From: Botryllus schlosseri
Taxonomy: Eukaryota
NCBI GenBank assembly: GCA_051294905.1
Contig: CM119385.1
Location: 3,162,001 to 3,226,000 of the forward strand
Direction of reading: 5' to 3'
Length of the DNA: 64,000 nt
Shown here: positions 1 to 64,000 of the stretch, piece by piece
How positions within the stretch are numbered: position 1 is the first letter of the stretch
How the letters are laid out: every line of letters begins with the position of its first letter
Translations under genes and position numbers: made by a program
Notes under the pieces: generated by a model
Seen by the model: the letters and a program-made list of their open reading frames with translations, nothing else
The model's database searches: none
What the model was told of the DNA's origin: nothing

Positions 1-40
1 TAGCTTGTCTAGATTACTTTTCATGTAGTACTACTTAGAC

Positions 41-1225
41 CAGGGGTTCTCAACCCGCGGCCCGCGACATCTTTCAGTAGGAACGCAATTACTACTGGCA
101 CTGTATTGTTATGGATGACCGATGTGTCACATGTGTCGAAGAACAGTTGTTGTAACGAAGCGCAGTACCTTAAAATGGTACCACGATAGTTTCTTCTGGA
201 GTTGTACTGCCTGATCGGGTAGAAAACGTTGCTAGCTAGGTTTCAAGCCCACCAATCCATGTTTCGAGGCATTGTTAAAATTGCCGAATACGTTACAGAC
301 GCATTGCTCATAATTGCTTGGAATATCGCTAAACCAAAGAATCTGTTAGAGAAGGTGTGACTTCAATAAAACTTTAACGTACTGTGCGAATATTCGCTGT
401 TTCCGGAACTTTGCAGCAAGTCCAACATCACCTGACAAATTTCGAAGCTAAATTGTCTGATTCAACAGTCACCAGAAGAGTAACAGCAAAGTCAGTCGAT
501 CTTTTATCGCATGTTCTGAAAAACGTTTCCACGTAGACTACTTTAGCCTAGCATTGGACGAATCCACCGACTGCACACACGTGGCATAGCAAATTATCCA
601 AGTGCGTTTTATCAGACTGGACATATTTCCAGAGGAAATGCAGACGGGCAAACGTGGGGAGGGGACCAGTGAAAAAACATCCACTTTACAAAGCTGACTT
701 CTGTAACTATTGGTGTAGGGCTCCAGCCATGGAAGGAAAGGAGAAGACTTGATTGGTTTGCTCAGAAATGATCCCGAACGCCTGACTTCTTCTGCTATCA
801 CTGAGAGCTCAAAGGGCTATTGGCCTCTGTAACGAAACAGTTACCGTAATTTTATACTTGCTCGCTCACGCATTGAAACAGAGAGTTCGGTTCTTTTGTG
901 GAAGGGTTTGAAGCAGGGATATCTAGAACTAGGTGTTCTAGATATCCCTGGGTTGAAGGTGCAGATACCGACTTGGCAACGTATGCAATGTACGCTCCAT
1001 GAAGGGATTTACTTGTGCCACTGGAAGTTAGATATTCTCACAAAAAACTGCAATGTTTCATAATGCATAAAAATGTACTAAATGCCCGTATAAGACTGGT
1101 AAATGGGCTATAGTAGCCTAAATTGAATAGCAGCCCGCAAATACATGGTGATAATGTTCTGCGGCCCGCAGCCTCTTTCGCTGTTAAAATGCGGCCCGTA
1201 ATACGAGGGAAGTTGAGAACCCCTG
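41..1225 (+). mobile_element. Non-autonomous hAT (Buster/Charlie/SPIN-like) element with decayed transposase remnant
   Basis: Perfect 14-bp TIRs CAGGGGTTCTCAAC (41-54) / GTTGAGAACCCCTG (1212-1225); perfect 8-bp TSD ACTTAGAC (33-40, 1226-1233); internal + strand YFSLALDESTDCTHVA*QIIQVRF (about 539-610) matches the Buster-type first catalytic Asp motif, with stops. Confidence 0.92.
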
Positions 1226-1339
1226 ACTTAGACAGTTGTGATTAAGTTGAACATCGACTGTAGTGTCTGTAGTGCTGTATTATTGTTATTTTAATTTGAT
1301 CAGGTACACGGCTTACTCATTTATACTGTATATCTATTG

Positions 1340-2194
1340 AAATTACGGCCTCGCAAGTTAGTGACGTTGTTGAAGAATGGTACGATACTCCCCCGGAAAT
1401 TGTCCATGAACTTCTCTTCAACGACTTTGATGAAAGCATGGACACCATATCTGTTCCAAATATTATTCAGCAACCAGTGGATCTTGAACCATTGCTGCGC
1501 TCATTGGAGTTCAAAGACCCACCAGAACTATCTGAAAAAGGTATTGAACTAGCTACGGGATGGATTATCAGTATGAATTCTACTAGAAATCCAGATGATA
1601 TTGTGATGAGTTACAGTAAGGTTTGCGGTGATCCAATATTATTTACAAAATCAAACGACAGGCTTTTCTCTGCCAAATTTTTATTCGAGCTCATGGAAAA
1701 TAATTGATAATGGAATGAAGCCACCTCAGCCGGAGTCATTGGTCTCTGCCAGCATTTCTGAAAGGGAGAGAGATATTTTAGAATACATGGCTGGTTTTAC
1801 TTTGAGAAAGGCAATTCGAAAATTCAATGACCAGTTAGACCGATCTTTGCTTGAATATCTTATAAATAACAGTGGCAAGCCCTTTGGCAAGTTAATCCCC
1901 CTGATGTAGCGCAAGTCTGGGGCGCTTGTATATCCAAGCTCAAAACTGCTCTTTCTTCTTAGGAGAGTCTACAGAGAGTTTACGAGGGAATGCAGCAAAT
2001 CCCCAATATTAATGAACTTTTCAATTTTGCAGGACAGAGTTGTCCAAAGTTCATACGTATTCAACTTCAGAAGCAGCATCAACAGAGCAACGTGTGTCCA
2101 TTCCAAACTAGTGATGGACTATGTCATTGGCTTATTTCTTAGAGTGTTGGGTCACTCCTTCACAAAGAAGCTAGTTAACAAGCTTCGGAAATGA
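1340..2194 (+). pseudogene. Frameshifted transposase C-terminal remnant, P-element/THAP9-like
   Basis: Joined ORF pieces give ERDILEYMAGFTLRK...LIPLM*RKSGALVYPSSKLLF...DYVIGLFLRVLGHSF, resembling the YxAG(Y/F), LxYPS and terminal LxxxxxxFLxxxxH motifs of P-element transposase C-termini; several frameshifts and stops. Confidence 0.45.
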
Positions 2195-2301
2195 AGAGAG
2201 TCAAATAAAGGAAACCAGGGTACACGTGGTGATTTGAAGGGAAAACCTTGATCTGAAAGTGTTTTAGAATGTTTGCAATTTCAAAATTGATGGCATATAA
2301 C

Positions 2302-2494
2302 CAATCTTCCCTCTAATTTTTGACGAGTCTGCGCACACTCGCCAACTCACTGCGCAGACCCTTGGACAACAGTGCGTAACGACTAAAAAAAGGTCATCAC
2401 TTTGGATTTTTTGTGCGCAACTTAGATTTTCTGTGCGCAGAGACCGTCTCAGCACTGCGCATTTGCGCACTTGTGCAGCTTAGAGGGAACATTG
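2302..2494. mobile_element. 193-bp hAT MITE
   Basis: TIRs CAATCTTCCCTCTA / TAGAGGGAACATTG (13/14 match); perfect TSD CATATAAC (2294-2301, 2495-2502); TGCGCA-rich interior. Confidence 0.9.
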
Positions 2495-3696
2495 CATATA
2501 ACTTGCAATGTAGATTTTAGTGAATCTGGACGAGACAATGGCCTGCGTACATTGTGATTTAGTTGAACACACCGCCAGTGTCTTCTCTAGTTTATAATCT
2601 GCTATATTTTTCAGATTGACATGTTCTACCCGCGCTGCTAAGGATCGACATCTCATTGCAACAAGTATGTGATCGCAGGGTTCAACCAACAAGAAACGTT
2701 ATTACAAGAATGACGGTTCAATGACGACGCGAATATTTACAAACCTCTACCACATGAAGGTGTAGGGTACAATACTATATATATCACACCAGAAGCATTG
2801 TTGACTTCTAGTCATGCAATCCTTTCATTTCTCATCTGAGCAATAAATGAGCAACTTGCGACAGTCATCATGTGTGGTATTGTATATTGACAAATTATCA
2901 AGTATATTGACGATTTATCATCCATTTGCTAGATGTTAGCCAGTTATGCAGAGCTGTCCGGGGCACAACTGGTACGAGCAGAATGGTGCATGAAGGCACC
3001 ACGGAGACCAAAGTATAAACCCGGTTAAAATGAAAGATCTCCGGGTCGCCATGACCCTTTCATATCCAGCAAATGGGTTGGGTGTCAGTGACAGTTTTCG
3101 ATTTTTCTTCATATTTTGTAATCTCCTTGCATGGTCCGCGGCGTCATGTGGCTGGTCATCTTCATCTGAAAAATAACATCATACGGCAGCATACCATGGA
3201 CAAGTGGAACAATTGATGCAACGTTGGCCTGGGTGAAATTGCTTCAGTCTCTAGCTGAACCTCAATCGTTACTTAGTAATAGCACCACTCAAATGTTAGA
3301 ACCCCACTCAAATGTTAGAACCATTCTGTATACACAGGTTTACAACATGCCGCCGAAACCCCAAGCACAAAAGTATAAAACAATCCTATTCCTCTCATAG
3401 AGTGCAGTGGTTACAGCTTTATTAACATATGGTGAAGGTTAAAAAATAATATAACCTTGATGGACAGCTTTCATGACGATCATCTATCGCGGCCACTGCG
3501 GTCATCCTTGGTCTAAAATTGATTAGTTATGCAATGATATGATGGAAAAGGAAAAGCCTGAAAAAATAATATAACCTCGATGGACATCAGGATTGATTAC
3601 AGTCAGGAATTTCCTTTTCCATGCATATCAGAATTTAGGAAATTGTATCAAATGGTCTCTAACTATCTCACCTTGTTGGGAAATGATTATGAATTA

Positions 3697-4458
3697 CACT
3701 TTCTTCTTCTTGACAATGGATTCTTCATAGATGGTAGTCCAAACATTATTAGCGCCATGCGTGGAGGAGGAACCGGCATTGGACCCTTTGATTTTCTTGA
3801 TGGACTTACGCTGAACCTGGTGTTGGAGCCCATAGTATGCCTGCGAAGCATCAGGATGCCGTGATCTATATGCTTGCATTCTCTGTTAGGTGAGAACGCA
3901 TTAGCGATCAAATTATGCCACAAGCTGTACAGTGTACAATTAACACAGACCAGATTTCCGAAACACGCTTCAAGAATATCTTGAGTAGATGACTTGAGCC
4001 ATACACGAGGCATCACTTCCAGAAATACTTCAGCCAATTTGACCAAATTGACCGACGTGAAAATGAGTCCCTCAAGAGTTAGACGAGCGATTATCCTTTT
4101 TCTCTTGCCTCTATGATGCTTGGATACGTCTTCCCTAAAACATGCAGCAAAATTGAATGAAACTGCTCACAATTCATCAAGACTTAGCTTGCTTACTTCT
4201 CAATCCATCAACGATTTCACAAAGTCCTTCTCAAGCCATGTCAAACGTTCATCTTTTTTTTATTGGACATTTATAGCCACAGTTGATGATCTCAAACCAC
4301 CTGCATAGAGTCAAAATTAATCAAAAATAAAAATAAAATGAAGAAATTTACTTGGAAAAAAGAAGTATGAATTTCGAAGTTCCTTCAGCTCCGGTGATCT
4401 TCGAGAGGCAATTTCTCACTTTCCAATTCAGAACTACTCTGGCGAGATCTACTTTCAT
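3697..4458 (-). pseudogene. Intron-containing P-element (THAP9-like) transposase pseudogene, catalytic core exons
   Basis: Removing GT-AG introns 4301-4351 and 3883-3950 gives MKVDLARVVLNWKV...GTSKFILLFSK|WFEIIN...DERLTWLEKDF...LMD*...LTLEGLIFTSVNLVKL...STQDILEACFGNL|RMQAYRSRHPDASQ. This matches the KMKV, FDxxN, DxRLxWL and SQDxLExxFGxxR motifs of P transposases; one frameshift (A-run near 4254-4261) and two stops. Confidence 0.85.
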
Positions 4459-4474
4459 CTGAATGACAATAGAC

Positions 4475-5690
4475 CAGTGGTCGAGAACCTATGGCTCGCG
4501 AGCCATATATGGCTCTTTTGGGTATAGGATATGGCTCTTTGCCAAATATTTATTTTTCTACTGAATTGATCAATATTGGCGCGACTTTTTAGAAAATTTT
4601 CATCGCGACTAGAATGATTATTGCCATGGCAGTGTAGACATGTCTTTGAGAGGTAAAGGAAATGCCGTATTCAGGGTTAGGGGCTCGAACTCTTTTGAAA
4701 ATCCTCAAATTTAAGTTACTGTCTCGTCGGCGACCACTATCACTCGCGAGTTCGATGTAACCTACCAGACACGAAATCTTGAATTGCGCGATACGTTGAT
4801 TGATCAAAGAGAATAGCAGACATGGCGACACCAATATGACGACGGAGTTTTCAAATACACATTGTCGTCCTTATCTACGGCTCGAAATGAACTGCCGTGA
4901 ACGTGACATTCACAACTACCAACTCGAATTACAAACAACGCCATAGCTATCCACGTTCTTGATTGGCAAGTTTTAGCTCTACCGGCGATAAAATAGGCGT
5001 GTAGCGCAACGCTATATGTTACTGCCGAATTCTGTGAGAATTGAGAAGTCGGTCAGTATTGAGATCTTCGGAATCAATGCGACAGTTACATTGGATTAAT
5101 ATCGGTTCTAATAAATTTTAAGCTATTTACGATAAATTGCGTTATCAATGGCGAGACTTGGCCAGTACGTGTCTTACCTTCCGTTTCGCACTATATTTTC
5201 GAACAATAAAATGCAAATTGTGTGAATTTGGGAGAAAAATGTTCAAAATCTAGTCATTCATGAACATCAATAGAAAATACCAATAATACTTGAAAGTTTC
5301 AACATTTTCGTTAACAGCTTATAGTGCGTAGGCCAGGCCTATATAGATTACTGTAGTGACCAATAAAATTTTTGGCTCCACCTACGCATGTGATCATATG
5401 TGTGCTCAGTGCTCACATTTAAAAGGAGCATCACGGCGAACCTACGTTCTTGTAACTCAAGTTTCGCATGCTCAAGCAAGGCAACCAGCATGATTAGTTG
5501 GAGTTTTTACAGAGAAAATGTGGCGCACTCAACGAATTCCGTATAGTTGAGTTCGAATTAGTTCTACAATGACGTCAGAACTTTTCAATTGTGACGTAAC
5601 AGCTGATTGACATGTATGGCTCTTTGGGAGGTAAAATGGAAAAAATAAGGCCAATTTGGCTCTTCGGACAAAAAAGGTTCCCGACCACTG
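4475..5690. mobile_element. Non-autonomous hAT element inserted in an intron of the P-element gene
   Basis: TIRs CAGTGGTCGAGAACCT / AGGTTCCCGACCACTG (15/16 match) with TATGGCTC subterminal motifs at both ends; flanking 8-mers do not match, so no TSD is confirmed. Confidence 0.6.
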
Positions 5691-6646
5691 TGTTAAATAA
5701 TAATTGCCTTGCTTTTCCAACCCCTTTTTTATCTTCTATTTTAGTTATTTTGTAAGTGTTTCGGGCCATGCCGCTGATTTATTCGCGTTTGGTTCATCCA
5801 CCATATAGCATGCATCAAAGTGATGAGGTAGATCAATTGTCACGAAATTGCTGAAATCTTTTGCGTATATCTTAATACTAATAATAAAGCGGTCATGTGT
5901 TGCCATGGATGGACTGTCAAATTCCAGATAATGCCACCGCCAGTCCTGTTATTAAGTGTACACTACTTCGAAATGTGTCCATGAGGTAAAGACATTTTTA
6001 AAAAATTTACCCAGTAATTTACGGAATTATTGATAGAACCTGAGTGATGCGACTGCGGATATAACTGATATGACGAGTCCATAGCATATTATATATACCG
6101 CTGATTTGAGTTAGCCATTATCGTTGGAAAATCACGTTCAGTAATTTTTCTGGAAGTCTTTTTGTTTCAAATGTAACCCTCGTCATGGCGAATGAAATAT
6201 TCACGAATATAAATTCATATGAATGAGATTTTATGCGTATATATTACCTCAATCCTACGGTGAGTGGATCTCGATGCGCGTGAACCATTCATTTGGAATG
6301 TTCATGAATCTGTAGATCTGAAAATTATTACCGAACGCAACTTGAAGAAAATTACTTCAAGAAATACGAGGAAGCTCTACGCACGAGATACTCGACAGAA
6401 CAAACTCACGCTGATGGCGACGTCAGTACCTCGAACAAAACTACTCCGACGAAAGTTTGGAGTAGGCTTACACTTAAAGCGACTGGCTGGTGATAATTCT
6501 GCTTGTCCCGAAGGTATAGCTTATTAAAGTTCTGGAAATGATTTTCCCGGTGGTGAAGCGTAGAGCGATCGATTCGTCGAGAGGATTGAAAACGATAAAG
6601 ATGCAAAGGTATCACTTCACTGAAATGTAGGGATGAAATTAGCAGT

Positions 6647-6759
6647 ATGACGTCACGTGACGTTATAGGTTCACGTTCGCTTTCACTTTCACACAGAACC
6701 GTTCAAAAAGGTTTGCGTTCACACGAAGCGGAACCTCTCAGGGGTTCGCGCCATCCCTA
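6647..6759 (+). repeat. 3' end fragment of the TAGGGATG-TIR MITE family (full copy at 22263-23969)
   Basis: ATGACGTCACGTGACGT...GGTTCACG...CCATCCCTA aligns with 23862-23969. Confidence 0.65.
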
Positions 6760-8469
6760 CATCATATATCACTAACTATTATCATCATTAGTGAAACTAC
6801 AATTCTGCCGTATAAACATATCAAAATAACTTCGATAGCTCTGCTACCAGCCTGCTTATTTTCACTGGACTTGAACACGCTCCACGCGGATAAAGTAAAA
6901 AATAACTAACCAGTAGTTTTCAGTCAGCGAGATTTCGAACGAGTGTTTTTTATTTCAGCTATTGACGTTGCGTTCTGCCTAAAATTTTTCTGCCGACCGA
7001 CTCGTGAGCGCAGCTTCCTCGGATATCGCCATGTCTCTTTCGGTAATAGTTACCATATCTACTCAATGATAATTATACTTTATGAATGACGGAATCACCA
7101 GCAGTTTATGTGATCCGCTGGCAGAAAAAAAAACGGACGTATTTCTCATTAAATCACATTCATATGATCGTCATTATAGCCTCAGATATCTCATTAGCTA
7201 CGAACCAGATATCTGGACTGCTGTTTCATATAATAGCACGGACTCCATCCCTCCCACACCAATGAATTACAGCACGTGCATGTTCTCCAAAGCAGTGCTC
7301 TTCCACCTTTTCGTCGTGGTACACCCTTTTACCTTTTATTCGAAACTCGTACACCCCTGAACCCCTGTCACATAACACACTGATGCCGTAGTAAGCTTAA
7401 ACCAGGACGGTTCGACAATCAACCTTATCGCTATCCACGACCTTTTTCGATTAGATATAAAGCATATAACCTCAATGGCATCTCGACGTCGTATACTCAC
7501 GACAAATTAGCTACTGGAAACTTGGTACCACGTATTGCCCTTGCGTATAAAAGTTGTTAACTGTGCCGGAGGTTTACTATATCTATAATCCAAAATAGGG
7601 AGTTTAAATGCTAGGGACTGTTATCTGGAATACTTTTCTGTTTGGAAACATAATTTCGTTGATTCTTGGTTGTTTCATACAATACTGTCAAATATTTGTC
7701 CATTCTTTGCCCACGTGATCAGATTAACTATAGAGCTGATGTAAGTGTTGTCTTCGAAAATTTTGGGCGCATAATTAATGACGATACATCTTCTAGTTTT
7801 TATTAATCACTTTGTTGCATGTTGTTATTTTTTACCCCCCATCAAGATTGTAGGCATAGTCGAAATATGTATTGGAATCGCCCGAACGTAGCAGAATAAA
7901 CCTTCATTCGTGAAACGCACACGATTCTGACTTGGTATTTCCTTATGGGGTGCATCAATTTCCTCTGTGGCTCGCTGTGTGGCGCAGATTACACTAATAT
8001 ATTAAAAACAAAAAGATTACCCTGAATCGCACCAGGCGTGAATAAGATTTTCAAGTTTAATCAATACCTCTCTTAAAAGATATAGGAACCAAATTGTTAA
8101 CTCAAATTGCATATTGACGGCCGTCAACACACGCTAACTTAATTATGTGTAAAGAGGGCCGCATATAATTATTGTTTAACGGCTGCATGTGACCGTACCC
8201 CTGCAGGTTTCCACCTTTGACCAGTTGAAATATGTATATGAACAAGGCTGTGACGTATTGGGAATGCTAGATACTAAACAGGACTCCAGGTTTCAGGACC
8301 ACCACCTAACACAGTGTTTCTCAAACTCGACCCATTAACAATGAATGATGAACGAACGACAAGGAATTAACATTAGCATATTGCATCACAAAAGGAATGT
8401 AATTTACAAGCTGCGTACAACTGATGTGAACATTGTAATATATTTCACAACCGGTCAACATGTTCTGAG

Positions 8470-8944
8470 TAGGGCTGGCCAAAATCGAGTTCCTGAGTGA
8501 TTCGATTCTGAATCACGTATTATGCTTCGAGTCGAGTCGAGTCTTCGAGCATCACTCATTATCTCGTCATAACAAAGTGTAATATGTCAAAGTTAAAATA
8601 TGTACCACTTATGCCACCACAAAGAATATAATGCCTGTTATTCATCATATTCAAGATTTCTGACAATGTTGTGGGAGGATCATGACTTCCGAAATGTTTT
8701 TCCAGTCACAGCCGTAGCTTTGTACTATACGTTTCATATGCTGCGAAAGGCCAATCCGGGTTTCAAGGCTTCCACAGTGGAAAATAGTATCGAAACCGTA
8801 ACTCTCGTTGATAAAATAACTTGCAATGGCGAGGGGCGTAGAATTTCAGTACTCGGAAAAAATCGTCTTTTGCTACTCGATTCGAATCTTTGAAATAATT
8901 ACTCGATTCATATTCGAGTACTCGAATCATTGTGCCCAGCCCTA
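8470..8944 (+). mobile_element. hAT MITE (TAGGGCTGG TIR family), copy 1
   Basis: TIRs TAGGGCTGGCCAAAAT / ATTGTGCCCAGCCCTA; perfect TSD GTTCTGAG; subterminal TCGAGT/ACTCGA repeats; homologous along its length to 17154-17661. Confidence 0.92.
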
Positions 8945-11029
8945 GTTCTGAGGTATAACATTGCCTATTTATTGTGATAGCTAGGTATTTGTCTATTTTA
9001 ATGCGGGCCTGGTACACCCCGGTTCACCCCATCTGAATGGTACACCCTTTTATAAATTTGGTACACCCCGAGGTGTACGAAGCACCCGGTTGAAGAGCCC
9101 TGCTCTAAAGCAGTTGTCGGCAACCGTTACTGCTCCGTGGACCGATTTCGGAATGAAATCTTTTCGCGGACCGAACACAAATGTTCAACGTTGAAAATTG
9201 ATTGCACCTCGTGCACTATAATGTCAGTAAAGTGTGTTCAGTACGACAGTAACTTGTAACACATATGTATTGAATAAAGATATTAACATGATTTGCTTCC
9301 ATTTTTGCCTGTGATCTTAGCAATTATGCTAAAGCAGTGGTTCTTAACCTTTTTTCTCCATCGCCCCCATTCGAAAAATGCCTGGTTCTGGCGCCCTCTA
9401 TTCTAAGGATTGTAGTAAAAATTAATGAGTAAAGTGATCGAAGTCTGGCTGGGACTTCACTATTAGGCCACTCGACTAACTAACGGTATAATTGTATGTG
9501 CTATTTTCGGGATCAAATCCAAGTTGTTATAACAACCATCGGGTAAGGCCTACAGGCTCGTAGCATTTGGTTCTAGGTCGATGTACGCATCCCGAATTCT
9601 GCACTGCGATTGGAAATACGGGGAAGTTAATTGTATTGGTGTTTGTTTTATTTCTTCGCGCGACTACTAAATCAACTGAGAATGTGGTAGAGATCTTTAT
9701 ACCCACATTCAATTTAGTACTTCACCAACCTCTCAACTTGAACATAAATGGGGGTAACAGCACTAAGCAGAATCATCCGTTATGATACGATGAGGAAATA
9801 TTCTGACGATATACTTTGGTAGCTCTCAGATACAAGTATATTCAGATAATCATTCTGGCCAAAAATCTTCAAAACATCTTTAATGTGGGAAGGGCATCTC
9901 TCTCAAAATTTGTACAGTACAGTGCTATTTTGATATCGACACGCAGTGCGCTGCAGGATACAATACCTAGTTCAAAACATTTTGTGCAAAATAACCCGAG
10001 CTATCAGTATCAGTATCAGTTTATTAATATTTTCATCATTTCCAAACACCACAAAACTGCGATACAATGAAAAGGTGTCGAAACGACTTGGAGTAGCTAT
10101 AGCGTGACGGGAGTGTCTTATCGGGAAATGGGCAATACAAAAGTACGCCAAATTTATTCTACATGAATCAAAAAAACCAGTGCATGCATGGAAACATCGT
10201 TGGTGGATTCATTATTCAATCTGTCAATAATATAGCTAATTGCAAGTGTATTGCTATATTTTTTAACCTCTCTCAGCCCACGTAGTGGCCTACTCAGTTT
10301 TACCGCTGGAGCTGAGGGAGGTAGGCCTACTTTCTTGGAAATATTCGGGAGGGCCCGTTGGTATAATTACTTCGTTGCATGTTGTTATTTCGTGACCTCC
10401 CTTCTGTTATGTGAAAAGATATTGAAATCGCCAAAGCGTAGCAAACTAAAAAGACGCACCCGATTCCCGATTGGTATTTCTTCACTGGCAAATATTGCCT
10501 ATGGTCAATTGGACTTCGTGGTTTTCAGTCAACATAAGGGCAGTCTTTTTCGGCCAAGGTTTTCTCGCTGTCGAGCTTTTTTTCCCTTTACTTGGTTAAT
10601 TTGATCAGCAGTTGCAACCGCAGTGCCTTCTCGGAATCCCTTGTTGTCCTAAAGTTCATTTATCTTGGTGCGTCGTGGCGCGGTAATGGCTAACGCCGAA
10701 ATGCCTAGCTCTAAAAACCAATGATCTCTAAATCGCGCGGAGCGCGAGAAAAATTTGAATGAAGTTGCATAAATTTTCAAAAAAATACCCTATAATTTAA
10801 GTACATTCACAAAATTATTTTGGGCGCCCGTCGAGCTCGCCACCCAATTGGGGGGTTTGGGGTGCGGGAGTTACAGTCCTATAATATACAGCTTATTGTC
10901 TTGGTAGTTGGTTTGCGAGAAGTGTGCAGCTTGCCGAAATGGCCTACTTGTTTAGCCAAGGTTGCAGTTATTAACCATCTTTGAATTTCAACTTTCCGCT
11001 TTCTTTTTTGACATCCTTTATGGGTGGTG

Positions 11030-11460
11030 ATATATTCATAAAAATCATGGGCACTGATTCACTTGTTTCACGAATTATGGATTTGGAAACACATCACGTA
11101 ACAATTTGAAACACAGATCGTGTAATGCGTAATGTGACAATGGCAACAAAGAAGGTTTGGTGACTTCTGGTGACTTTAATTCTAACGGCATAATTTGCTA
11201 CATTGACTATACTTTGAATCTGGATTAGGCATGTGAGGTACGTATAGGCTGCGTAAGTGCGTAATCACGGTATGTTAATGAACAGGCTTGATAGTAAACG
11301 AATTTCCGGTTCAGTTTATACATCCTATGGTTGTAGTCCACGCAGCAACATTAAAAAGTAGGTTTGATATTTTTAAATTTCAAGCAACCTTTCGCGGGCC
11401 GCACAGAATCGCTCGGCGGGCCGCATTTGGCCCGCGGGCCGCACTTTGCCCAGGTCTGCA
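11030..11460 (-). repeat. 5' part of the CAGACCTGGGCAA hAT MITE family (full copy at 46590-47924)
   Basis: Reverse complement aligns with 46590-47010; a further copy lies near 38000-38450. Confidence 0.75.
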
Positions 11461-13211
11461 TTATACTAAGATAATTATCGAACATCAACAACAGATCGCG
11501 AGTAACGCGAAGTAAATCTATACTACTTCCAGGAATTCTGGCATCCCGCAAATATTGCATAATCAGTGGGCGCCAAATTGCTACCAACCTAGCAGCGATT
11601 AGAATCAGTAGCAGTACATGCACAATCATTTCGTAGCGAACACAAACGAGTCGCAATAAATAAAGCCGACACAATACTTATCCATTCAATTCTGTATATC
11701 AGCCTACAACACTTAATGCACTTACCAGTTGGATTTACCGTTAGAGATGGTGGAAGTGAATTGTACAATGTACAATTGTACATCTTTAGCCATGCTCATG
11801 GCACGCAGTCTTCGGGAATTTACCGAGGGCTCGCATCGAGGGGGCTATTATTATAAATAGCTTTGTTGGAGCATGAACTCCGGTAATGATTGTCGCTACT
11901 CAAATGTTATTGGAATCGGTTACGCGTACTAGATCAAACAAAAAGAAAAATATTACAAATTACCATTTCTTTCGCTTTCATTTTGCCACCATCCAAAATA
12001 ATGTTCAAGTTCGAGTAATCCAGGTTCAAAATAAAGCCAATATAGTAAAGTATGCCATTACAATAAATTTTGCAAATCACTGTTTCCATATTCAAGTTCA
12101 AATCTTGTTTCTTTCCATTATAGCATTAGCAATTACAAGGTATGTGCTTTAAATTTCACACCACACGTTTCCAAATCCTAATTCCTCAAATAATGCAATA
12201 AGTGCACGTGATTAGCGGTCATCGTCGCTCATGAAGGATGTTATGTCACCAGACTCTCGGTAGATATCAATTCTGATGCAGCAATGAGGTTTTCAACCAA
12301 TCGATTACCGAACACGGTTGTTAATCAACGATGGCTATTATTGAGCGCAAGTCATGAACACCTGTAGTCCTGTACTAAGCGGATAATAAAGCTTCAAGTG
12401 TTGACTACACCGCAATGTACGATATCGTTGAAAGGTAAATTGCCTTACACTATTTCAAATCTTTATTGTACAGTGCCTGTTGTGATATTTATACAAGTAT
12501 CATATTCCTTATAAATTGCTGGGTCAACGCATTAATGCCATAAGGACCTACGTAGTTTGTGTGCGGAATATACAAACCAAATCCTTGTCGTGGTTTAGGA
12601 ATTGAAGGGGCGTTTGGCGGTAAGCCCAGGAAGTACAAGTGCGATATGCCTCGTGCTATTAGTTTGGACTGGGCACACGTTCAATGTGTATTGTGTATGG
12701 CTTCAGGAGTTTATGGAGATTTGCAAGTTGTTGAATATTTATGAGAAAATAAGATTACTATTTGTGTTCATTTCTAGATAGTATCCTACGCCATTCTCCA
12801 ATCTTTACCATCCAGATCCATACGTTATACCATTCTCTTAATTTCATTACCAAATGAAGGCCATGTTCCGAGTTGGATTGGTGGGCTCACCAAGTCGTTT
12901 TAACTCATTCCATTTTATCTCAATCGTGTGACTATTAAACTGCTGACTCTTTTACATTTCAGGTTGTATGTATTCGACCCAGAATTCCAAGATTACTGTG
13001 TGTTGATCATCAAGAAATAGCAATTCCACGAAGTAAATTTGCCATGTTGGTGTGTGAATGAAATGGAAATTCAGGGAGCTTTATACAAATATGTACCGGT
13101 GCGCATCGCGATATGTAGCCAAATTGCGAAACGCATCTACTGCACATGGCTCGAGAGAAACGAACAATGTTGTTCATCACGATATCCATTTGCTTACAAT
13201 TCATCGGACAT

Positions 13212-13217
13212 TTTATT
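13212..13217 (-). promoter_or_regulatory. Candidate polyadenylation signal of the DNMT3 gene
   Basis: AATAAA on the minus strand about 60 nt after the DNMT3 stop codon; position only, no transcript evidence. Confidence 0.4.
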
Positions 13218-13276
13218 CACATTCGAATATTCCAAATGTAGGTAACTATAAAGCGATCCAACTGATAGCGTTATAT

Positions 13277-15121
13277 TTAATTCCACCACAGAATCACTCC
13301 GTCCATTGATTCCGGTTGAATGCTCGCGAAGTATTCTTTCAGTGGCGCCAGAATAATCCTCACGACCGGAACAGACCACGATCTGCCGAGCAGAGCCAAA
13401 CGTTCGCGAGGCCCTAGATTGTTGACGTCGGTGTAATGTTCTGGTACCCCAAATATTTTTTCTACCTCAGTCGTCCACAAGATATCTTCCTTTCCATGAT
13501 GAACCACTGGGGCTTGCCTCGCCTGCCCTTGGTACAGACATGTAAATTTTGTTGTGATCGTATTCAACTTTTCGACTGTGGCTTTACGGCCTGGCTCTAA
13601 ACAGTTTTGTACCTTGAGACGATCGTTGGCGCCAGGTGCGATTTTACGGTTTCGCAGTCCAGGGATATTTCCCCAGAACAATCGCGGTCTAGCGGCAGCG
13701 CTAACGTATCGTGCATCTGCCATTCGGGGTTCGCATTGTAAAAATCGAGATATTCTCTGCTTCTCGATTCCTTTCATAGAAACCACGTTTTCGAACAGCC
13801 AAAAGAACGGACGCTCTCTGTACTTTCCATTGGCACCGCGTGGTGGCTCTATGGTCTTTAGTACCCGATAAAAGTCGAAGAACAAACACCCACTGCCCTC
13901 CGCGTCTATAAGCCCCTTTCTTCTAGGATTGGCCCCCGATAGGTCGTTGCAAGGACTGCCGCCCAACAGCAAATCAAATGGTCCCAGTTTGTAGATATAT
14001 TCATCGGAAAGTTTAGTTATGTCTCCAATGTGAACTACCTCTGGGTGCCTATTTTGCACCAAACGGATTGCATCTTCGTCGATCTCGGAGGCGAAGAACG
14101 ATCCAATCCCGAGGCCGAGCTGCTTGAGTGCCACCATTCCTGTGGCTATGCCGTCAAATAGAGATAAAACTCGGAGAGGTTTCCTGGAGCTGATTGGAGT
14201 TGGTTTCGGCACGTAAAATCCGGGATATTGCGAATCGTCAATGTTTTGAAACAAGGTCTGAATTTCCTCTTGCCATTCCTCACGTCTTTTAAGCAGAGAA
14301 TTATGTGTAGGCTGACAAAAGAAGCATATCCACCGCTTAGACGACACCGCCACTTGGAAATAATTCTTCTCGGTGGCACTATCAACACACATTTGGCAAT
14401 AGCACCTTCCGCAATCTGGGACATCGCAAAGCAACACCTTTCTTCCTTTACAACATACTGAGCAACAGGAATGGCATCCGTCGGAATTATATTTGAAGAA
14501 GTTCTCGTAGAACAATATTTTGTGCTCCGCACACAGCCCGCCCATGAACAGGGGATGCTTAGCAACGATATTGGTGTCCCCACAAGATAAACAGATACTT
14601 TGTAAATCAATCTGGCCCTCTTTCACTTTGGCGAAGGCTAATGCTTTAGAACCCTTCACCGAGTTTCCATTTTTAGGTCTGATGCACTTTATCGACGAGG
14701 CCGAGCTGCTGATTTCAACATCACCTGAACATAAACTGACAAATTCTTGCTGTCTGCCAACATACTCTTCGAGTGGGAACGGATCACTTGAGAGGCTGCT
14801 CTCGCCGAGAGATAAAACGGAATTGGACAGTTCGCTATTCCGAGTCCTGGGGAGATTGTTCTCAGCGAAGCTTGCTGGCCAGCGGAAATTGTCGTTGACT
14901 GCGTGGCGGTTACTCCACACTCGTTTCAACCTCTGCAAATATCGCGGGTTGAATACCGCAAGCCTAAATTCGTCTTCCAGATTAACGATATCGCAAATCA
15001 TAGACAGAATCGCTTCGAAGCTACTCTCGTTCGGCCGTCTTCCGCGTAGGATCTTATCAATAGCTTCTATAAGGCTATCCTCAAGATCGTATGGAATGTT
15101 GTCTTTCGCTATTGAGCCCAT
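13277..15121 (-). CDS. DNMT3: DNMT3-family DNA (cytosine-5) methyltransferase, single exon, ADD + catalytic domain, no PWWP (614 aa from first ATG)
   Basis: Uninterrupted ORF. ADD finger CLSC...HPLFMGGLCAEH...CSVCC...C...CGRCYCQMC...WICFFC (14315-14593). MTase motifs: I VLSLFDGIATG, II ASEID, IV GGSPCNDLS, VI LFENV, VIII RPRLFWGN, IX WTTEVEKIFG.PEHYTD, X LLGRSWSVPVV...APLKEYF. The ORF-track start at 15154 is a TTG; the first ATG is at 15121, with an in-frame TAA upstream. Confidence 0.97.
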   Translation of the reverse strand: MGSIAKDNIPYDLEDSLIEAIDKILRGRRPNESSFEAILSMICDIVNLEDEFRLAVFNPRYLQRLKRVWSNRHAVNDNFRWPASFAENNLPRTRNSELSNSVLSLGESSLSSDPFPLEEYVGRQQEFVSLCSGDVEISSSASSIKCIRPKNGNSVKGSKALAFAKVKEGQIDLQSICLSCGDTNIVAKHPLFMGGLCAEHKILFYENFFKYNSDGCHSCCSVCCKGRKVLLCDVPDCGRCYCQMCVDSATEKNYFQVAVSSKRWICFFCQPTHNSLLKRREEWQEEIQTLFQNIDDSQYPGFYVPKPTPISSRKPLRVLSLFDGIATGMVALKQLGLGIGSFFASEIDEDAIRLVQNRHPEVVHIGDITKLSDEYIYKLGPFDLLLGGSPCNDLSGANPRRKGLIDAEGSGCLFFDFYRVLKTIEPPRGANGKYRERPFFWLFENVVSMKGIEKQRISRFLQCEPRMADARYVSAAARPRLFWGNIPGLRNRKIAPGANDRLKVQNCLEPGRKATVEKLNTITTKFTCLYQGQARQAPVVHHGKEDILWTTEVEKIFGVPEHYTDVNNLGPRERLALLGRSWSVPVVRIILAPLKEYFASIQPESMDGVILWWN

Positions 15122-17153
15122 CTTTTCTACGAAGTTCCCTCGAGTAGGCGTCAATTAATTACTGCTGTAAGACGCTACTAACAAAAGCGGACGGTATTAA
15201 CCATGCGTCTAACATTGAGAACTGTCACATCCAAACTGATTTGGAGAGTCGTCTCAAATGACCTATAATCCCTATCGCAGTTGTTTAGTGTAAGTGATTA
15301 GCATCAGGGTGGGTTAATCCCGATGAAATACATGAGAAGAAGGGCATATTGCACTGCAATCAACCACACGTTAAATATACGATTATTTTGAAAGTGCGGC
15401 GGCCAACATGCCGTGTTAAAAACTAAGTTTCCTGAACACCTTGTAAAGTTGGAACCACATCCCGTGGAACATGGCGAAACTACAGGTTAAATCAATATTA
15501 ATATTCCACGCAACAATAGTACTCATTTCCGGAGTTATTAATGCTGTGTTTATGTAGATTATATTGACTGCACTTTCAATACGACAGAAATCCACAATAT
15601 GATTTCGATATTGTCAACATAACATTTAAGGAATCGACAGTAATTACGAAGTGAGTATGTGTTCAACTCATTCACTGACAACCGCAGGGAAAATCCTGCC
15701 AAATTACTGAATGCCATTTTAATCCTAATTCAAATCAAAGCACTTCTTTGCATACCACATATCATTCGCCCACTGTTATACCAACGTATGGTGGAGAAGT
15801 TAGAACGGCAAAATCGAAATTCACAATTCATCGGGGTTTCGTTCTAGTACATTGTGTCGGAAAATATTGATACTAGGATTCAATGCATATATCCTAAATC
15901 TGATCATAAGTAAGAATGGATAACACTGTACAAATATGCATATTATTAGTAGCCTATATTCAAGTTCTGCACCTCCAAGAAGCTCTGCAAATATTATTTG
16001 ATCTGATTTGATTATAAGTATATGTTTAATTGTTCATACTTAAAGGACAAGCGGGTTTAGGACATGCGACATCTTGATGTACACAACAGCATGTTATCGT
16101 CTATCTGCAGTATTACTTCCCAATGATGCAAGGAAAAAGGAAATGGTGTGTAGACGACCCGGAGCATGAATGCGGGAAAAAGCCATATCTCCAATGTAAT
16201 TATTAATCCTCGAAACAGAGAGAATAAGCATCTGTTTATTGCTGTCATCCATAGTACCGTTATCTCGCATTGAATTGTACAAGGCACGCATAGTAAGTTA
16301 TAGGTGACAATTCACAAGTAATATTGTTATATCGCTGAATCTCTAGGAATGCGAGTACGTGATCGAAAAATGATCCTTCATATTTCTACTCGGGTGACGC
16401 GTTCACGCTACATATGAAAATATGGCATTCGATGTCATTCCGGTAATTCAGAATTTCTCATATTTCTCATTTTTAATACCTATAAAATGATCTCAGGACA
16501 TACAGGATTGCTTGACTAAGCGTTATGATGCGCGGTCACGGTCATAGCATCGAGTAGCTAAAATGTGCAGAGGTGGAATAACTGCGATTTGAAGGCACGT
16601 TGGAGGTAAACAGAATATATCCTCGAAGGTAATGCAATAGAGATCGAGGCCTTCCATACATATGCATAATTGAAATGACTACAAATCGATGCGAATTGTT
16701 TGGTGAATATAATTCCGGTTTTGAGCTGGATGTCGCTCAATTGTTTGAGCGACCAAAGGCGCCCATTTAACTAGCGTTCACAAGCGCAATATCCGTCGGA
16801 TAATGTTACGAGATTATAATCGATATCGACAAACATGTTAGGAAAGCATTGCCTCAATCCTACGGAAGTTACTTTAGAAAGTAAATTTATATTGGCCGTT
16901 TGTCGTTGCGAGGTTACATGCACAGCGCATACCACTCCAGCGACAATGGAACGTGGATTCGATGAGAGACAGTAATTCCTTTTGGGACGCGCACTTTAGG
17001 GAAAACCTCGACATATCATTTGCCTCCTTAACACAGGGCAACAACAAGATGAAACTCCCGACCCCTGCAAGGTTTACGATCTCGCGACTGTGCTTGCTGG
17101 CTCATGTCTGCCAATGTATAGGCTTACGAGCAGTCACACAACTCACTCCTTGG

Positions 17154-17661
17154 TAGGGCTGGGCAAAATGGAGTACCTGAGTGAATCGATTCTGAATCAC
17201 GTATTGTGCTTCGAGTCGAGTATTCGAGTATCCATTAATATGACGCCACAACAGAACGTAATATATGAAAGTTCAACTATGTACCTTTTATGCCACCACA
17301 ACAATGTGCCTATTAGCTGTCACATTAAAGATGCAGTGGTATTTTTTCGACCATACCGATTTCATTGCACTTCTTGACATTGTTGTGGGATGATCATGAC
17401 TTTGGAAATGTGCTGTTTCCAGTAACGTTCGTATAGCTTTGTACTATGTCTCGTATGCTGCGACACGGCCAATCAAGGTTTCAGGGCTTCCTCATTGGAA
17501 AATAGTATCAAAACTATAATTCTCTCTAGTAAATTAACTTTCAGTTTCGAGAAGCGTATAATTTCAGTACTCGAAAATATCTTCTTTTACTACTCGACTC
17601 GAATCGTTAAAATTAATACTCGATTCAGATTCGAGTACTCGAATCAATGTGCCCAGCCCTA
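17154..17661 (+). mobile_element. hAT MITE (TAGGGCTGG TIR family), copy 2
   Basis: TIRs TAGGGCTGGGCAAAAT / AATGTGCCCAGCCCTA; perfect TSD CTCCTTGG. Confidence 0.92.
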
Positions 17662-20600
17662 CTCCTTGGTAATGCGAATACGACACGCTATTCGGCCGTT
17701 GTTGGATCGGTGTTGCAGCGGTGGAAAGTACCACTACGTTATGCGCTACCATGTTTTTCGCTGGTAATGTATACAGACATTTTATTGCTTCGTCAAACAA
17801 AAATGTCCAATGTCCATTTATACACTTCCATTTGTTGAACTTTGTCATTTAATTTTTATGTAGGACTACGTAGATCATTAGTGGTATTCAGAATAGACGT
17901 AGGAATTTAATTAAAAGCAATAACTTTGTGTGGTGGTATTTGCCACAAGGTTATATAAAGCAGTGCTTCCCAATCTTTGTCAGTTTGCGATCTTCTTTTC
18001 ATCCCAATTTCATTATGCGACCCACCAGACGCCCTCTCGCGACTAACATTTAGATGACTGCTCTTGGGCGCCAGTTTTATGCAGTTAGTGTGTTACAGCT
18101 GTATGGTTACGCATAGGGGGAATATTTTACCGAATTCATGATGGCAATAAATCTATGATATTGGCACTTGTATATACTATTACGAATTTTAGGAGACAGC
18201 AATATTTGAAGACAGCCGTTTAGGCGCCTATTGTCAATGGACCATTCCGCATATATATACCGAAGGTATCGATTCTTTTCGGAAGAGGTTTTCTCACTGT
18301 CGATTGTTTTGGCAGCACTTTTCGCTCGGTCACATGTTGGCCGAAACTTCATAAATCTTGGTATGTGGTGGCGAGGTAATGGCCCACCCTGGAACGCCTA
18401 TTTCTATAAATTATGCCTATTATTTTATTAGGGATATTGGTACCCATATTGTAACCAAAACATCTGACGATGTGAAATCGCGCCCGGCACGAAGAAAATT
18501 TGATAGACGTTCAATAATTCTCCAACCAAATACTCCACATCATTTACGTTTATTCATGAGATAATTGGGGCCCGTTGTCGAGCTCGATGCACCCATTGGG
18601 GGGTTGAGGTGCGGCAGTTATGGTCCTGCATGTAACAGATGATTACAGATGTGAAGGGCTAATCAAGGCTCCTCGTCATCCGATCTGCTTAAGCGGTATT
18701 CCAAAAAAGACTGGAAGTGGTCCGTGCTCCGAGTCGTCAGAGGTGGCATCACAATAAAGAATATCGACCTAATGTAAATGACCATTGTAGCAGAAAAACA
18801 CCATGAATACCACAAACAAACAACAGATGAGAAAGCGCGCATCCACTCAGCCATTCGTCTATTACAGCGGTAGACAAACCCCGGCACCCGTGCCATTTGT
18901 TGCCCATGAGGTGATTTTTAATGGCACGCCAAATGATTTGACACAAGCGACATATTGAGACCATGTTTTTGCAAAAAGTGAAACAAAAGTTCTCAAAATG
19001 TAAAACTAGTAGGCGATCCAAATTTTTTTCGTAAATCAACATAAAATAGAGTCTTTTAGGGCAGATGTTACTATCTTGAAATTTTTTCCCGCGCTTGGCG
19101 CGATTTCTTGGAACCTGATGTCTTGATTATAATGGGGAAACCAACCCTCAACAAATAAATATATATCAATATAGAAAATGTTTTTAGAAAATATTTTTTT
19201 AAACTATGCATAATGTACAGAAATGAGTCAACCGTATTAGCAGTTATGAAAGAACGTCAACCGAATATCGTATGAAACCGTTTGTATGCTTTAGTCTAGG
19301 AGCGTTCGCTGTGCAGCCTACCGGAGCGAAACTTGACCAGCGCGAAACAATTTAACGCCCACAGCTTGAGCCGCACGTATCAAATGAGACCCACCAAAGA
19401 AAATAATAATGAGCCTCGTGTCAAAATGCGTATTTGGAATCGTGTTCGTCTCTCGGAAGAAGATATTCTTTTGGTTTCGTCTGGCGTGCAAGCAATTGCA
19501 TTATATCTGGAGCAACGACAATCTTTACAGCTTTACCGTGACCTTTGCAGATAAATCTAGTGTCAGATCGGTCTCAATGTGACACCAAACCGACTTGAAT
19601 GATACAGGGGTGGGCACATTTTTCATCATCATCAGACCATATCATCGCAACAACACTGATTGGTCTGTCACTTATTGGATATGGTACCGAACACAGTGGA
19701 CTGGGAAACGACCAAATCAACCACATAAGATCGATCATTGCCCAATGCGTGCGCGACGGAAAATAAATTATGTAAATATCACGAACATATCAACGATTGA
19801 TCGGGTGCGGTAGCGACCAAAATTTATTCCCTTCGCGACTTATCAAGAATCACTGACGTGACGGATGCCGTTGCCAGCTGCAGAAAAACGGTTGTTGGCA
19901 TTACTTGCTTGGTACGTTAAATATTAATGAATTGAATGTCTGGAATTCAAGCTGGTAAAAAATTGACATTTTGGACCGCTGCACACAAAAGGTTGCCAGC
20001 CCCTGGTCCATTACGTCGAACAGAAAGGTGTTGTGAGTAGCTTGCGTTGAGGCAATTGTTTGCTGATTATAGCGACAAATCGTACTGACCTGCTGCATTT
20101 CCCGATCAACGCTCGCAAAGCCTTTGGAGGAAATCATGAATTTCAATCTCACGCATATGCAACAACGCACTGTCGAATTTCACGCTTTAATCAACATGAC
20201 TGTTGTTATGTTCTTGATCTTGTTTCAACAATAACTCAATGCGACGAGGTTGCAATAAGAAATCAGTATATTATCAGCAGTATAACTTTACTACAGGCGA
20301 CACGATCCAGAGTGCAGTTAAATGGAAGACCACGAGACAACAGAACACAGGGTATAAATACAAGCACGACACACGAGGAAATAATTATTGGCTGTAATTA
20401 CTAATCCTATAGAAAGAAAGAGCTGTACGACACTGAAACGTAAATGCACGAACATGACAACTGTGACGCAAATCTTGCTCACGAATCATTGTGAGCAGGG
20501 CAACGTGGCTTGTGGCGCTTATGGGCGCAAAATATTTTATTTTGGAGGAAGAGAATGTGTATTCGGAAATGGAATATTCGAAAAGTTGAAGACGAAAGTG

Positions 20601-22262
20601 TGACATTTGGAACGTCTTCGCCACCCATCTGAAATTGCTCCGGTTGGGAAGCACCGATAAAAAAGCGTCCGTCGACCATTTTCGACTGCGCCGATCAGGT
20701 GTTTTTAAATCAACTCGAACTCCCCACTAGTCTCTTTTTGATTGTTTATACATTTTGTTCGGCATTAAACTGCATATCCGAACGATGAGTAAGGAATCGC
20801 GAAATAACGATTGGTGCGCGTTTCAAGTACCGTCGTATTAAAATATGAAATTCAGCCATAATGAATATTTCTCGCAATTGAACAATGAACGTACGCATGC
20901 GGTATGCCTATTGCTATTGGTTACAATGCACTGAATACAGATATTTACTAGTTTTTGAGGGAGCCGCGGGCCGCAGCCGGCATTCTGGGTATTTCCAACT
21001 AGGTCTTATTTTACGGGACCGTGCTGACTGGAATTGCACACACATCGTGAGAATGATATTCACTATTGTGAATTCACGCCTGACACGAAAATAAATCACA
21101 TATTTGAATATCTGAATGAAATCGTTGTTGTACTTACTGGCATAGTTCGTCAAAATAATTAGTCATATACACCATGCGAGAGTGTAAATTCATCATGACA
21201 TCGCAAAAGCTGTCGCGTTATAATTTTGCAGCTTATAGCGGACATTTGACGTGCCATCATTATAGGCAAAATATTTTAGAATTTGACTAAGACTGATCTG
21301 ATGTCACAGCGTTGGAGCAGTAGGCTACAGCCCAATCTGGGTTTCGGGCAGCATATGCCTACTCCTGATAACTAGGCTATTGTTCATGTCATAACCAAAG
21401 TCAAATTAATTCAGATTTAGATTTTCCTTCGAATATTAGAACAGATCAATAACAGCTAAAATAGAATGATAATTGTGTCATAGTAATAGACGAATCTTAC
21501 CCTGAACACGTCATCAACCTAATCAACCAGGTCAAAGGTCATAAATTCTGCGATTGGCAAGCATCTGTTGGATAATCTCGTTTGCGCGGAAAAGTATCGT
21601 TCACACTTTCATTTGTGTGCCTTGGAGTCGACTTTTATCAAAATACACCAGCCAAGGCTGAGTCAACAAAAGTAGTTCGTGTACCATCTAAAAATATAGT
21701 ACATTGAACGCTCTCTTATTCGAAATTTCATGCTGCGGTGACGTCATATTTTGTGATACGATCGTTGATAAACAATGTTCATTCCAATTCTCTACTAGTT
21801 GCTGACGAATACGAGTATATACGAGTAATACGAGTATACGAGTGTCAGCCGGGAATACTCGGGTTCATTTCAAAGTGAAAAGACTATTCAATGATAGAAA
21901 TGTCGAATCGCCGAAGAATGCATTGGTGGTCCAGCTGATGTGGAACGAATACCACTACTTTACTCGCCACCTTTAATTGGCGATAATAACATGGATAAAG
22001 AGATCCAAGACGACGCAAGATGTAACTAACGAAACATTAAGGAACAACAGAATGCCAATGATTGCCATCCCGACCTGCTTAGATATCTAAATACGGTACG
22101 CAGCGCAGCTACGACATTTTGATGTATTATACCAGCCCCCATAACAGTTTGATATTTTGTTGCGTCCACGGTTGTACCAAGTCACGGCGTTCCGCGTCGC
22201 AAGTCCTTCTCTGATTGTAATATTTGAACCGACATAAATCGAGTCATTTTTATGGTATCACC

Positions 22263-23969
22263 TAGGGATGGTGTGAACGTGAGGTTCACGTTCGCGTTCT
22301 GTGTGGGAACCTCGGAAATTTAGAGGTTCGCGTTCACAACAGAACCTTGATAGGTTCTGCACTGTGAACCTTTTTCATATATTACAATTTTCACTTCATT
22401 ATAACATATTGGGTTGAAAATTATTGCATTTCAACTGCGGGCCACTCTATGCATGGCGCTGGCAGCATTAAAAATCAACACTAAACGAGCATGCGCCTTG
22501 ACAATCTCAAAAGTTTTACTTGCTTTGTTACAAAAGTTTGCTCGAAATATCCATCTTTCCGTTTATGAATATTTAGTGACTCTCTGCTGTGAGTTTGACC
22601 CGCAATCACACAACATCACGAGCGAAATACATAGTCAGCGAATGATGCTTATTCAACCAATCGATGAGATTGATATCGTTTTCTGATGCAAAAAAATCAA
22701 GCAGGCGTACGGGGTCAATCTTGACTTCATATCTTTACTGCATTATTAAAACAAAATCCTTGCGATTGAGGTGTTGTTAATGGGGTAATATCGGTAGCAA
22801 GTATAGAAACCCGTTTTACATTCAGCTTAATATCAAGTAGCGATACTCAGACGCCGAATACATTGTCCGGTCTGGCCTAGAACGTTAAGGCGTAAGCTTA
22901 TGTTCCCTGGTAAGTCCTCATCGAAATTGTTGGCAAAGCGATGGAAGATATTGATTTTATAGGAGTAGCCTATCATATCCTTTGATTGCCTCAGTTGATA
23001 CATTTAGCGACGTTTAAAACGCCAACATTTACTTCGGCATTGTGGAATGATGTGGCTCGAGTCGTCGCTAGGTATCGTGCACATTAATATAGGCCAGGGC
23101 TGGCCAACCTTTTCGACCAAAGGGCCACATTCGATTGACGAACTTTTGCGCGGGCCACTATCCGCGCGAAGCGCGAAAATTTTTTGAAGTTCATAGGTCA
23201 ATAATATTGTCATCTGACTATATTGCGGGCCTGCTGTATATCGCTGGGCTATGTTTGCGAGGACTTGGCTATTCGGCGCATGGACATATCGATATCGAAA
23301 GCTGCGACCAACATGCGTAAATCATTTCGTGCCTATAGGTTTCATAGTCGACGGTCTTACTGCGAGCGCAAACGCAAGGTCGCATATGTTGAACGACACT
23401 TTGTCTCGTAATCGCGAATATAGCTAGACTCAATCTGATACATTAGGTGCTCTTACATTTTCACAAAAGGGCAGCAATATTAAAAACAAGAAATCGAGTG
23501 ACAACATTTTGCGCTAAGCTTGTAGAAAATTTTTACCTTTGATAAATCAATCGCAAATTATTCTGCTTTATTGTAGTGTACGAAGATATACCAATATGTG
23601 AATGGCTGATGGATCTGTCAATGCGTCGGAACTGATATTTTAGTCATCACATCTCAAGTGTTGCGGCCAGACTAATCAAAATTTTCGCAATCAAAGTTCG
23701 CAATCTGTGCAATCCATTTTTGATGATATTAGAAATTTCGGAAATTATCTCGCGGGCCACTCAAAACCTTCTCGCGGGCCACATGTGGCCCGCGGGCCAC
23801 GGGTTGGCCGGCCCTGATATAGGCTATCACTTCATTGAAAGATAGGGTTGGAATTAGCAATATGACGTCACGTGACGTCATGAGGTTCACGTTCTTGTTC
23901 ACACAGAACCTTGCAAAAAGGTTCGCGTTCACACGAACCTGAATATTTCAGAGGTTCACACCATCCCTA
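22263..23969 (+). mobile_element. hAT MITE (TAGGGATGGTGTGAAC TIR) carrying a nested MITE
   Basis: TIRs TAGGGATGGTGTGAAC / GTTCACACCATCCCTA; TSD GTATCACC/GTATCACG (7/8); subterminal GGTTC(A/G)CG repeats. Confidence 0.88.
23095..23816. mobile_element. Nested Buster-type hAT MITE
   Basis: TIRs CAGGGCTGGCCAACC / GGTTGGCCGGCCCTG (14/15 match); perfect TSD ATATAGGC; GCGGGCC subterminal motifs. Confidence 0.92.
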
Positions 23970-24058
23970 GTATCACGCATTCATTCCGAGTTCGAGCAAT
24001 TCTATAAAAAAGTTGCGCCCAAGTCCAAATCACAATTTCAGTCACGAATTACCAAAGG

Positions 24059-27000
24059 CAGTGGCGTAGCAGCCACTTGGCGGTTCTGGCTCTGCGCCAG
24101 GGGCGGCAGGCTCCAAGGGGTCGGCAAAATGAGGCTGCGCAGTGTACACAGCCGGCTAAAATCAGCGTAATTGGTAGTCTAATAGCTGGCGGGAGCTAAA
24201 ATCTAATCAAACTGGTCTCGATCGAAAGCTAGTGTCGCGCTGATTCCGAAAACACGAATTAATATATTAACATGGCAATGGAACCATACTCCGAAATAGC
24301 CGTCAAGGCCAATTGACCATGATAATGAAAATTATATCGTGCGATTATTCGGAGCAATGCAGATTTTCAGATCAGCATTTAAACTGTATTTACAGAATCA
24401 GGGCAACAATAGCTTTCGATTAAGATGAGTATTGGTAAATTTGAGCGCTCGGAGGGCCTGGCCAACTATAGGATGCGTATTCAAGTGTGACAATAAGTTG
24501 GGCTTGTATCCGTAGGTTAGTGATTTATACTCTGGGTTACGATTTGATACAGCAGACCGAGATAACTGTGAAGGTAAGCCAGTCTTAGGAACTGCTTAAG
24601 TTGGTAATAATTGTCAGATTCACATATTGTGCTTAAATTTATACAAGTGTTAATTAAGACTAGAAAATGAAACGTGTCAAAGAGAGTGGAGCTTTTTTTT
24701 AGAAAGAAGAAGAAAGCAAGACAAGCAGAAATAAAAAAGCACGAGTGAGCTATGCTGAAATTTGTAACCTCTTCTGGCTCAAACGTCTCTTTAACATTAC
24801 CAGAGAACGATTCAAATGAAAATCAGGACAATAACGCTGAGCTCCAGAAAGATACTGAAAAGATCAGCTTATCTGCAGAAACGCGAGAGACAGAGTCTAC
24901 CAAGAGTAATAGGCCTACCAATGATATCAATTATACACATGTAGACCAAGGTGAAAACAACGAAGAAGCAGTTTCAGTAGTCAATAATCTGCCCAATGAT
25001 GTGGCCTGTTGGCCTGAAGTTATAGATCACCATTTGAGAGTTGAGCTAGTCAAAGCAGGGCCAGAAAAGTATCAAAACAAGGATGGGCCATTTGCTTCTT
25101 GCAGCAGAATAATTAAAGTTGGCGACAGCACTAAGGTTGAGCGAAGAAGTGTTTCTAAAGAATGGTTCTATAATATACTCAGAAACGGTGACAGAATTTT
25201 GGGAAGTTGGTTATTATATTCGAAAAAGCAATCTGGATTGTATTGTTATTGCTGTTAAGTTGTTCCACCTTACTGGCCCTGCCATATGTAGCGCAAAATG
25301 TTTCTATCATTTTTGGCATTTAAATCCATGCATATTTGAGCATGAGAATTCCGAAATTCACAAAGAATGCATGGAAAAATGGAAAGAGCTTGCAATGAGA
25401 CTACAATCGCAACAAACAATTGGCAAGAACATGTAGAAACATATGGATGGAGAGCGAAAGAAGAGGAGAGCAATTTTAGAAAGCGTTGTTGATGTCATAT
25501 TATTTTTAAGTAAACAAAACCTTCCTTTTCGAGGACATCGTGAAGATTTTGAATCCAACAACCAAGGGAATTTTTTAGAGACCGTGAAGCTTCTGGCAAA
25601 ATATAGTCCCGTACTCAGCAAACATCTTTCTGATATTTGTATTTCTAAGAAGATGACAACTACTTATATTTCTTCCACTACTCAAAATGAGCTTATTGTG
25701 CTTCTCAGTAAAAAAGTCAAAAGCATCGTTCTTGAAGAGGTGCGCGAAGCTAAATATTTCGCGATTATGTGCGACAGTACTCCGGACATATCACATACTG
25801 ATCAAATGACTCTTATAATGAGGTAGGCTATGTAACAATAAAAAACAGCGTTGCCCAACTGAAGGAATCGTTTTTGAATTTCTTTCCGTTGAACGGAAAA
25901 ACGGCAGCTGAAATTTCCCAATCTATTCTAGATGAACTTGAACTAAACAACTTAGATGTGATAATGTGTAGGGGACAAGGCTGCGACAACGCATCTACTA
26001 TGTCGGGAATTCATGCTGGAGTGTAGCAAAAATCAAAAACATAAATCCAAAAGCACTATTCGTGCCGTGTGGAAATCACACACTGAATCTTGCAGGCGTT
26101 CATGCAGTCGGATCACCGCAATTAACCGACAGATTTTTTGCTGTTTTAGAAAGATTGTATGTATTTTTTGCTGCTTCTACGCATAGATGGGATGTCCTTC
26201 TAAAGCATGCGCCAATCGCGCTGAAGCGAGTGATTGACACGCGATGGAGCGCACATCACGCCGCTGTAAAGGCCCTTCACGCAAGTTTTGATGAAATTTT
26301 GGATGCTCTTGAGGAACTAGGTAATCCAAACGAAATCTTACTACACGAGGTGACGCTCATAGGATTCTGGAAGCGATTAAGAATTTCTCTTTCTATTCCT
26401 TCTTATGTTTTTGGAAAGTAATCCTGCGAGAATCTCATGACACACAAACTTACTTGCAGCAAAAAGGACTGTTGTTGGAGCAATGCTCTAACAAGATGAA
26501 GCGTTTGTTAACTTTTTAGTGGAAGAACTAGCTCACGTGGTTGAAGGTTCTGTGGCGATCACAAAATGCAGAGAGCTCGAGATTCCAGTTGAAGATCGGA
26601 GAGTTCGCAGAAAAAGGAGAATTCCCGGCGAACAATCAGTAAATGCTGGACTCAGTGTTGTTGAAGAAGATAGACGGTGCATGTTTGAAGCTTTGGACAG
26701 ATTTAAACTTGAAGCTGAAACTAGGTTTACCGGCATACACCACTTGAATGATATGCTTAGATATTTGAATCCCCACGCGCTGCTGCAAATCGAAAGTAAC
26801 ACTTTATTCAGCAGCGCTTTTAAAAGCACTTATGACGACGAGGTGGACTTTTTGGAGTTGGCTGCGGAAATCGACAGATTTAAGAGGCTGGTGCGGAGCA
26901 GTGAAACCACGTTTGATCGTATAGTGCAACAGCGTTTGATGTTTTACGGTGGTTAGATAATGCAAAGCTACTTGATTCGACCCCATATTTATGCTTGTGT

Positions 27001-27353
27001 CGGAAACTTTATCTGAATTGCGAGTGTGAGAGGAGCTTCTCAAAGCTCAAACTAATTAAGTCTTATTTACGTTCTACCATGAATGATGATGAGCTATCAG
27101 CTCTATCCATTCTGTCTATAGAAAGAGACTACGGTAAAAAACTTGAATTTGAGGATATTATTGCTGATTTTGCTTCGGCGAAAGCCTTATTGACGTTGAG
27201 ACGGTGAGGCTGAGATGCGGCATATTATTTGTAATTATTTTTATTGACAAGATTGCTTGAATATGAATCTATGTCGAAATTTGTTGCGGTCTACTTAGGG
27301 GGAGGCATTTTAAGTGAGAGCCAGGGGCGGCAGCACATGCTGCTGCGCCAGTG
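24059..27353 (+). mobile_element. Full-length but decayed hAT element (Tip100/Zaphod, ZMYM1-like transposase)
   Basis: TIRs CAGTGGCGTAGCAGC / GCTGCTGCGCCAGTG (13/15 match); perfect TSD ACCAAAGG (24051-24058, 27354-27361); transposase pseudogene inside. Confidence 0.93.
24667..27207 (+). pseudogene. hAT transposase pseudogene (TTF-type zinc finger, DUF4371-like region, DDE core, hATC dimerisation region)
   Basis: Motifs WLLYSKK..LYCYCC, LPFRGHRE, GNFLETVKLLAKY, YISSTTQNELI, FAIMCDSTPDISH.DQ, RGQGCDNASTMSG, PCGNHTLNL, TRWSA and CERSFSKLKLIKSYLRSTM lie in several frames with stops. Confidence 0.93.
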
Positions 27354-27989
27354 ACCAAAGGGGTCTTGTTTTACCATCATACACAGGTAATGTGAGCGTA
27401 TTTTTGTCTCGAAAATCTGGCATGCCGTTTTGCGTTCATGCCAGTCGGGGCATTGTGCGGTAATGAATTCAAAATTCAAGACATGCTACTGAGAAGCAAT
27501 TTCGCTCGATTACCTGTACGGAATACTAACTTTAATTGTTATATATTTCCACGACGGTAATGATTTTCAACAGATGCCAATACTTAAAGACATTTTACAT
27601 CATTATCACCAATCTTTAGCGACACATCGCGCGTTAAGTTGATTTACGGATCTACTAAAGCAACGAAGGCAGTACATGCACTGCGACAACACAGACTTCA
27701 CACCAATATATACATATTTATTCAAGTTTTTCAAACGTAAAATTGCATCGGGAGATGACGAGGACCCAACGGTGACAAATATTGATGTTTTTGTGCAGAC
27801 CGATGCTTGTAATCGTACACAAATGGGCTCTGTCGGTGTGTTACTGCGCCTGAAAAACAAACTTGACTACCGGTACTAGTAGAAGTCAAAATTTCGAGCC
27901 ATTATTGCTGAATTGACGTCACAATGACAACCTTGAAGCATCGACGCCGAAGATCAAGTCGGCAATGGTATTTCACGAAGGTTCTAAAC

Positions 27990-29186
27990 CAGGGGTTCTC
28001 AAAGGGTGGGCCATGGCCCACTGGTGGGCCACAGAGCATTTTGAGGTGGGCCACAAAGCTATTTTGAAAATTTTAGAATTAATGTAAGTTTAGTTATATT
28101 TTATATGTTAAACGCTAGAAATATATTCGTAAACTTTTCATCCGACATGTACAAGTCGAAAACGGGAGGCACAAACGGCGGCCTATTCCACTGGCTATGA
28201 CAACCTACGGCTAACAGCAACTAAAGTAATTTCGAGTATATGATAACTGGAAGGTAATGCTGGAGTAACCAAGTATCCCGGCAGGATCATTTGTCGTATG
28301 CCGTTGAAAGGGTGTGCAATAAACTCGGAATGAAGTGTAATTAAGGTATAGATTTACTGTACTTCGGCAGGGCAGGTCGTATTATTGTACGACAAAAATA
28401 GCCATAATTGAAAATTATTAGTTACTTCGAGTGACGGTCTACTGCACCACCGCAACGAATCATAATGGATTGAGGATTTAGCGGGGCGTATTAATCTTTG
28501 GAGTCGGTTTAAAATGTCCGGCCTGGAAATCATTGAACATTATATAAGAGTCACATGAACTGATTATATCATTGGATTGAATATTCTGACATCGCAACTT
28601 CAGTTGGTTTGGTACAAGGCATACATTGTACAGCATGCATATTAAAAAACTCTTTCTCCACTTCTCTGTAGTACTAGCACCCATTACCCCATTCATTAAT
28701 GAATTGTCTGAAGCTGACCCTGAATGAATATATTATTCGCCACAATAGTGGAACTAAAACCCCAATCACACAGTGGATCCGTGGATTTGATCATTGAGTT
28801 TCGCGACGCGAATGGAGCTGCGGACGATCATAATATACACAGGAGTTTCAGCTTATGATCTACCAGGGCCGTAACTGCCGCACCCAAACCCCCAATTGAG
28901 GGAGCTCGACGGGGCCCAAGATTATTTCGTGGGTCGTTTGTTGAAGGATATTTATTCAACTCGAAAATTTTCGTAGCGCTTCGCGCGATTTCATGTCCCG
29001 AGAGGTCTAGATTTAAATATCAGCAGTAAATTAAGAGAAAATGCGCATATTTTAGATAAATAGGCATATCGGCGCCGTCGATTACCACACATTAAGCAAG
29101 ATTATGACTCTAAGATAAGAGGTGGGCCACAGCACATTTTCAAACCGGAAAATGGGCCACGGCCAAGAAAGGGCTGAGAACCCCTG
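27990..29186 (+). mobile_element. Non-autonomous Buster-type hAT element, copy 1 of the GTGGGCCA family
   Basis: TIRs CAGGGGTTCTCA / TGAGAACCCCTG; perfect TSD TTCTAAAC; homologous throughout to 44659-45854. Confidence 0.92.
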
Positions 29187-30879
29187 TTCTAAACCATAGG
29201 TGATGGGAGTAGTATGCGACGGATGCGGTCGCATCCCCTATCCAAATATCTTAGATTGTCACGAATTGACTTTTTTAGTTTCCTTACTATATTACAAAAT
29301 CAGTGACAGAAACTTGTTTAACAATATACAAGGAGCATATATTTAACGTAACGGGCATATATTTAACGTAACGGGCATATTTCTGTCAAAACTACATTCA
29401 TTGCAGTATTGAGTTATCAGATCAATGACGTTTGATTCTTACGGAGTTAACGGCACCATGACAAGCGCACGAACAGAGAATCGAAGTCTTAATTTGAATT
29501 CCAGTTTTAGCATAATATTATTATGATCAAATGTCCATTATGTCATTGATTGGCATCTTCCTCCAGATTAGCCTGGGACATGCCTGGTTTGCATTTCTGT
29601 TCCTGGGAAATGTTTTCCCCTCAACTATATCCTGGTTTCTGTATATTATGAATACATTACTGTCCAGTGTCCACTGTGACATCAATCGGCATTGGGCAAT
29701 CTTCCTCCAGATTAGCCTGGAACACCCATGGCTGGCTTTTCCGCTCTGGCGCTCTTTAGAAACATTTTCCATATATGTAGATAGTAGATCCTGGTTTCAG
29801 CATATTATGACCGTTTCGCTGAACGCTATGTCGTAATGTCATCCAAGTTGGATGGTTGACTTTCCGCTCTTAGAAATATTTTCATCTTGTTTCGATCCCA
29901 GATTTCGTTATCTGAATCAAATACGCCATCTTCTCGATGCGGCAAAGTCCATATTTTCGGCTTCTTCCACGTTTCAGAGTTGCTATCCAACATAAAAGAT
30001 CATTTGCCCAATTTTCCGCCTCTTCTTTTTCTATAGCATAAAATACTCATTTGAACTGTTATGAAATTCTAATGATTTATACTGTGCTTGAAATTGAAAC
30101 CTAATACCTTACTCATTCGGAATCAAACCACTCAGAATTTGCCCAGCTTGTTATTATGCTGAACGTATGTCAGTAGATTACGTTAATTATCCTACATTTT
30201 CTTGCAAAGCAATAACTTGAAAAATCCAAAGTAATTCAAATCATTGACTAAATAAATAACTTATCAACTTTTATATGCCATCGCCAAGAACGACACGACA
30301 AGCTACTAGGATTACCTAGTATATCCCTAGCTACCAGCTAGAGTGCTAGACGCTACTGCAGGTCCGCAGCTAGACGCAGTATACTTGTCATGGTCACTGG
30401 GTTGAAACAAAACATTGAGGTCATAGGTTAACATAGGTTCGGTTTATCAGCAACTTTTATCAGTGCAATACATCACAAAAATTGCGATACAATGAAAAGA
30501 TAGAAAGGTATCGAAACGACTTGGATAGTATTTGAAATCAGACACTCACCTTGGCCTTGGCGATGTAAAGATAAGGATGTGCAGATTGCACACTGCATGG
30601 AAAGTAGAAAGACTACACGGCTGATAGACGATACCACGAGGTAATCCCGGCACAGAATAAAATATAAGGCACATTTTAAAATCATCTCTCGTACATCGAA
30701 AAAGCAATCTAATATCACCAAGCCCCGAACTACTGCCATAGCTAAAGGCTTTGCTACTGCGATCTCCGGCAATGTAAATTGACGTCATCGCTAGATACAG
30801 ATGCATTGTGGGTAGTACCCTAAGTGATGTCATAGTGATAGCGACAGTTGAATCATAGATCACTAAGTTGATTCAGAAT

Positions 30880-31620
30880 AACGCGAAACAATAACTTCAT
30901 ATTGTTAATTTATTCGCTAAAAGCTTTTCGACTAACTCTCATCAGTAGCGAACGTTAGTGATGGGGTGAATCAAATTCGAAATGTAAGAACTATTTTGTC
31001 TGTATGACGTAATAATAACAAAAACAAACAACTAGTAGACGGGCTAGATACGGTAGTAACGGTACAAAACAAACGTTACGAGTACATATTCGGTTATAAA
31101 TAACCGAAAACACAACACATAACATTAATGAAATATTCCAAGAGTGTAGAGGCGTTCCTTCTGGCGACAGAGAATCGGCTTTCGTAGCTTTATGATCGTA
31201 GATTCCAGGACCTTTAAATGAAAAAGAGAACGGCCACGAGCAAGTATAGAAAATTGACTGTCGTTGTAATGATCAGCACAATCTGGATGGGATAAGAGAT
31301 GCTGTCCAATAGCCGAATTACAAGCAGTAACTTGATCATAATCACGCAGTGTGTCAACAGACTGCGATGAAGGAGTTGGAGAAACATTATTTATTCTAAT
31401 TTGCCGTGGGACATGCTGGCGAATTCTTTGCTGCAAGCGCTGAGACGTGCGACCTACATACCGACTGTCACATCGGCACGTGTATTCATATATTATATTG
31501 CTTTGATTTGTCGCAGGTAGCACATCCTTTTGTGTTGCAGGCATCAGAGATTTCGTCGTGAAGATTATCTGAGGTTCTACTTGTGAAAAACAATGGCTCA
31601 CTGACGATTTAATTTGTTTT
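30880..31620 (-). mobile_element. 5'-truncated Penelope-like retroelement (GIY-YIG endonuclease end plus 3' region)
   Basis: ORF 31125-31601: KDVLP...SNIIYEYTCRCDSRYVGRTSQRLQQRIRQH...SAIGQHL...FSILAR...LKVLESTII...PILCRQKE, the PLE GIY-YIG with its CCHH residues; a hammerhead motif lies downstream. Confidence 0.9.
30913..30952 (-). ncRNA. Minimal type I hammerhead ribozyme motif
   Basis: Minus strand TTCGCTA-CTGATGA-GAGTTAGTC-GAAA-AGCTTT-TAGCGAA: 7-bp helix I, intact CUGAUGA/GAAA core, 2-bp helix II, palindromic AAGCTT helix III; located in the PLE 3' region, where such ribozymes are known to occur. Confidence 0.8.
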
Positions 31621-32028
31621 TCAAACCTGTTGATTCAGTAAAGGCATGGGAAAATGAATGGAAATTTGTTTTCCATGGTACGGGAAGTTATGGAAAAGCG
31701 GGTACTGTTAAAATATATTTGATTCGTGACAGGTTTGTCGTATTATATGCGCCACTCGCTTCATACATAGATTTTGCTACTTTAAGAAAATATCGTGGTC
31801 TGTGGTGTTGGCTGAGTGAGAATCAGAATCAGCAGTATCGCTCTGTCTCCTGTCTGGAAGTTTATGAAAACGAAATTCATGCACAAAACCGGTAAGTTAC
31901 GGCCTATAATTTTTTCAAGTTGATATTTTCTAGGAAAAAATTTCACTTGAAATTAAGTTGATTAACAAACTACCGGTACGGTAGTTCGTGTATACCGTAT
32001 CACAGTTGCGCTCTAACTTAGCAAAAAG

Positions 32029-32980
32029 CAGGGTTGTAACTAAGTCACAAGGTTCCAAGTCGCAAATTTTGACTCGAGTCGAGTCACTTTCAATTCGTCA
32101 TCGGGTCAAGTCCGAGTCCAAGTCACGAAATGGAGTTTCGAGTCCGAGTCATATTGTTTTGACTCAAGTCCTAGTCCAAGTCAATGTGTTGACTGTTCGG
32201 TTCCGAGTTAATGTCATGTGTGTAGCGGTCGCTGCAACGACTTGTTGCAAGACACGCTGGTATAGTGCTTGATTGGAGTCGACGCTACAGCTACAGTTCC
32301 CGTTGTACGCACTAAGTCGACTGCCTAATGACCGCTCTGAGTACTCTGGCAATCCTGATCACACACGCAGATCCAAGGAGCTTTCTTTTATAGCACAGAA
32401 CAGCCAAATAGTAGTAATTAGTGGTTAGAAACTTGTAGATTTACCAGGTTCAAATGATACTGCGGTTAAACAAGAAAAAGGAAGAATAAATCGAGCGAAA
32501 TGGAGCCAATTGTCTATCTTACGACTGAAGCGCGGGCGTGCCAACCTCAATATGCGGGTTCTGAGAACACGTGCCTCGCAGATTGCCTGTGCCCGTGTGT
32601 GCCGTCACGGTTTTGGTTTGCGTGCGGCCTACTTATGCTTTCGCGCATGACAGTCGTTTACAATGTGAAACCCACTTTTTACAACTCTGCTTGGTGATAC
32701 AGTATGCTTCGCATTCGCAATATATATACCAATTTTCTCACTTCTGACGGTTTTAGTAGCATTTTCAAGTATCAGTATTGACAGACGAAATGATAGTAGT
32801 GTGATAACTTTACTATTTTTGGAAATTACAATGAAATGCGCCTGTCCTGGTAGACCCAGCCTCGAGTCATGCAAGTCGACTCAATGGACTTTATCGAGTC
32901 GAGACATTTTTATTTATTTTGAAATGACTCGAGTCAAGTCGAGTCACCAGACAATAGCGACTCGAGTCATTACAACCCTG
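32029..32980 (-). mobile_element. GACTCGAGTC-rich hAT MITE, copy 1 (with an unrelated insert of about 0.4 kb)
   Basis: TIRs CAGGGTTGTAA / TTACAACCCTG; TSD GCAAAAAG/GCAAAAAT (7/8); reverse-oriented homolog of 54050-54633 and 56984-57580. Confidence 0.88.
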
Positions 32981-33052
32981 GCAAAAATCACTATGAAGTA
33001 GTGTAACCACTAGATAGCTAGTAACGATTTTGAATTGTGTGCAGGTAATCCA

Positions 33053-34310
33053 ATGGAAAAGTGCCGAAAGAGAAGTTCTCGGACAAGACTGATATGCAAA
33101 AGCTGTCGTCGATCCATATCTTCGTCTTCCAAAGAAGATCACATAACGGCTGCTCATGGGGGCGATTGTTCAATTGAGTTTAGTGTGGAAGATCATCTTA
33201 GACAAAGCAAGCTAACTTTCAAACCCATTGCTCGGCCCATTGAAGTTGAACAGTCTCAGCAGTCAGTACTGGTGCCAATCGACAGTGCACATGTAAACTC
33301 CTGCTCTCCTGAACTTGATATCCCTACTGTGGCAGTGTCTTGTCCTTCAGTGCCAGAAATACCTGTGATAGCGCCCAGTGATGATGCTTGCTCAAATGAA
33401 AAAGATTCGAAAACCTGTGTTGATGCTGCTGGTCTACTCAAGGCTGTCTGCAATTTCCAATTCCTTTTGGGACTTAAAATTTTGAATTGGATTTTCAAAT
33501 TTACTAACAGCCTTTCCACCCATCTTCAAGGGACAGAAATTGATATAGGAATTTCACAACAACTGGCAACCGCAACCATTTCATGCTTGCGTAATGCAAG
33601 GACTAAAACGGCATTTCATGGAATCTGGGAAGACGCTTGTAAATCTGTTGAACATCTGAAACGCCAGGATGTTGACATCGAGGTGACTCTACACCAGAGA
33701 CAGCAGTGGCCATCTAAAAGGTTCCAAGCACTGGTTGGTGAGGATGGTGAGAGGGACGCAACTCGGGGGGTTTTCTGATGAGGAAAGGATGTGCTATGAA
33801 GTGTACTTCGACGCGATTGATAGAATCTCTGCTGAGCTATCTGAACGGTTTGCCAACAACACGTCGAAAGTTCTTCTGTCGCTAGCAGAAATGGTACAAG
33901 GGAAAGGAACTATGGATGACTATAAAAAAATATCAGCCTTTTATTCCATAGATCAGGAATTGTTGGAATCTGAGTGTATTCTGTTCCAAAACTTAAATCC
34001 GCAAGGTATGATCAAAAGTGCTGGAGAATGTACGGAACTTCTTGTGTCTACTGGCATTGGAAAAACCCTTCACCATTTCTCGAGGGCCGCACAGATTTTT
34101 GCCACTATTCCTGCGACATCTTGCACTGCTGAAAGGTCTTTTTCAGGGTTGAGAAGGCTCAAGACCTATCTGAGATCCACTATGGGGCAGCCACGTCTTA
34201 CTAACATGGCGGTATTATACCTTGAAAGAGACATGACAAATAATATTGATATTGAGGATATCATAGATGTGTTTGGTATTCGCCATGGCAGAAACAAATA
34301 CTTTTTTTGA
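33053..34310 (+). pseudogene. Internally deleted hAT (Tip100/Zaphod-like) transposase, one frameshift near 33770
   Basis: N-terminal CKSC...HITAAH zinc finger-like segment joined directly to DAAGLLKAVCNFQFLL..., then IPATSCTAERSFSGLRRLKTYLRSTMGQPRL; the central catalytic region is absent. Confidence 0.88.
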
Positions 34311-37300
34311 ATTGCCAACACTGCCCAGAAATTGGGAAGCCTAGAGTAATCTTGGACTCTGTATCAGTGTGTGTGTGTGTATCAGTCATTTGCTTTCAGT
34401 GTATTTCAGCCCTGAATATGTGAAAAGTTGTTCCCAGTGCGACATCGAAACAAACAAATGCATTATAACTGCTTTTGTGATTCATTGTCTATTTGCGCGA
34501 TAAAATTATTTTCGCATCCCTAAAAGTTTTTGCTCCCATACACCTATGTTCTAAACCCCCGCATTGCCATCGAAAAGGAATTAACGATTTAGGGATAATA
34601 TATTATCAATATATAATATAATAAGAATATTCTGTGAAACTTACAACGTCACAGCTAATCTAAGAGTACCATAGGAAGACTAACAAAATCCATACCTTGG
34701 CAGCAGAGCGCCTGAAATCAGCAAAACTTCAGTTCGTACCGAAGCCTGTCCTAGCAACACAACAGCATCAATCAAGGCACGTTACGCATCATTAGATAGA
34801 TATCGTTTGCGGCTACAATACGGACGTAGGTACGTCTCGGTAGCTAAGGTAGCGACGAAGTTACGATCGGTTGAAATTGGTGTTATTTGGTGGAAAACGC
34901 GGCGTTTTGAAGACAATCGTCAAATTTAGCTCGGCCTCGAAAGAGTTTAGCTAATCTTCCAGCGTATGGCAATTTTTGAAAGTGATGTTATAGTGAAGTT
35001 TCATGAGTAGTATCACGCTTTCTTTGGTGGTTTTACAGCGAATTTCAAGTTCTCAAATATATAAAAAAGACATGTGGCAGTTAAATTGTCGAATATACTT
35101 GAAAATCCAAAATGCCGACGCGGGCTGCACAAAATGATATTGCGGGCCGCGTGCTTGAGACCCCTCATCTAATTACTACGTGTGGATTCATTACGCAATG
35201 ACGATCTAATAATTGTGACGTAATAATGAACGATGGCATTTGAAAATCCGACGTTTCTTCAATCAATAACCTGGTACAATATCGCTCTCATCTTTTAGTC
35301 CTTATGCCATAGTCCATCTATAAATAAAAAGCAATCGTCTATTTAAAAAGAAACCAATCATATATGTGAAATAATCGATTACGATTACGATTACTTCGGC
35401 TACTTCACGACTGTGATCGATTCCGATAACGATTACTCGAAAATGCAATGATCGTCGTGATCAGTTACGACTACTATCCACGATTACCCCATCTCCAGGC
35501 ATTTTGACATCTCGGAAACCAGATGCCAAGACTGCCAAAATAAAATTTTGAAAATGCTAAAAATAAGGCATTTTAAAATATATTATTTTTTGAAGGTTTG
35601 TGATAAAAATGTGAAACTACAAAACAATTGTGTAAAGCAAAATTCCCATTCGGACATCATTGTTCCTGGGCCGTGGGTTACATTTGCATAGCATCTTAAT
35701 GAATGTGATTTTTTTTATATACCGCATGACCAGGTCTAGTTGTTGGATTACATATTATTCATTGAATCGGGCGTTAAAATGTGTAAAACCACAAGAGAAA
35801 ACTTGGGATTCATATTGAAATCAGTGCTGATTTGACCTTATTTCTAAAGGTTGGGATTGGATACGGATTTTGCGTGGTCAACCGTCGGATGTTTTCGAAT
35901 TCTGATGCTTGCATCAATATAAGACGCTTGAGTTTGAAATTTTCGAGATTTACTATTACGTAACTGCGTTGAATATTTTCGGTTCATGAAATTTAGGCTG
36001 GATCAGATTGGGATGAAATAACCTGCCACACATGCTGGCTAGCTCACATGTAGGCTACACCAGAAATACCACAATCACCCAAAACGAAGCGTTTCGGATA
36101 CTACATCCCGTACATTTTCAATATCTGTTATACGTCTGTCGTAAGTAAAAGAATATATTTAATCAGAAGTTACTACACGTGAAAATATTTCAGCGCGTCA
36201 CGTGACCTTGGAACTGTACGAGCTAAATTATCACAATGGTATCCGATATCATAAATGTAAGACCGTTTGTAATGAAATATCAGGCTGCACCGATAGGCTC
36301 TCGTGCATTTTCACTTCGCCAAATTCGGTTTACATAGTGACAGATATGCACTGAGGGATCTATACATGGGACAAGGCCTGTCAGCTGACTCTTCTCTCGT
36401 AAAGGTTATTCAAGTGCATGCAAAAATATTCTTTAGCTGACATAATTATGTGTGCAAAATTGGCATTTCAGCATGATTTATTTAATAGAACGTACTTGAA
36501 TACCTTATTGGTGTAGATCTACTTCAATACTGATGACTTCTAGCTATTTGCGGAGCGAAACAGACACAGAACTTGATAATGAGATAATCAATCAAATAAA
36601 GAGTTAGAACCCGGCCTAGAACAAATAACGAATTGTGTGAAATGGCCATTGATGTTGAAATATCTAGAACAGTGAGATAATAAATATTAGATATCCAAAC
36701 ATAGGGTATAGAACCAGTTCGAATTTACTTGAATTTCAAACAATTTGACGATACGAATTATCGAATTACTCAAATTTCATTCGCGTAGCGATACATGTGC
36801 TCAATGAAATCTCACGACCAGGAAAACAGAACTATTCAACGCAAACTATAAAAATGTGACCCTATCTGCAGTTGCTATATAATGTTTTTTTTTTTTCATA
36901 ACGGTGATAAAGTCTTCCAAATGACATTCTTCGGTCTTCAAGCTTACTTTGAGCTACATTCCAAATAGGGACTTGCTTCCCTCCTCTCTGCAGAAGTGCA
37001 TCAAGCATATACGACAAACTGAAAGTGAATAAACATGATATGGGTTGACATATAAACTCATAAGGGCCATTGTGATTGTGGAAAGATCGCCACAACGTTT
37101 GCAGGGCCGCATAAAACAGTCTATTTCGAGAAAACGTCGTCTTTGACTCATTCCCTGAAGTCTGAAGAAGAACTGGCAAAGTCTATAAATTCTCCCAACA
37201 TGGACACGACAGACGACACGACATTGGGAGAGGCCGTTCACATTTTACTTTGTGTGACTTGGAGTCGACTTTGATCAATATATGCCAACCTAGTTTGAAC

Positions 37301-38598
37301 CAACATAAGGATTTCGCATACCATCTTAAAATAGTATATTGAGCGATAGTACATTTAGCTTCCGTCTTTCCTAGTCATATACATTGCTCTTCTGTTAGTG
37401 GTTGGACTCTAAGTCGAACAAAAATTTCAATACAATTTTGCTAATTCGCAGTTGTTGAAGATATCGCAAAGATACGATCAATATCATATGTGCGTCCGGT
37501 GAAAGTCATTTAATATCACAGAAAACATTCCACTTCGCAGTCTGTTTCAGTTATTTTTGTACAAACATCAGATTGACCTCTACTAAATCACAGTACTTTG
37601 AGAAGTATTAAATTTGAAAAATATAACAAAAGCAGTATCCCCTCGAGATACCCTCTTAGAGATGAGTACATACGTATAGCTAATACTTTAAGTAATGTTC
37701 GCTATACAGACATTCCATATCAGTGATAGGCTTACCGTTAATACATTTATTACTCTTTGTTGTAAATTAACATTTACGATACTTACATTTGCGAACACTT
37801 CTTACTCTTGAAAATCCAACACAGCCGCGATAACCTGAGGCCAGGGGGCAGTACATTGACTTGCACTTGGCTGAAAGTACTCGGAACAATCCCGCCACTA
37901 GAAACAATAAAGTCATTTCAAAGCCCTGTAGTTTCATCAATTTCAACTGAAAACGTAACTTCCAAGATGGATTAGCTAATGTAGGGATGATATACATCAC
38001 GCCTGGGAATTGTGCGGCTCTAAAGCTAAATGCGGCCCCCGACGCGATTCTGACCGGCCCGTGAAAAGTTGCAGAACATAAATTATATATTTGTTAATGG
38101 ACTAAAACAATAGGCTGTATAAACTGAACCGGAAATGTGTTTACTTTGAAGTCTAGCTCATTTATGTACCATGATTACGTAACATACGTACCTCATTTGA
38201 GCAATCCAGGCTCAAAATAAAACTAATGTAGAAAAGTATATGACGTAATAAACAAAGTCAAAAGTCACTGTTTCCAAATTTAAGGTCCAATATTTTTGGG
38301 GCGATTGTCACATTAGGGATTACTAGGACTGTGCATTAAACTATTACGTTACATCGTTCCAACTTCTAATACGTAAAATAATGCAATAAGTGCACGTGGT
38401 GAGCGGTCATCCTCACTCATAAACGATATTATGTCAATTTATAAAAGATGCGCCTGCGTGAAGGCCGACATTTCAACAAGATTTGGAGCACCTAATTATT
38501 GTTTACTGGAGCCAGCCGTGAACCTCATTATGATGGGCACCGAGCAGGTCTCTATGATTTAATCGGACTCGGCATTAGGAGAAAAATTATACAGTGAA

Positions 38599-39391
38599 AT
38601 ACAATTGAATATTATATTCATATTGAAATGAACCCGAATATTCTCGGCTGACACTCGTAAGTGGTAATCGTGAGCAACTAGTAGAGAATTGGAAAAAACA
38701 TTGTATATGTATATCAACAATCGTATCACAAAATATGACGTCACCAGCATGAAATTTCGAATAAGAGAGAGCGTTCAATGTACTATGTTTAGGTGGTACA
38801 CGAACTCCTTTTGTTGACAGAGTTTTGGTTGGTGTATTTTGATAAAAGTCGACTCCGAGGAGCACAAATGGAATGGTGAACGGCCCCGCCCAACGATTCG
38901 AAATTGGTCGTCTCGATAATTATTCGCACAAATCGGATTATCTAACACAGTGGTTCCCAACGTGGGCGATATCGCCCCCCAGGGGGCGATTAGGCGGTCT
39001 AGGGGGGCGAAAATGACGAAGGGGGTGATAGGGTGGCGAAAATGGACATAGGGGGCGACAAGGGGCGACAAGGGGCGAAAATAGTGAATGGGGGCGATGA
39101 CGCGTCAAAACGGCTGACCTCTTTTTTTTACGTCAACCCGCCGGTGATTACAGTTTGTATGCCCATTTTTCGGTACACCAAATTTGGGGGGCGATGATCG
39201 GTGTTGAGCTTGAAAAGGGGGCGATGGGTCGTAAAAGGTTGGGAACCACTGATCTAACAGATGTTTGCCGATGGCAGAATTACCGGCCTTTGATATATAA
39301 TGTTCTTTCCAATTCTCTACTAGTTGCTGACGATTACCGCTGACGAGTGTCAGCCGAAAATATTCGGGTTGAATATACTATTCAATTGTAT
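38599..39391. repeat. Long inverted repeat (about 100-110-bp arms), foldback-like element
   Basis: 38599-38710 is the imperfect reverse complement of 39292-39391; a single arm recurs at about 21770-21880. Confidence 0.7.
38948..39251 (+). mobile_element. 304-bp Buster-type hAT MITE (GGGGCGA-rich)
   Basis: TIRs CAGTGGTTCCCAAC / GTTGGGAACCACTG; perfect TSD ATCTAACA. Confidence 0.93.
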
Positions 39392-39551
39392 ATTGAAGTT
39401 CTGTACCTCCAAGAAGCTCTTCAAACAGTGAAATACATACACTCGGCTGATGAGAAAGACCTGCTTGCGAAACTAGCAAAACAGCAAGGCTATTTTACCA
39501 AGTCACACAGAGCTCAGGACGCAGCCCAATATTAACACATTCACTTAGCAG

Positions 39552-40817
39552 CAGAGGTGGTCAAAGTAGTAAAGAAATCTACTCAAGTATAAGTAGAAGT
39601 AGCGACGAAAAAAATCTACTCAAGTACGAGTAAAAGTACTTCTTCCCTAAGCAACCTAAAACTACTTGAAGTAGAAGTAGAATTGACTGACTTTAAAAGT
39701 ACTCAAGTAAGTAAGTAAGCCTAGTTATGAAAACGATCCTAATTCGTTCATAAGGATTGTAAAAAGGTGCAAATTGAGCTGTGCAATAGGTGACGAGCTT
39801 GATTCATATTGATGCATACCAGCAGGTATCCAATTTTCGATAGCATAAGTATTATTCGTCCACATCATGAGATGAAAATGATAGTATTGATATGGAAATG
39901 TGATGCTTAATCCTCTGTTTTCTCGAACAGCACGTTTAAGAAAATAGCATGGTATTGCGTCATTCCCCTTATTATAAGGCCCGTAGTTTAGTCGAAGAGC
40001 AATACGGAGAAGTTGTATAGGATACGGTGGACCGTAAAAATGCCATATTGTGTAGCTTTATTTCCAGAAATTGAAGGCATTACTACACTTGCTTTTATAC
40101 TTCAACATGTATGTTATCCAGACAAAAGAACTGATAATAATTATAACTCAAAGTATATGATACTGGGAATTGAAAGTGAAACATAAACACTACTTCTAAA
40201 ATCAGAACATGTATTTCATGTTTTTAGTCCAGAAAGTGTCACAGGTGGTATGCTAAAACAGCTCTAAAACTAGAAAAAAGTCAGGGTCCACTTTTCCCGA
40301 TTTGGACACACCATGGACATGCTAGATAACGATATGACTAGTAAATGCTAGATTGCGAAGCATCAGTTTCAAACGTTATGATGAGCCATATATACAGTGA
40401 TGAATTAAGTGATATGGACGAAGGGCGACAATGTGGTGTGAACGGAACCACGCCAACCCTCTACCTAAATTATATTCACCGATACTTTCGTGAAATCATA
40501 CTGGTCACTCCGTATCCAGCACTGCGCGCTAAGCGCGACGAAAATTCTGGGCTTTACTAAACTTTTATGAAAATTAAATGTTGATACTCCGTGAAAACAG
40601 CCCCGAAATTCCTCAGGCTATCTTCCTGATTGAAAGATTGAACTACTTCTACTTGACAAACTGAAAAGAGCGAAAAGTAAGTAAGTAGATCACAAAATAT
40701 TACGGAGTAGAAGTAGAAGTAGCGAAAATCAGATCTAATTGAGTAAGTATCAGAAGTAGAGGAAAACTACTTGAGTACTTCGAAAAAGTAGAAGTACTTC
40801 GTTACTGACCACCTCTG
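39552..40817. mobile_element. hAT MITE with AAGTAG/CTACT subterminal arrays
   Basis: TIRs CAGAGGTGGTCA / TGACCACCTCTG; perfect TSD CTTAGCAG. Confidence 0.92.
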
Positions 40818-43800
40818 CTTAGCAGCATGTGTTAACAATGTAATTCACTGCTTTCAATTCGGGAATAAAACTACACGACGCAGAAAATAGTCTGTAATTC
40901 TGTCTCGGCCATCCAACGTATTTTCTGGTTCAGATTTGGCTTGCTGGGAAAAACAATTGTCCACCCCTGTTTTACATCGGCTACATGATAAATGAAGATG
41001 CAGATCAAAAGGGTTATATTGAAATTGCAAATGTTATATCAGTATGTCACGAAATAGATTGTATACTGTCAATATTCGTGTAATTGTGTTATTTCTGCGC
41101 ATCATTTGATGTAATTACCAATTCGTAGAGTTGACGGGCACGTTTATTCAGGACATATACGATCTATCAGTGTTAGAGAGAAGTCTCAGTCTAGTAAGTA
41201 GATTCGGAGTGACTTCCTTAGTACCAGCAGTTTATTGTAAAACTGTATAGGCAGGGCGATGCATCGACAAAGGTTTGAAATGCTCGTTTTAGAGCTGGAA
41301 GCAAGATCTAAATAAACTAAATTGTTATTTTCCGTATCATCGTGTACAGTAGTTCAGGGGTGAAAAACCTTTTTGGCCAACGGGCCATATCTGGTTTTTC
41401 AAACCATCGTGCGCGCCACTTGAATGTCGATGACCCTTTTGTCGCCGTCCTATATGAGTGAGTCGGCTTAGGAAACAATGAGCGCATGACTTATCCTACT
41501 CCGCACCAATATCGTTGACATTTATGTCATGAAAGATCCGTGTGTATTCAGGTTTTAGCCATGCGTAACGCAAAAATATTTTAAAATTACCGAATGATAC
41601 TAGCATATATTGCCGGTCTCATTTGTACCCTGATGCCCAGATTATAAGGGCAGCAGTATTCGGCGCCGGGACATATCAATATACCAATGTTTTATCGCCG
41701 ACAATACTTATGGCAGCTCATTCGCGAAGTCGCATGTTTACCAATCTTTGATAAATCTTTACGTGTCCTGGTCCAAAGATGACTAGCAGCGAAATGACGG
41801 TCCCAGTGGTTGCACATCGCTATACTGAAGCATCCCAGCGGTCTCGAGCGATACCAGGAATACCGCGTCTCCATATTGCGAGTACAGTTTGACTCAATTA
41901 TGTAAAAATGGCGCATTTTGCATTTTTATTTATCGGGAGAAGTACTAAAGGCAAGAAGTCTAGTGGCACTAAATCGCCCGAAGAAAATTTTCAAGTTGAG
42001 TAAATCTGCAGCGAGATACTCTAATCAATGTTCGATTTACGAAAATTAACAAACAATATCGGACGGGGCGGGTGCATTACCGCTTTCGCCTCCTCAAGCT
42101 CCGACAATGCATTGGAACTGTTTTATTAGTCATAAACTGCCCAAATATCGCTAAAGATCGATGCGCAACACGTGATTTAGCGGTTGAGTACCTCTCCCAT
42201 ATGTCGCTGTTCTTACGGCAACAAACAAGCCCAGTAAAAGACCTGATGAAGAAAGGAGCAACAAATGGCGTCTAAAAGGACCGACGAAGAAAGATTTACA
42301 TCGAAGACTGTTGATTATATCGCGTTGTGTATTGTATATCGCATTGTACATTGTGGTGTTTAGGGCAAATGTCAAACTATTTTAAGCAAACCTTGGCTGA
42401 AAAATGAGAGTGAATGTTGAAACCGATTGATAACATACATTGAGTGAATATCATGACTTCTTTTGCTCATCAAATATCCTACTGATATTAATGCTTTGAT
42501 AGCCGCGCCAATTGCTAGATGTAGGCTACTATACCACTAATTAACCGATTCTCGATGCCCCGCGTCCTCTCCAAACCAAACATAACTGCATTTTAACAGT
42601 TAATCTGGCCGACAACCAGCCGCTTGCATGCCACGAAGCGACTACAAATCGGCGACATTATCGAGGTACTCAACCGGTAATCACGTATTACGCATCTATC
42701 CGTCAGGATATCCAATATTTTGGCTGACACTGCAATTTCACAATAAATTACGTGAGAAATAAAATTTTAATAATGTACCTTATTTCAAAAATGACAGCGT
42801 GAGACACACAAAACCTTCTCGCGGACCACGGTTTGGCCACTCCTGGTGTAGATCAATGACACGAATCGTTTAATTTGATATACATATAGCATGTATAGCA
42901 AAATGGCTTCGCAGTAATTGTTTTTCAACCATCCTTGCTACTTCTAGCAGCACAGGTCATTGCGATGTGGTGACCAATTCCAGTTCATATTTTATAAATT
43001 ATCGCATTGGAACTTTTGATGTCGCGCGAATAGCCAACTAACTTTTCCACTGGTTTACGGCGAATGAAGATTATGCAATGTAGCTATAAGGGCGGCCTCT
43101 TTCTCTTTGTGGCCAATGCCTGGTTTTAACTACATTTTCGTCACGGCCATCACACCCTACCCACATAAGCATTCCTGCATGGTGATAACACTAATACTCG
43201 GAATACATACTATCAAATATTGTCGAAAAGCGTACTGGGCGAATTAATATGCTCAGAGATGGCTTCGGTTACGCATGCACGACGTCACCGGTAAAAGTTG
43301 TCGGAGGAACACTGATATAGTGCGTCAGTTAACATCGAGGAATCGCTATAGATAACCAAGCTACGGAGCTTAGTTATCTATAGAATCACGTTTAAGAGCA
43401 TTTCGGTCGACAATGAGCATGGTGGTACATTTATGGCTTAATGAGCTTCGTGAAAATGTATGTCGGTGTTATGCGATTGAACTATAGGCTACTAACCAAC
43501 GGATAGATACGCAACTCCCGCAAATCCCGTCGTTACGCTTGATCAAACAGCGTATCTTGTTGCTGAGTAATCTATAAGCAGCATGATTGTTAGTGCTATA
43601 GCTGGCGACCCGAGCGCTGAAAGTTAATAAAACTGACCCTAATCGAAGGCTAGAGTCGCACTCATTCCGAAAATCTACATTAAAATCTTGTCAGCTCAAT
43701 GAAACCACCTTAAAACAGCCCGCAAAGTATCGCTTGACGAAATTTTCCTAATGTTATTTTCATTGTGTTGTGGCGCTGCCAATGTTGGAATAACTGCGAA

Positions 43801-44658
43801 TACTAACTTCGTTGATTTCCGGAGGAACTCCTGGGCATTCCGAAGTTTGCGAAGGCAGCCACCAGCAAGGTCAACATCAAAATGAGCGGCAATTGCATGA
43901 TCGTCCTTGTTGGGTCAAACAATACACAATTTCGTTTCCTGTTATAGTATATATTCTAAAGAGCTTCTGAGAGGTATGGTATATCAGGTTAATAAATCGC
44001 AACCGAATGTTTATTGTTTAGGTCTACTGAACCGCACAAAATCGAACATGGTTCCGTAAAATATATATATATTTGTGATAAGTGAATTACGGATGTCGAT
44101 ATAGAATTTGACTGTATCCGTCGAGTTTTGTGATGGATAGCGTGTGTGCAGGGCGTTAAGGTCTTATTTACATATGATAATCCGATAATCTGACTTTGGA
44201 AATTATTTACGTGCCAACTACAGTTCGAAAATGCATGGATTACTTTGTTGGTCCAGAAAATCATTACTCGATTTCGTTGATTCGCGATATCAATATCACT
44301 AATTGATGTCAAAATTCTTTCCAACTTGGTAATTTACTACAGAGATAATAGGCCAATAATATGACAATTTACTAAATCGCCAGTCCGCCTACTTAATGTA
44401 AATATGGATGTTAAAGGCAGGATTGTTGCAATGTTACATAGGATTTGTTATCAATTATACAGTAAACTTGTGGTATTGATATTATTACTGGCGATCGAGA
44501 CTCGCTCGCTTTCAGAGCCATATCGTTAGCCGCCGCAACTGGCTGTGAGCTATTAGGTGAGCGATACGAAATTGTTATTCAATCATGCATTGTCGTCATG
44601 AGCATGTGAGGAACGAATTAAGGAACATTTTTTTTGTAATTGCATGATCAATCTAGTT

Positions 44659-45854
44659 CATGTGTTTTCAAACTGTGGGCCATGGCGCAACGGTGGGCCA
44701 CAGGAGCATTTTGAGGTGGGTCACAGAGCTATTTGGAAAATTGCAGAATAACTGAAAGTTTAGTTATATTTATCATGTTATTCGCTGAAACATATATTCA
44801 CATTATCGAGTTATACGTAGGCTACATGAAGCTTTTCATCAGACTCTGATGTGACGTAGGGGCACGTATGTAAGTCACCATGTGGAAGTCGAAAATTGGA
44901 TGGGGAATAAACGGCGGATTTTGTCGCCCCGGCTTTCGGTTATATATTAACTGGAAATTAATGCTGAATAACCAAAAGTATTCCGGCGAGGTCATATGCT
45001 GTTGCAATGGGTAAGCAACAAACTCGAACTGAGGTGTATTTGATGTAGATTTACGCTACTTCGGCAGGTCGTATTATTGTAACATAAAAATGCCTATGAC
45101 TGCAATTTATTTTTAATTATCAACTTCCTGCGAAGTATGAGGCTTCACAGCAACGAATCGTAATGGATTGAGGACGTAGCGCAGCACATAAATCTTTGGA
45201 GTCGGATTAAAACGTCCGACCCTAAAATCTTTGTACTTAATGTAAGAGTCACAAGAATTGATTGTATCATTGGATTGAATGTTCTGACATCGCAACTTCA
45301 GCAGGTACAAGACACATTATTTACGTACATTGTACAGCTTGCATCTTAAACAAATGTTCCTCCACTTCTCTGTAGTATCCCATTCACCAAGTAATTGTTT
45401 GCAGCTGACCCAGAATGGTTATATTATTTCCCATAATAAAGTGGAACTAAAACCCCAATCACACAGTACATGCGGGGATTAGATCATTGGGTTGCGCGAC
45501 GTGCTGAGTGGAACAGCGGACGGTCATAATGTACACCGTAACTTCCGCACCCCAACCTCCAATCGGGGGGAACTCGTATAGGAGCCCAAACTATTTCATT
45601 GGTAGTTTCTATGAGGATATTTATTCAACTGAAAGTTTCCGTCACGCTTCGCGCGATCTCATATCCCTCTAGCGGTACATATTTCAATATTAATAATAGC
45701 AACAGTAATAGGCGCATGTTTTGGAGAAATAGGCATATCGGCGCCGACGATTACCACTCATTGAACAAAACTATGACTCTAGGATAAGAGGTGGGCCACA
45801 GAACATTTTCAAACCGGAAAATGGCCACTGCCAAAGAAAGGTTAGGAACCCCTG
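44659..45854 (+). mobile_element. Non-autonomous Buster-type hAT element, copy 2 of the GTGGGCCA family
   Basis: Decayed TIRs CATGTGTTTTCAAAC / GTTAGGAACCCCTG; perfect TSD ATCTAGTT; colinear with 27990-29186. Confidence 0.88.
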
Positions 45855-46589
45855 ATCTAGTTAGTGGCAGCATTTTCATCGTACTTCATTGCAACATTGC
45901 CATCGCTAATCTGGAAAAGGTAAATCTAGTTTATGCCACTCATAGTATTTCGATCCACTGCACTAGGTTAAAACCTTCAAGGAGAGAGCAATTGTTGCAC
46001 AAATAAATACGTTCTGCTTTACTTTATTGGACGCTCTGCCGTGCTAAACGTTCGCTGGGTACAACACTGAGAGCTGAAAGATTACCCAACGATCATCGGC
46101 GTGCGCAGATTTTAATACGTACTTGAGTTATCAATACAGACATACGTTAATCTGATCTAATACCTCTAGAAATAGCGGCTTAAATCACTGAATACCCACA
46201 TTTCCGTAACTACGACTTGTCGGAGACGTATAATGTACAATCGCAGTCCGACTGATATAATTTTTGCGATACACTATAGCCACCGTGAACATATAGTCAA
46301 GAAGAGCAATCTATTACATTCTACTTCCACTGGTAGCAAATATTGGTAAAGATAAAAGCAATTACTTCTCGTGATGACGCTTTAGCTTCACAATCGATCA
46401 GTTATTTAATTGTTTCGCTCGATTTCCATCACTCAGGAAATGAAATTAGCTCCGTTTCCAGCGAGACAATCAGTCATTTAGAACTCGGTGACTGCAATAT
46501 TCCAGTTAAGTAAGTTTTAAAGAGAGATTTTTCTCGCGCAAACATGCTTCGTATAGCGGAGAAAAAATTTCTTCTACGATTTACTATAT

Positions 46590-47924
46590 CAGACCTGGGC
46601 AATGTGCGGCCTGCAGGTCAAATACGGCCCGCGAAGCTATTCTGTGCGGCCCGCGAAAACTTGCTTGGGATTCAAAACATAAAACTTGCTTTTTGAATGA
46701 CCAACACCATAGGCTGTATTAACTGAACAAGAAATTCGTTTACTTTGAAGCCTGTTCATTATTATGCCACGATTACGCCGCCTATACGTACCTGGCATGC
46801 GTAATCTACAGATCCAAAATAAAGGCATTGTGGAAAAGTGTGAGTAGCAATTAAAGTCACAAGAAATCACTCTCTCCATACAGTTTAGTTCAAACTTTCC
46901 TTGTTGCTATTGTATCATTATGCATTATACGGTGTGTGTTTCAAATTGTTACGTGATACGTTTCCAAGTCCCTGATTCGTAAAACAAGGCAATCAGTGCT
47001 CGCGATTACTATATGACTCATTATACCTATCGCCCAAAAAGTATCAACGGACATGTCAAAAAAGATATTTAAAGGTTTCAAGCACTAAATATTTGTATAC
47101 TTCAGTCAGGGGTAAACCCGTCCATTAAATTTTTAGCCGAGCATGTCGCCGAGATTAAAGATTTTAGTTGAAGTCGGTCATATGACAAAAACACGAAACA
47201 CTTTAGGTCAAGGGAGGGCGAATTTCATAAAAATTGCAAGCTTCGCTAAATATCAAGACTATTAAGCTGCACACTGCTCCGAATGCAGAGACCAAGACAA
47301 TAAGCTTTGTACTATCGCATATACATTCCATTGCAGTGGTTCTCGAATTAGGGGGGTGAAAGCATCTGAAGCGGGGCTCGAAGCCGAAGTATAATGAAAA
47401 ATATTGTCGCGCTCCTCGCGATTTACCCCCAGCTTATAGTTGTTGATCTGTGTATTGTCCGACTTCGATATATCAGAATTCTCTCATCAACAGACGTAAC
47501 CTTCCATGCCATCAAACTATCCGTTGGGATTGCTAGCACTCTGGTTGCACTTTTTAATATTTTTTGATATCATGATAAGATGGAGCGCGTATAATTTTTC
47601 ACTATCATAAAAGAAGGTATGCTAACTAAAGTTTGAGAACCACTGTTTAAGAGTCCTGACAGAAAAACGTGGATAGGGGAGATTGAGAAAATTATCATGT
47701 TTAACATTGTTTCTAATCTTGACGGCAAATAGATATTCTTTTAACTAACCGTCACTTTATAATTACCTAACATCAACCCATTCACTGAGCAGCATTTATT
47801 AACAATGTAATTTAGAGATAAAATTAAAATACGCTGAGAGTATAACTAGAATTTTTCACTCCGCTCGCCCACGTATTTTCAACTTGTCATTTGACCCGCG
47901 TAGGAAAATAATTGCCCACCCCTG
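46590..47924 (+). mobile_element. Buster-type hAT MITE (CAGACCTGGGCAAT family)
   Basis: TIRs CAGACCTGGGCAAT / ATTGCCCACCCCTG (11/14 match); perfect TSD TACTATAT; a second TIR pair at 47334-47645 suggests a nested MITE (no TSD). Confidence 0.85.
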
Positions 47925-48029
47925 TACTATATATGGATGTTACGATATAGCCAATGTAAAGACCTTGAAAGAGTAACGTGAGCTGATCGTTTGATCTGTT
48001 GCAATTCGTTGATCGGACATCATTTACCG

Positions 48030-48230
48030 AAAACTAACCTGAGCCTTCGGCGCAGCTCTTTCGCCGTCGGAGTAATGAATGCTTGGAGTATCCAAGAGTA
48101 TTCAATGATTCAACTTTGCCAGATTTCGAAAGTACGTGATTAGAAGCAAACCTGGATATGTTTTTCAGGGGCAGTTCCAGTTGCCGTCTTCAGCCCATCA
48201 CGTCCTACTCGCTCGCTATGTTTTCTTTTG
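48030..48230 (+). repeat. Possible decayed 3' end of a CR1/L2-type LINE
   Basis: LRRSSFAVGVMNAW resembles the C-terminal RxxFFxxRVxNxWN motif of CR1/L2 ORF2; short and degraded. Confidence 0.35.
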
Positions 48231-50389
48231 CTCCGTGTATATGTTTATTATTCATTGTGCTTATTACAGTACAATCACTAATATTTAGTATCACTCCTAC
48301 TACCGACACACATACATTTTGAAAAAACTTAACATGAGCAGACGGGTCAAATATAGCGATCGACGTATATATGGGACCACTGAAACTTGTTATCCGAATT
48401 CAAACATGGCCCGCGACGTAACCTATTTAACTCTAATCGAATTGTATTTAATATAACGATTGAATGCAACTGCTACAGACCATTATACCATGTTATATGC
48501 CCTAAATTCACGAAAGTAAAGGCATTATGTACATTTGCATTGAGACCTACCATCTTTTATTATCGTTTACAGCAATGATCTACACAAGGGGTTCCCGAAC
48601 TAGGGGTTGCGACCCCAATCGGTCGTTATGCTATTCTCTGGGGTTGCGTAGACAAATATTAAATACCAATGACTAATACAAGAATGTCAATCAATCGGGC
48701 GATGTTGGCGGCTCAGTTTGGAATATGTTAACTCATTAGAAAATAACACCACTGAAGAATAACTTCTACCAGTGCTTGGATGGCCAGGTCTTATTAAAAT
48801 CTGATCGGCACTCCTATCCAAAATACAGCGTATTTTTCGCGAGTGAAAAATGCTTGCTGGCAGAAATCGTTTATGAGAGCTGACACAAAGGTCCCGCGAA
48901 GCTCCAGTTTGTCGAAAGGATGAAAAACCGACATGTTTGTGTTGAGGCTTTTGTCTTATGTCTTTGGAACATAAGGTGCAAAACGATCAAGGAGAGTTGG
49001 CACATTAGAGCTCGATACCTGATGACACGTTGCTCCGACTACTGTCTCGCAAGTTTATGAGAAGAGCAGATAACTCATGGTACTGCGCGTTCTACTCTTC
49101 ACCTCAATCTAACTTGAGAATTCATAACAGTTTGATAACGGTAAACCAGCTTTTAGACTACCACCAGAATCTGAGTTTTTGTGGCATCTCGCGACCCGAG
49201 CCTCACCCATGAAGAGTAATTTATATTTAATATTACAGAGTTGTATGCTACGATGTTACAGGCATGTATGACATACAGAACGCGCACATCACAATTCTAA
49301 CCAACACAGCTCTACAACACATGTCTTACGTACGCGATTTCAAATTAGGGCGAATTAAATTCCTCTGCGTATCACAGTTGTACTATACTGTCTACTCAGA
49401 TTGCAAGAACGCGACTTTTCCGTGCCGACAACGAAGCATATCCAATCCATCTCGAAAGGTTTGGCCATCCAGCATCGGTCATTTGTAGACCGAGATTTTG
49501 TCGCCGCTCATATTTTTGGCACCGCATTTTATCAGCGGTTTATTCGCCAAAACTTTACGTCTTCATGTGCCCCGACGCAAAAGGGGTTGGCCTCGAAATG
49601 AATGAGTCTCATAGGCCTGAACTCGCTTGTTGCACACCCCTACACTAGTTCATCCCAACGGTCTTCGACCATGATTTCCAGAAAAAAAACAATCGGACAA
49701 ATCTGATCATGAATTCCATGTCATATGCTATATTTGCTGCGCGTCTCGCTTATTGGCTACAGTACCCAACACAGTGACCTTGGATATGTAAAAACGATCG
49801 CAGGATTTTCTGCAATAAATTCAATAAATATTACATAGCCTACATATTAACAGATAGCTCTGGCACCGTGTCGACCCAAAATTATACCCTTTGCGGTCCC
49901 TACATTAATAACCATGAAGGGGTAAAAATTTACGTTACAGAAAATTTGCGAATGTGAGTCGCTGTAATGATGGTATTTACTACTTACTATCCTCGTACCT
50001 CGCGCTAATCGAACAGTTATTACGAAAATATGATGATTGTTTAGCGAAAGAAAGCAGAAAGTCAATTTGACATCATTTTTCGAGCCCGTCGCAGGATCAG
50101 ACGGGCTGATATACTGTATGCCTGCCACTATAGAGATTGTAGAGATCTCTATACTGCCACTACAGCAGCTCCCAAACCAGACTTTTGGTGACGTAATAAT
50201 TATAGTGTGGGAATAATATTCATTCACTACGACTTGTAGGAGCTATACGATTAGTGGTGCGTCGTATTAAGTTCTTACAGTTGCGTCGCAACTACAAAAA
50301 TTACACTGATTCTAAATTTCCTATTAAGTTTATTTGAACTATTCCTCGTCAGAAAAGTCAACAATTAATCACGATTTTCATTCGCACTT

Positions 50390-50515
50390 GATCCGGATTT
50401 TCATTCGCACCATTCGCACCACCTTCGTCATTCGCACTTGCCCCGGATTTTCATTCGCACTATTCGCACCACCTTCGTCATTCGCACTGCAATTTTTTTC
50501 ATTCGCACCAGTGCG
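50390..50515. repeat. Tandem CATTCGCAC-based minisatellite next to a MITE end
   Basis: About eight copies of (T/C)ATTCGCAC, arranged in a higher-order unit of about 50 bp, followed by GGTTGAAAAGCACTG. Confidence 0.8.
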
Positions 50516-50648
50516 AACCGTCACACAGGTTGAAAAGCACTGGTCTAATACATACACACGCTCGAGGCGGCGCGGCCGAATAACCTATAAATCGATATCT
50601 GTATTTTGCGTTAAGCATTATTTCACGAAGCAGGACGTGACTATATAT

Positions 50649-51583
50649 CAGGGATGTCAACATACGGCCCGCGGGCCGCATCCGGCCCGCCAGACGATTT
50701 CATCCAACCAGCGAAGCAATTCTAAGTAGATTGAGAAAATGCCTGTATTATCTAGTATACATCTCTGACAATGACTGAGATTTTTGTTGGGAAATACATC
50801 CATTAAATATTCCCTCAAATCGACACATTTCGAGTATGTTCAATTGTTCGTGTTCACATGCCTCATTACCACCATCCTAGAACGGTGTTCAGATATCATT
50901 CTGTTCGCCATTAGGAATCAGTCACCCAATTCCAGGAAGGCCCAAAAGTGCACACTGAGTACAGGTTTTCATGGAAAAACTGACAGAAACGGAGTTATTC
51001 ACTGAAGCGAAAACGCCAATGCGAAACCGTTATATATGCAGGTTACTTGGGGAATATGATAGTACACAAAAATAGTCTTCAAATACGTGTTGTCGCACTG
51101 CTGTATCACCTCTGAATTCTGACAAATACTCCAGGCCTCCAGAGAAATCCGAATATCGACTAAATATTAATAAAACAATCCCTACGCCCGCATTTACAGT
51201 TGAATATATTGCATTCCTCTCAACTCATACGCAGCACTGCCGTTGGAGTGCGAATAAAACGAGGGACGCATAGATATATGCCAGCTTATATCGTCGTTAG
51301 AGCCACTTTTTAGCTGTTCATAACTGTATTCAACCGGTCAATCATCGTATTTTGCCAATTCCATTGTCAGTGGAGAAAGGTGTTGCTAGAATAGAACCCA
51401 TGTGATCTGTAAAATAATGTAATATACTACTGTAAATACAGGTTTTTTTAATAAAGTGCGCGCAAGTAAAAACAAGGGCATGGATTCTGAGGCAACATTT
51501 TGGAATCATTCGGCTGGTCCGGCCCGCGAGTGATCTGAAGGTTTAAATCCGGCCCGCGACTCCAGTTGAGTTTGACACCTCTG
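50649..51583. mobile_element. Buster-type hAT MITE
   Basis: TIRs CAGGGATGTCAAAC / GTTTGACACCTCTG (12/14 match); TSD CTATATAT/CTATACAT (7/8); GGCCCGC subterminal motifs. Confidence 0.85.
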
Positions 51584-52373
51584 CTATACATCGATTGGAT
51601 ATCGTTAGAAATAGTCCCAAAAGACCTATATACATTGCTATAGTTATGACTCTTGATTGAGTTTCTTAATCCAAGGACGAAGGTGAACGAGTTGGATAAT
51701 TGCAATTACTGCGCATATAGTCGCAAGCTTCACACATGGACCGTGAGTAGGTTAGCGCGAAGGTGCTGGTGGGGTGGGGTCGCGCAACATTTTCACATCG
51801 AAATTTGGGTTCATTACCGTAAAAAGTTTGGAAACCCCTGTTCTACACCATAGGTGGCCAAGCGTCTGATATGCGGTATTCCAAACCATTGCGCGGGTCA
51901 CTTGGGTATTGATGACGTTTTGTACGCTGACATTGGTGTCTTGAACATTCAATGCGCTCATATTTTCGAAATATATTGCAAAGCTCACGGGTGAATTCGG
52001 TCCATAATCTCGGTACTGGCGCACATTGCATGAATTATTTGGTGCCTACGCAGCTTCCGACCAATACGTGTCGATCGTTTTGGGCCAGAATTTCTTCGCT
52101 GACCATCCTTCGGGGAGATCACTCGGGAATTCGCATGAAGTGCCGACATTTAATATGTCTTGGTGTGTCCAGGCTTGGAGATGGCTGGAGCCGAAATGCA
52201 GGTCTAGAGCCCGCACACTATACTGAAGCATCCAAACAGGCTCAAGTCATACGATGACGACGGTAATATTCCGTTCTCTTGAACGACCCAGTTCGTTTTA
52301 TTTCGCCATTTTTTTAATGTTTCTGAATGCTTGCTAAAAGCAAGATGTCTCGAAGCACAAAATCACACATATG

Positions 52374-52615
52374 TGTCAATTTGACACCGTCATGTGACCG
52401 TATGTTGCCCGCCACTGGTCGATGTCCCCAATATCCATCTTCTTATTTTAGACTTTATGCCTATTAAAGGCATGATATTAAGTATAGGCATCTTAGCATC
52501 TCTAATGTCAATTTGACACCGTCATGTGGCCGTATGTTGTCCGCCGCTGGTCGATGTTCACAATGTCCATCTTCTTATTTTAGACTATCTGCTGATAGCA
52601 AGTAGGCATCTTGGA
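52374..52615. repeat. Tandem duplication of about 130 bp
   Basis: TGTCAATTTGACACCGTCATGTG...CCATCTTCTTATTTTAGACT...TAGGCATCTT occurs twice (52374-52505 and 52506-52615). Confidence 0.9.
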
Positions 52616-53699
52616 AGAAAGATGCAGCATAAATATGAATTATGTAATTTTTTATGCAAACACAGCTCGGAATCGGCGGTATAATGGCCGTCAGCGAGTA
52701 AAGATTAAATCGCAAAGAACACTCGGCGGAAGGATTAAAATATTGTTGTAAATTGCATTTGCGTCTTTAGTGGTGTGTCGTAACGCGAAAAGAATTGTGA
52801 GAAATTCGTCATATCACGAATATATGGTTCAGAGATTAATATCGTTTCCACAATCTGTGGGTCTGATACGCAACTCACTGATAATACGTAACCCAAGAAT
52901 GTCCCCATAATAGCATTAAACTATATGCATTACTTGATTAGGCGAATTGCATGACCTGTCACTACTACAAATAGACGAAATTTGAATGATAGCAATAAAC
53001 CGATTGCCTGAAGTGCCCACTGTACATGTGTACTGTCGCGATAATCTTAATTCAGCATCTGCTTTTAACCATTCAAATACCTTAGATGTCGTAATAAACT
53101 GCTTTTTGACTTCTCTCGATATGGTATATTTGTATATAAACACTATAATCACTTACGATAATACTGTGAATCATCATGATTAATTAGTCGAGATTATACA
53201 ATTCTATGGAATACGTTGAGTATAGCACGACATTGGTAATCACAGCTACTTATTTACGATTACAAAGTTACTTGCGTGGTTAGATTATCACGCCGACAAC
53301 AAATCATTTCCACCGCGTGCACATTCCGTCACGCTCCACATAGTTCGTGAACCACTGCTACACACAGTTCAGAAGAACGTATACTTTCCTGTTAGAGCAG
53401 TGCTTCCCAACGTGGGCGATTTTTAGAAACAAGGGGGCGAAAATACCATAGGGGCGACAGGGGGCGAAAATGTTAGAACGACCAGTGAGATATCTTTAAC
53501 TATCATGGCCAAAAAATACACTTGAAGACGGTTTATTGTGCATATGACGCGAAAAAAGGTTAACTCAACTTCAAGTAGACGAGAGAAAGGAAAGGACGCA
53601 TGTTTATTTTTGTCCTTGATGTTTTTTGCGGCATATACACCGACTCATGATATACATACACACGATCTGCGCATATACAGTTACCATGAGCGGCTGATG

Positions 53700-53910
53700 T
53701 GTATATGTAGCTGGACAAGGAAGGTGCAGATATCCTTGTACGGCTTTCTAAGTCTTGCTCTACCCTCTATGTTATCCCTGTAATGCATGAGTGTCAAGCG
53801 GCCAAGACATGGATACCAGTGTTACTAATCAGGTCAGACCCGGCCGGGAATCGAACCCACGACCTAGCGATCAAGAAGCCGGACGCTTCACCATTACGCT
53901 AATTTGCCGG
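53700..53910 (-). mobile_element. tRNA-derived SINE
   Basis: Pol III A box TAGCGTAATGG (53891-53901) and B box GGTTCGATTCC (53847-53857) at tRNA spacing; no paired acceptor stem; non-tRNA body follows; 3' boundary approximate. Confidence 0.7.
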
Positions 53911-54049
53911 TTTCCCGAGCACCTACTCTGAGAAATGATCTGTTTTTAGTCAATTCAAAAGCGATCAGAGTCCCGATAGATGTACCGTTTATATGTCCTA
54001 TTTTCGGATCCATAAATATGAGGGGCGAAAATTTGTTAAGGATGGGATG

Positions 54050-54633
54050 CAGAGTTGTAATGACTAGACTCGAGTCAGATTCGAGTCACGATTTTCTGAT
54101 GACTCGACTTGACTCGAGTCATTTTCCCAAAATACAGAAATGACTCGACACGACTCGAGTCAATCTGTGTATTGACTCGACTTGGACTCGAGTCATTGCG
54201 CATGACTCGAACCATGTTATATGACTCGAGACTCAGACGGCCAAGACCGACATTTCATTGTAGTTTCGAAGAATAGTAAAGTAACCACCCTCTCGTAATT
54301 TCGCCTATTGGTACTGGTACTTGAAAATGCGACCAAAAACTGTTGAAAGTGAGGAAATTTAGTATATTATATATGCGAACCATTCGATATCATCAAACAG
54401 AGTTGTAAAAGTGGGTTCAACAAGACTTTAACTGGAAACTGAGCAGTCAACACAATGACTTGGACTCGGACTCGAGTCCTAATACCATGACTCGGACTCG
54501 AACCTCTGCTCCATGACTTGGACTCGGACTTGACTCGGTGGTGAATTGAAAATGACTCGACTTCACTCGAGTACAAATTATAAAAGTGAGATTGACTTGT
54601 GACTCGGATCCTTGTGACTTGGTTACAACCCTG
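54050..54633 (+). mobile_element. GACTCGAGTC-rich hAT MITE, copy 2
   Basis: TIRs CAGAGTTGTAA / TTACAACCCTG; close to 56984-57580 over its full length; TSD degenerate. Confidence 0.88.
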
Positions 54634-56676
54634 GGGCGATGAGTCGAAAAAGGTTGGGAACCAATGCGTTAGAGCTACTGTGGTGGCCAAGCTGGGGTTA
54701 TTTTATGACTGGGCATTGGGCATGCATATCCCTTATTTTGGTGAGAAGTTTAGCATGATCCTAAAAGAAAGCATTTCCTGCCCTTCCTAAGTGTTGGAGC
54801 GAACGTGTTTCGTGCTATAACTCGGCAACTCAGGAATCAAAATAAGCAATATTGGCATGATATATAAGACTATAGATCCTGAAGATTTGGCAAGATGGTG
54901 GGTAAAAATAGATACAGTAAAGGGTCATCAACCTGCGCCATGTCACTGTGCAGCCCCCGTTTCGGATGGGGGTGACTAAAAAAAGGTCAACACATTCGAC
55001 CAAACCGCAACATCACGGCCCGAATGCCCCAATTGACCGCTTGATGATATTTTGTTTAGTTACCATCACCTACCATAATGCTACTATATGTGGGCGAATT
55101 AGCGTATACCACCATCATTGACGGCGTAGGCCCCGATTTGATTCTTGGCAGGAGCAGGTTCGGTATAGCGACTGCCGTTTATCTGAGATTCTTCTCCTCA
55201 GCGTCGCTGTGCTCACGGCGTCTCTGCAATAAAAAGCCCATAGAACTACCCGGATCAATCAAGAACCAATCCAAGGACATGAATGAATAGAGCGAGGAAG
55301 CCTTTAAAGGAAATACAGAGAGTACTAGCACTAGAACGAGGGGGATGCCAGATTAAGTGACCGTACTTGGTCGTTTCAACATCCTCGTATCTGTTCAGTG
55401 TTCATTGTACATTGTGTGTCACCGATTGTGCCACACTCAGAATATCGATTTCGTAGTTTTTGTTAAACTTAGACCTTGATTAACACATTTTTCTCGAGTC
55501 ACCTCTGAGCAGTCATACGCTAGCAAGTAAGCGATGCAGGCCGTGTGACGACGAATAATTTGTTGTCTGCGTCTGCATTAGGGTTGCATTCAAAACATGT
55601 TTTAAACAGTGTTTTAAACGAAGGTCTTTAAAAAAAATTCTGTGATTTTTTTAGTTCTAAAATTATGCCACAATTGTATAAATACGTTCCCAATAATCAA
55701 GCTGTATGAGCCTACGTACATTTACCACCCGGTATAGCCGACGTATATCGATATGGGATGGTTGGAACTCTCAAAATAGTCGGTTCAATAGCAATAGTAT
55801 AGATATTTCGTCAAAGGAGCTATATTTAATCCATATTTTCAATTGTCATTCGTGACGTCATGACTTAAAAAAATTTACACTCATTACCAGTCCACCAAGT
55901 GAAGGAGTAAACTTTAAACTACTGGTAATTGTTGCACCACATCTCTATTTAGATATGACGTATCATGGTGCAATTCACTGTCTAGTTCCGTTTACCCACA
56001 TGTGTTCGTTTTGATATAATATATTAGATTTTGATATTTGTTTTCGGGATATCACTCAATGATTCAGACACTCATTTCGTTATTGAACTCGATGTATGTA
56101 GGCCTATACGGCGTGCAAGCTCCGGAATCCAACGTACATCAGCCAGACTCGAGTCGTCGCGCTATTACGTTTACAAGAATTGACTCGAGTAATTTTAATA
56201 AAAATGGAAAAATGACTCGACTCGACTTGAGTCAATTTGCACATAAACATTTTTTGTCTGTTTAAAATGTTGAGGGTGAGAAAATAAGTATTCCTATACT
56301 ATGAATGATATGCGTTCGATATCACCTGTAGCATTCCTGTCGCGAGATAGCTTAGTGCAGCGGTTCCCAACCTTTTTGATGTCGTGGACCTCTTTTGGAC
56401 TGTCACGAACCCCCTCAAGTTTTCGCTCAGAATTAGATCAATTATCGTGCAACCGTCATCTGTGTTGTGATGAGAAACAGACACAAAATGCCTTTTCGTA
56501 AACATAACATCATATTATATGAAGAAATTGGTCACAGACTCTTATTATTTTTTCAGCTGTATTTATTGTCTTAAAAATCCACGTCTTCGATTTGATATGA
56601 ACGAGTGCCGAAAATATTTCCACAAAAATAGGCGCTGACCAATGTAATATTCACGCGTAACACTTCATGCGACACC

Positions 56677-56812
56677 TTCGGTTCGGTTCGGTTTATTAGC
56701 AATTTTTATCAGTTTAACACAACACAAAAATTGCGATACAATGGAAAAAGATGGGATGGTGTCGAAACGACTTGGAGTAGTCTTTGGGATCAGATACCCA
56801 CCTTGGCCTAGT
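56677..56812 (-). repeat. 3' end of a retroelement family ending in AATAAA-(CCGAA)n, interrupted at 56813 and resuming at 58664-58700
   Basis: AAAATTGCGATACAATG...GTCGAAACGACTTGGA...CACCTTGGCC is shared with 30435-30600 and 10060-10105; the minus-strand tail reads AATAAACCGAACCGAACCGAA. Confidence 0.6.
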
Positions 56813-58663
56813 CAGAGGTCTCAAACACGCGGCCCGCGACGGCATTTTGGATTTCGAAGTATTCGACAATATTAAACTACCATTTTTTTTAATTTGAGAA
56901 CTTAAAATTCGCTCTAAAACTAGTCCTGAAGCCAGAAAACGCTCATCAAAATTCACTATTACATCCATTTCAACAGTTACGACCAGGGTTGTAATGACTC
57001 GAGTCATGACTCGACTCGAGTCCGACTCCAGTCACGATTTTCTGATGACTCGACTTGACTCGAGTCATTTTCTCAAAATACAGAAATGACTCGACTCGAC
57101 TCGAGTCAATCTGTGTATTGACTCGACTTGGACTCGAGTCATTGCGCATGACTCGAACCAAGTCATATGACTCGAGACTCAGACAACCAAGACTGACATT
57201 TCATTGTAATTTCGAAGAGAAGTAAAGTAACCTCACTCTTGGGATCTCGTCTATTGGTACTGGTACTTGAAAATGCGACCTGAAACTGCTAAAAGTGAGG
57301 AAAATTAACATATTATGAATGCGAAGTATTCGATATCACCAAATAGAGTTATAAAAAGTTGGTTTACCTGAACTTAAACTGGAAACTGAGCGGTCAACAC
57401 CATGACTTGGACTCGGACTCGAGTCATAATACCATGACTCGGACTCGACCCTGTGCTCGATGACTTGGACTCGGACTTGACTCGGTGGTGAAGTGAAAAT
57501 GACTCGACTTGACTCGAGTCAAAACTATAAAAGGGGGATTGACTTGTGACTCGGAGCCATTTGACTTGGTTGCAACCCTGGTTACGACCCAGTGCAAGAT
57601 GACCTATTACGTGACATTACTTGTCTATGATGGTCAAACATGACTCGCTGATGATTCGTGATGAAAATGGTGATTTGGAATTGGGCGAGACCTTTTGTAG
57701 AATTACTCGAACTCGGACTCAATGGGTGATACAATAAAAATGACTCGAGTTGAGTCGCGTCAAAAGATACAATAAGAGAAAGTTTTGTGACGCGGAATGC
57801 CGTGAATTGGTACAACCACGGACGCAACAAACTATCAAACTGATATGGAAATAGTAAAATATCAAAAGGTCGTAGCTTGCGTTTCGTAGCGTATTTAGAT
57901 ATCTAAGCAGGTCGGTATGGCAACCATTGTCATTATGTTGCCCTCTTGATGTATAGTTGGTTACATCCTGTGTCATCTTGGGTATCTTTATCCATGTTAT
58001 TCTCGTCAATTAAATGTGGCGAGTATAAAGTAGTCGTAGCCTACGCTTAACAGCTGTAACACAAATGGATTCTTCGGCGATTGGACATTTTTATTGCTAT
58101 GGCACAGTAATCATTATATTCAAGTTGTTATTGATCAGTTCAAATATTTGAAGGTAAATCCAACGCTGATTTAATTTGACTTTGGTAATGACATGATCAA
58201 TAGCCTAGTGACCAGGAGTAGGCTACACGCGAGACCCGGATTAGGCTGTACTGCTCCAATGCTCAGATAGCAGATCAATCTTTGTAAAATTATAAAATTT
58301 TACCTATAATTGCGGCACGTCAAATGTCGGCTAGCTGCAAAATTATAACTTGACAGCTTTTACGATGTACAGATACATTTGTACTCTCGCATGGTGTCTA
58401 CAACTAATTAATTTGACAAACTATGCCAATTACAGCAACAATTTTATTCAAATATCTACAAATGTTATTTTTTCGTGCCTGGCGTGAATTCACAATAGGA
58501 AATCCCAGTTTTACGATGCGTGTGGAATGTCAGTCTGCAAGCTCCCGTCAAATAAGGCCTACTTGCAATTACATTGTATTCCCCGATTATTGGTGCTGCG
58601 GCCCGCGGCGCCATCAAAAAGTAGCAAATTGGCCCGCGAGCACATTTGAGTTTGAGACCTCTG
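56813..58663. mobile_element. Buster-type hAT element carrying a nested MITE
   Basis: TIRs CAGAGGTCTCAAAC / GTTTGAGACCTCTG (14/14 match); imperfect TSD GCCTAG(G)T; host sequence resumes correctly after it. Confidence 0.8.
56984..57580 (+). mobile_element. GACTCGAGTC-rich hAT MITE, copy 3
   Basis: TIRs CAGGGTTGTAA / TTGCAACCCTG; perfect TSD GTTACGAC. Confidence 0.93.
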
Positions 58664-58863
58664 GCCTAGGTGATGTAAAGTGGAGGCTTGCACACTGAAT
58701 GAAAAGTAAAAGAAGAAATTATAGGAAAAGTAAGCGAAAAAAAAATGGGGTGACATGTCACGGAAGGCGAGATCGATAGGTCAGGTCGTGCTCCGGTAAC
58801 CTTGAGGGTGGGCTAGTATTCATTTAGTAGAAATTGCTTGTATGTCGACTTGAATGTGGACAC

Positions 58864-59468
58864 TAGGGGTCCTCAAAAATGACTTTTTTTCTCGAATCGT
58901 ACTGGCTACTTGATAAAATTGTTAGGTTACCTAATTTAAGCCTACACACCAAAGTCGGTTCAATTCCAACCAGTAGCCGCATCGCTACAGGAGAAGAAAG
59001 TTTATATTTATTATATAAAAATAATAACAAAAAATATGAAAATTTTCTGTTCACCCCATGAAAGTGTTAGGTTATTGCCGTCGAAAAAATTGGATTCTGA
59101 ATAAAATAGTATTTACGGTGACCAATTCTTTATTTATTTATTATAGTGGTGCCCACCGTAAATACTATTTTATTCAAATCCAAATTTTTCGACGGCAATA
59201 ACTTCGCTTCCACTGGTTGGAATTAGACCAAATTTGGTGAACACCGTTTCTATAGACAACCTAACACTTCCATGGGAGGAACAGAAAATTTTCAAATTAT
59301 TTGTTATTTATTTTTATATAATAAATAGAAGCTTTCTTCACCTGTAGCGATGCGGCTACTGACTGGAATTGAACCAAATTTTGCGTGTAGGCTTAAATTA
59401 GGTAACCTAACAATTCTATCAAGTAGCTAGTACGATTTGAGGAAAAAAGTCATTTTTGAAGACCCCTA
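58864..59468. mobile_element. 605-bp palindromic (foldback) MITE with about 250-bp inverted arms
   Basis: Ends TAGGGGTCCTCAAAAATGAC / GTCATTTTTGAAGACCCCTA; perfect TSD GTGGACAC (58856-58863, 59469-59476); the arms pair almost to the centre, apart from an insertion of about 50 bp in the right arm. Confidence 0.93.
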
Positions 59469-62400
59469 GTGGACACGCAAATCGACTGTCAGGTGCTGTG
59501 ATCGGAACGTACAATGCGTGCAATGCGGTACGCAGATGGTCGCTTATTGACCTATCATTAGCATCAGCGGATATCGCAAACAAATGCTCGACGCACGTAA
59601 CTACCGATATTCTGGATAGTGATCACCTTATAGTGCTCACCACGTATATGTGCAGAACCCGGAGAGCGAAAATAAAGCCACCCAGCTGGTCACTCGGTAA
59701 AGCAGATTGGGAAACATTCAGAAATAATGTAGGTACCAATAGTCATTTAGAATCGAATGCTAGTATTGATGCCGTTGTAAATGAATTCACGGAAAGCATT
59801 CTCCATGCTGCTAGTATATCAATTCCTATGACTCGCAACCATCGGAAATCTCCGAATCCTTGGTGGAATGAAGAGTGCTCTAGGGCTGTAAGAAAGAAGA
59901 AAGCAGCATTTATGAGAATGAAAAGAACCTTTAATCAGCATGACATTCTTCAATTCAAAAGGGAACGTGCTCGATGTAAGAGGGTAATATTGACGTCAAA
60001 GCGAGATTCTTGGAGGGCTTTCTGTGGAACCCTTGAAGCACGCGCTAATCTACAAAAGGTATGGAAAGTAGTTCATTCAATTTCCAATAAACATAATCAC
60101 CGTGGGGTACCTTCATTGAAAGTAAGTGGTAATTTAACTACAGCCGACCATGAAATCGCTAATGAGATTGCTTCAACGTTCAAAAATGTAAGCAGTGATT
60201 CGAATTTCCCGTCGAATTTTATTGCAACAAGACAAAGTCTTCTTTTGACTGATGGTTACAGTGGCCCCGGTAATGATCAACTTAATATCGCCTTTTCATT
60301 GACGGAACTGGCCATGGCTTTAAGAACCAAGAAAAATACGTCACCTGGGGGCGACCAATTATGCTATGCTATGTTCAAAAATCTTCCGCACCAAGGTTTA
60401 CTGAGATTGCTTGAGATAATGAATTACTCTTGGTCAACGGGTAATATTCCGAAACATTGGAGTCATGCGGTGATAATCCCTATCTTGAAGCCGGGTAAAG
60501 ATCCTACCTCTGCCAACTCTTATCGTCCTATTTCCCTGACCAGCCATATGTGCAAAGTAATGGAAACTATGGTGGCGAATAGACTTTCATGGTACTTGGA
60601 AAAGAATGGATTACTACATACATCACAGTCCGGGTTTAGGAGAGGGAGACGAGCCCTCGATCACGTTCTTCGATTGCATGACACAGTTTATCGAGCAATT
60701 AACAATGGACGGGTTGTATTAGCGGTTTTCCTTGACATTAAGCGGGCTTATGACATGGTATGGCGTGATGGATTAATTTTGAAACTGAAACGACTCGGAA
60801 TTTGTGGGGAAATGTTAAATTGGATAAAATGCTTTTTATCAAACCGAACATTTCAAGTAAGGATTGGATGCACTCTCTCAGGAATCCATGAATTGGAAAA
60901 TGGTATCCCACAAGGAAGTGTACTATCACCTTTATTTTTTGCAATTATGATTAATGACCTTCCTCAAGTTATATGTTCCCAGCTTGGACTATATGCTGAC
61001 GACTGTGCAATCTGGCAATCTGGGCTCAATATTATTGAGCCGATGCAAAGTATTCAATCTAGCCTAACTGCGATCTCCAACTGGTGTGCTAAATGGGGTT
61101 TTGTTATATCGAAGGAGAAGACGGTCGCCATGCTCTTTACAAGAAGGCGTAAAGTCACGATCCCTGAATTACGCATTGATAATCATATTATCAATTTTGT
61201 GGACAATTTCAAGTATCTGGGAATTATTTTTGACAAGAAACTGAACTACAAGGGGCACATCGACTACATAGCGATGAAATGTGCGGGCCGCATAAATTTA
61301 CTCAGAATGCTTTCAGGTACCACATGGGGAGCATCCAATAATCTTCTAGTTGTGCTCTACAGAACTCTCATCAGGTCAGTAATCGAATACGGTATGGAAG
61401 CATACTTCTTCGCTCCGAAGACATATCTAAAGAAAGTCGAGACTATTCGCAATCAAGCTCTTCGTATATGTTGCGGAGCGATGGTCAGTACACCAATTTC
61501 TGTAATTGAAATTGAATGCAATGATATGCCTCTATCCCTACGGCACTTGTATCTGTGTTTAAAATATAGATATTGTCTCAGCACCCAACAAACTCACCCA
61601 ACTAATTCGATATTGGAAGAATCATGGGAAGATATATACAGCTTAATAAATGAGAGATTTTCAACCTTTCGATCCTTAACCAGTGGTGCTGACATTCGCG
61701 ATTTGCACGCATCTGGGCAAGTCATATTAAAAACCCCTCCGTGGATTGCTCAGGAACCTGATGTAGACTCATCATTGACAAAATCATTAGGCAGAAATTC
61801 CCCTGCAGAAATTGTTAAGGTGGTATTCCGGGACCATATTTTCTCGAACTACAGTGATCATACACTTGTATATACGGATGGTTCGAAGACATCGTCAGGA
61901 TGTGGTTATGCCGTATACATTCCTCGGTTGAATGTGAAATTGTCTGCGACGCTTCCTAAATGTTTTTCAATATTTTATGTAGAGTTGCATGCCATCAAAG
62001 ATGCATTATCGTGGGTTGAAAGAAACACGCATAGTAAAATTGCTGTAGTAAGTGACAGTTTGAGTGCCCTAACCGCCATCGCCAATCATGGATCGGTCAA
62101 TGATTACGTTGTGAACGATATATTAGAATATATTGCAGAACTTCAAAATAACAATAAATCAATCACGTTCATCTGGATACCTGGGCATGCTGGTATTCGT
62201 GGTAACGAAATCGCCGATCAATTAGCGAAAGACGCTGCGTCAAGAAGGGATGAAGGGAACAATCACTTATTACCTCTGCGTGATGCACTGTCCGTCTTAA
62301 GACACCATTGTAGATGTGAATGGGATCAGATATACCGAAGCACTGAAACCGGAAGAGCGTATAAGAATCTGAGACCATCAATTACCGACGATATAGCTCA

Positions 62401-62698
62401 AATTGGAACACGGCAAAGAGACGTAATTCTACTGAGATTAAGGAGCGGCCATTGCAGACTGAATCAACATCTGCACAAGATCCGTTGTTCTGAGACTCCA
62501 CTATGTCAGCAATGCAATGCAGAGGAATCTGTAGAGCACTTTTTGTTACATTGTGTGAGATATCAACATCAAAGGAGACAACTACATCATGCTGCACGAA
62601 TGAGCCGAATAAATTGGGAGTTGAAAGATGTTTTAACAGATCCAACGATATTGGATAATGTTGTACAGTTCGTGATATCTTCGGGAAGACTTATCTAG
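59456..62698 (+). CDS. LINE ORF2 (partial APE endonuclease, reverse transcriptase, RNase H); 5'-truncated, and the ORF-track start overlaps the MITE and is not a real start
   Basis: SLIDLSLAS...DSDH (APE end); SPGGD, SYRPISLTS, QSGFR, FLDIKRAYD, GIPQGSVLSP, LYADD, KYLG (RT); YTDGS, ELHAI, SDSLS, WIPGHAGIRGNEIAD (RNase H); CQQC...ESVEHFLLHC. No stop or frameshift over 1080 codons. Confidence 0.93.
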   Translation: MKTPSGHANRLSGAVIGTYNACNAVRRWSLIDLSLASADIANKCSTHVTTDILDSDHLIVLTTYMCRTRRAKIKPPSWSLGKADWETFRNNVGTNSHLESNASIDAVVNEFTESILHAASISIPMTRNHRKSPNPWWNEECSRAVRKKKAAFMRMKRTFNQHDILQFKRERARCKRVILTSKRDSWRAFCGTLEARANLQKVWKVVHSISNKHNHRGVPSLKVSGNLTTADHEIANEIASTFKNVSSDSNFPSNFIATRQSLLLTDGYSGPGNDQLNIAFSLTELAMALRTKKNTSPGGDQLCYAMFKNLPHQGLLRLLEIMNYSWSTGNIPKHWSHAVIIPILKPGKDPTSANSYRPISLTSHMCKVMETMVANRLSWYLEKNGLLHTSQSGFRRGRRALDHVLRLHDTVYRAINNGRVVLAVFLDIKRAYDMVWRDGLILKLKRLGICGEMLNWIKCFLSNRTFQVRIGCTLSGIHELENGIPQGSVLSPLFFAIMINDLPQVICSQLGLYADDCAIWQSGLNIIEPMQSIQSSLTAISNWCAKWGFVISKEKTVAMLFTRRRKVTIPELRIDNHIINFVDNFKYLGIIFDKKLNYKGHIDYIAMKCAGRINLLRMLSGTTWGASNNLLVVLYRTLIRSVIEYGMEAYFFAPKTYLKKVETIRNQALRICCGAMVSTPISVIEIECNDMPLSLRHLYLCLKYRYCLSTQQTHPTNSILEESWEDIYSLINERFSTFRSLTSGADIRDLHASGQVILKTPPWIAQEPDVDSSLTKSLGRNSPAEIVKVVFRDHIFSNYSDHTLVYTDGSKTSSGCGYAVYIPRLNVKLSATLPKCFSIFYVELHAIKDALSWVERNTHSKIAVVSDSLSALTAIANHGSVNDYVVNDILEYIAELQNNNKSITFIWIPGHAGIRGNEIADQLAKDAASRRDEGNNHLLPLRDALSVLRHHCRCEWDQIYRSTETGRAYKNLRPSITDDIAQIGTRQRDVILLRLRSGHCRLNQHLHKIRCSETPLCQQCNAEESVEHFLLHCVRYQHQRRQLHHAARMSRINWELKDVLTDPTILDNVVQFVISSGRLI

Positions 62699-62913
62699 TA
62701 TAGCTAATACATGTTGTTCATTCATTATTTGTATAACCAAATCTCGTGTTTGTATATTGTCGGCTATAGCTCCTTATATTGAATGTGCATGTTGGTGATG
62801 TATATATTGGATAATGCTAATCCATTGTAAAAACAAGTACAGAAGTGGCGCACAAAACCTGTGCCGTGATAAGCGCCACTATCACGATTTTTACTTATAA
62901 TAATAATAATAAT
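59477..62913 (+). mobile_element. 5'-truncated I-group (I/Nimb/Loa-like) non-LTR retrotransposon
   Basis: End of APE, RT, RNase H and C-terminal CCHC finger; 3' UTR with an 8-bp stem AGTGGCGC/GCGCCACT (62844-62880) and a (TAA)5 tail (62898-62912); no TSD found. Confidence 0.93.
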
Positions 62914-63668
62914 CTCAGACGGCCATTCTAATATGATGTGAGTCCTGAAGATTTAGCAATTATGAAGCTATATCATGTTTTCGCTAATTTAAAAATAGTA
63001 CAAATTAATTATATCAATCATTTTACAAAATGGTTTCGCGGACCCCCTGAAATTGCTTCGCGGATCCCTAGGGGTCCATGGACCCCCTGTTGAGAACCCT
63101 TGGCGTAGTGGTATAATCCACAGATGCAGCACCAATGGGTTGCTCCTTCTAGCCTTATCATCCGTGTAAGCGGTATCTTGTAAAAGCCTAGCAGTGGGTC
63201 GTCCTACAAGTCGGCAGCTAGGCAAAAATGAATTAAATTGGCCTGATGTAAATGACCATAGTAGTCGACAAAGACCATGAATACCACAAACAACAACAAC
63301 CTCTAGCGTCCCCGATTGGACCAACTGAGACCTAACCAATAACCATAACGCTGATGTATTCCAGGGTTCACGATCTCCTCTCTTCGCGATTGCCACCCGA
63401 AATATAGCGCGGTAATCAACACACAGACAGCACCTAAGTGATTTATATACAAGATTATATTCCATGACGTAGTATACCATAAACGGCGATGCTCACAAAC
63501 TGGAACAGAACCAAACGACCTACCATTACGATACATACACACAGAAACGGGGCATCATCAGTATCTAGATACCGGCAATAACCAGGACGTGTTTCAGCCA
63601 ATATATCCACAAGGATTCCGACAGGTTTCCGACAGCCAAGTTTCAAGGTTGTCACTTAATGATTAGGA

Positions 63669-64000
63669 TAGGGTTACCATATGTCCTACTTTTTCAGGAA
63701 ATCGAAAATGTCCTCCGAGGACGCCTAAATGTCCTCTATTTTTGAAATTCGTTTTCCTTTATAGCTTCGTCAGCCATGTTAATCAACAGGCCTAACTAAA
63801 ATAACGGCATAAATGACGCGAAAGCTGTAATGCGGACGTTCGAGCGGGTCACTCGGGAGTAGGAATGAAAAAATAACCTTTATTTCAGTCAACACCATAG
63901 CAGTATCGTGAAAAAGTGGCTAATGCAGGAGTCGAGCCGGAGTGATGACCTTTTTTTGGTTAACACAACGAATACCTATAAAAATTTCAGAATTCATCAT
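63669..64000 (+). mobile_element. 5' end of a hAT Blackjack-like element running off the window
   Basis: TAGGGTTACCATATGTCC terminus followed by repeated AAATGTCCT subterminal motifs; the other end is not in the window. Confidence 0.55.

Follow-up and report, generated by a model that had tools for sequence, protein, structure and literature searches.

How did the DNMT3 gene at this locus come to lack both introns and a PWWP domain, and does it encode a working enzyme? The initial annotation had treated the two absences as results of one retroposition. We analysed the whole 64-kb stretch of DNA (hereafter the window), in which the DNMT3 open reading frame (ORF) runs on the minus strand from an ATG at 15121 to a TAA at 13279-13277 and comprises 614 uninterrupted codons according to the ORF listing. 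Reading of the sequence shows that the longest form of this frame opens at an alternative TTG (15154), with an in-frame TAA directly 5' of it. The features assigned to the gene are listed here (lineage B is a group of ascidian DNMT3 proteins described below).

13277..15121, minus strand: single-exon lineage-B DNMT3 coding sequence, 614 codons plus TAA (ORF listing, Pfam, phmmer against the PDB, tree)
14888..15100, minus strand: N-terminal four-helix domain, residues ~8-78, in the position that the PWWP domain occupies in other DNMT3s (AlphaFold, BLASTP)
14642..14887, minus strand: disordered, fast-evolving linker, residues ~79-160 (pLDDT, identity to P0001)
14240..14641, minus strand: ADD domain with GATA-like and PHD fingers, residues ~161-294 (PF17980, PF21255, PDB ADD chains at E ~1e-28)
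13322..14200, minus strand: C5 cytosine methyltransferase (MTase) domain, residues ~308-600 (PDB MTase chains at E ~1e-96, motif alignment, Foldseek)
13212..13217, minus strand: candidate polyadenylation signal AATAAA, about 60 nt 3' of the stop (sequence reading; low confidence)

Pfam identifies ADD_DNMT3 (PF17980) at residues 163-212 (49.2 bits, cut-off 26), the PHD finger of the ADD (PF21255) at residues 220-269 (42.1 bits, cut-off 27) and DNA_methylase at residues 317-455 (65 bits). In a phmmer search against the PDB, residues 166-600 align unbroken with human and mouse DNMT3A (E 3e-136), and DNMT3B and DNMT3C score nearly as well, i.e. the protein is equally close to DNMT3A/3B and to DNMT3C. 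As seen in an alignment of 36 sequences, motifs I, IV (PCN), VI (ENV) and VIII, the TRD and motif X are intact, and of 60 columns that show no variation among 30 or more other DNMT3s the protein keeps all 60. The description of one 614-codon frame with an ADD and all MTase motifs, free of stops and frameshifts, is thus borne out by the ORF listing, Pfam, phmmer and the motif alignment. DNMT3L also has an ADD and no PWWP, but its alignment to the query stops at about residue 502 (E ~1e-45), as compared to 600 for DNMT3A, whereas the window protein keeps all catalytic motifs; a DNMT3L-like inactive cofactor was rejected because every one of these motifs is present.

The AlphaFold model (mean pLDDT 80.7) consists of a four-helix domain, a disordered linker, the ADD and the MTase. 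Its ADD and MTase together superpose on 4u7t, a structure of H3-bound DNMT3A-DNMT3L (target-normalised TM 0.92, rmsd 2.5-2.9 Å), and Foldseek matches the catalytic domain to DNMT3A/3B/3C with TM 0.94 and rmsd ~2 Å. The linker is modelled poorly (residues 76-147, pLDDT ~30), shares 29% identity with the nearest relative, P0001, and is about 165 residues shorter than that of the S. clava isoform X1, whose linker exons cover few residues of the window protein.

The protein was described as PWWP-less, and all of our searches agree; a PWWP is usual in animal DNMT3s, though some members lack it. There is no match to PF00855 in the whole protein at E<=0.1 or in the N-terminus alone at E<=1, and no PWWP-like segment elsewhere in the window. 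The N-terminus is modelled as four helices (residues 11-26, 35-46, 50-56 and 59-77) at pLDDT ~90, or 80.5 when the domain is modelled separately. The PWWP fold is a beta-barrel; a cryptic PWWP was rejected for this region since the model is all-helical. By BLASTP the domain matches P0001 (E 2e-27) and residues 35-99 of the S. clava protein P0121 (E 3e-6). Beyond these relatives, profile search gave no credible match in the PDB, the best Foldseek hit had an E of 0.44, and Pfam returned only one match, below threshold. Among the ascidian DNMT3s compared, the four-helix domain is detectable in stolidobranch lineage-B proteins only.

A search of 5.8 billion proteins showed that the closest proteins to the ORF product are all ascidian. 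The best match is P0001, the 618-aa product of a Logan contig (65% identity across 99% of the query); further best matches are the S. clava "DNMT3C-like" protein P0002 (with P0121 through its cluster) and the Logan fragment P0003. Proteins of Ciona intestinalis, Phallusia mammillata and Clavelina lepadiformis come next, followed by vertebrate DNMT3A at ~48%. None of the five ascidian relatives examined (S. clava, Ciona, Phallusia, Clavelina and P0001) has a PWWP match at E<=1. A HMMER search of 1.84 billion representatives retrieved a different type of protein, H2ZR26 (P0146) of Ciona savignyi, which contains PWWP, ADD and MTase domains and is 44% identical to the window protein; used as query, H2ZR26 in turn retrieved PWWP-bearing orthologues in C. 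intestinalis (P0272) and S. clava (P0273). These sequences indicate that ascidians have two DNMT3 lineages, A with a PWWP and B without. Two dnmt3 genes have been noted previously in C. savignyi (PMC6976628), and more than one Dnmt3 copy has been reported in ascidian or sea urchin genomes (PMC2656531).

In neighbor-joining (NJ) trees, lineage A and lineage B each have 100% bootstrap support, with the sister relation of A and B at just 44%. The window protein lies within lineage B, in a stolidobranch subclade (99%) and paired with P0001 (94-97%), and this pair is sister to S. clava plus P0003. It carries 11 of 11 lineage-B signature residues (those fixed in the remaining five lineage-B proteins and not found in any of 29 other DNMT3s). 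One of them is the fourth ligand of the GATA-like finger, where Cys is replaced by His; this change occurs in six of six lineage-B proteins and in none of the 29 others (0/29). Lineage A (H2ZR26, P0272, P0273) shares the ADD+MTase core with the window protein, but has a PWWP, is only ~39-44% identical to it and forms the separate clade.

Within lineage B, the S. clava protein annotated as "DNA (cytosine-5)-methyltransferase 3C-like" (XP_039266746.1, where isoform X1 is P0121 and X2 is P0002) belongs to the same clade as the window protein, has the same signature residues, is 74% identical to it over ADD+MTase and follows the same plan (N-terminal helical domain, linker, ADD, MTase; no PWWP). 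It differs in that its gene is multi-exon and gives two N-terminal isoforms, whereas the window gene has one exon and is fixed for the X1-type form. The Ciona (724 aa), Phallusia and Clavelina proteins (P0004, P0005 and P0006; 62-63% identity to the window protein) resemble it in having ADD and MTase, no PWWP and the Cys-to-His change; their N-terminal regions are lysine-rich and have no detectable similarity to the four-helix domain. PWWP absence therefore appears to be an old trait, common to lineage B of all ascidians examined and ancestral to that lineage.

Intron positions separate this old trait from the loss of introns. We mapped lineage-B loci by tblastn in two species, S. clava and Clavelina. 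In S. clava, the gene lies near 5.22 Mb of OZ123514.1 and is split into 16 coding blocks (15 coding introns) over 9.6 kb, and the Clavelina gene has 10 to 12 coding blocks (at least nine coding introns); lineage A of Ciona, mapped in the same way, has 16 coding blocks. Boundaries common to the two lineage-B genes fall at window residues ~339, ~409-414, 491 and 555, and those common to S. clava lineage B and Ciona lineage A at ~302, ~405-409, 491 and 555. Since intron positions are common to the two lineages, lineage B probably arose via DNA-level duplication and kept ancestral introns; because lineage B bears introns at lineage-A positions, the loss of the PWWP predates, and is unrelated to, any retroposition. 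The proposal that retroposition caused the PWWP loss does not hold, as lineage B is PWWP-less ascidian-wide, bears introns in both S. clava and Clavelina, and has intron positions in common with lineage A. Nor do we find an independent origin of a specialised enzyme at this locus, the PWWP-less form being an ascidian-wide paralogue that predates the intron loss. Of the two absences, only the full intron loss is specific to the lineage of the window gene.

That loss is complete. The coding sequence is continuous over all 15 coding-intron positions of S. clava (0/15 introns present), and the suggestion that the gene is intronless, unlike the usual DNMT3, was right, given the 15 coding introns of its nearest named orthologue. 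Homology of the first 72 residues to S. clava X1 exon 1 (BLASTP E 3e-6) implies a full-length copy, collinear with an X1-type mRNA but for a shorter linker. Loss of 15 out of 15 introns is best explained, and most simply so, by a single reverse-transcription event. Because neither a poly(A) remnant nor a target-site duplication is left, we infer retroposition solely from the wholesale intron loss: reading of 900 nt downstream and 1200 nt upstream together with a homopolymer scan showed no stretch of seven or more A's in the 2.5 kb downstream, and neither a repeat finder nor flank-versus-flank blastn gave a convincing direct repeat around the ORF. The age of the event, seen in the saturated synonymous sites, could have erased both marks.

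For the analysis of selection, we compared the gene with the contig that encodes P0001 (L001), which consists of the coding sequence with short flanks, has an in-frame stop immediately 5' of the ATG and looks like an mRNA. The two differ at 0.66 of fourfold sites (saturation expectation 0.75), and at 0.23 of codon positions 1+2 overall and 0.12 in the MTase domain, which is 85% identical at the protein level. By NG86, dN amounts to 0.25 for the whole coding sequence and 0.10 for the MTase domain, while dS lies outside what the method can estimate. NG86 dN/dS fails here as pS exceeds the saturation limit, and the fourfold and position-1+2 counts were used instead; with synonymous sites saturated, omega is bounded and not measured. 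A maximum-likelihood dS of 0.22 for the MTase block (Biopython) was set aside as an optimiser artefact, as it conflicts with the fourfold count and its values are unstable across blocks. A Tajima relative-rate test, with the intron-bearing orthologue of S. clava for comparison, counted 26 vs 28 unique changes (p 0.79), i.e. no acceleration. The claim that the gene is kept by selection is supported by the near-saturated fourfold sites as compared to 0.12 at MTase positions 1+2, and by the 60/60 invariant columns.

We therefore consider it probable that the ORF is a functional stolidobranch lineage-B DNMT3, in which PWWP absence is ancestral and 15 introns were lost at once, likely by reverse transcription. 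Following the DNA-level duplication from which a lineage B ancestrally devoid of the PWWP would have come, the most likely route is that a spliced X1-type mRNA (the isoform carrying the helical domain) was reverse-transcribed, removing all 15 coding introns together; the resulting cDNA would either have been inserted as a retrogene that then replaced its parent, or have recombined with the original locus. By extrapolation from S. clava and Ciona, the source genome presumably holds a single lineage-B copy together with lineage A.

The main competitor, clearly less probable and still worth weighing, is that the window gene is an extra retrocopy that coexists with an intron-bearing lineage-B parent and has been retained, possibly neofunctionalised (e.g. 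for germline transposon silencing). The position of the window+P0001 clade as sister to S. clava+P0003 is equally compatible with an old pair of paralogues and with species divergence. The locus is transposon-rich and has no recognisable conserved neighbour genes, and an open RT/RNase H ORF provides a source of reverse transcriptase in the genome. This 1080-aa ORF (59456-62698) means that the surroundings, which had been described as otherwise decayed, are transposon-rich as stated (hAT-like remnants and MITE-like repeats occur in the 64-kb window) and yet not decayed throughout. When we compared S. clava and Clavelina flanks with the masked window by tblastx, only hAT-transposase-like matches were found, and the S. 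clava versus Clavelina control was equally empty of synteny; an Rfam scan of the 64-kb window found nothing.

Several observations speak against such an extra copy. The gene evolves no faster than the intron-bearing orthologue, it retains every lineage-B signature residue, and, as a weak point, no second stolidobranch lineage-B sequence type was found from the same source; the selection and rate data fit orthologous replacement better than a redundant, relaxed retrocopy. CpG o/e, at ~1.0-1.3 across the window, bears no mark of transposon methylation in the germ line: the ORF, the flanking DNA and the window as a whole each give ~1.07, and the 4-kb bins range over 0.95-1.28 apart from the bin 1-4000, at 0.74. 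Values near 1 over a transposon-rich window argue weakly against transposon-directed germline methylation, the weakness being that young insertions would not yet show depletion.

It is very unlikely that the ORF forms the final exon of some larger, spliced gene with a PWWP encoded upstream. A splice acceptor is possible, as several AG dinucleotides occur in the stretch that separates the conserved N-terminal residues from the in-frame stop upstream. However, tblastn with three PWWP-bearing DNMT3s found no PWWP-like segment in the window, including the 49 kb upstream, and with S. clava A and B, Ciona A and mammalian DNMT3A as queries the ORF was the only match in the 64 kb, with no second DNMT3-like or PWWP-coding segment. 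The N-terminus aligns with P0001 from residue ~8, P0001 itself begins directly after a stop in its contig, the homologous N-terminus of S. clava X1 is the first coding exon, and no lineage-B protein contains a PWWP.

Even less probable is a processed pseudogene so recent that no disabling mutation has accumulated, as might be suggested by an intronless gene amid transposon remnants. A dN/dS near 1 was not seen (dN is 0.10 in the MTase with dS saturated), and the fourfold difference of 0.66 against 0.75 expected accompanies an MTase still 85% identical to that of its nearest relative. An open frame of 614 codons with 60/60 invariant columns would be unexpected at such an age without selection, and we exclude a recent pseudogene because of the synonymous saturation with low dN, the lack of rate acceleration and the 11/11 signature residues.

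Some retrotransposons encode cytosine methyltransferases, and diverged direct repeats do flank the gene on both sides (8469-8944 with 17153-17661, and 10547-10880 with 18276-18627), but these are dispersed MITE-like copies and not LTRs, since the pairs differ in spacing and one is a ~510-bp unit with its own terminal inverted repeats (repeat finder); with the nearest RT ORF 44 kb away on the opposite strand, and the protein an ordinary host member of the lineage-B clade, capture of a DNMT by a transposable element has next to no likelihood.

The gene had also been likened to rodent DNMT3C, which is PWWP-less, contains an ADD, is catalytically intact and exists beside PWWP-bearing paralogues (PMC5607212). 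Rodent Dnmt3c is not a retrogene but arose in muroids as a tandem duplicate of Dnmt3b, with introns retained (PMC5607212). The window protein shares the lack of a PWWP, the ADD, the intact catalytic motifs and an equivalent catalytic fold (8tci_A, TM 0.94), and is not orthologous, as it groups with tunicates outside the vertebrate DNMT3 clade. The part of the parallel that stands is an active-type PWWP-less DNMT3 beside a PWWP-bearing one; what falls is common descent or a common mechanism of origin. The likeness is one of architecture and possibly of function.

Returning to the functional lineage-B DNMT3 that we favour, homology, motif integrity and purifying selection suggest that the protein is an active de novo CpG methyltransferase. 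By homology, its ADD would read the histone H3 tail and gate the catalytic domain, which would methylate CpG de novo. Without a PWWP as reader of H3K36 methylation, targeting may go through the ADD and possibly through the stolidobranch-specific four-helix domain. Tunicate methylation is described as mosaic with a gene-body pattern, with which the CpG data of the locus agree; the literature searched yielded no functional study of the PWWP-less ascidian lineage B. More speculatively, and rather improbably in our estimate (a little more so than the coexisting retrocopy), ascidians may have evolved a PWWP-less active DNMT3 independently of rodents, with the stolidobranch four-helix module serving as a novel targeting device that leads the enzyme away from H3K36-marked gene bodies (e.g. 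to particular repeats or developmental loci), and the lineage of the window gene may have hard-wired the helical isoform by retroposition.

Ascidians form the vertebrates' sister group. Our results suggest that they keep two old DNMT3 lineages, with and without the H3K36-reading PWWP, of which the PWWP-less one is conserved with intact catalytic motifs, and ascidians would thus offer a natural system for studying the role of a PWWP-less de novo methyltransferase in a mosaic, gene-body-methylated genome. The window gene itself is a clean case of an essential-looking chromatin enzyme that lost all 15 coding introns with its rate unchanged, and may help to date and understand wholesale intron loss through reverse transcription in tunicates.

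The window that carries the PWWP-less DNMT3 gene is rich in repeats and mobile-element sequences, as identified by domain matches, tblastx and repeat search, with the following features (window coordinates):

59456-62698, + strand: open reverse transcriptase/RNase H ORF of non-LTR retrotransposon type, 1080 aa (domain matches)
24752-27129, + strand: hAT-like transposase remnant, broken into several short ORFs
33035-34310, + strand: hAT-like transposase remnant, likewise broken into several short ORFs
31125-31601, - strand: ORF of 158 aa; its GIY-YIG nuclease match (E 7.5e-4) scores 20.2 bits, below the cut-off of 22.6
17153-17662: MITE-like unit, about 510 bp long and bounded by terminal inverted repeats of 18 nt (repeat search)
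10547-10880 and 18276-18627: second diverged repeat pair
54057-54634 and 57003-57581: dispersed repeat pair, 89% identity, 579 bp
28230-29191 and 44934-45859: dispersed repeat pair, 74% identity, about 990 bp
50373-50488: short tandem array, period 50, 2.2 copies, 95% matches (alternative reading: period 23)

Numerous additional repeat pairs are found throughout the 64-kb window. A copy of the MITE-like unit (76% identity) lies at 8469-8944, so that the DNMT3 gene sits between the two copies. We considered whether this pair and the second diverged pair, which flank the gene, could be LTRs and rejected this reading; both are dispersed repeats.

In the 1080-aa ORF the reverse transcriptase domain matches at E 1e-37 and the RNase H domain at E 1e-17. 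The ORF is open, so at least one element here is undecayed; it also indicates that a potential source of reverse transcriptase is present in the genome. The two hAT-like remnants have one DUF4371 match and one hAT dimerisation-domain match between them, and according to tblastx they resemble a hAT-like segment (about 1150-2830 of L003) adjoining the Styela clava DNMT3 locus. The 158-aa ORF may be what is left of an element that carried GIY-YIG. Over the whole window (1-64000) the CpG observed/expected ratio is about 1.07, and 4-kb bins range from 0.95 to 1.28, except for bin 1-4000 (0.74), possibly the margin of a methylated gene body.

The ADD-MTase part of the AlphaFold model of the window protein (mc7a7b8473329) fits the DNMT3A structure 4u7t, in which H3 is bound, with an rmsd of 2.5-2.9 A; on 4u7p, the H3-free state of that complex, it fails to superpose (rmsd 15 A). 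The predicted 4u7t-like rather than 4u7p-like arrangement may be mere predictor bias.

In S. clava, two isoforms of the PWWP-less (lineage B) paralogue are annotated from L003 10001-19560: X1 (P0121; 800 aa), which has the N-terminal four-helix domain, and X2 (P0002; 615 aa), from which this domain is absent. The window gene, with its single exon, is limited to a product of the X1 type.

Two environmental proteins of about 577 aa each, P0147 (contigs L006 and L007) and P0154, come from ENA and JGI environmental assemblies. Over the C-terminal MTase domain they share 61-65% identity with the window gene, and in the tree they branch next to ascidian lineage B with 60% bootstrap. The N-terminal half of each is cysteine-rich and has no match to Pfam ADD or PWWP. 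The contig start is identical in two assemblies, which suggests a transcript origin. These proteins may represent a further tunicate-like form of DNMT3 in plankton samples.

Follow-up and report, generated by a model that had tools for sequence, protein, structure and literature searches.

A predicted PWWP-less DNMT3 of Botryllus schlosseri carries a target-recognition loop shared with its ascidian relatives

The minus strand of the window, by which we mean the whole stretch of 64,000 nucleotides analysed here, holds an open reading frame (ORF) of 625 codons without interruption at 13277-15154, according to the ORF list and its translation. The TTG at 15154 is a mechanical start lying right behind an in-frame TAA. 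An ATG first appears at 15121, and the start methionine of the nearest homolog, P0001, aligns to the N terminus of the window protein. The locus comprises the following features.

15121 to 13277, minus strand: complete single-exon coding sequence of a DNMT3-type de novo DNA methyltransferase, 614 amino acids plus stop
14315 to 14635, minus strand: ADD domain (GATA-like zinc finger and PHD finger), ORF residues 174-280
13319 to 14200, minus strand: C5-cytosine methyltransferase (MTase) domain, ORF residues 319-612; Pfam PF00145, 7.5e-18
13913 to 13963, minus strand: motif IV and catalytic loop, GGSPCNDLSGANPRRKG, ORF residues 398-414; alignments A1 and A3
13526 to 13564, minus strand: target-recognition domain (TRD) loop, NTITTKFTCLYQG, ORF residues 531-543, equivalent to DNMT3A 831-843
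13382 to 13438, minus strand: RD-interface segment, HYTDVNNLGPRERLALLGR, ORF residues 573-591
13280 to 13318, minus strand: C-terminal extension of 13 residues ending in WWN, which runs past the ends of vertebrate DNMT3s (alignment A1)
13212 to 13217, minus strand: AATAAA polyadenylation-signal-like hexamer, about 60 nt 3' of the stop

Scans of the window for tRNAs and Rfam families returned no matches. An intact reverse-transcriptase ORF lies within the same 64 kb. CpG observed/expected for the window is 1.07, with no depletion, and is therefore uninformative on the specificity of the enzyme.

The ADD and MTase regions were both covered when the window protein was matched to solved structures with phmmer, the match being human DNMT3A (4u7p, E=3.3e-136). 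Since this region aligns throughout, the homology is far above chance. Pfam recognizes both ADD modules (PF17980, 5.1e-13; PF21255, 9.7e-11), the solved DNMT3A ADD structures 3a1a and 4qbr align to the window ADD at about 1e-28, and the zinc-binding cysteine columns are invariant (alignment A1). No match to the PWWP domain (PF00855) was found in the window protein at E<=0.01, and the alignment has a gap at the position of the vertebrate PWWP. The PWWP is present in DNMT3A and DNMT3B and missing from DNMT3C and DNMT3L. As it is not universal in the DNMT3 family, its absence does not exclude family membership. The WWN or WWR tail at the C terminus is found only in the window protein and its three closest relatives (P0001, P0002 from Styela clava, and P0003).

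The catalytic machinery is intact. The window protein and nine tunicate sequences all retain the equivalents of F640, E664, D686, C710, E756, R790 and R792, T834 and P718 are likewise conserved in the window protein, and motifs I, IV (PCN), VI (ENV) and VIII are present along with the residues that contact SAM. The oligomer interfaces are also identical, both FF (F732, F772) and RD (H873, D876, R885). Within the catalytic loop the catalytic cysteine is retained, with Gly-Ala in place of DNMT3A I715-V716 and arginine in place of A719. Gly715 occurs in 5 and Ala716 in 28 of 101 non-tunicate DNMT3s. The R882 equivalent is proline. We rejected this as a notable change, position 882 being variable across Metazoa (Arg in 16 and Pro in 11 of the 101).

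Residues 319-612 were modelled with AlphaFold2 from a 45-sequence alignment; the model has a mean pLDDT of 91.9 and a pTM of 0.90, and the blocks that contain the TRD loop score 89-92. Foldseek places this model onto the DNA-bound catalytic domains of DNMT3B and DNMT3A with TM scores of 0.94-0.97 and r.m.s.d.'s of 1.0-1.3 Å, and its best 50 matches are DNMT3A, 3B or 3C chains throughout (TM 0.86-0.97). The catalytic domain is thus modelled with a DNMT3-type fold, the short TRD included.

Translation of the minus strand yields EKLNTITTKFTCLYQGQARQ, with NTITTKFTCLYQG inside it, so the unusual loop flagged in the earlier note is real and lies in an uninterrupted coding sequence. The interval given for it there (13532-13564) holds its first 11 codons (NTITTKFTCLY) and leaves out the glutamine and glycine at 13526-13531. 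In the phmmer alignment to 4u7p, K-F-T-C-L-Y lies opposite R836-S837-N838-S839-I840-K841 of human DNMT3A. As had been described, lysine pairs with R836 (K777 in DNMT3B), F-T-C stands in place of S-N-S, and the surrounding TITT and KEDILW..E motifs are intact. Six of the 13 loop residues are identical to human and identity over the whole domain is 54-55%, such that the raw divergence of the two is about equal. Against the majority metazoan form, T-I/V-T-T-x-N-S-[LI]-[KR]-Q-G, the window loop has TITT, Q and G, and T-C-L-Y replaces N-S-I-K.

Every one of the top database matches is a tunicate DNMT3; vertebrate DNMT3A and DNMT3B come next at no more than 49% identity. The closest tunicate relatives and their loops are as follows.

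P0001, Logan assembly protein: 76% identity; loop KFTCLYQG, identical to the window
P0002, Styela clava, named '3C-like': 71% identity; loop KYTCLYQG, one residue different
P0003, partial: 73% identity; loop KYTCLYQG
P0004, Ciona intestinalis, named 'DNMT3A-like': 62% identity; loop RSHCLYQG
P0005, Phallusia: 62% identity; loop KPSCLYAG
P0006, Clavelina: 60% identity; loop KSTCLYQG

The full-length proteins among these (P0001, P0002 and P0004-P0006) have no PWWP; P0003 is a C-terminal fragment whose N terminus cannot be judged. In a maximum-likelihood quick tree (IQ-TREE, support by SH-aLRT without bootstrap), the window protein, P0001 and Styela clava form a group (SH-aLRT 98). This group is nested among the PWWP-less tunicate DNMT3s, whose clade (SH-aLRT 100) has a long stem branch (0.73) and leaves other DNMT3s outside. 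This grouping makes the window gene a stolidobranch ascidian ortholog and, on the present tree, it belongs to a PWWP-less DNMT3 paralog present in three ascidian orders.

A second tunicate paralog bears a PWWP and forms a separate clade (Styela P0274 and P0197, Ciona P0275, C. savignyi P0143). Relative to each other, the two paralogs form a polytomy with long branches in the quick tree. Two DNMT3 genes have been described in Ciona, DNMT3I and DNMT3II (PMC3827831), and two DNMT3 homologs in C. savignyi (PMC6976628). The loop of the PWWP-bearing paralog reads QSGTVSNK or KLQSVRGG, without asparagine at 838. We checked whether a parental DNMT3 keeps S-N-S, as the earlier note had suggested doing, and found none among the tunicate species sampled, the PWWP-bearing paralog included.

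C-L-Y-Q/A-G is common to ascidians of three orders, and all six PWWP-less tunicate DNMT3s in the alignment have Cys839, Leu840, Tyr841 and Gly843. Positions 837 (F/Y/S/P) and 838 (T/H/S), on which the earlier note had laid most stress, are the ones that vary within the clade. The loop is thus not a one-off rewiring: it is the tunicate-lineage standard, identical or one residue off in the nearest orthologs, an outcome that the earlier note had itself named as speaking against its reading. From these alignments the odd loop reads as a trait of the sea-squirt lineage, old and lineage-wide.

We then placed this loop among those of other animals. Catalytic domains gathered by an exhaustive HMMER search and two word-indexed searches were aligned, and the non-tunicate DNMT3-type domains were thinned to 101 representatives of less than 75% mutual identity. 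Asn838 is present in 65 of these, Ser839 in 81 and the N-S pair in 61, with Cys839 in 5 and Tyr841 in 2. S-N-S had been called usually conserved, which is too strong: asparagine at 838 is missing from about a third of the 101, and serine at 837 is found in only 30. N-S is typical of DNMT3, given its 61 occurrences, and does not define it. The pair is found in a sponge, cnidarians, molluscs, Priapulus, horseshoe crab, echinoderms and vertebrates, and its retention from sponge to vertebrates suggests that N-S is likely the ancestral state of the loop. It is absent from amphioxus (TLHSVRQG), Hymenoptera (Fopius, Cardiocondyla, Copidosoma), decapods (Cherax, Penaeus, Homarus), krill and an aphid; altogether, 36 of the 101 representatives have loops without the asparagine.

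Clade signatures, defined as residues fixed in the six tunicate orthologs including the window and present in at most 5% of the 101 others, occupy 10 of 289 columns: Y660F, V672L, V675N, I715G, I780A, S839C, K841Y, M852H, M864V and S878N. Enrichment of these in the TRD loop was rejected (2 of 10, Fisher p=0.12), and for the three DNA-contact loops together it was marginal (4 of 10, p=0.046). Concentration of clade-specific changes at DNA-contact loops is therefore weak at most. Ala716 and loss of Asn838 were also tested for coupling across DNMT3s and showed none (odds ratio 0.61, p=0.44).

The loop is maintained. Relative to L001, the nearest relative, its 13 codons have four synonymous and no non-synonymous differences, and dN over the MTase domain is 0.099 with dS saturated gene-wide. 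Pairwise dN/dS was dropped because dS is saturated against both relatives compared, and dN and the loop codon count are given in its place. From these codon comparisons, we conclude that purifying selection acts strongly on both the MTase domain and the loop and that the loop is not decaying.

Two DNA contacts differ in the window loop: the asparagine that bonds the CpG guanine becomes threonine, and the backbone contact of Lys841 becomes tyrosine. In DNMT3B this asparagine (N779) hydrogen-bonds the CpG guanine and K782, the K841 equivalent, touches the backbone; N779A causes a 'modest decrease' of CpG specificity and reduced activity on CGA (PMC7335073). For DNMT3A, a contact between N838 and the guanine is present in the complex with CGA and absent from that with CGT, and N838A has wild-type activity with CpG specificity increased and CGA and CGG methylated poorly (PMC9530848). 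Strong relaxation of specificity is seen for R836A only, and a basic residue, lysine, is retained at 836 in the window protein. A further site that tunes specificity is position 715, Ile in DNMT3A and Asn in DNMT3B, with a 1.1-2.6-fold effect on CpG/CpH choice between the two (PMC7335073). Gly715 is found in the whole PWWP-less tunicate clade and is rare elsewhere (5 of 101), a lead that the earlier note did not contain.

We put a probability of roughly 0.75 on the following reading as a whole: the window gene is an ortholog of the PWWP-less tunicate DNMT3, encodes an active de novo cytosine-5 methyltransferase that has kept CpG specificity, and lost its introns in place. By analogy with the family, the ADD would read unmodified H3K4 and gate the enzyme, which would dimerize through the RD interface, flip out the target cytosine and methylate CpG. 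CpG would be read mostly by the catalytic loop together with the Thr834 equivalent, which is conserved, while Lys836 would sense the +1 base in the fashion of DNMT3B. The FTCLY loop probably weakens two lysine-phosphate contacts (K841Y, K844Q) and probably shifts flanking-sequence preference, and CpG specificity is probably not abolished by it. Since the loop differs at positions that contact DNA, a different flanking preference may reasonably be supposed; a lineage-specific shift at +1 to +3 is plausible.

In a more far-reaching version, recognition of the CpG guanine and its 3' flank by the PWWP-less tunicate DNMT3s would depend on a different set of contacts (Lys836, variable 837 and 838, fixed Cys839-Leu840-Tyr841 and Gly715-Ala716 in the catalytic loop), giving a flank preference unlike that of DNMT3A or DNMT3B, possibly a measurable though hidden CH activity and a division of labour with the PWWP paralog. 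We regard this fuller proposal as unlikely. For the hidden activity, it can be noted that methylation of muscle and sperm at steady state is mostly the product of maintenance, behind which transient CH methylation could go unseen.

The earlier note suggested a relaxed CpG preference or a new flanking preference. On the first of these readings, loss of the N838/N779 equivalent, together with Lys836, would relax recognition of the CpG guanine, in which case the enzyme would deposit appreciable non-CG methylation. The DNMT3B-like Lys836 that is here without its asparagine would fit this, as would the fixation in the clade of Gly715 at a position that tunes CpG/CpH choice. Against it stand the small effects of the asparagine mutants, modest for N779A and a gain of CpG specificity for N838A, as well as the conservation of the Thr834 equivalent and Pro718. 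Asparagine-less loops also recur in the 36 other representatives, amphioxus, Hymenoptera and decapods included. Moreover, methylation in Ciona muscle is 23.1% at CG, 0.2% at CHG and 0.4% at CHH, in agreement with an earlier data set (PMC3827831), and both Ciona DNMT3 loops lack the asparagine; the Ciona ortholog is an imperfect proxy, having Arg836 and His838 in place of the Lys and Thr of the window protein, and methylomes at steady state reflect maintenance for the most part. Our literature search found no stolidobranch methylome and no tunicate DNMT3 enzymology. Relaxed CpG preference is thus unsupported and the reading quite unlikely. From the mutant and methylome data, we infer that the window enzyme would be CpG specific and that loss of this specificity through the FTCLY loop is unlikely.

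The single exon is the other feature to be explained. The Clavelina ortholog spans 8.8 kb with at least 12 coding segments and at least 11 introns, one of them directly before DGCQ. A contig from a Styela-like species (L003) has a splice-acceptor-like ...tttctag at this same site and no intron downstream of it, over the last roughly 400 codons. L003 carries 1.4 kb of 3' flank without poly(A), and for this reason is probably genomic. The window coding sequence is continuous at the pre-DGCQ site and intron-free throughout.

These observations bear on the possibility that the window gene is a retroposed, neofunctionalized extra copy, comparable to DNMT3C, with an intron-bearing parental DNMT3 of canonical loop elsewhere in the genome. 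A coding sequence in one exon, set against the many introns of Clavelina, is what such a copy would look like, and the reverse-transcriptase ORF in the window is compatible with it. However, Styela, Ciona, Phallusia and Clavelina each have a single PWWP-less DNMT3, with which the gene groups as an ortholog, and S-N-S is found in neither tunicate paralog. No A-tract follows the AATAAA at 13212-13217, and a search of the flanks for target-site duplications gave only short imperfect repeats of 14-19 nt, none of them convincing. L003, with one shared intron and then none, has the pattern of stepwise intron loss. From the 64 kb of this genome covered here and the genes compared, we therefore hold a retrocopy origin to be very unlikely. 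The absence of introns is best read, from the genes compared, as stepwise loss in a resident gene, which fits better than a recent retrocopy.

That the gene encodes a regulatory subunit without catalytic activity, resembling DNMT3L or DNMT3B3, is extremely improbable: the protein does lack a PWWP, as DNMT3L does, and motifs IV-VI are missing from an isoform predicted for the other paralog in Styela clava, but its own motifs I, IV, VI and VIII and SAM contacts are intact and its MTase dN is low (0.099) against saturated dS.

The gene itself, read as an active PWWP-less ortholog, is ordinary, being one further tunicate DNMT3. Its wider interest lies in the Asn-Ser pair, the CpG and flank reader of structural work, which neither DNMT3 paralog has in the tunicates sampled. 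The pair is also missing in amphioxus and several arthropod groups, and the PWWP-less tunicate clade fixes Cys-Leu-Tyr there. The absence of Asn-Ser, the Cys-Leu-Tyr and Gly715 make the tunicate enzymes natural variants with which single contacts can be weighed for their part in CpG and flank choice. They could also reveal how a DNMT3 without a PWWP targets gene-body methylation.

Among known systems, the window protein is most like the PWWP-less ascidian DNMT3s. It has the same ADD and MTase without a PWWP, 60-76% identity over these domains, the same clade, the C-L-Y-Q/A-G loop, an S-G-A-N-P-R catalytic loop and proline at the R882 position. It differs from them at 837/838, which are F-T in the window, Y-T in Styela, S-H in Ciona, P-S in Phallusia and S-T in Clavelina, and from the Clavelina gene, with its many introns, in being intron-free. 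Human DNMT3B (6U8P, 6KDA) shares the lysine at 836/777, the catalytic residues, the RD and FF interfaces and the modelled fold (TM 0.95-0.97, r.m.s.d. 1.0-1.3 Å), whereas its N779-S780, K782 and Asn656 are T-C, Y and Gly in the window, where its PWWP is also absent. Human DNMT3A (5YX2, 4U7P) is the best sequence match among solved structures, with TITT, EDILW and GRSWSVPV conserved. The window protein departs from it by R836K, S837F, N838T, S839C, I840L, K841Y, I715G, V716A and R882P and by the missing PWWP. Mouse DNMT3C (8TCI) is likewise a DNMT3 paralog with ADD and MTase and no PWWP, and the automatic NCBI name of the Styela ortholog is '3C-like', but DNMT3C arose in rodents by tandem duplication of DNMT3B and the window gene is not orthologous to it. 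Finally, the PWWP-containing tunicate paralog comes from the same phylum, also lacks Asn838 and has intact catalytic residues; unlike the window protein, it keeps both the PWWP and a vertebrate-like S-I-V-N-P-A catalytic loop.

The DNMT3 of the window ends in a C-terminal tail of a type that measures 13–14 residues and terminates in WWN or WWR. Only this protein and its three closest relatives carry such a tail, namely P0001 (the nearest homolog), P0002 (the Styela clava '3C-like' protein) and P0003 (a C-terminal fragment); other DNMT3s end at about ...EYFACV. The tail and further features of the window are as follows.

Features of the window
13280-13318, minus strand: C-terminal tail of DNMT3, common to P0001, P0002 and P0003
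24752-26956, plus strand: five consecutive ORFs of 105–168 aa each
31125-31601, minus strand: ORF of 158 aa, weak GIY-YIG match
33035-34310, plus strand: pair of overlapping ORFs, probably hAT-related
59456-62698, plus strand: retrotransposon pol-like gene, uninterrupted ORF of 1080 aa

CpG observed/expected is 1.07 both for the whole window (1-64000) and for the DNMT3 gene, and lies between 0.95 and 1.28 per 4 kb except in the first 4 kb, the sole stretch as low as 0.74. Judged by these ratios, most of the window, DNMT3 gene included, looks to have been unmethylated in its germ-line history, which is what a mosaic methylome of the invertebrate kind would lead one to expect. The window (1-64000) contains no tRNAs, Rfam matches or N runs.

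The 1080-aa ORF encodes a reverse transcriptase domain (PF00078, 1e-37) together with an RNase H domain (PF00075, 1.3e-17), and is therefore a retrotransposon pol-like gene. Since the second ORF of the overlapping pair matches PF05699, the C-terminal dimerisation domain of the hAT family (1.6e-09), the pair is probably a broken hAT transposase. The GIY-YIG match (E=7.5e-4) scores 20.2 bits, under the Pfam cut-off of 22.6, and may reflect either a Penelope-like element endonuclease or chance. The five-ORF cluster, without Pfam matches in the two ORFs scanned, could be a lineage-specific gene or a decayed element.

Among sampled chordates, N-S in the target-recognition loop is found in vertebrates only. 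The Asn838 position is His in amphioxus P0138 (Branchiostoma belcheri; TLHSVRQG), as in the Ciona PWWP-less paralog. Two amphibians, Bufo bufo (P0137) and Ranitomeya imitator (P0153), have extra 'DNMT3A-like' paralogs of ~600 aa, which form a separate clade (SH-aLRT 99) and place Trp or Tyr there (SPWSLRQG, NRYSMRQG). Three proteins from marine metagenome contigs (P0145, P0151 and P0202), possibly from pelagic tunicates, fall within the clade of PWWP-less tunicate DNMT3s (the pair has SH-aLRT 99), lack the ADD domain and have the loop KKSSI(H/S).

Comparison of P0197 with P0274, both from the PWWP-bearing Styela clava DNMT3, shows that ~100 residues spanning motifs IV–VI, catalytic PCN included, are missing from predicted isoform X3. 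This gap may be a prediction artefact; the isoform as predicted is reminiscent of inactive DNMT3B3-type isoforms.
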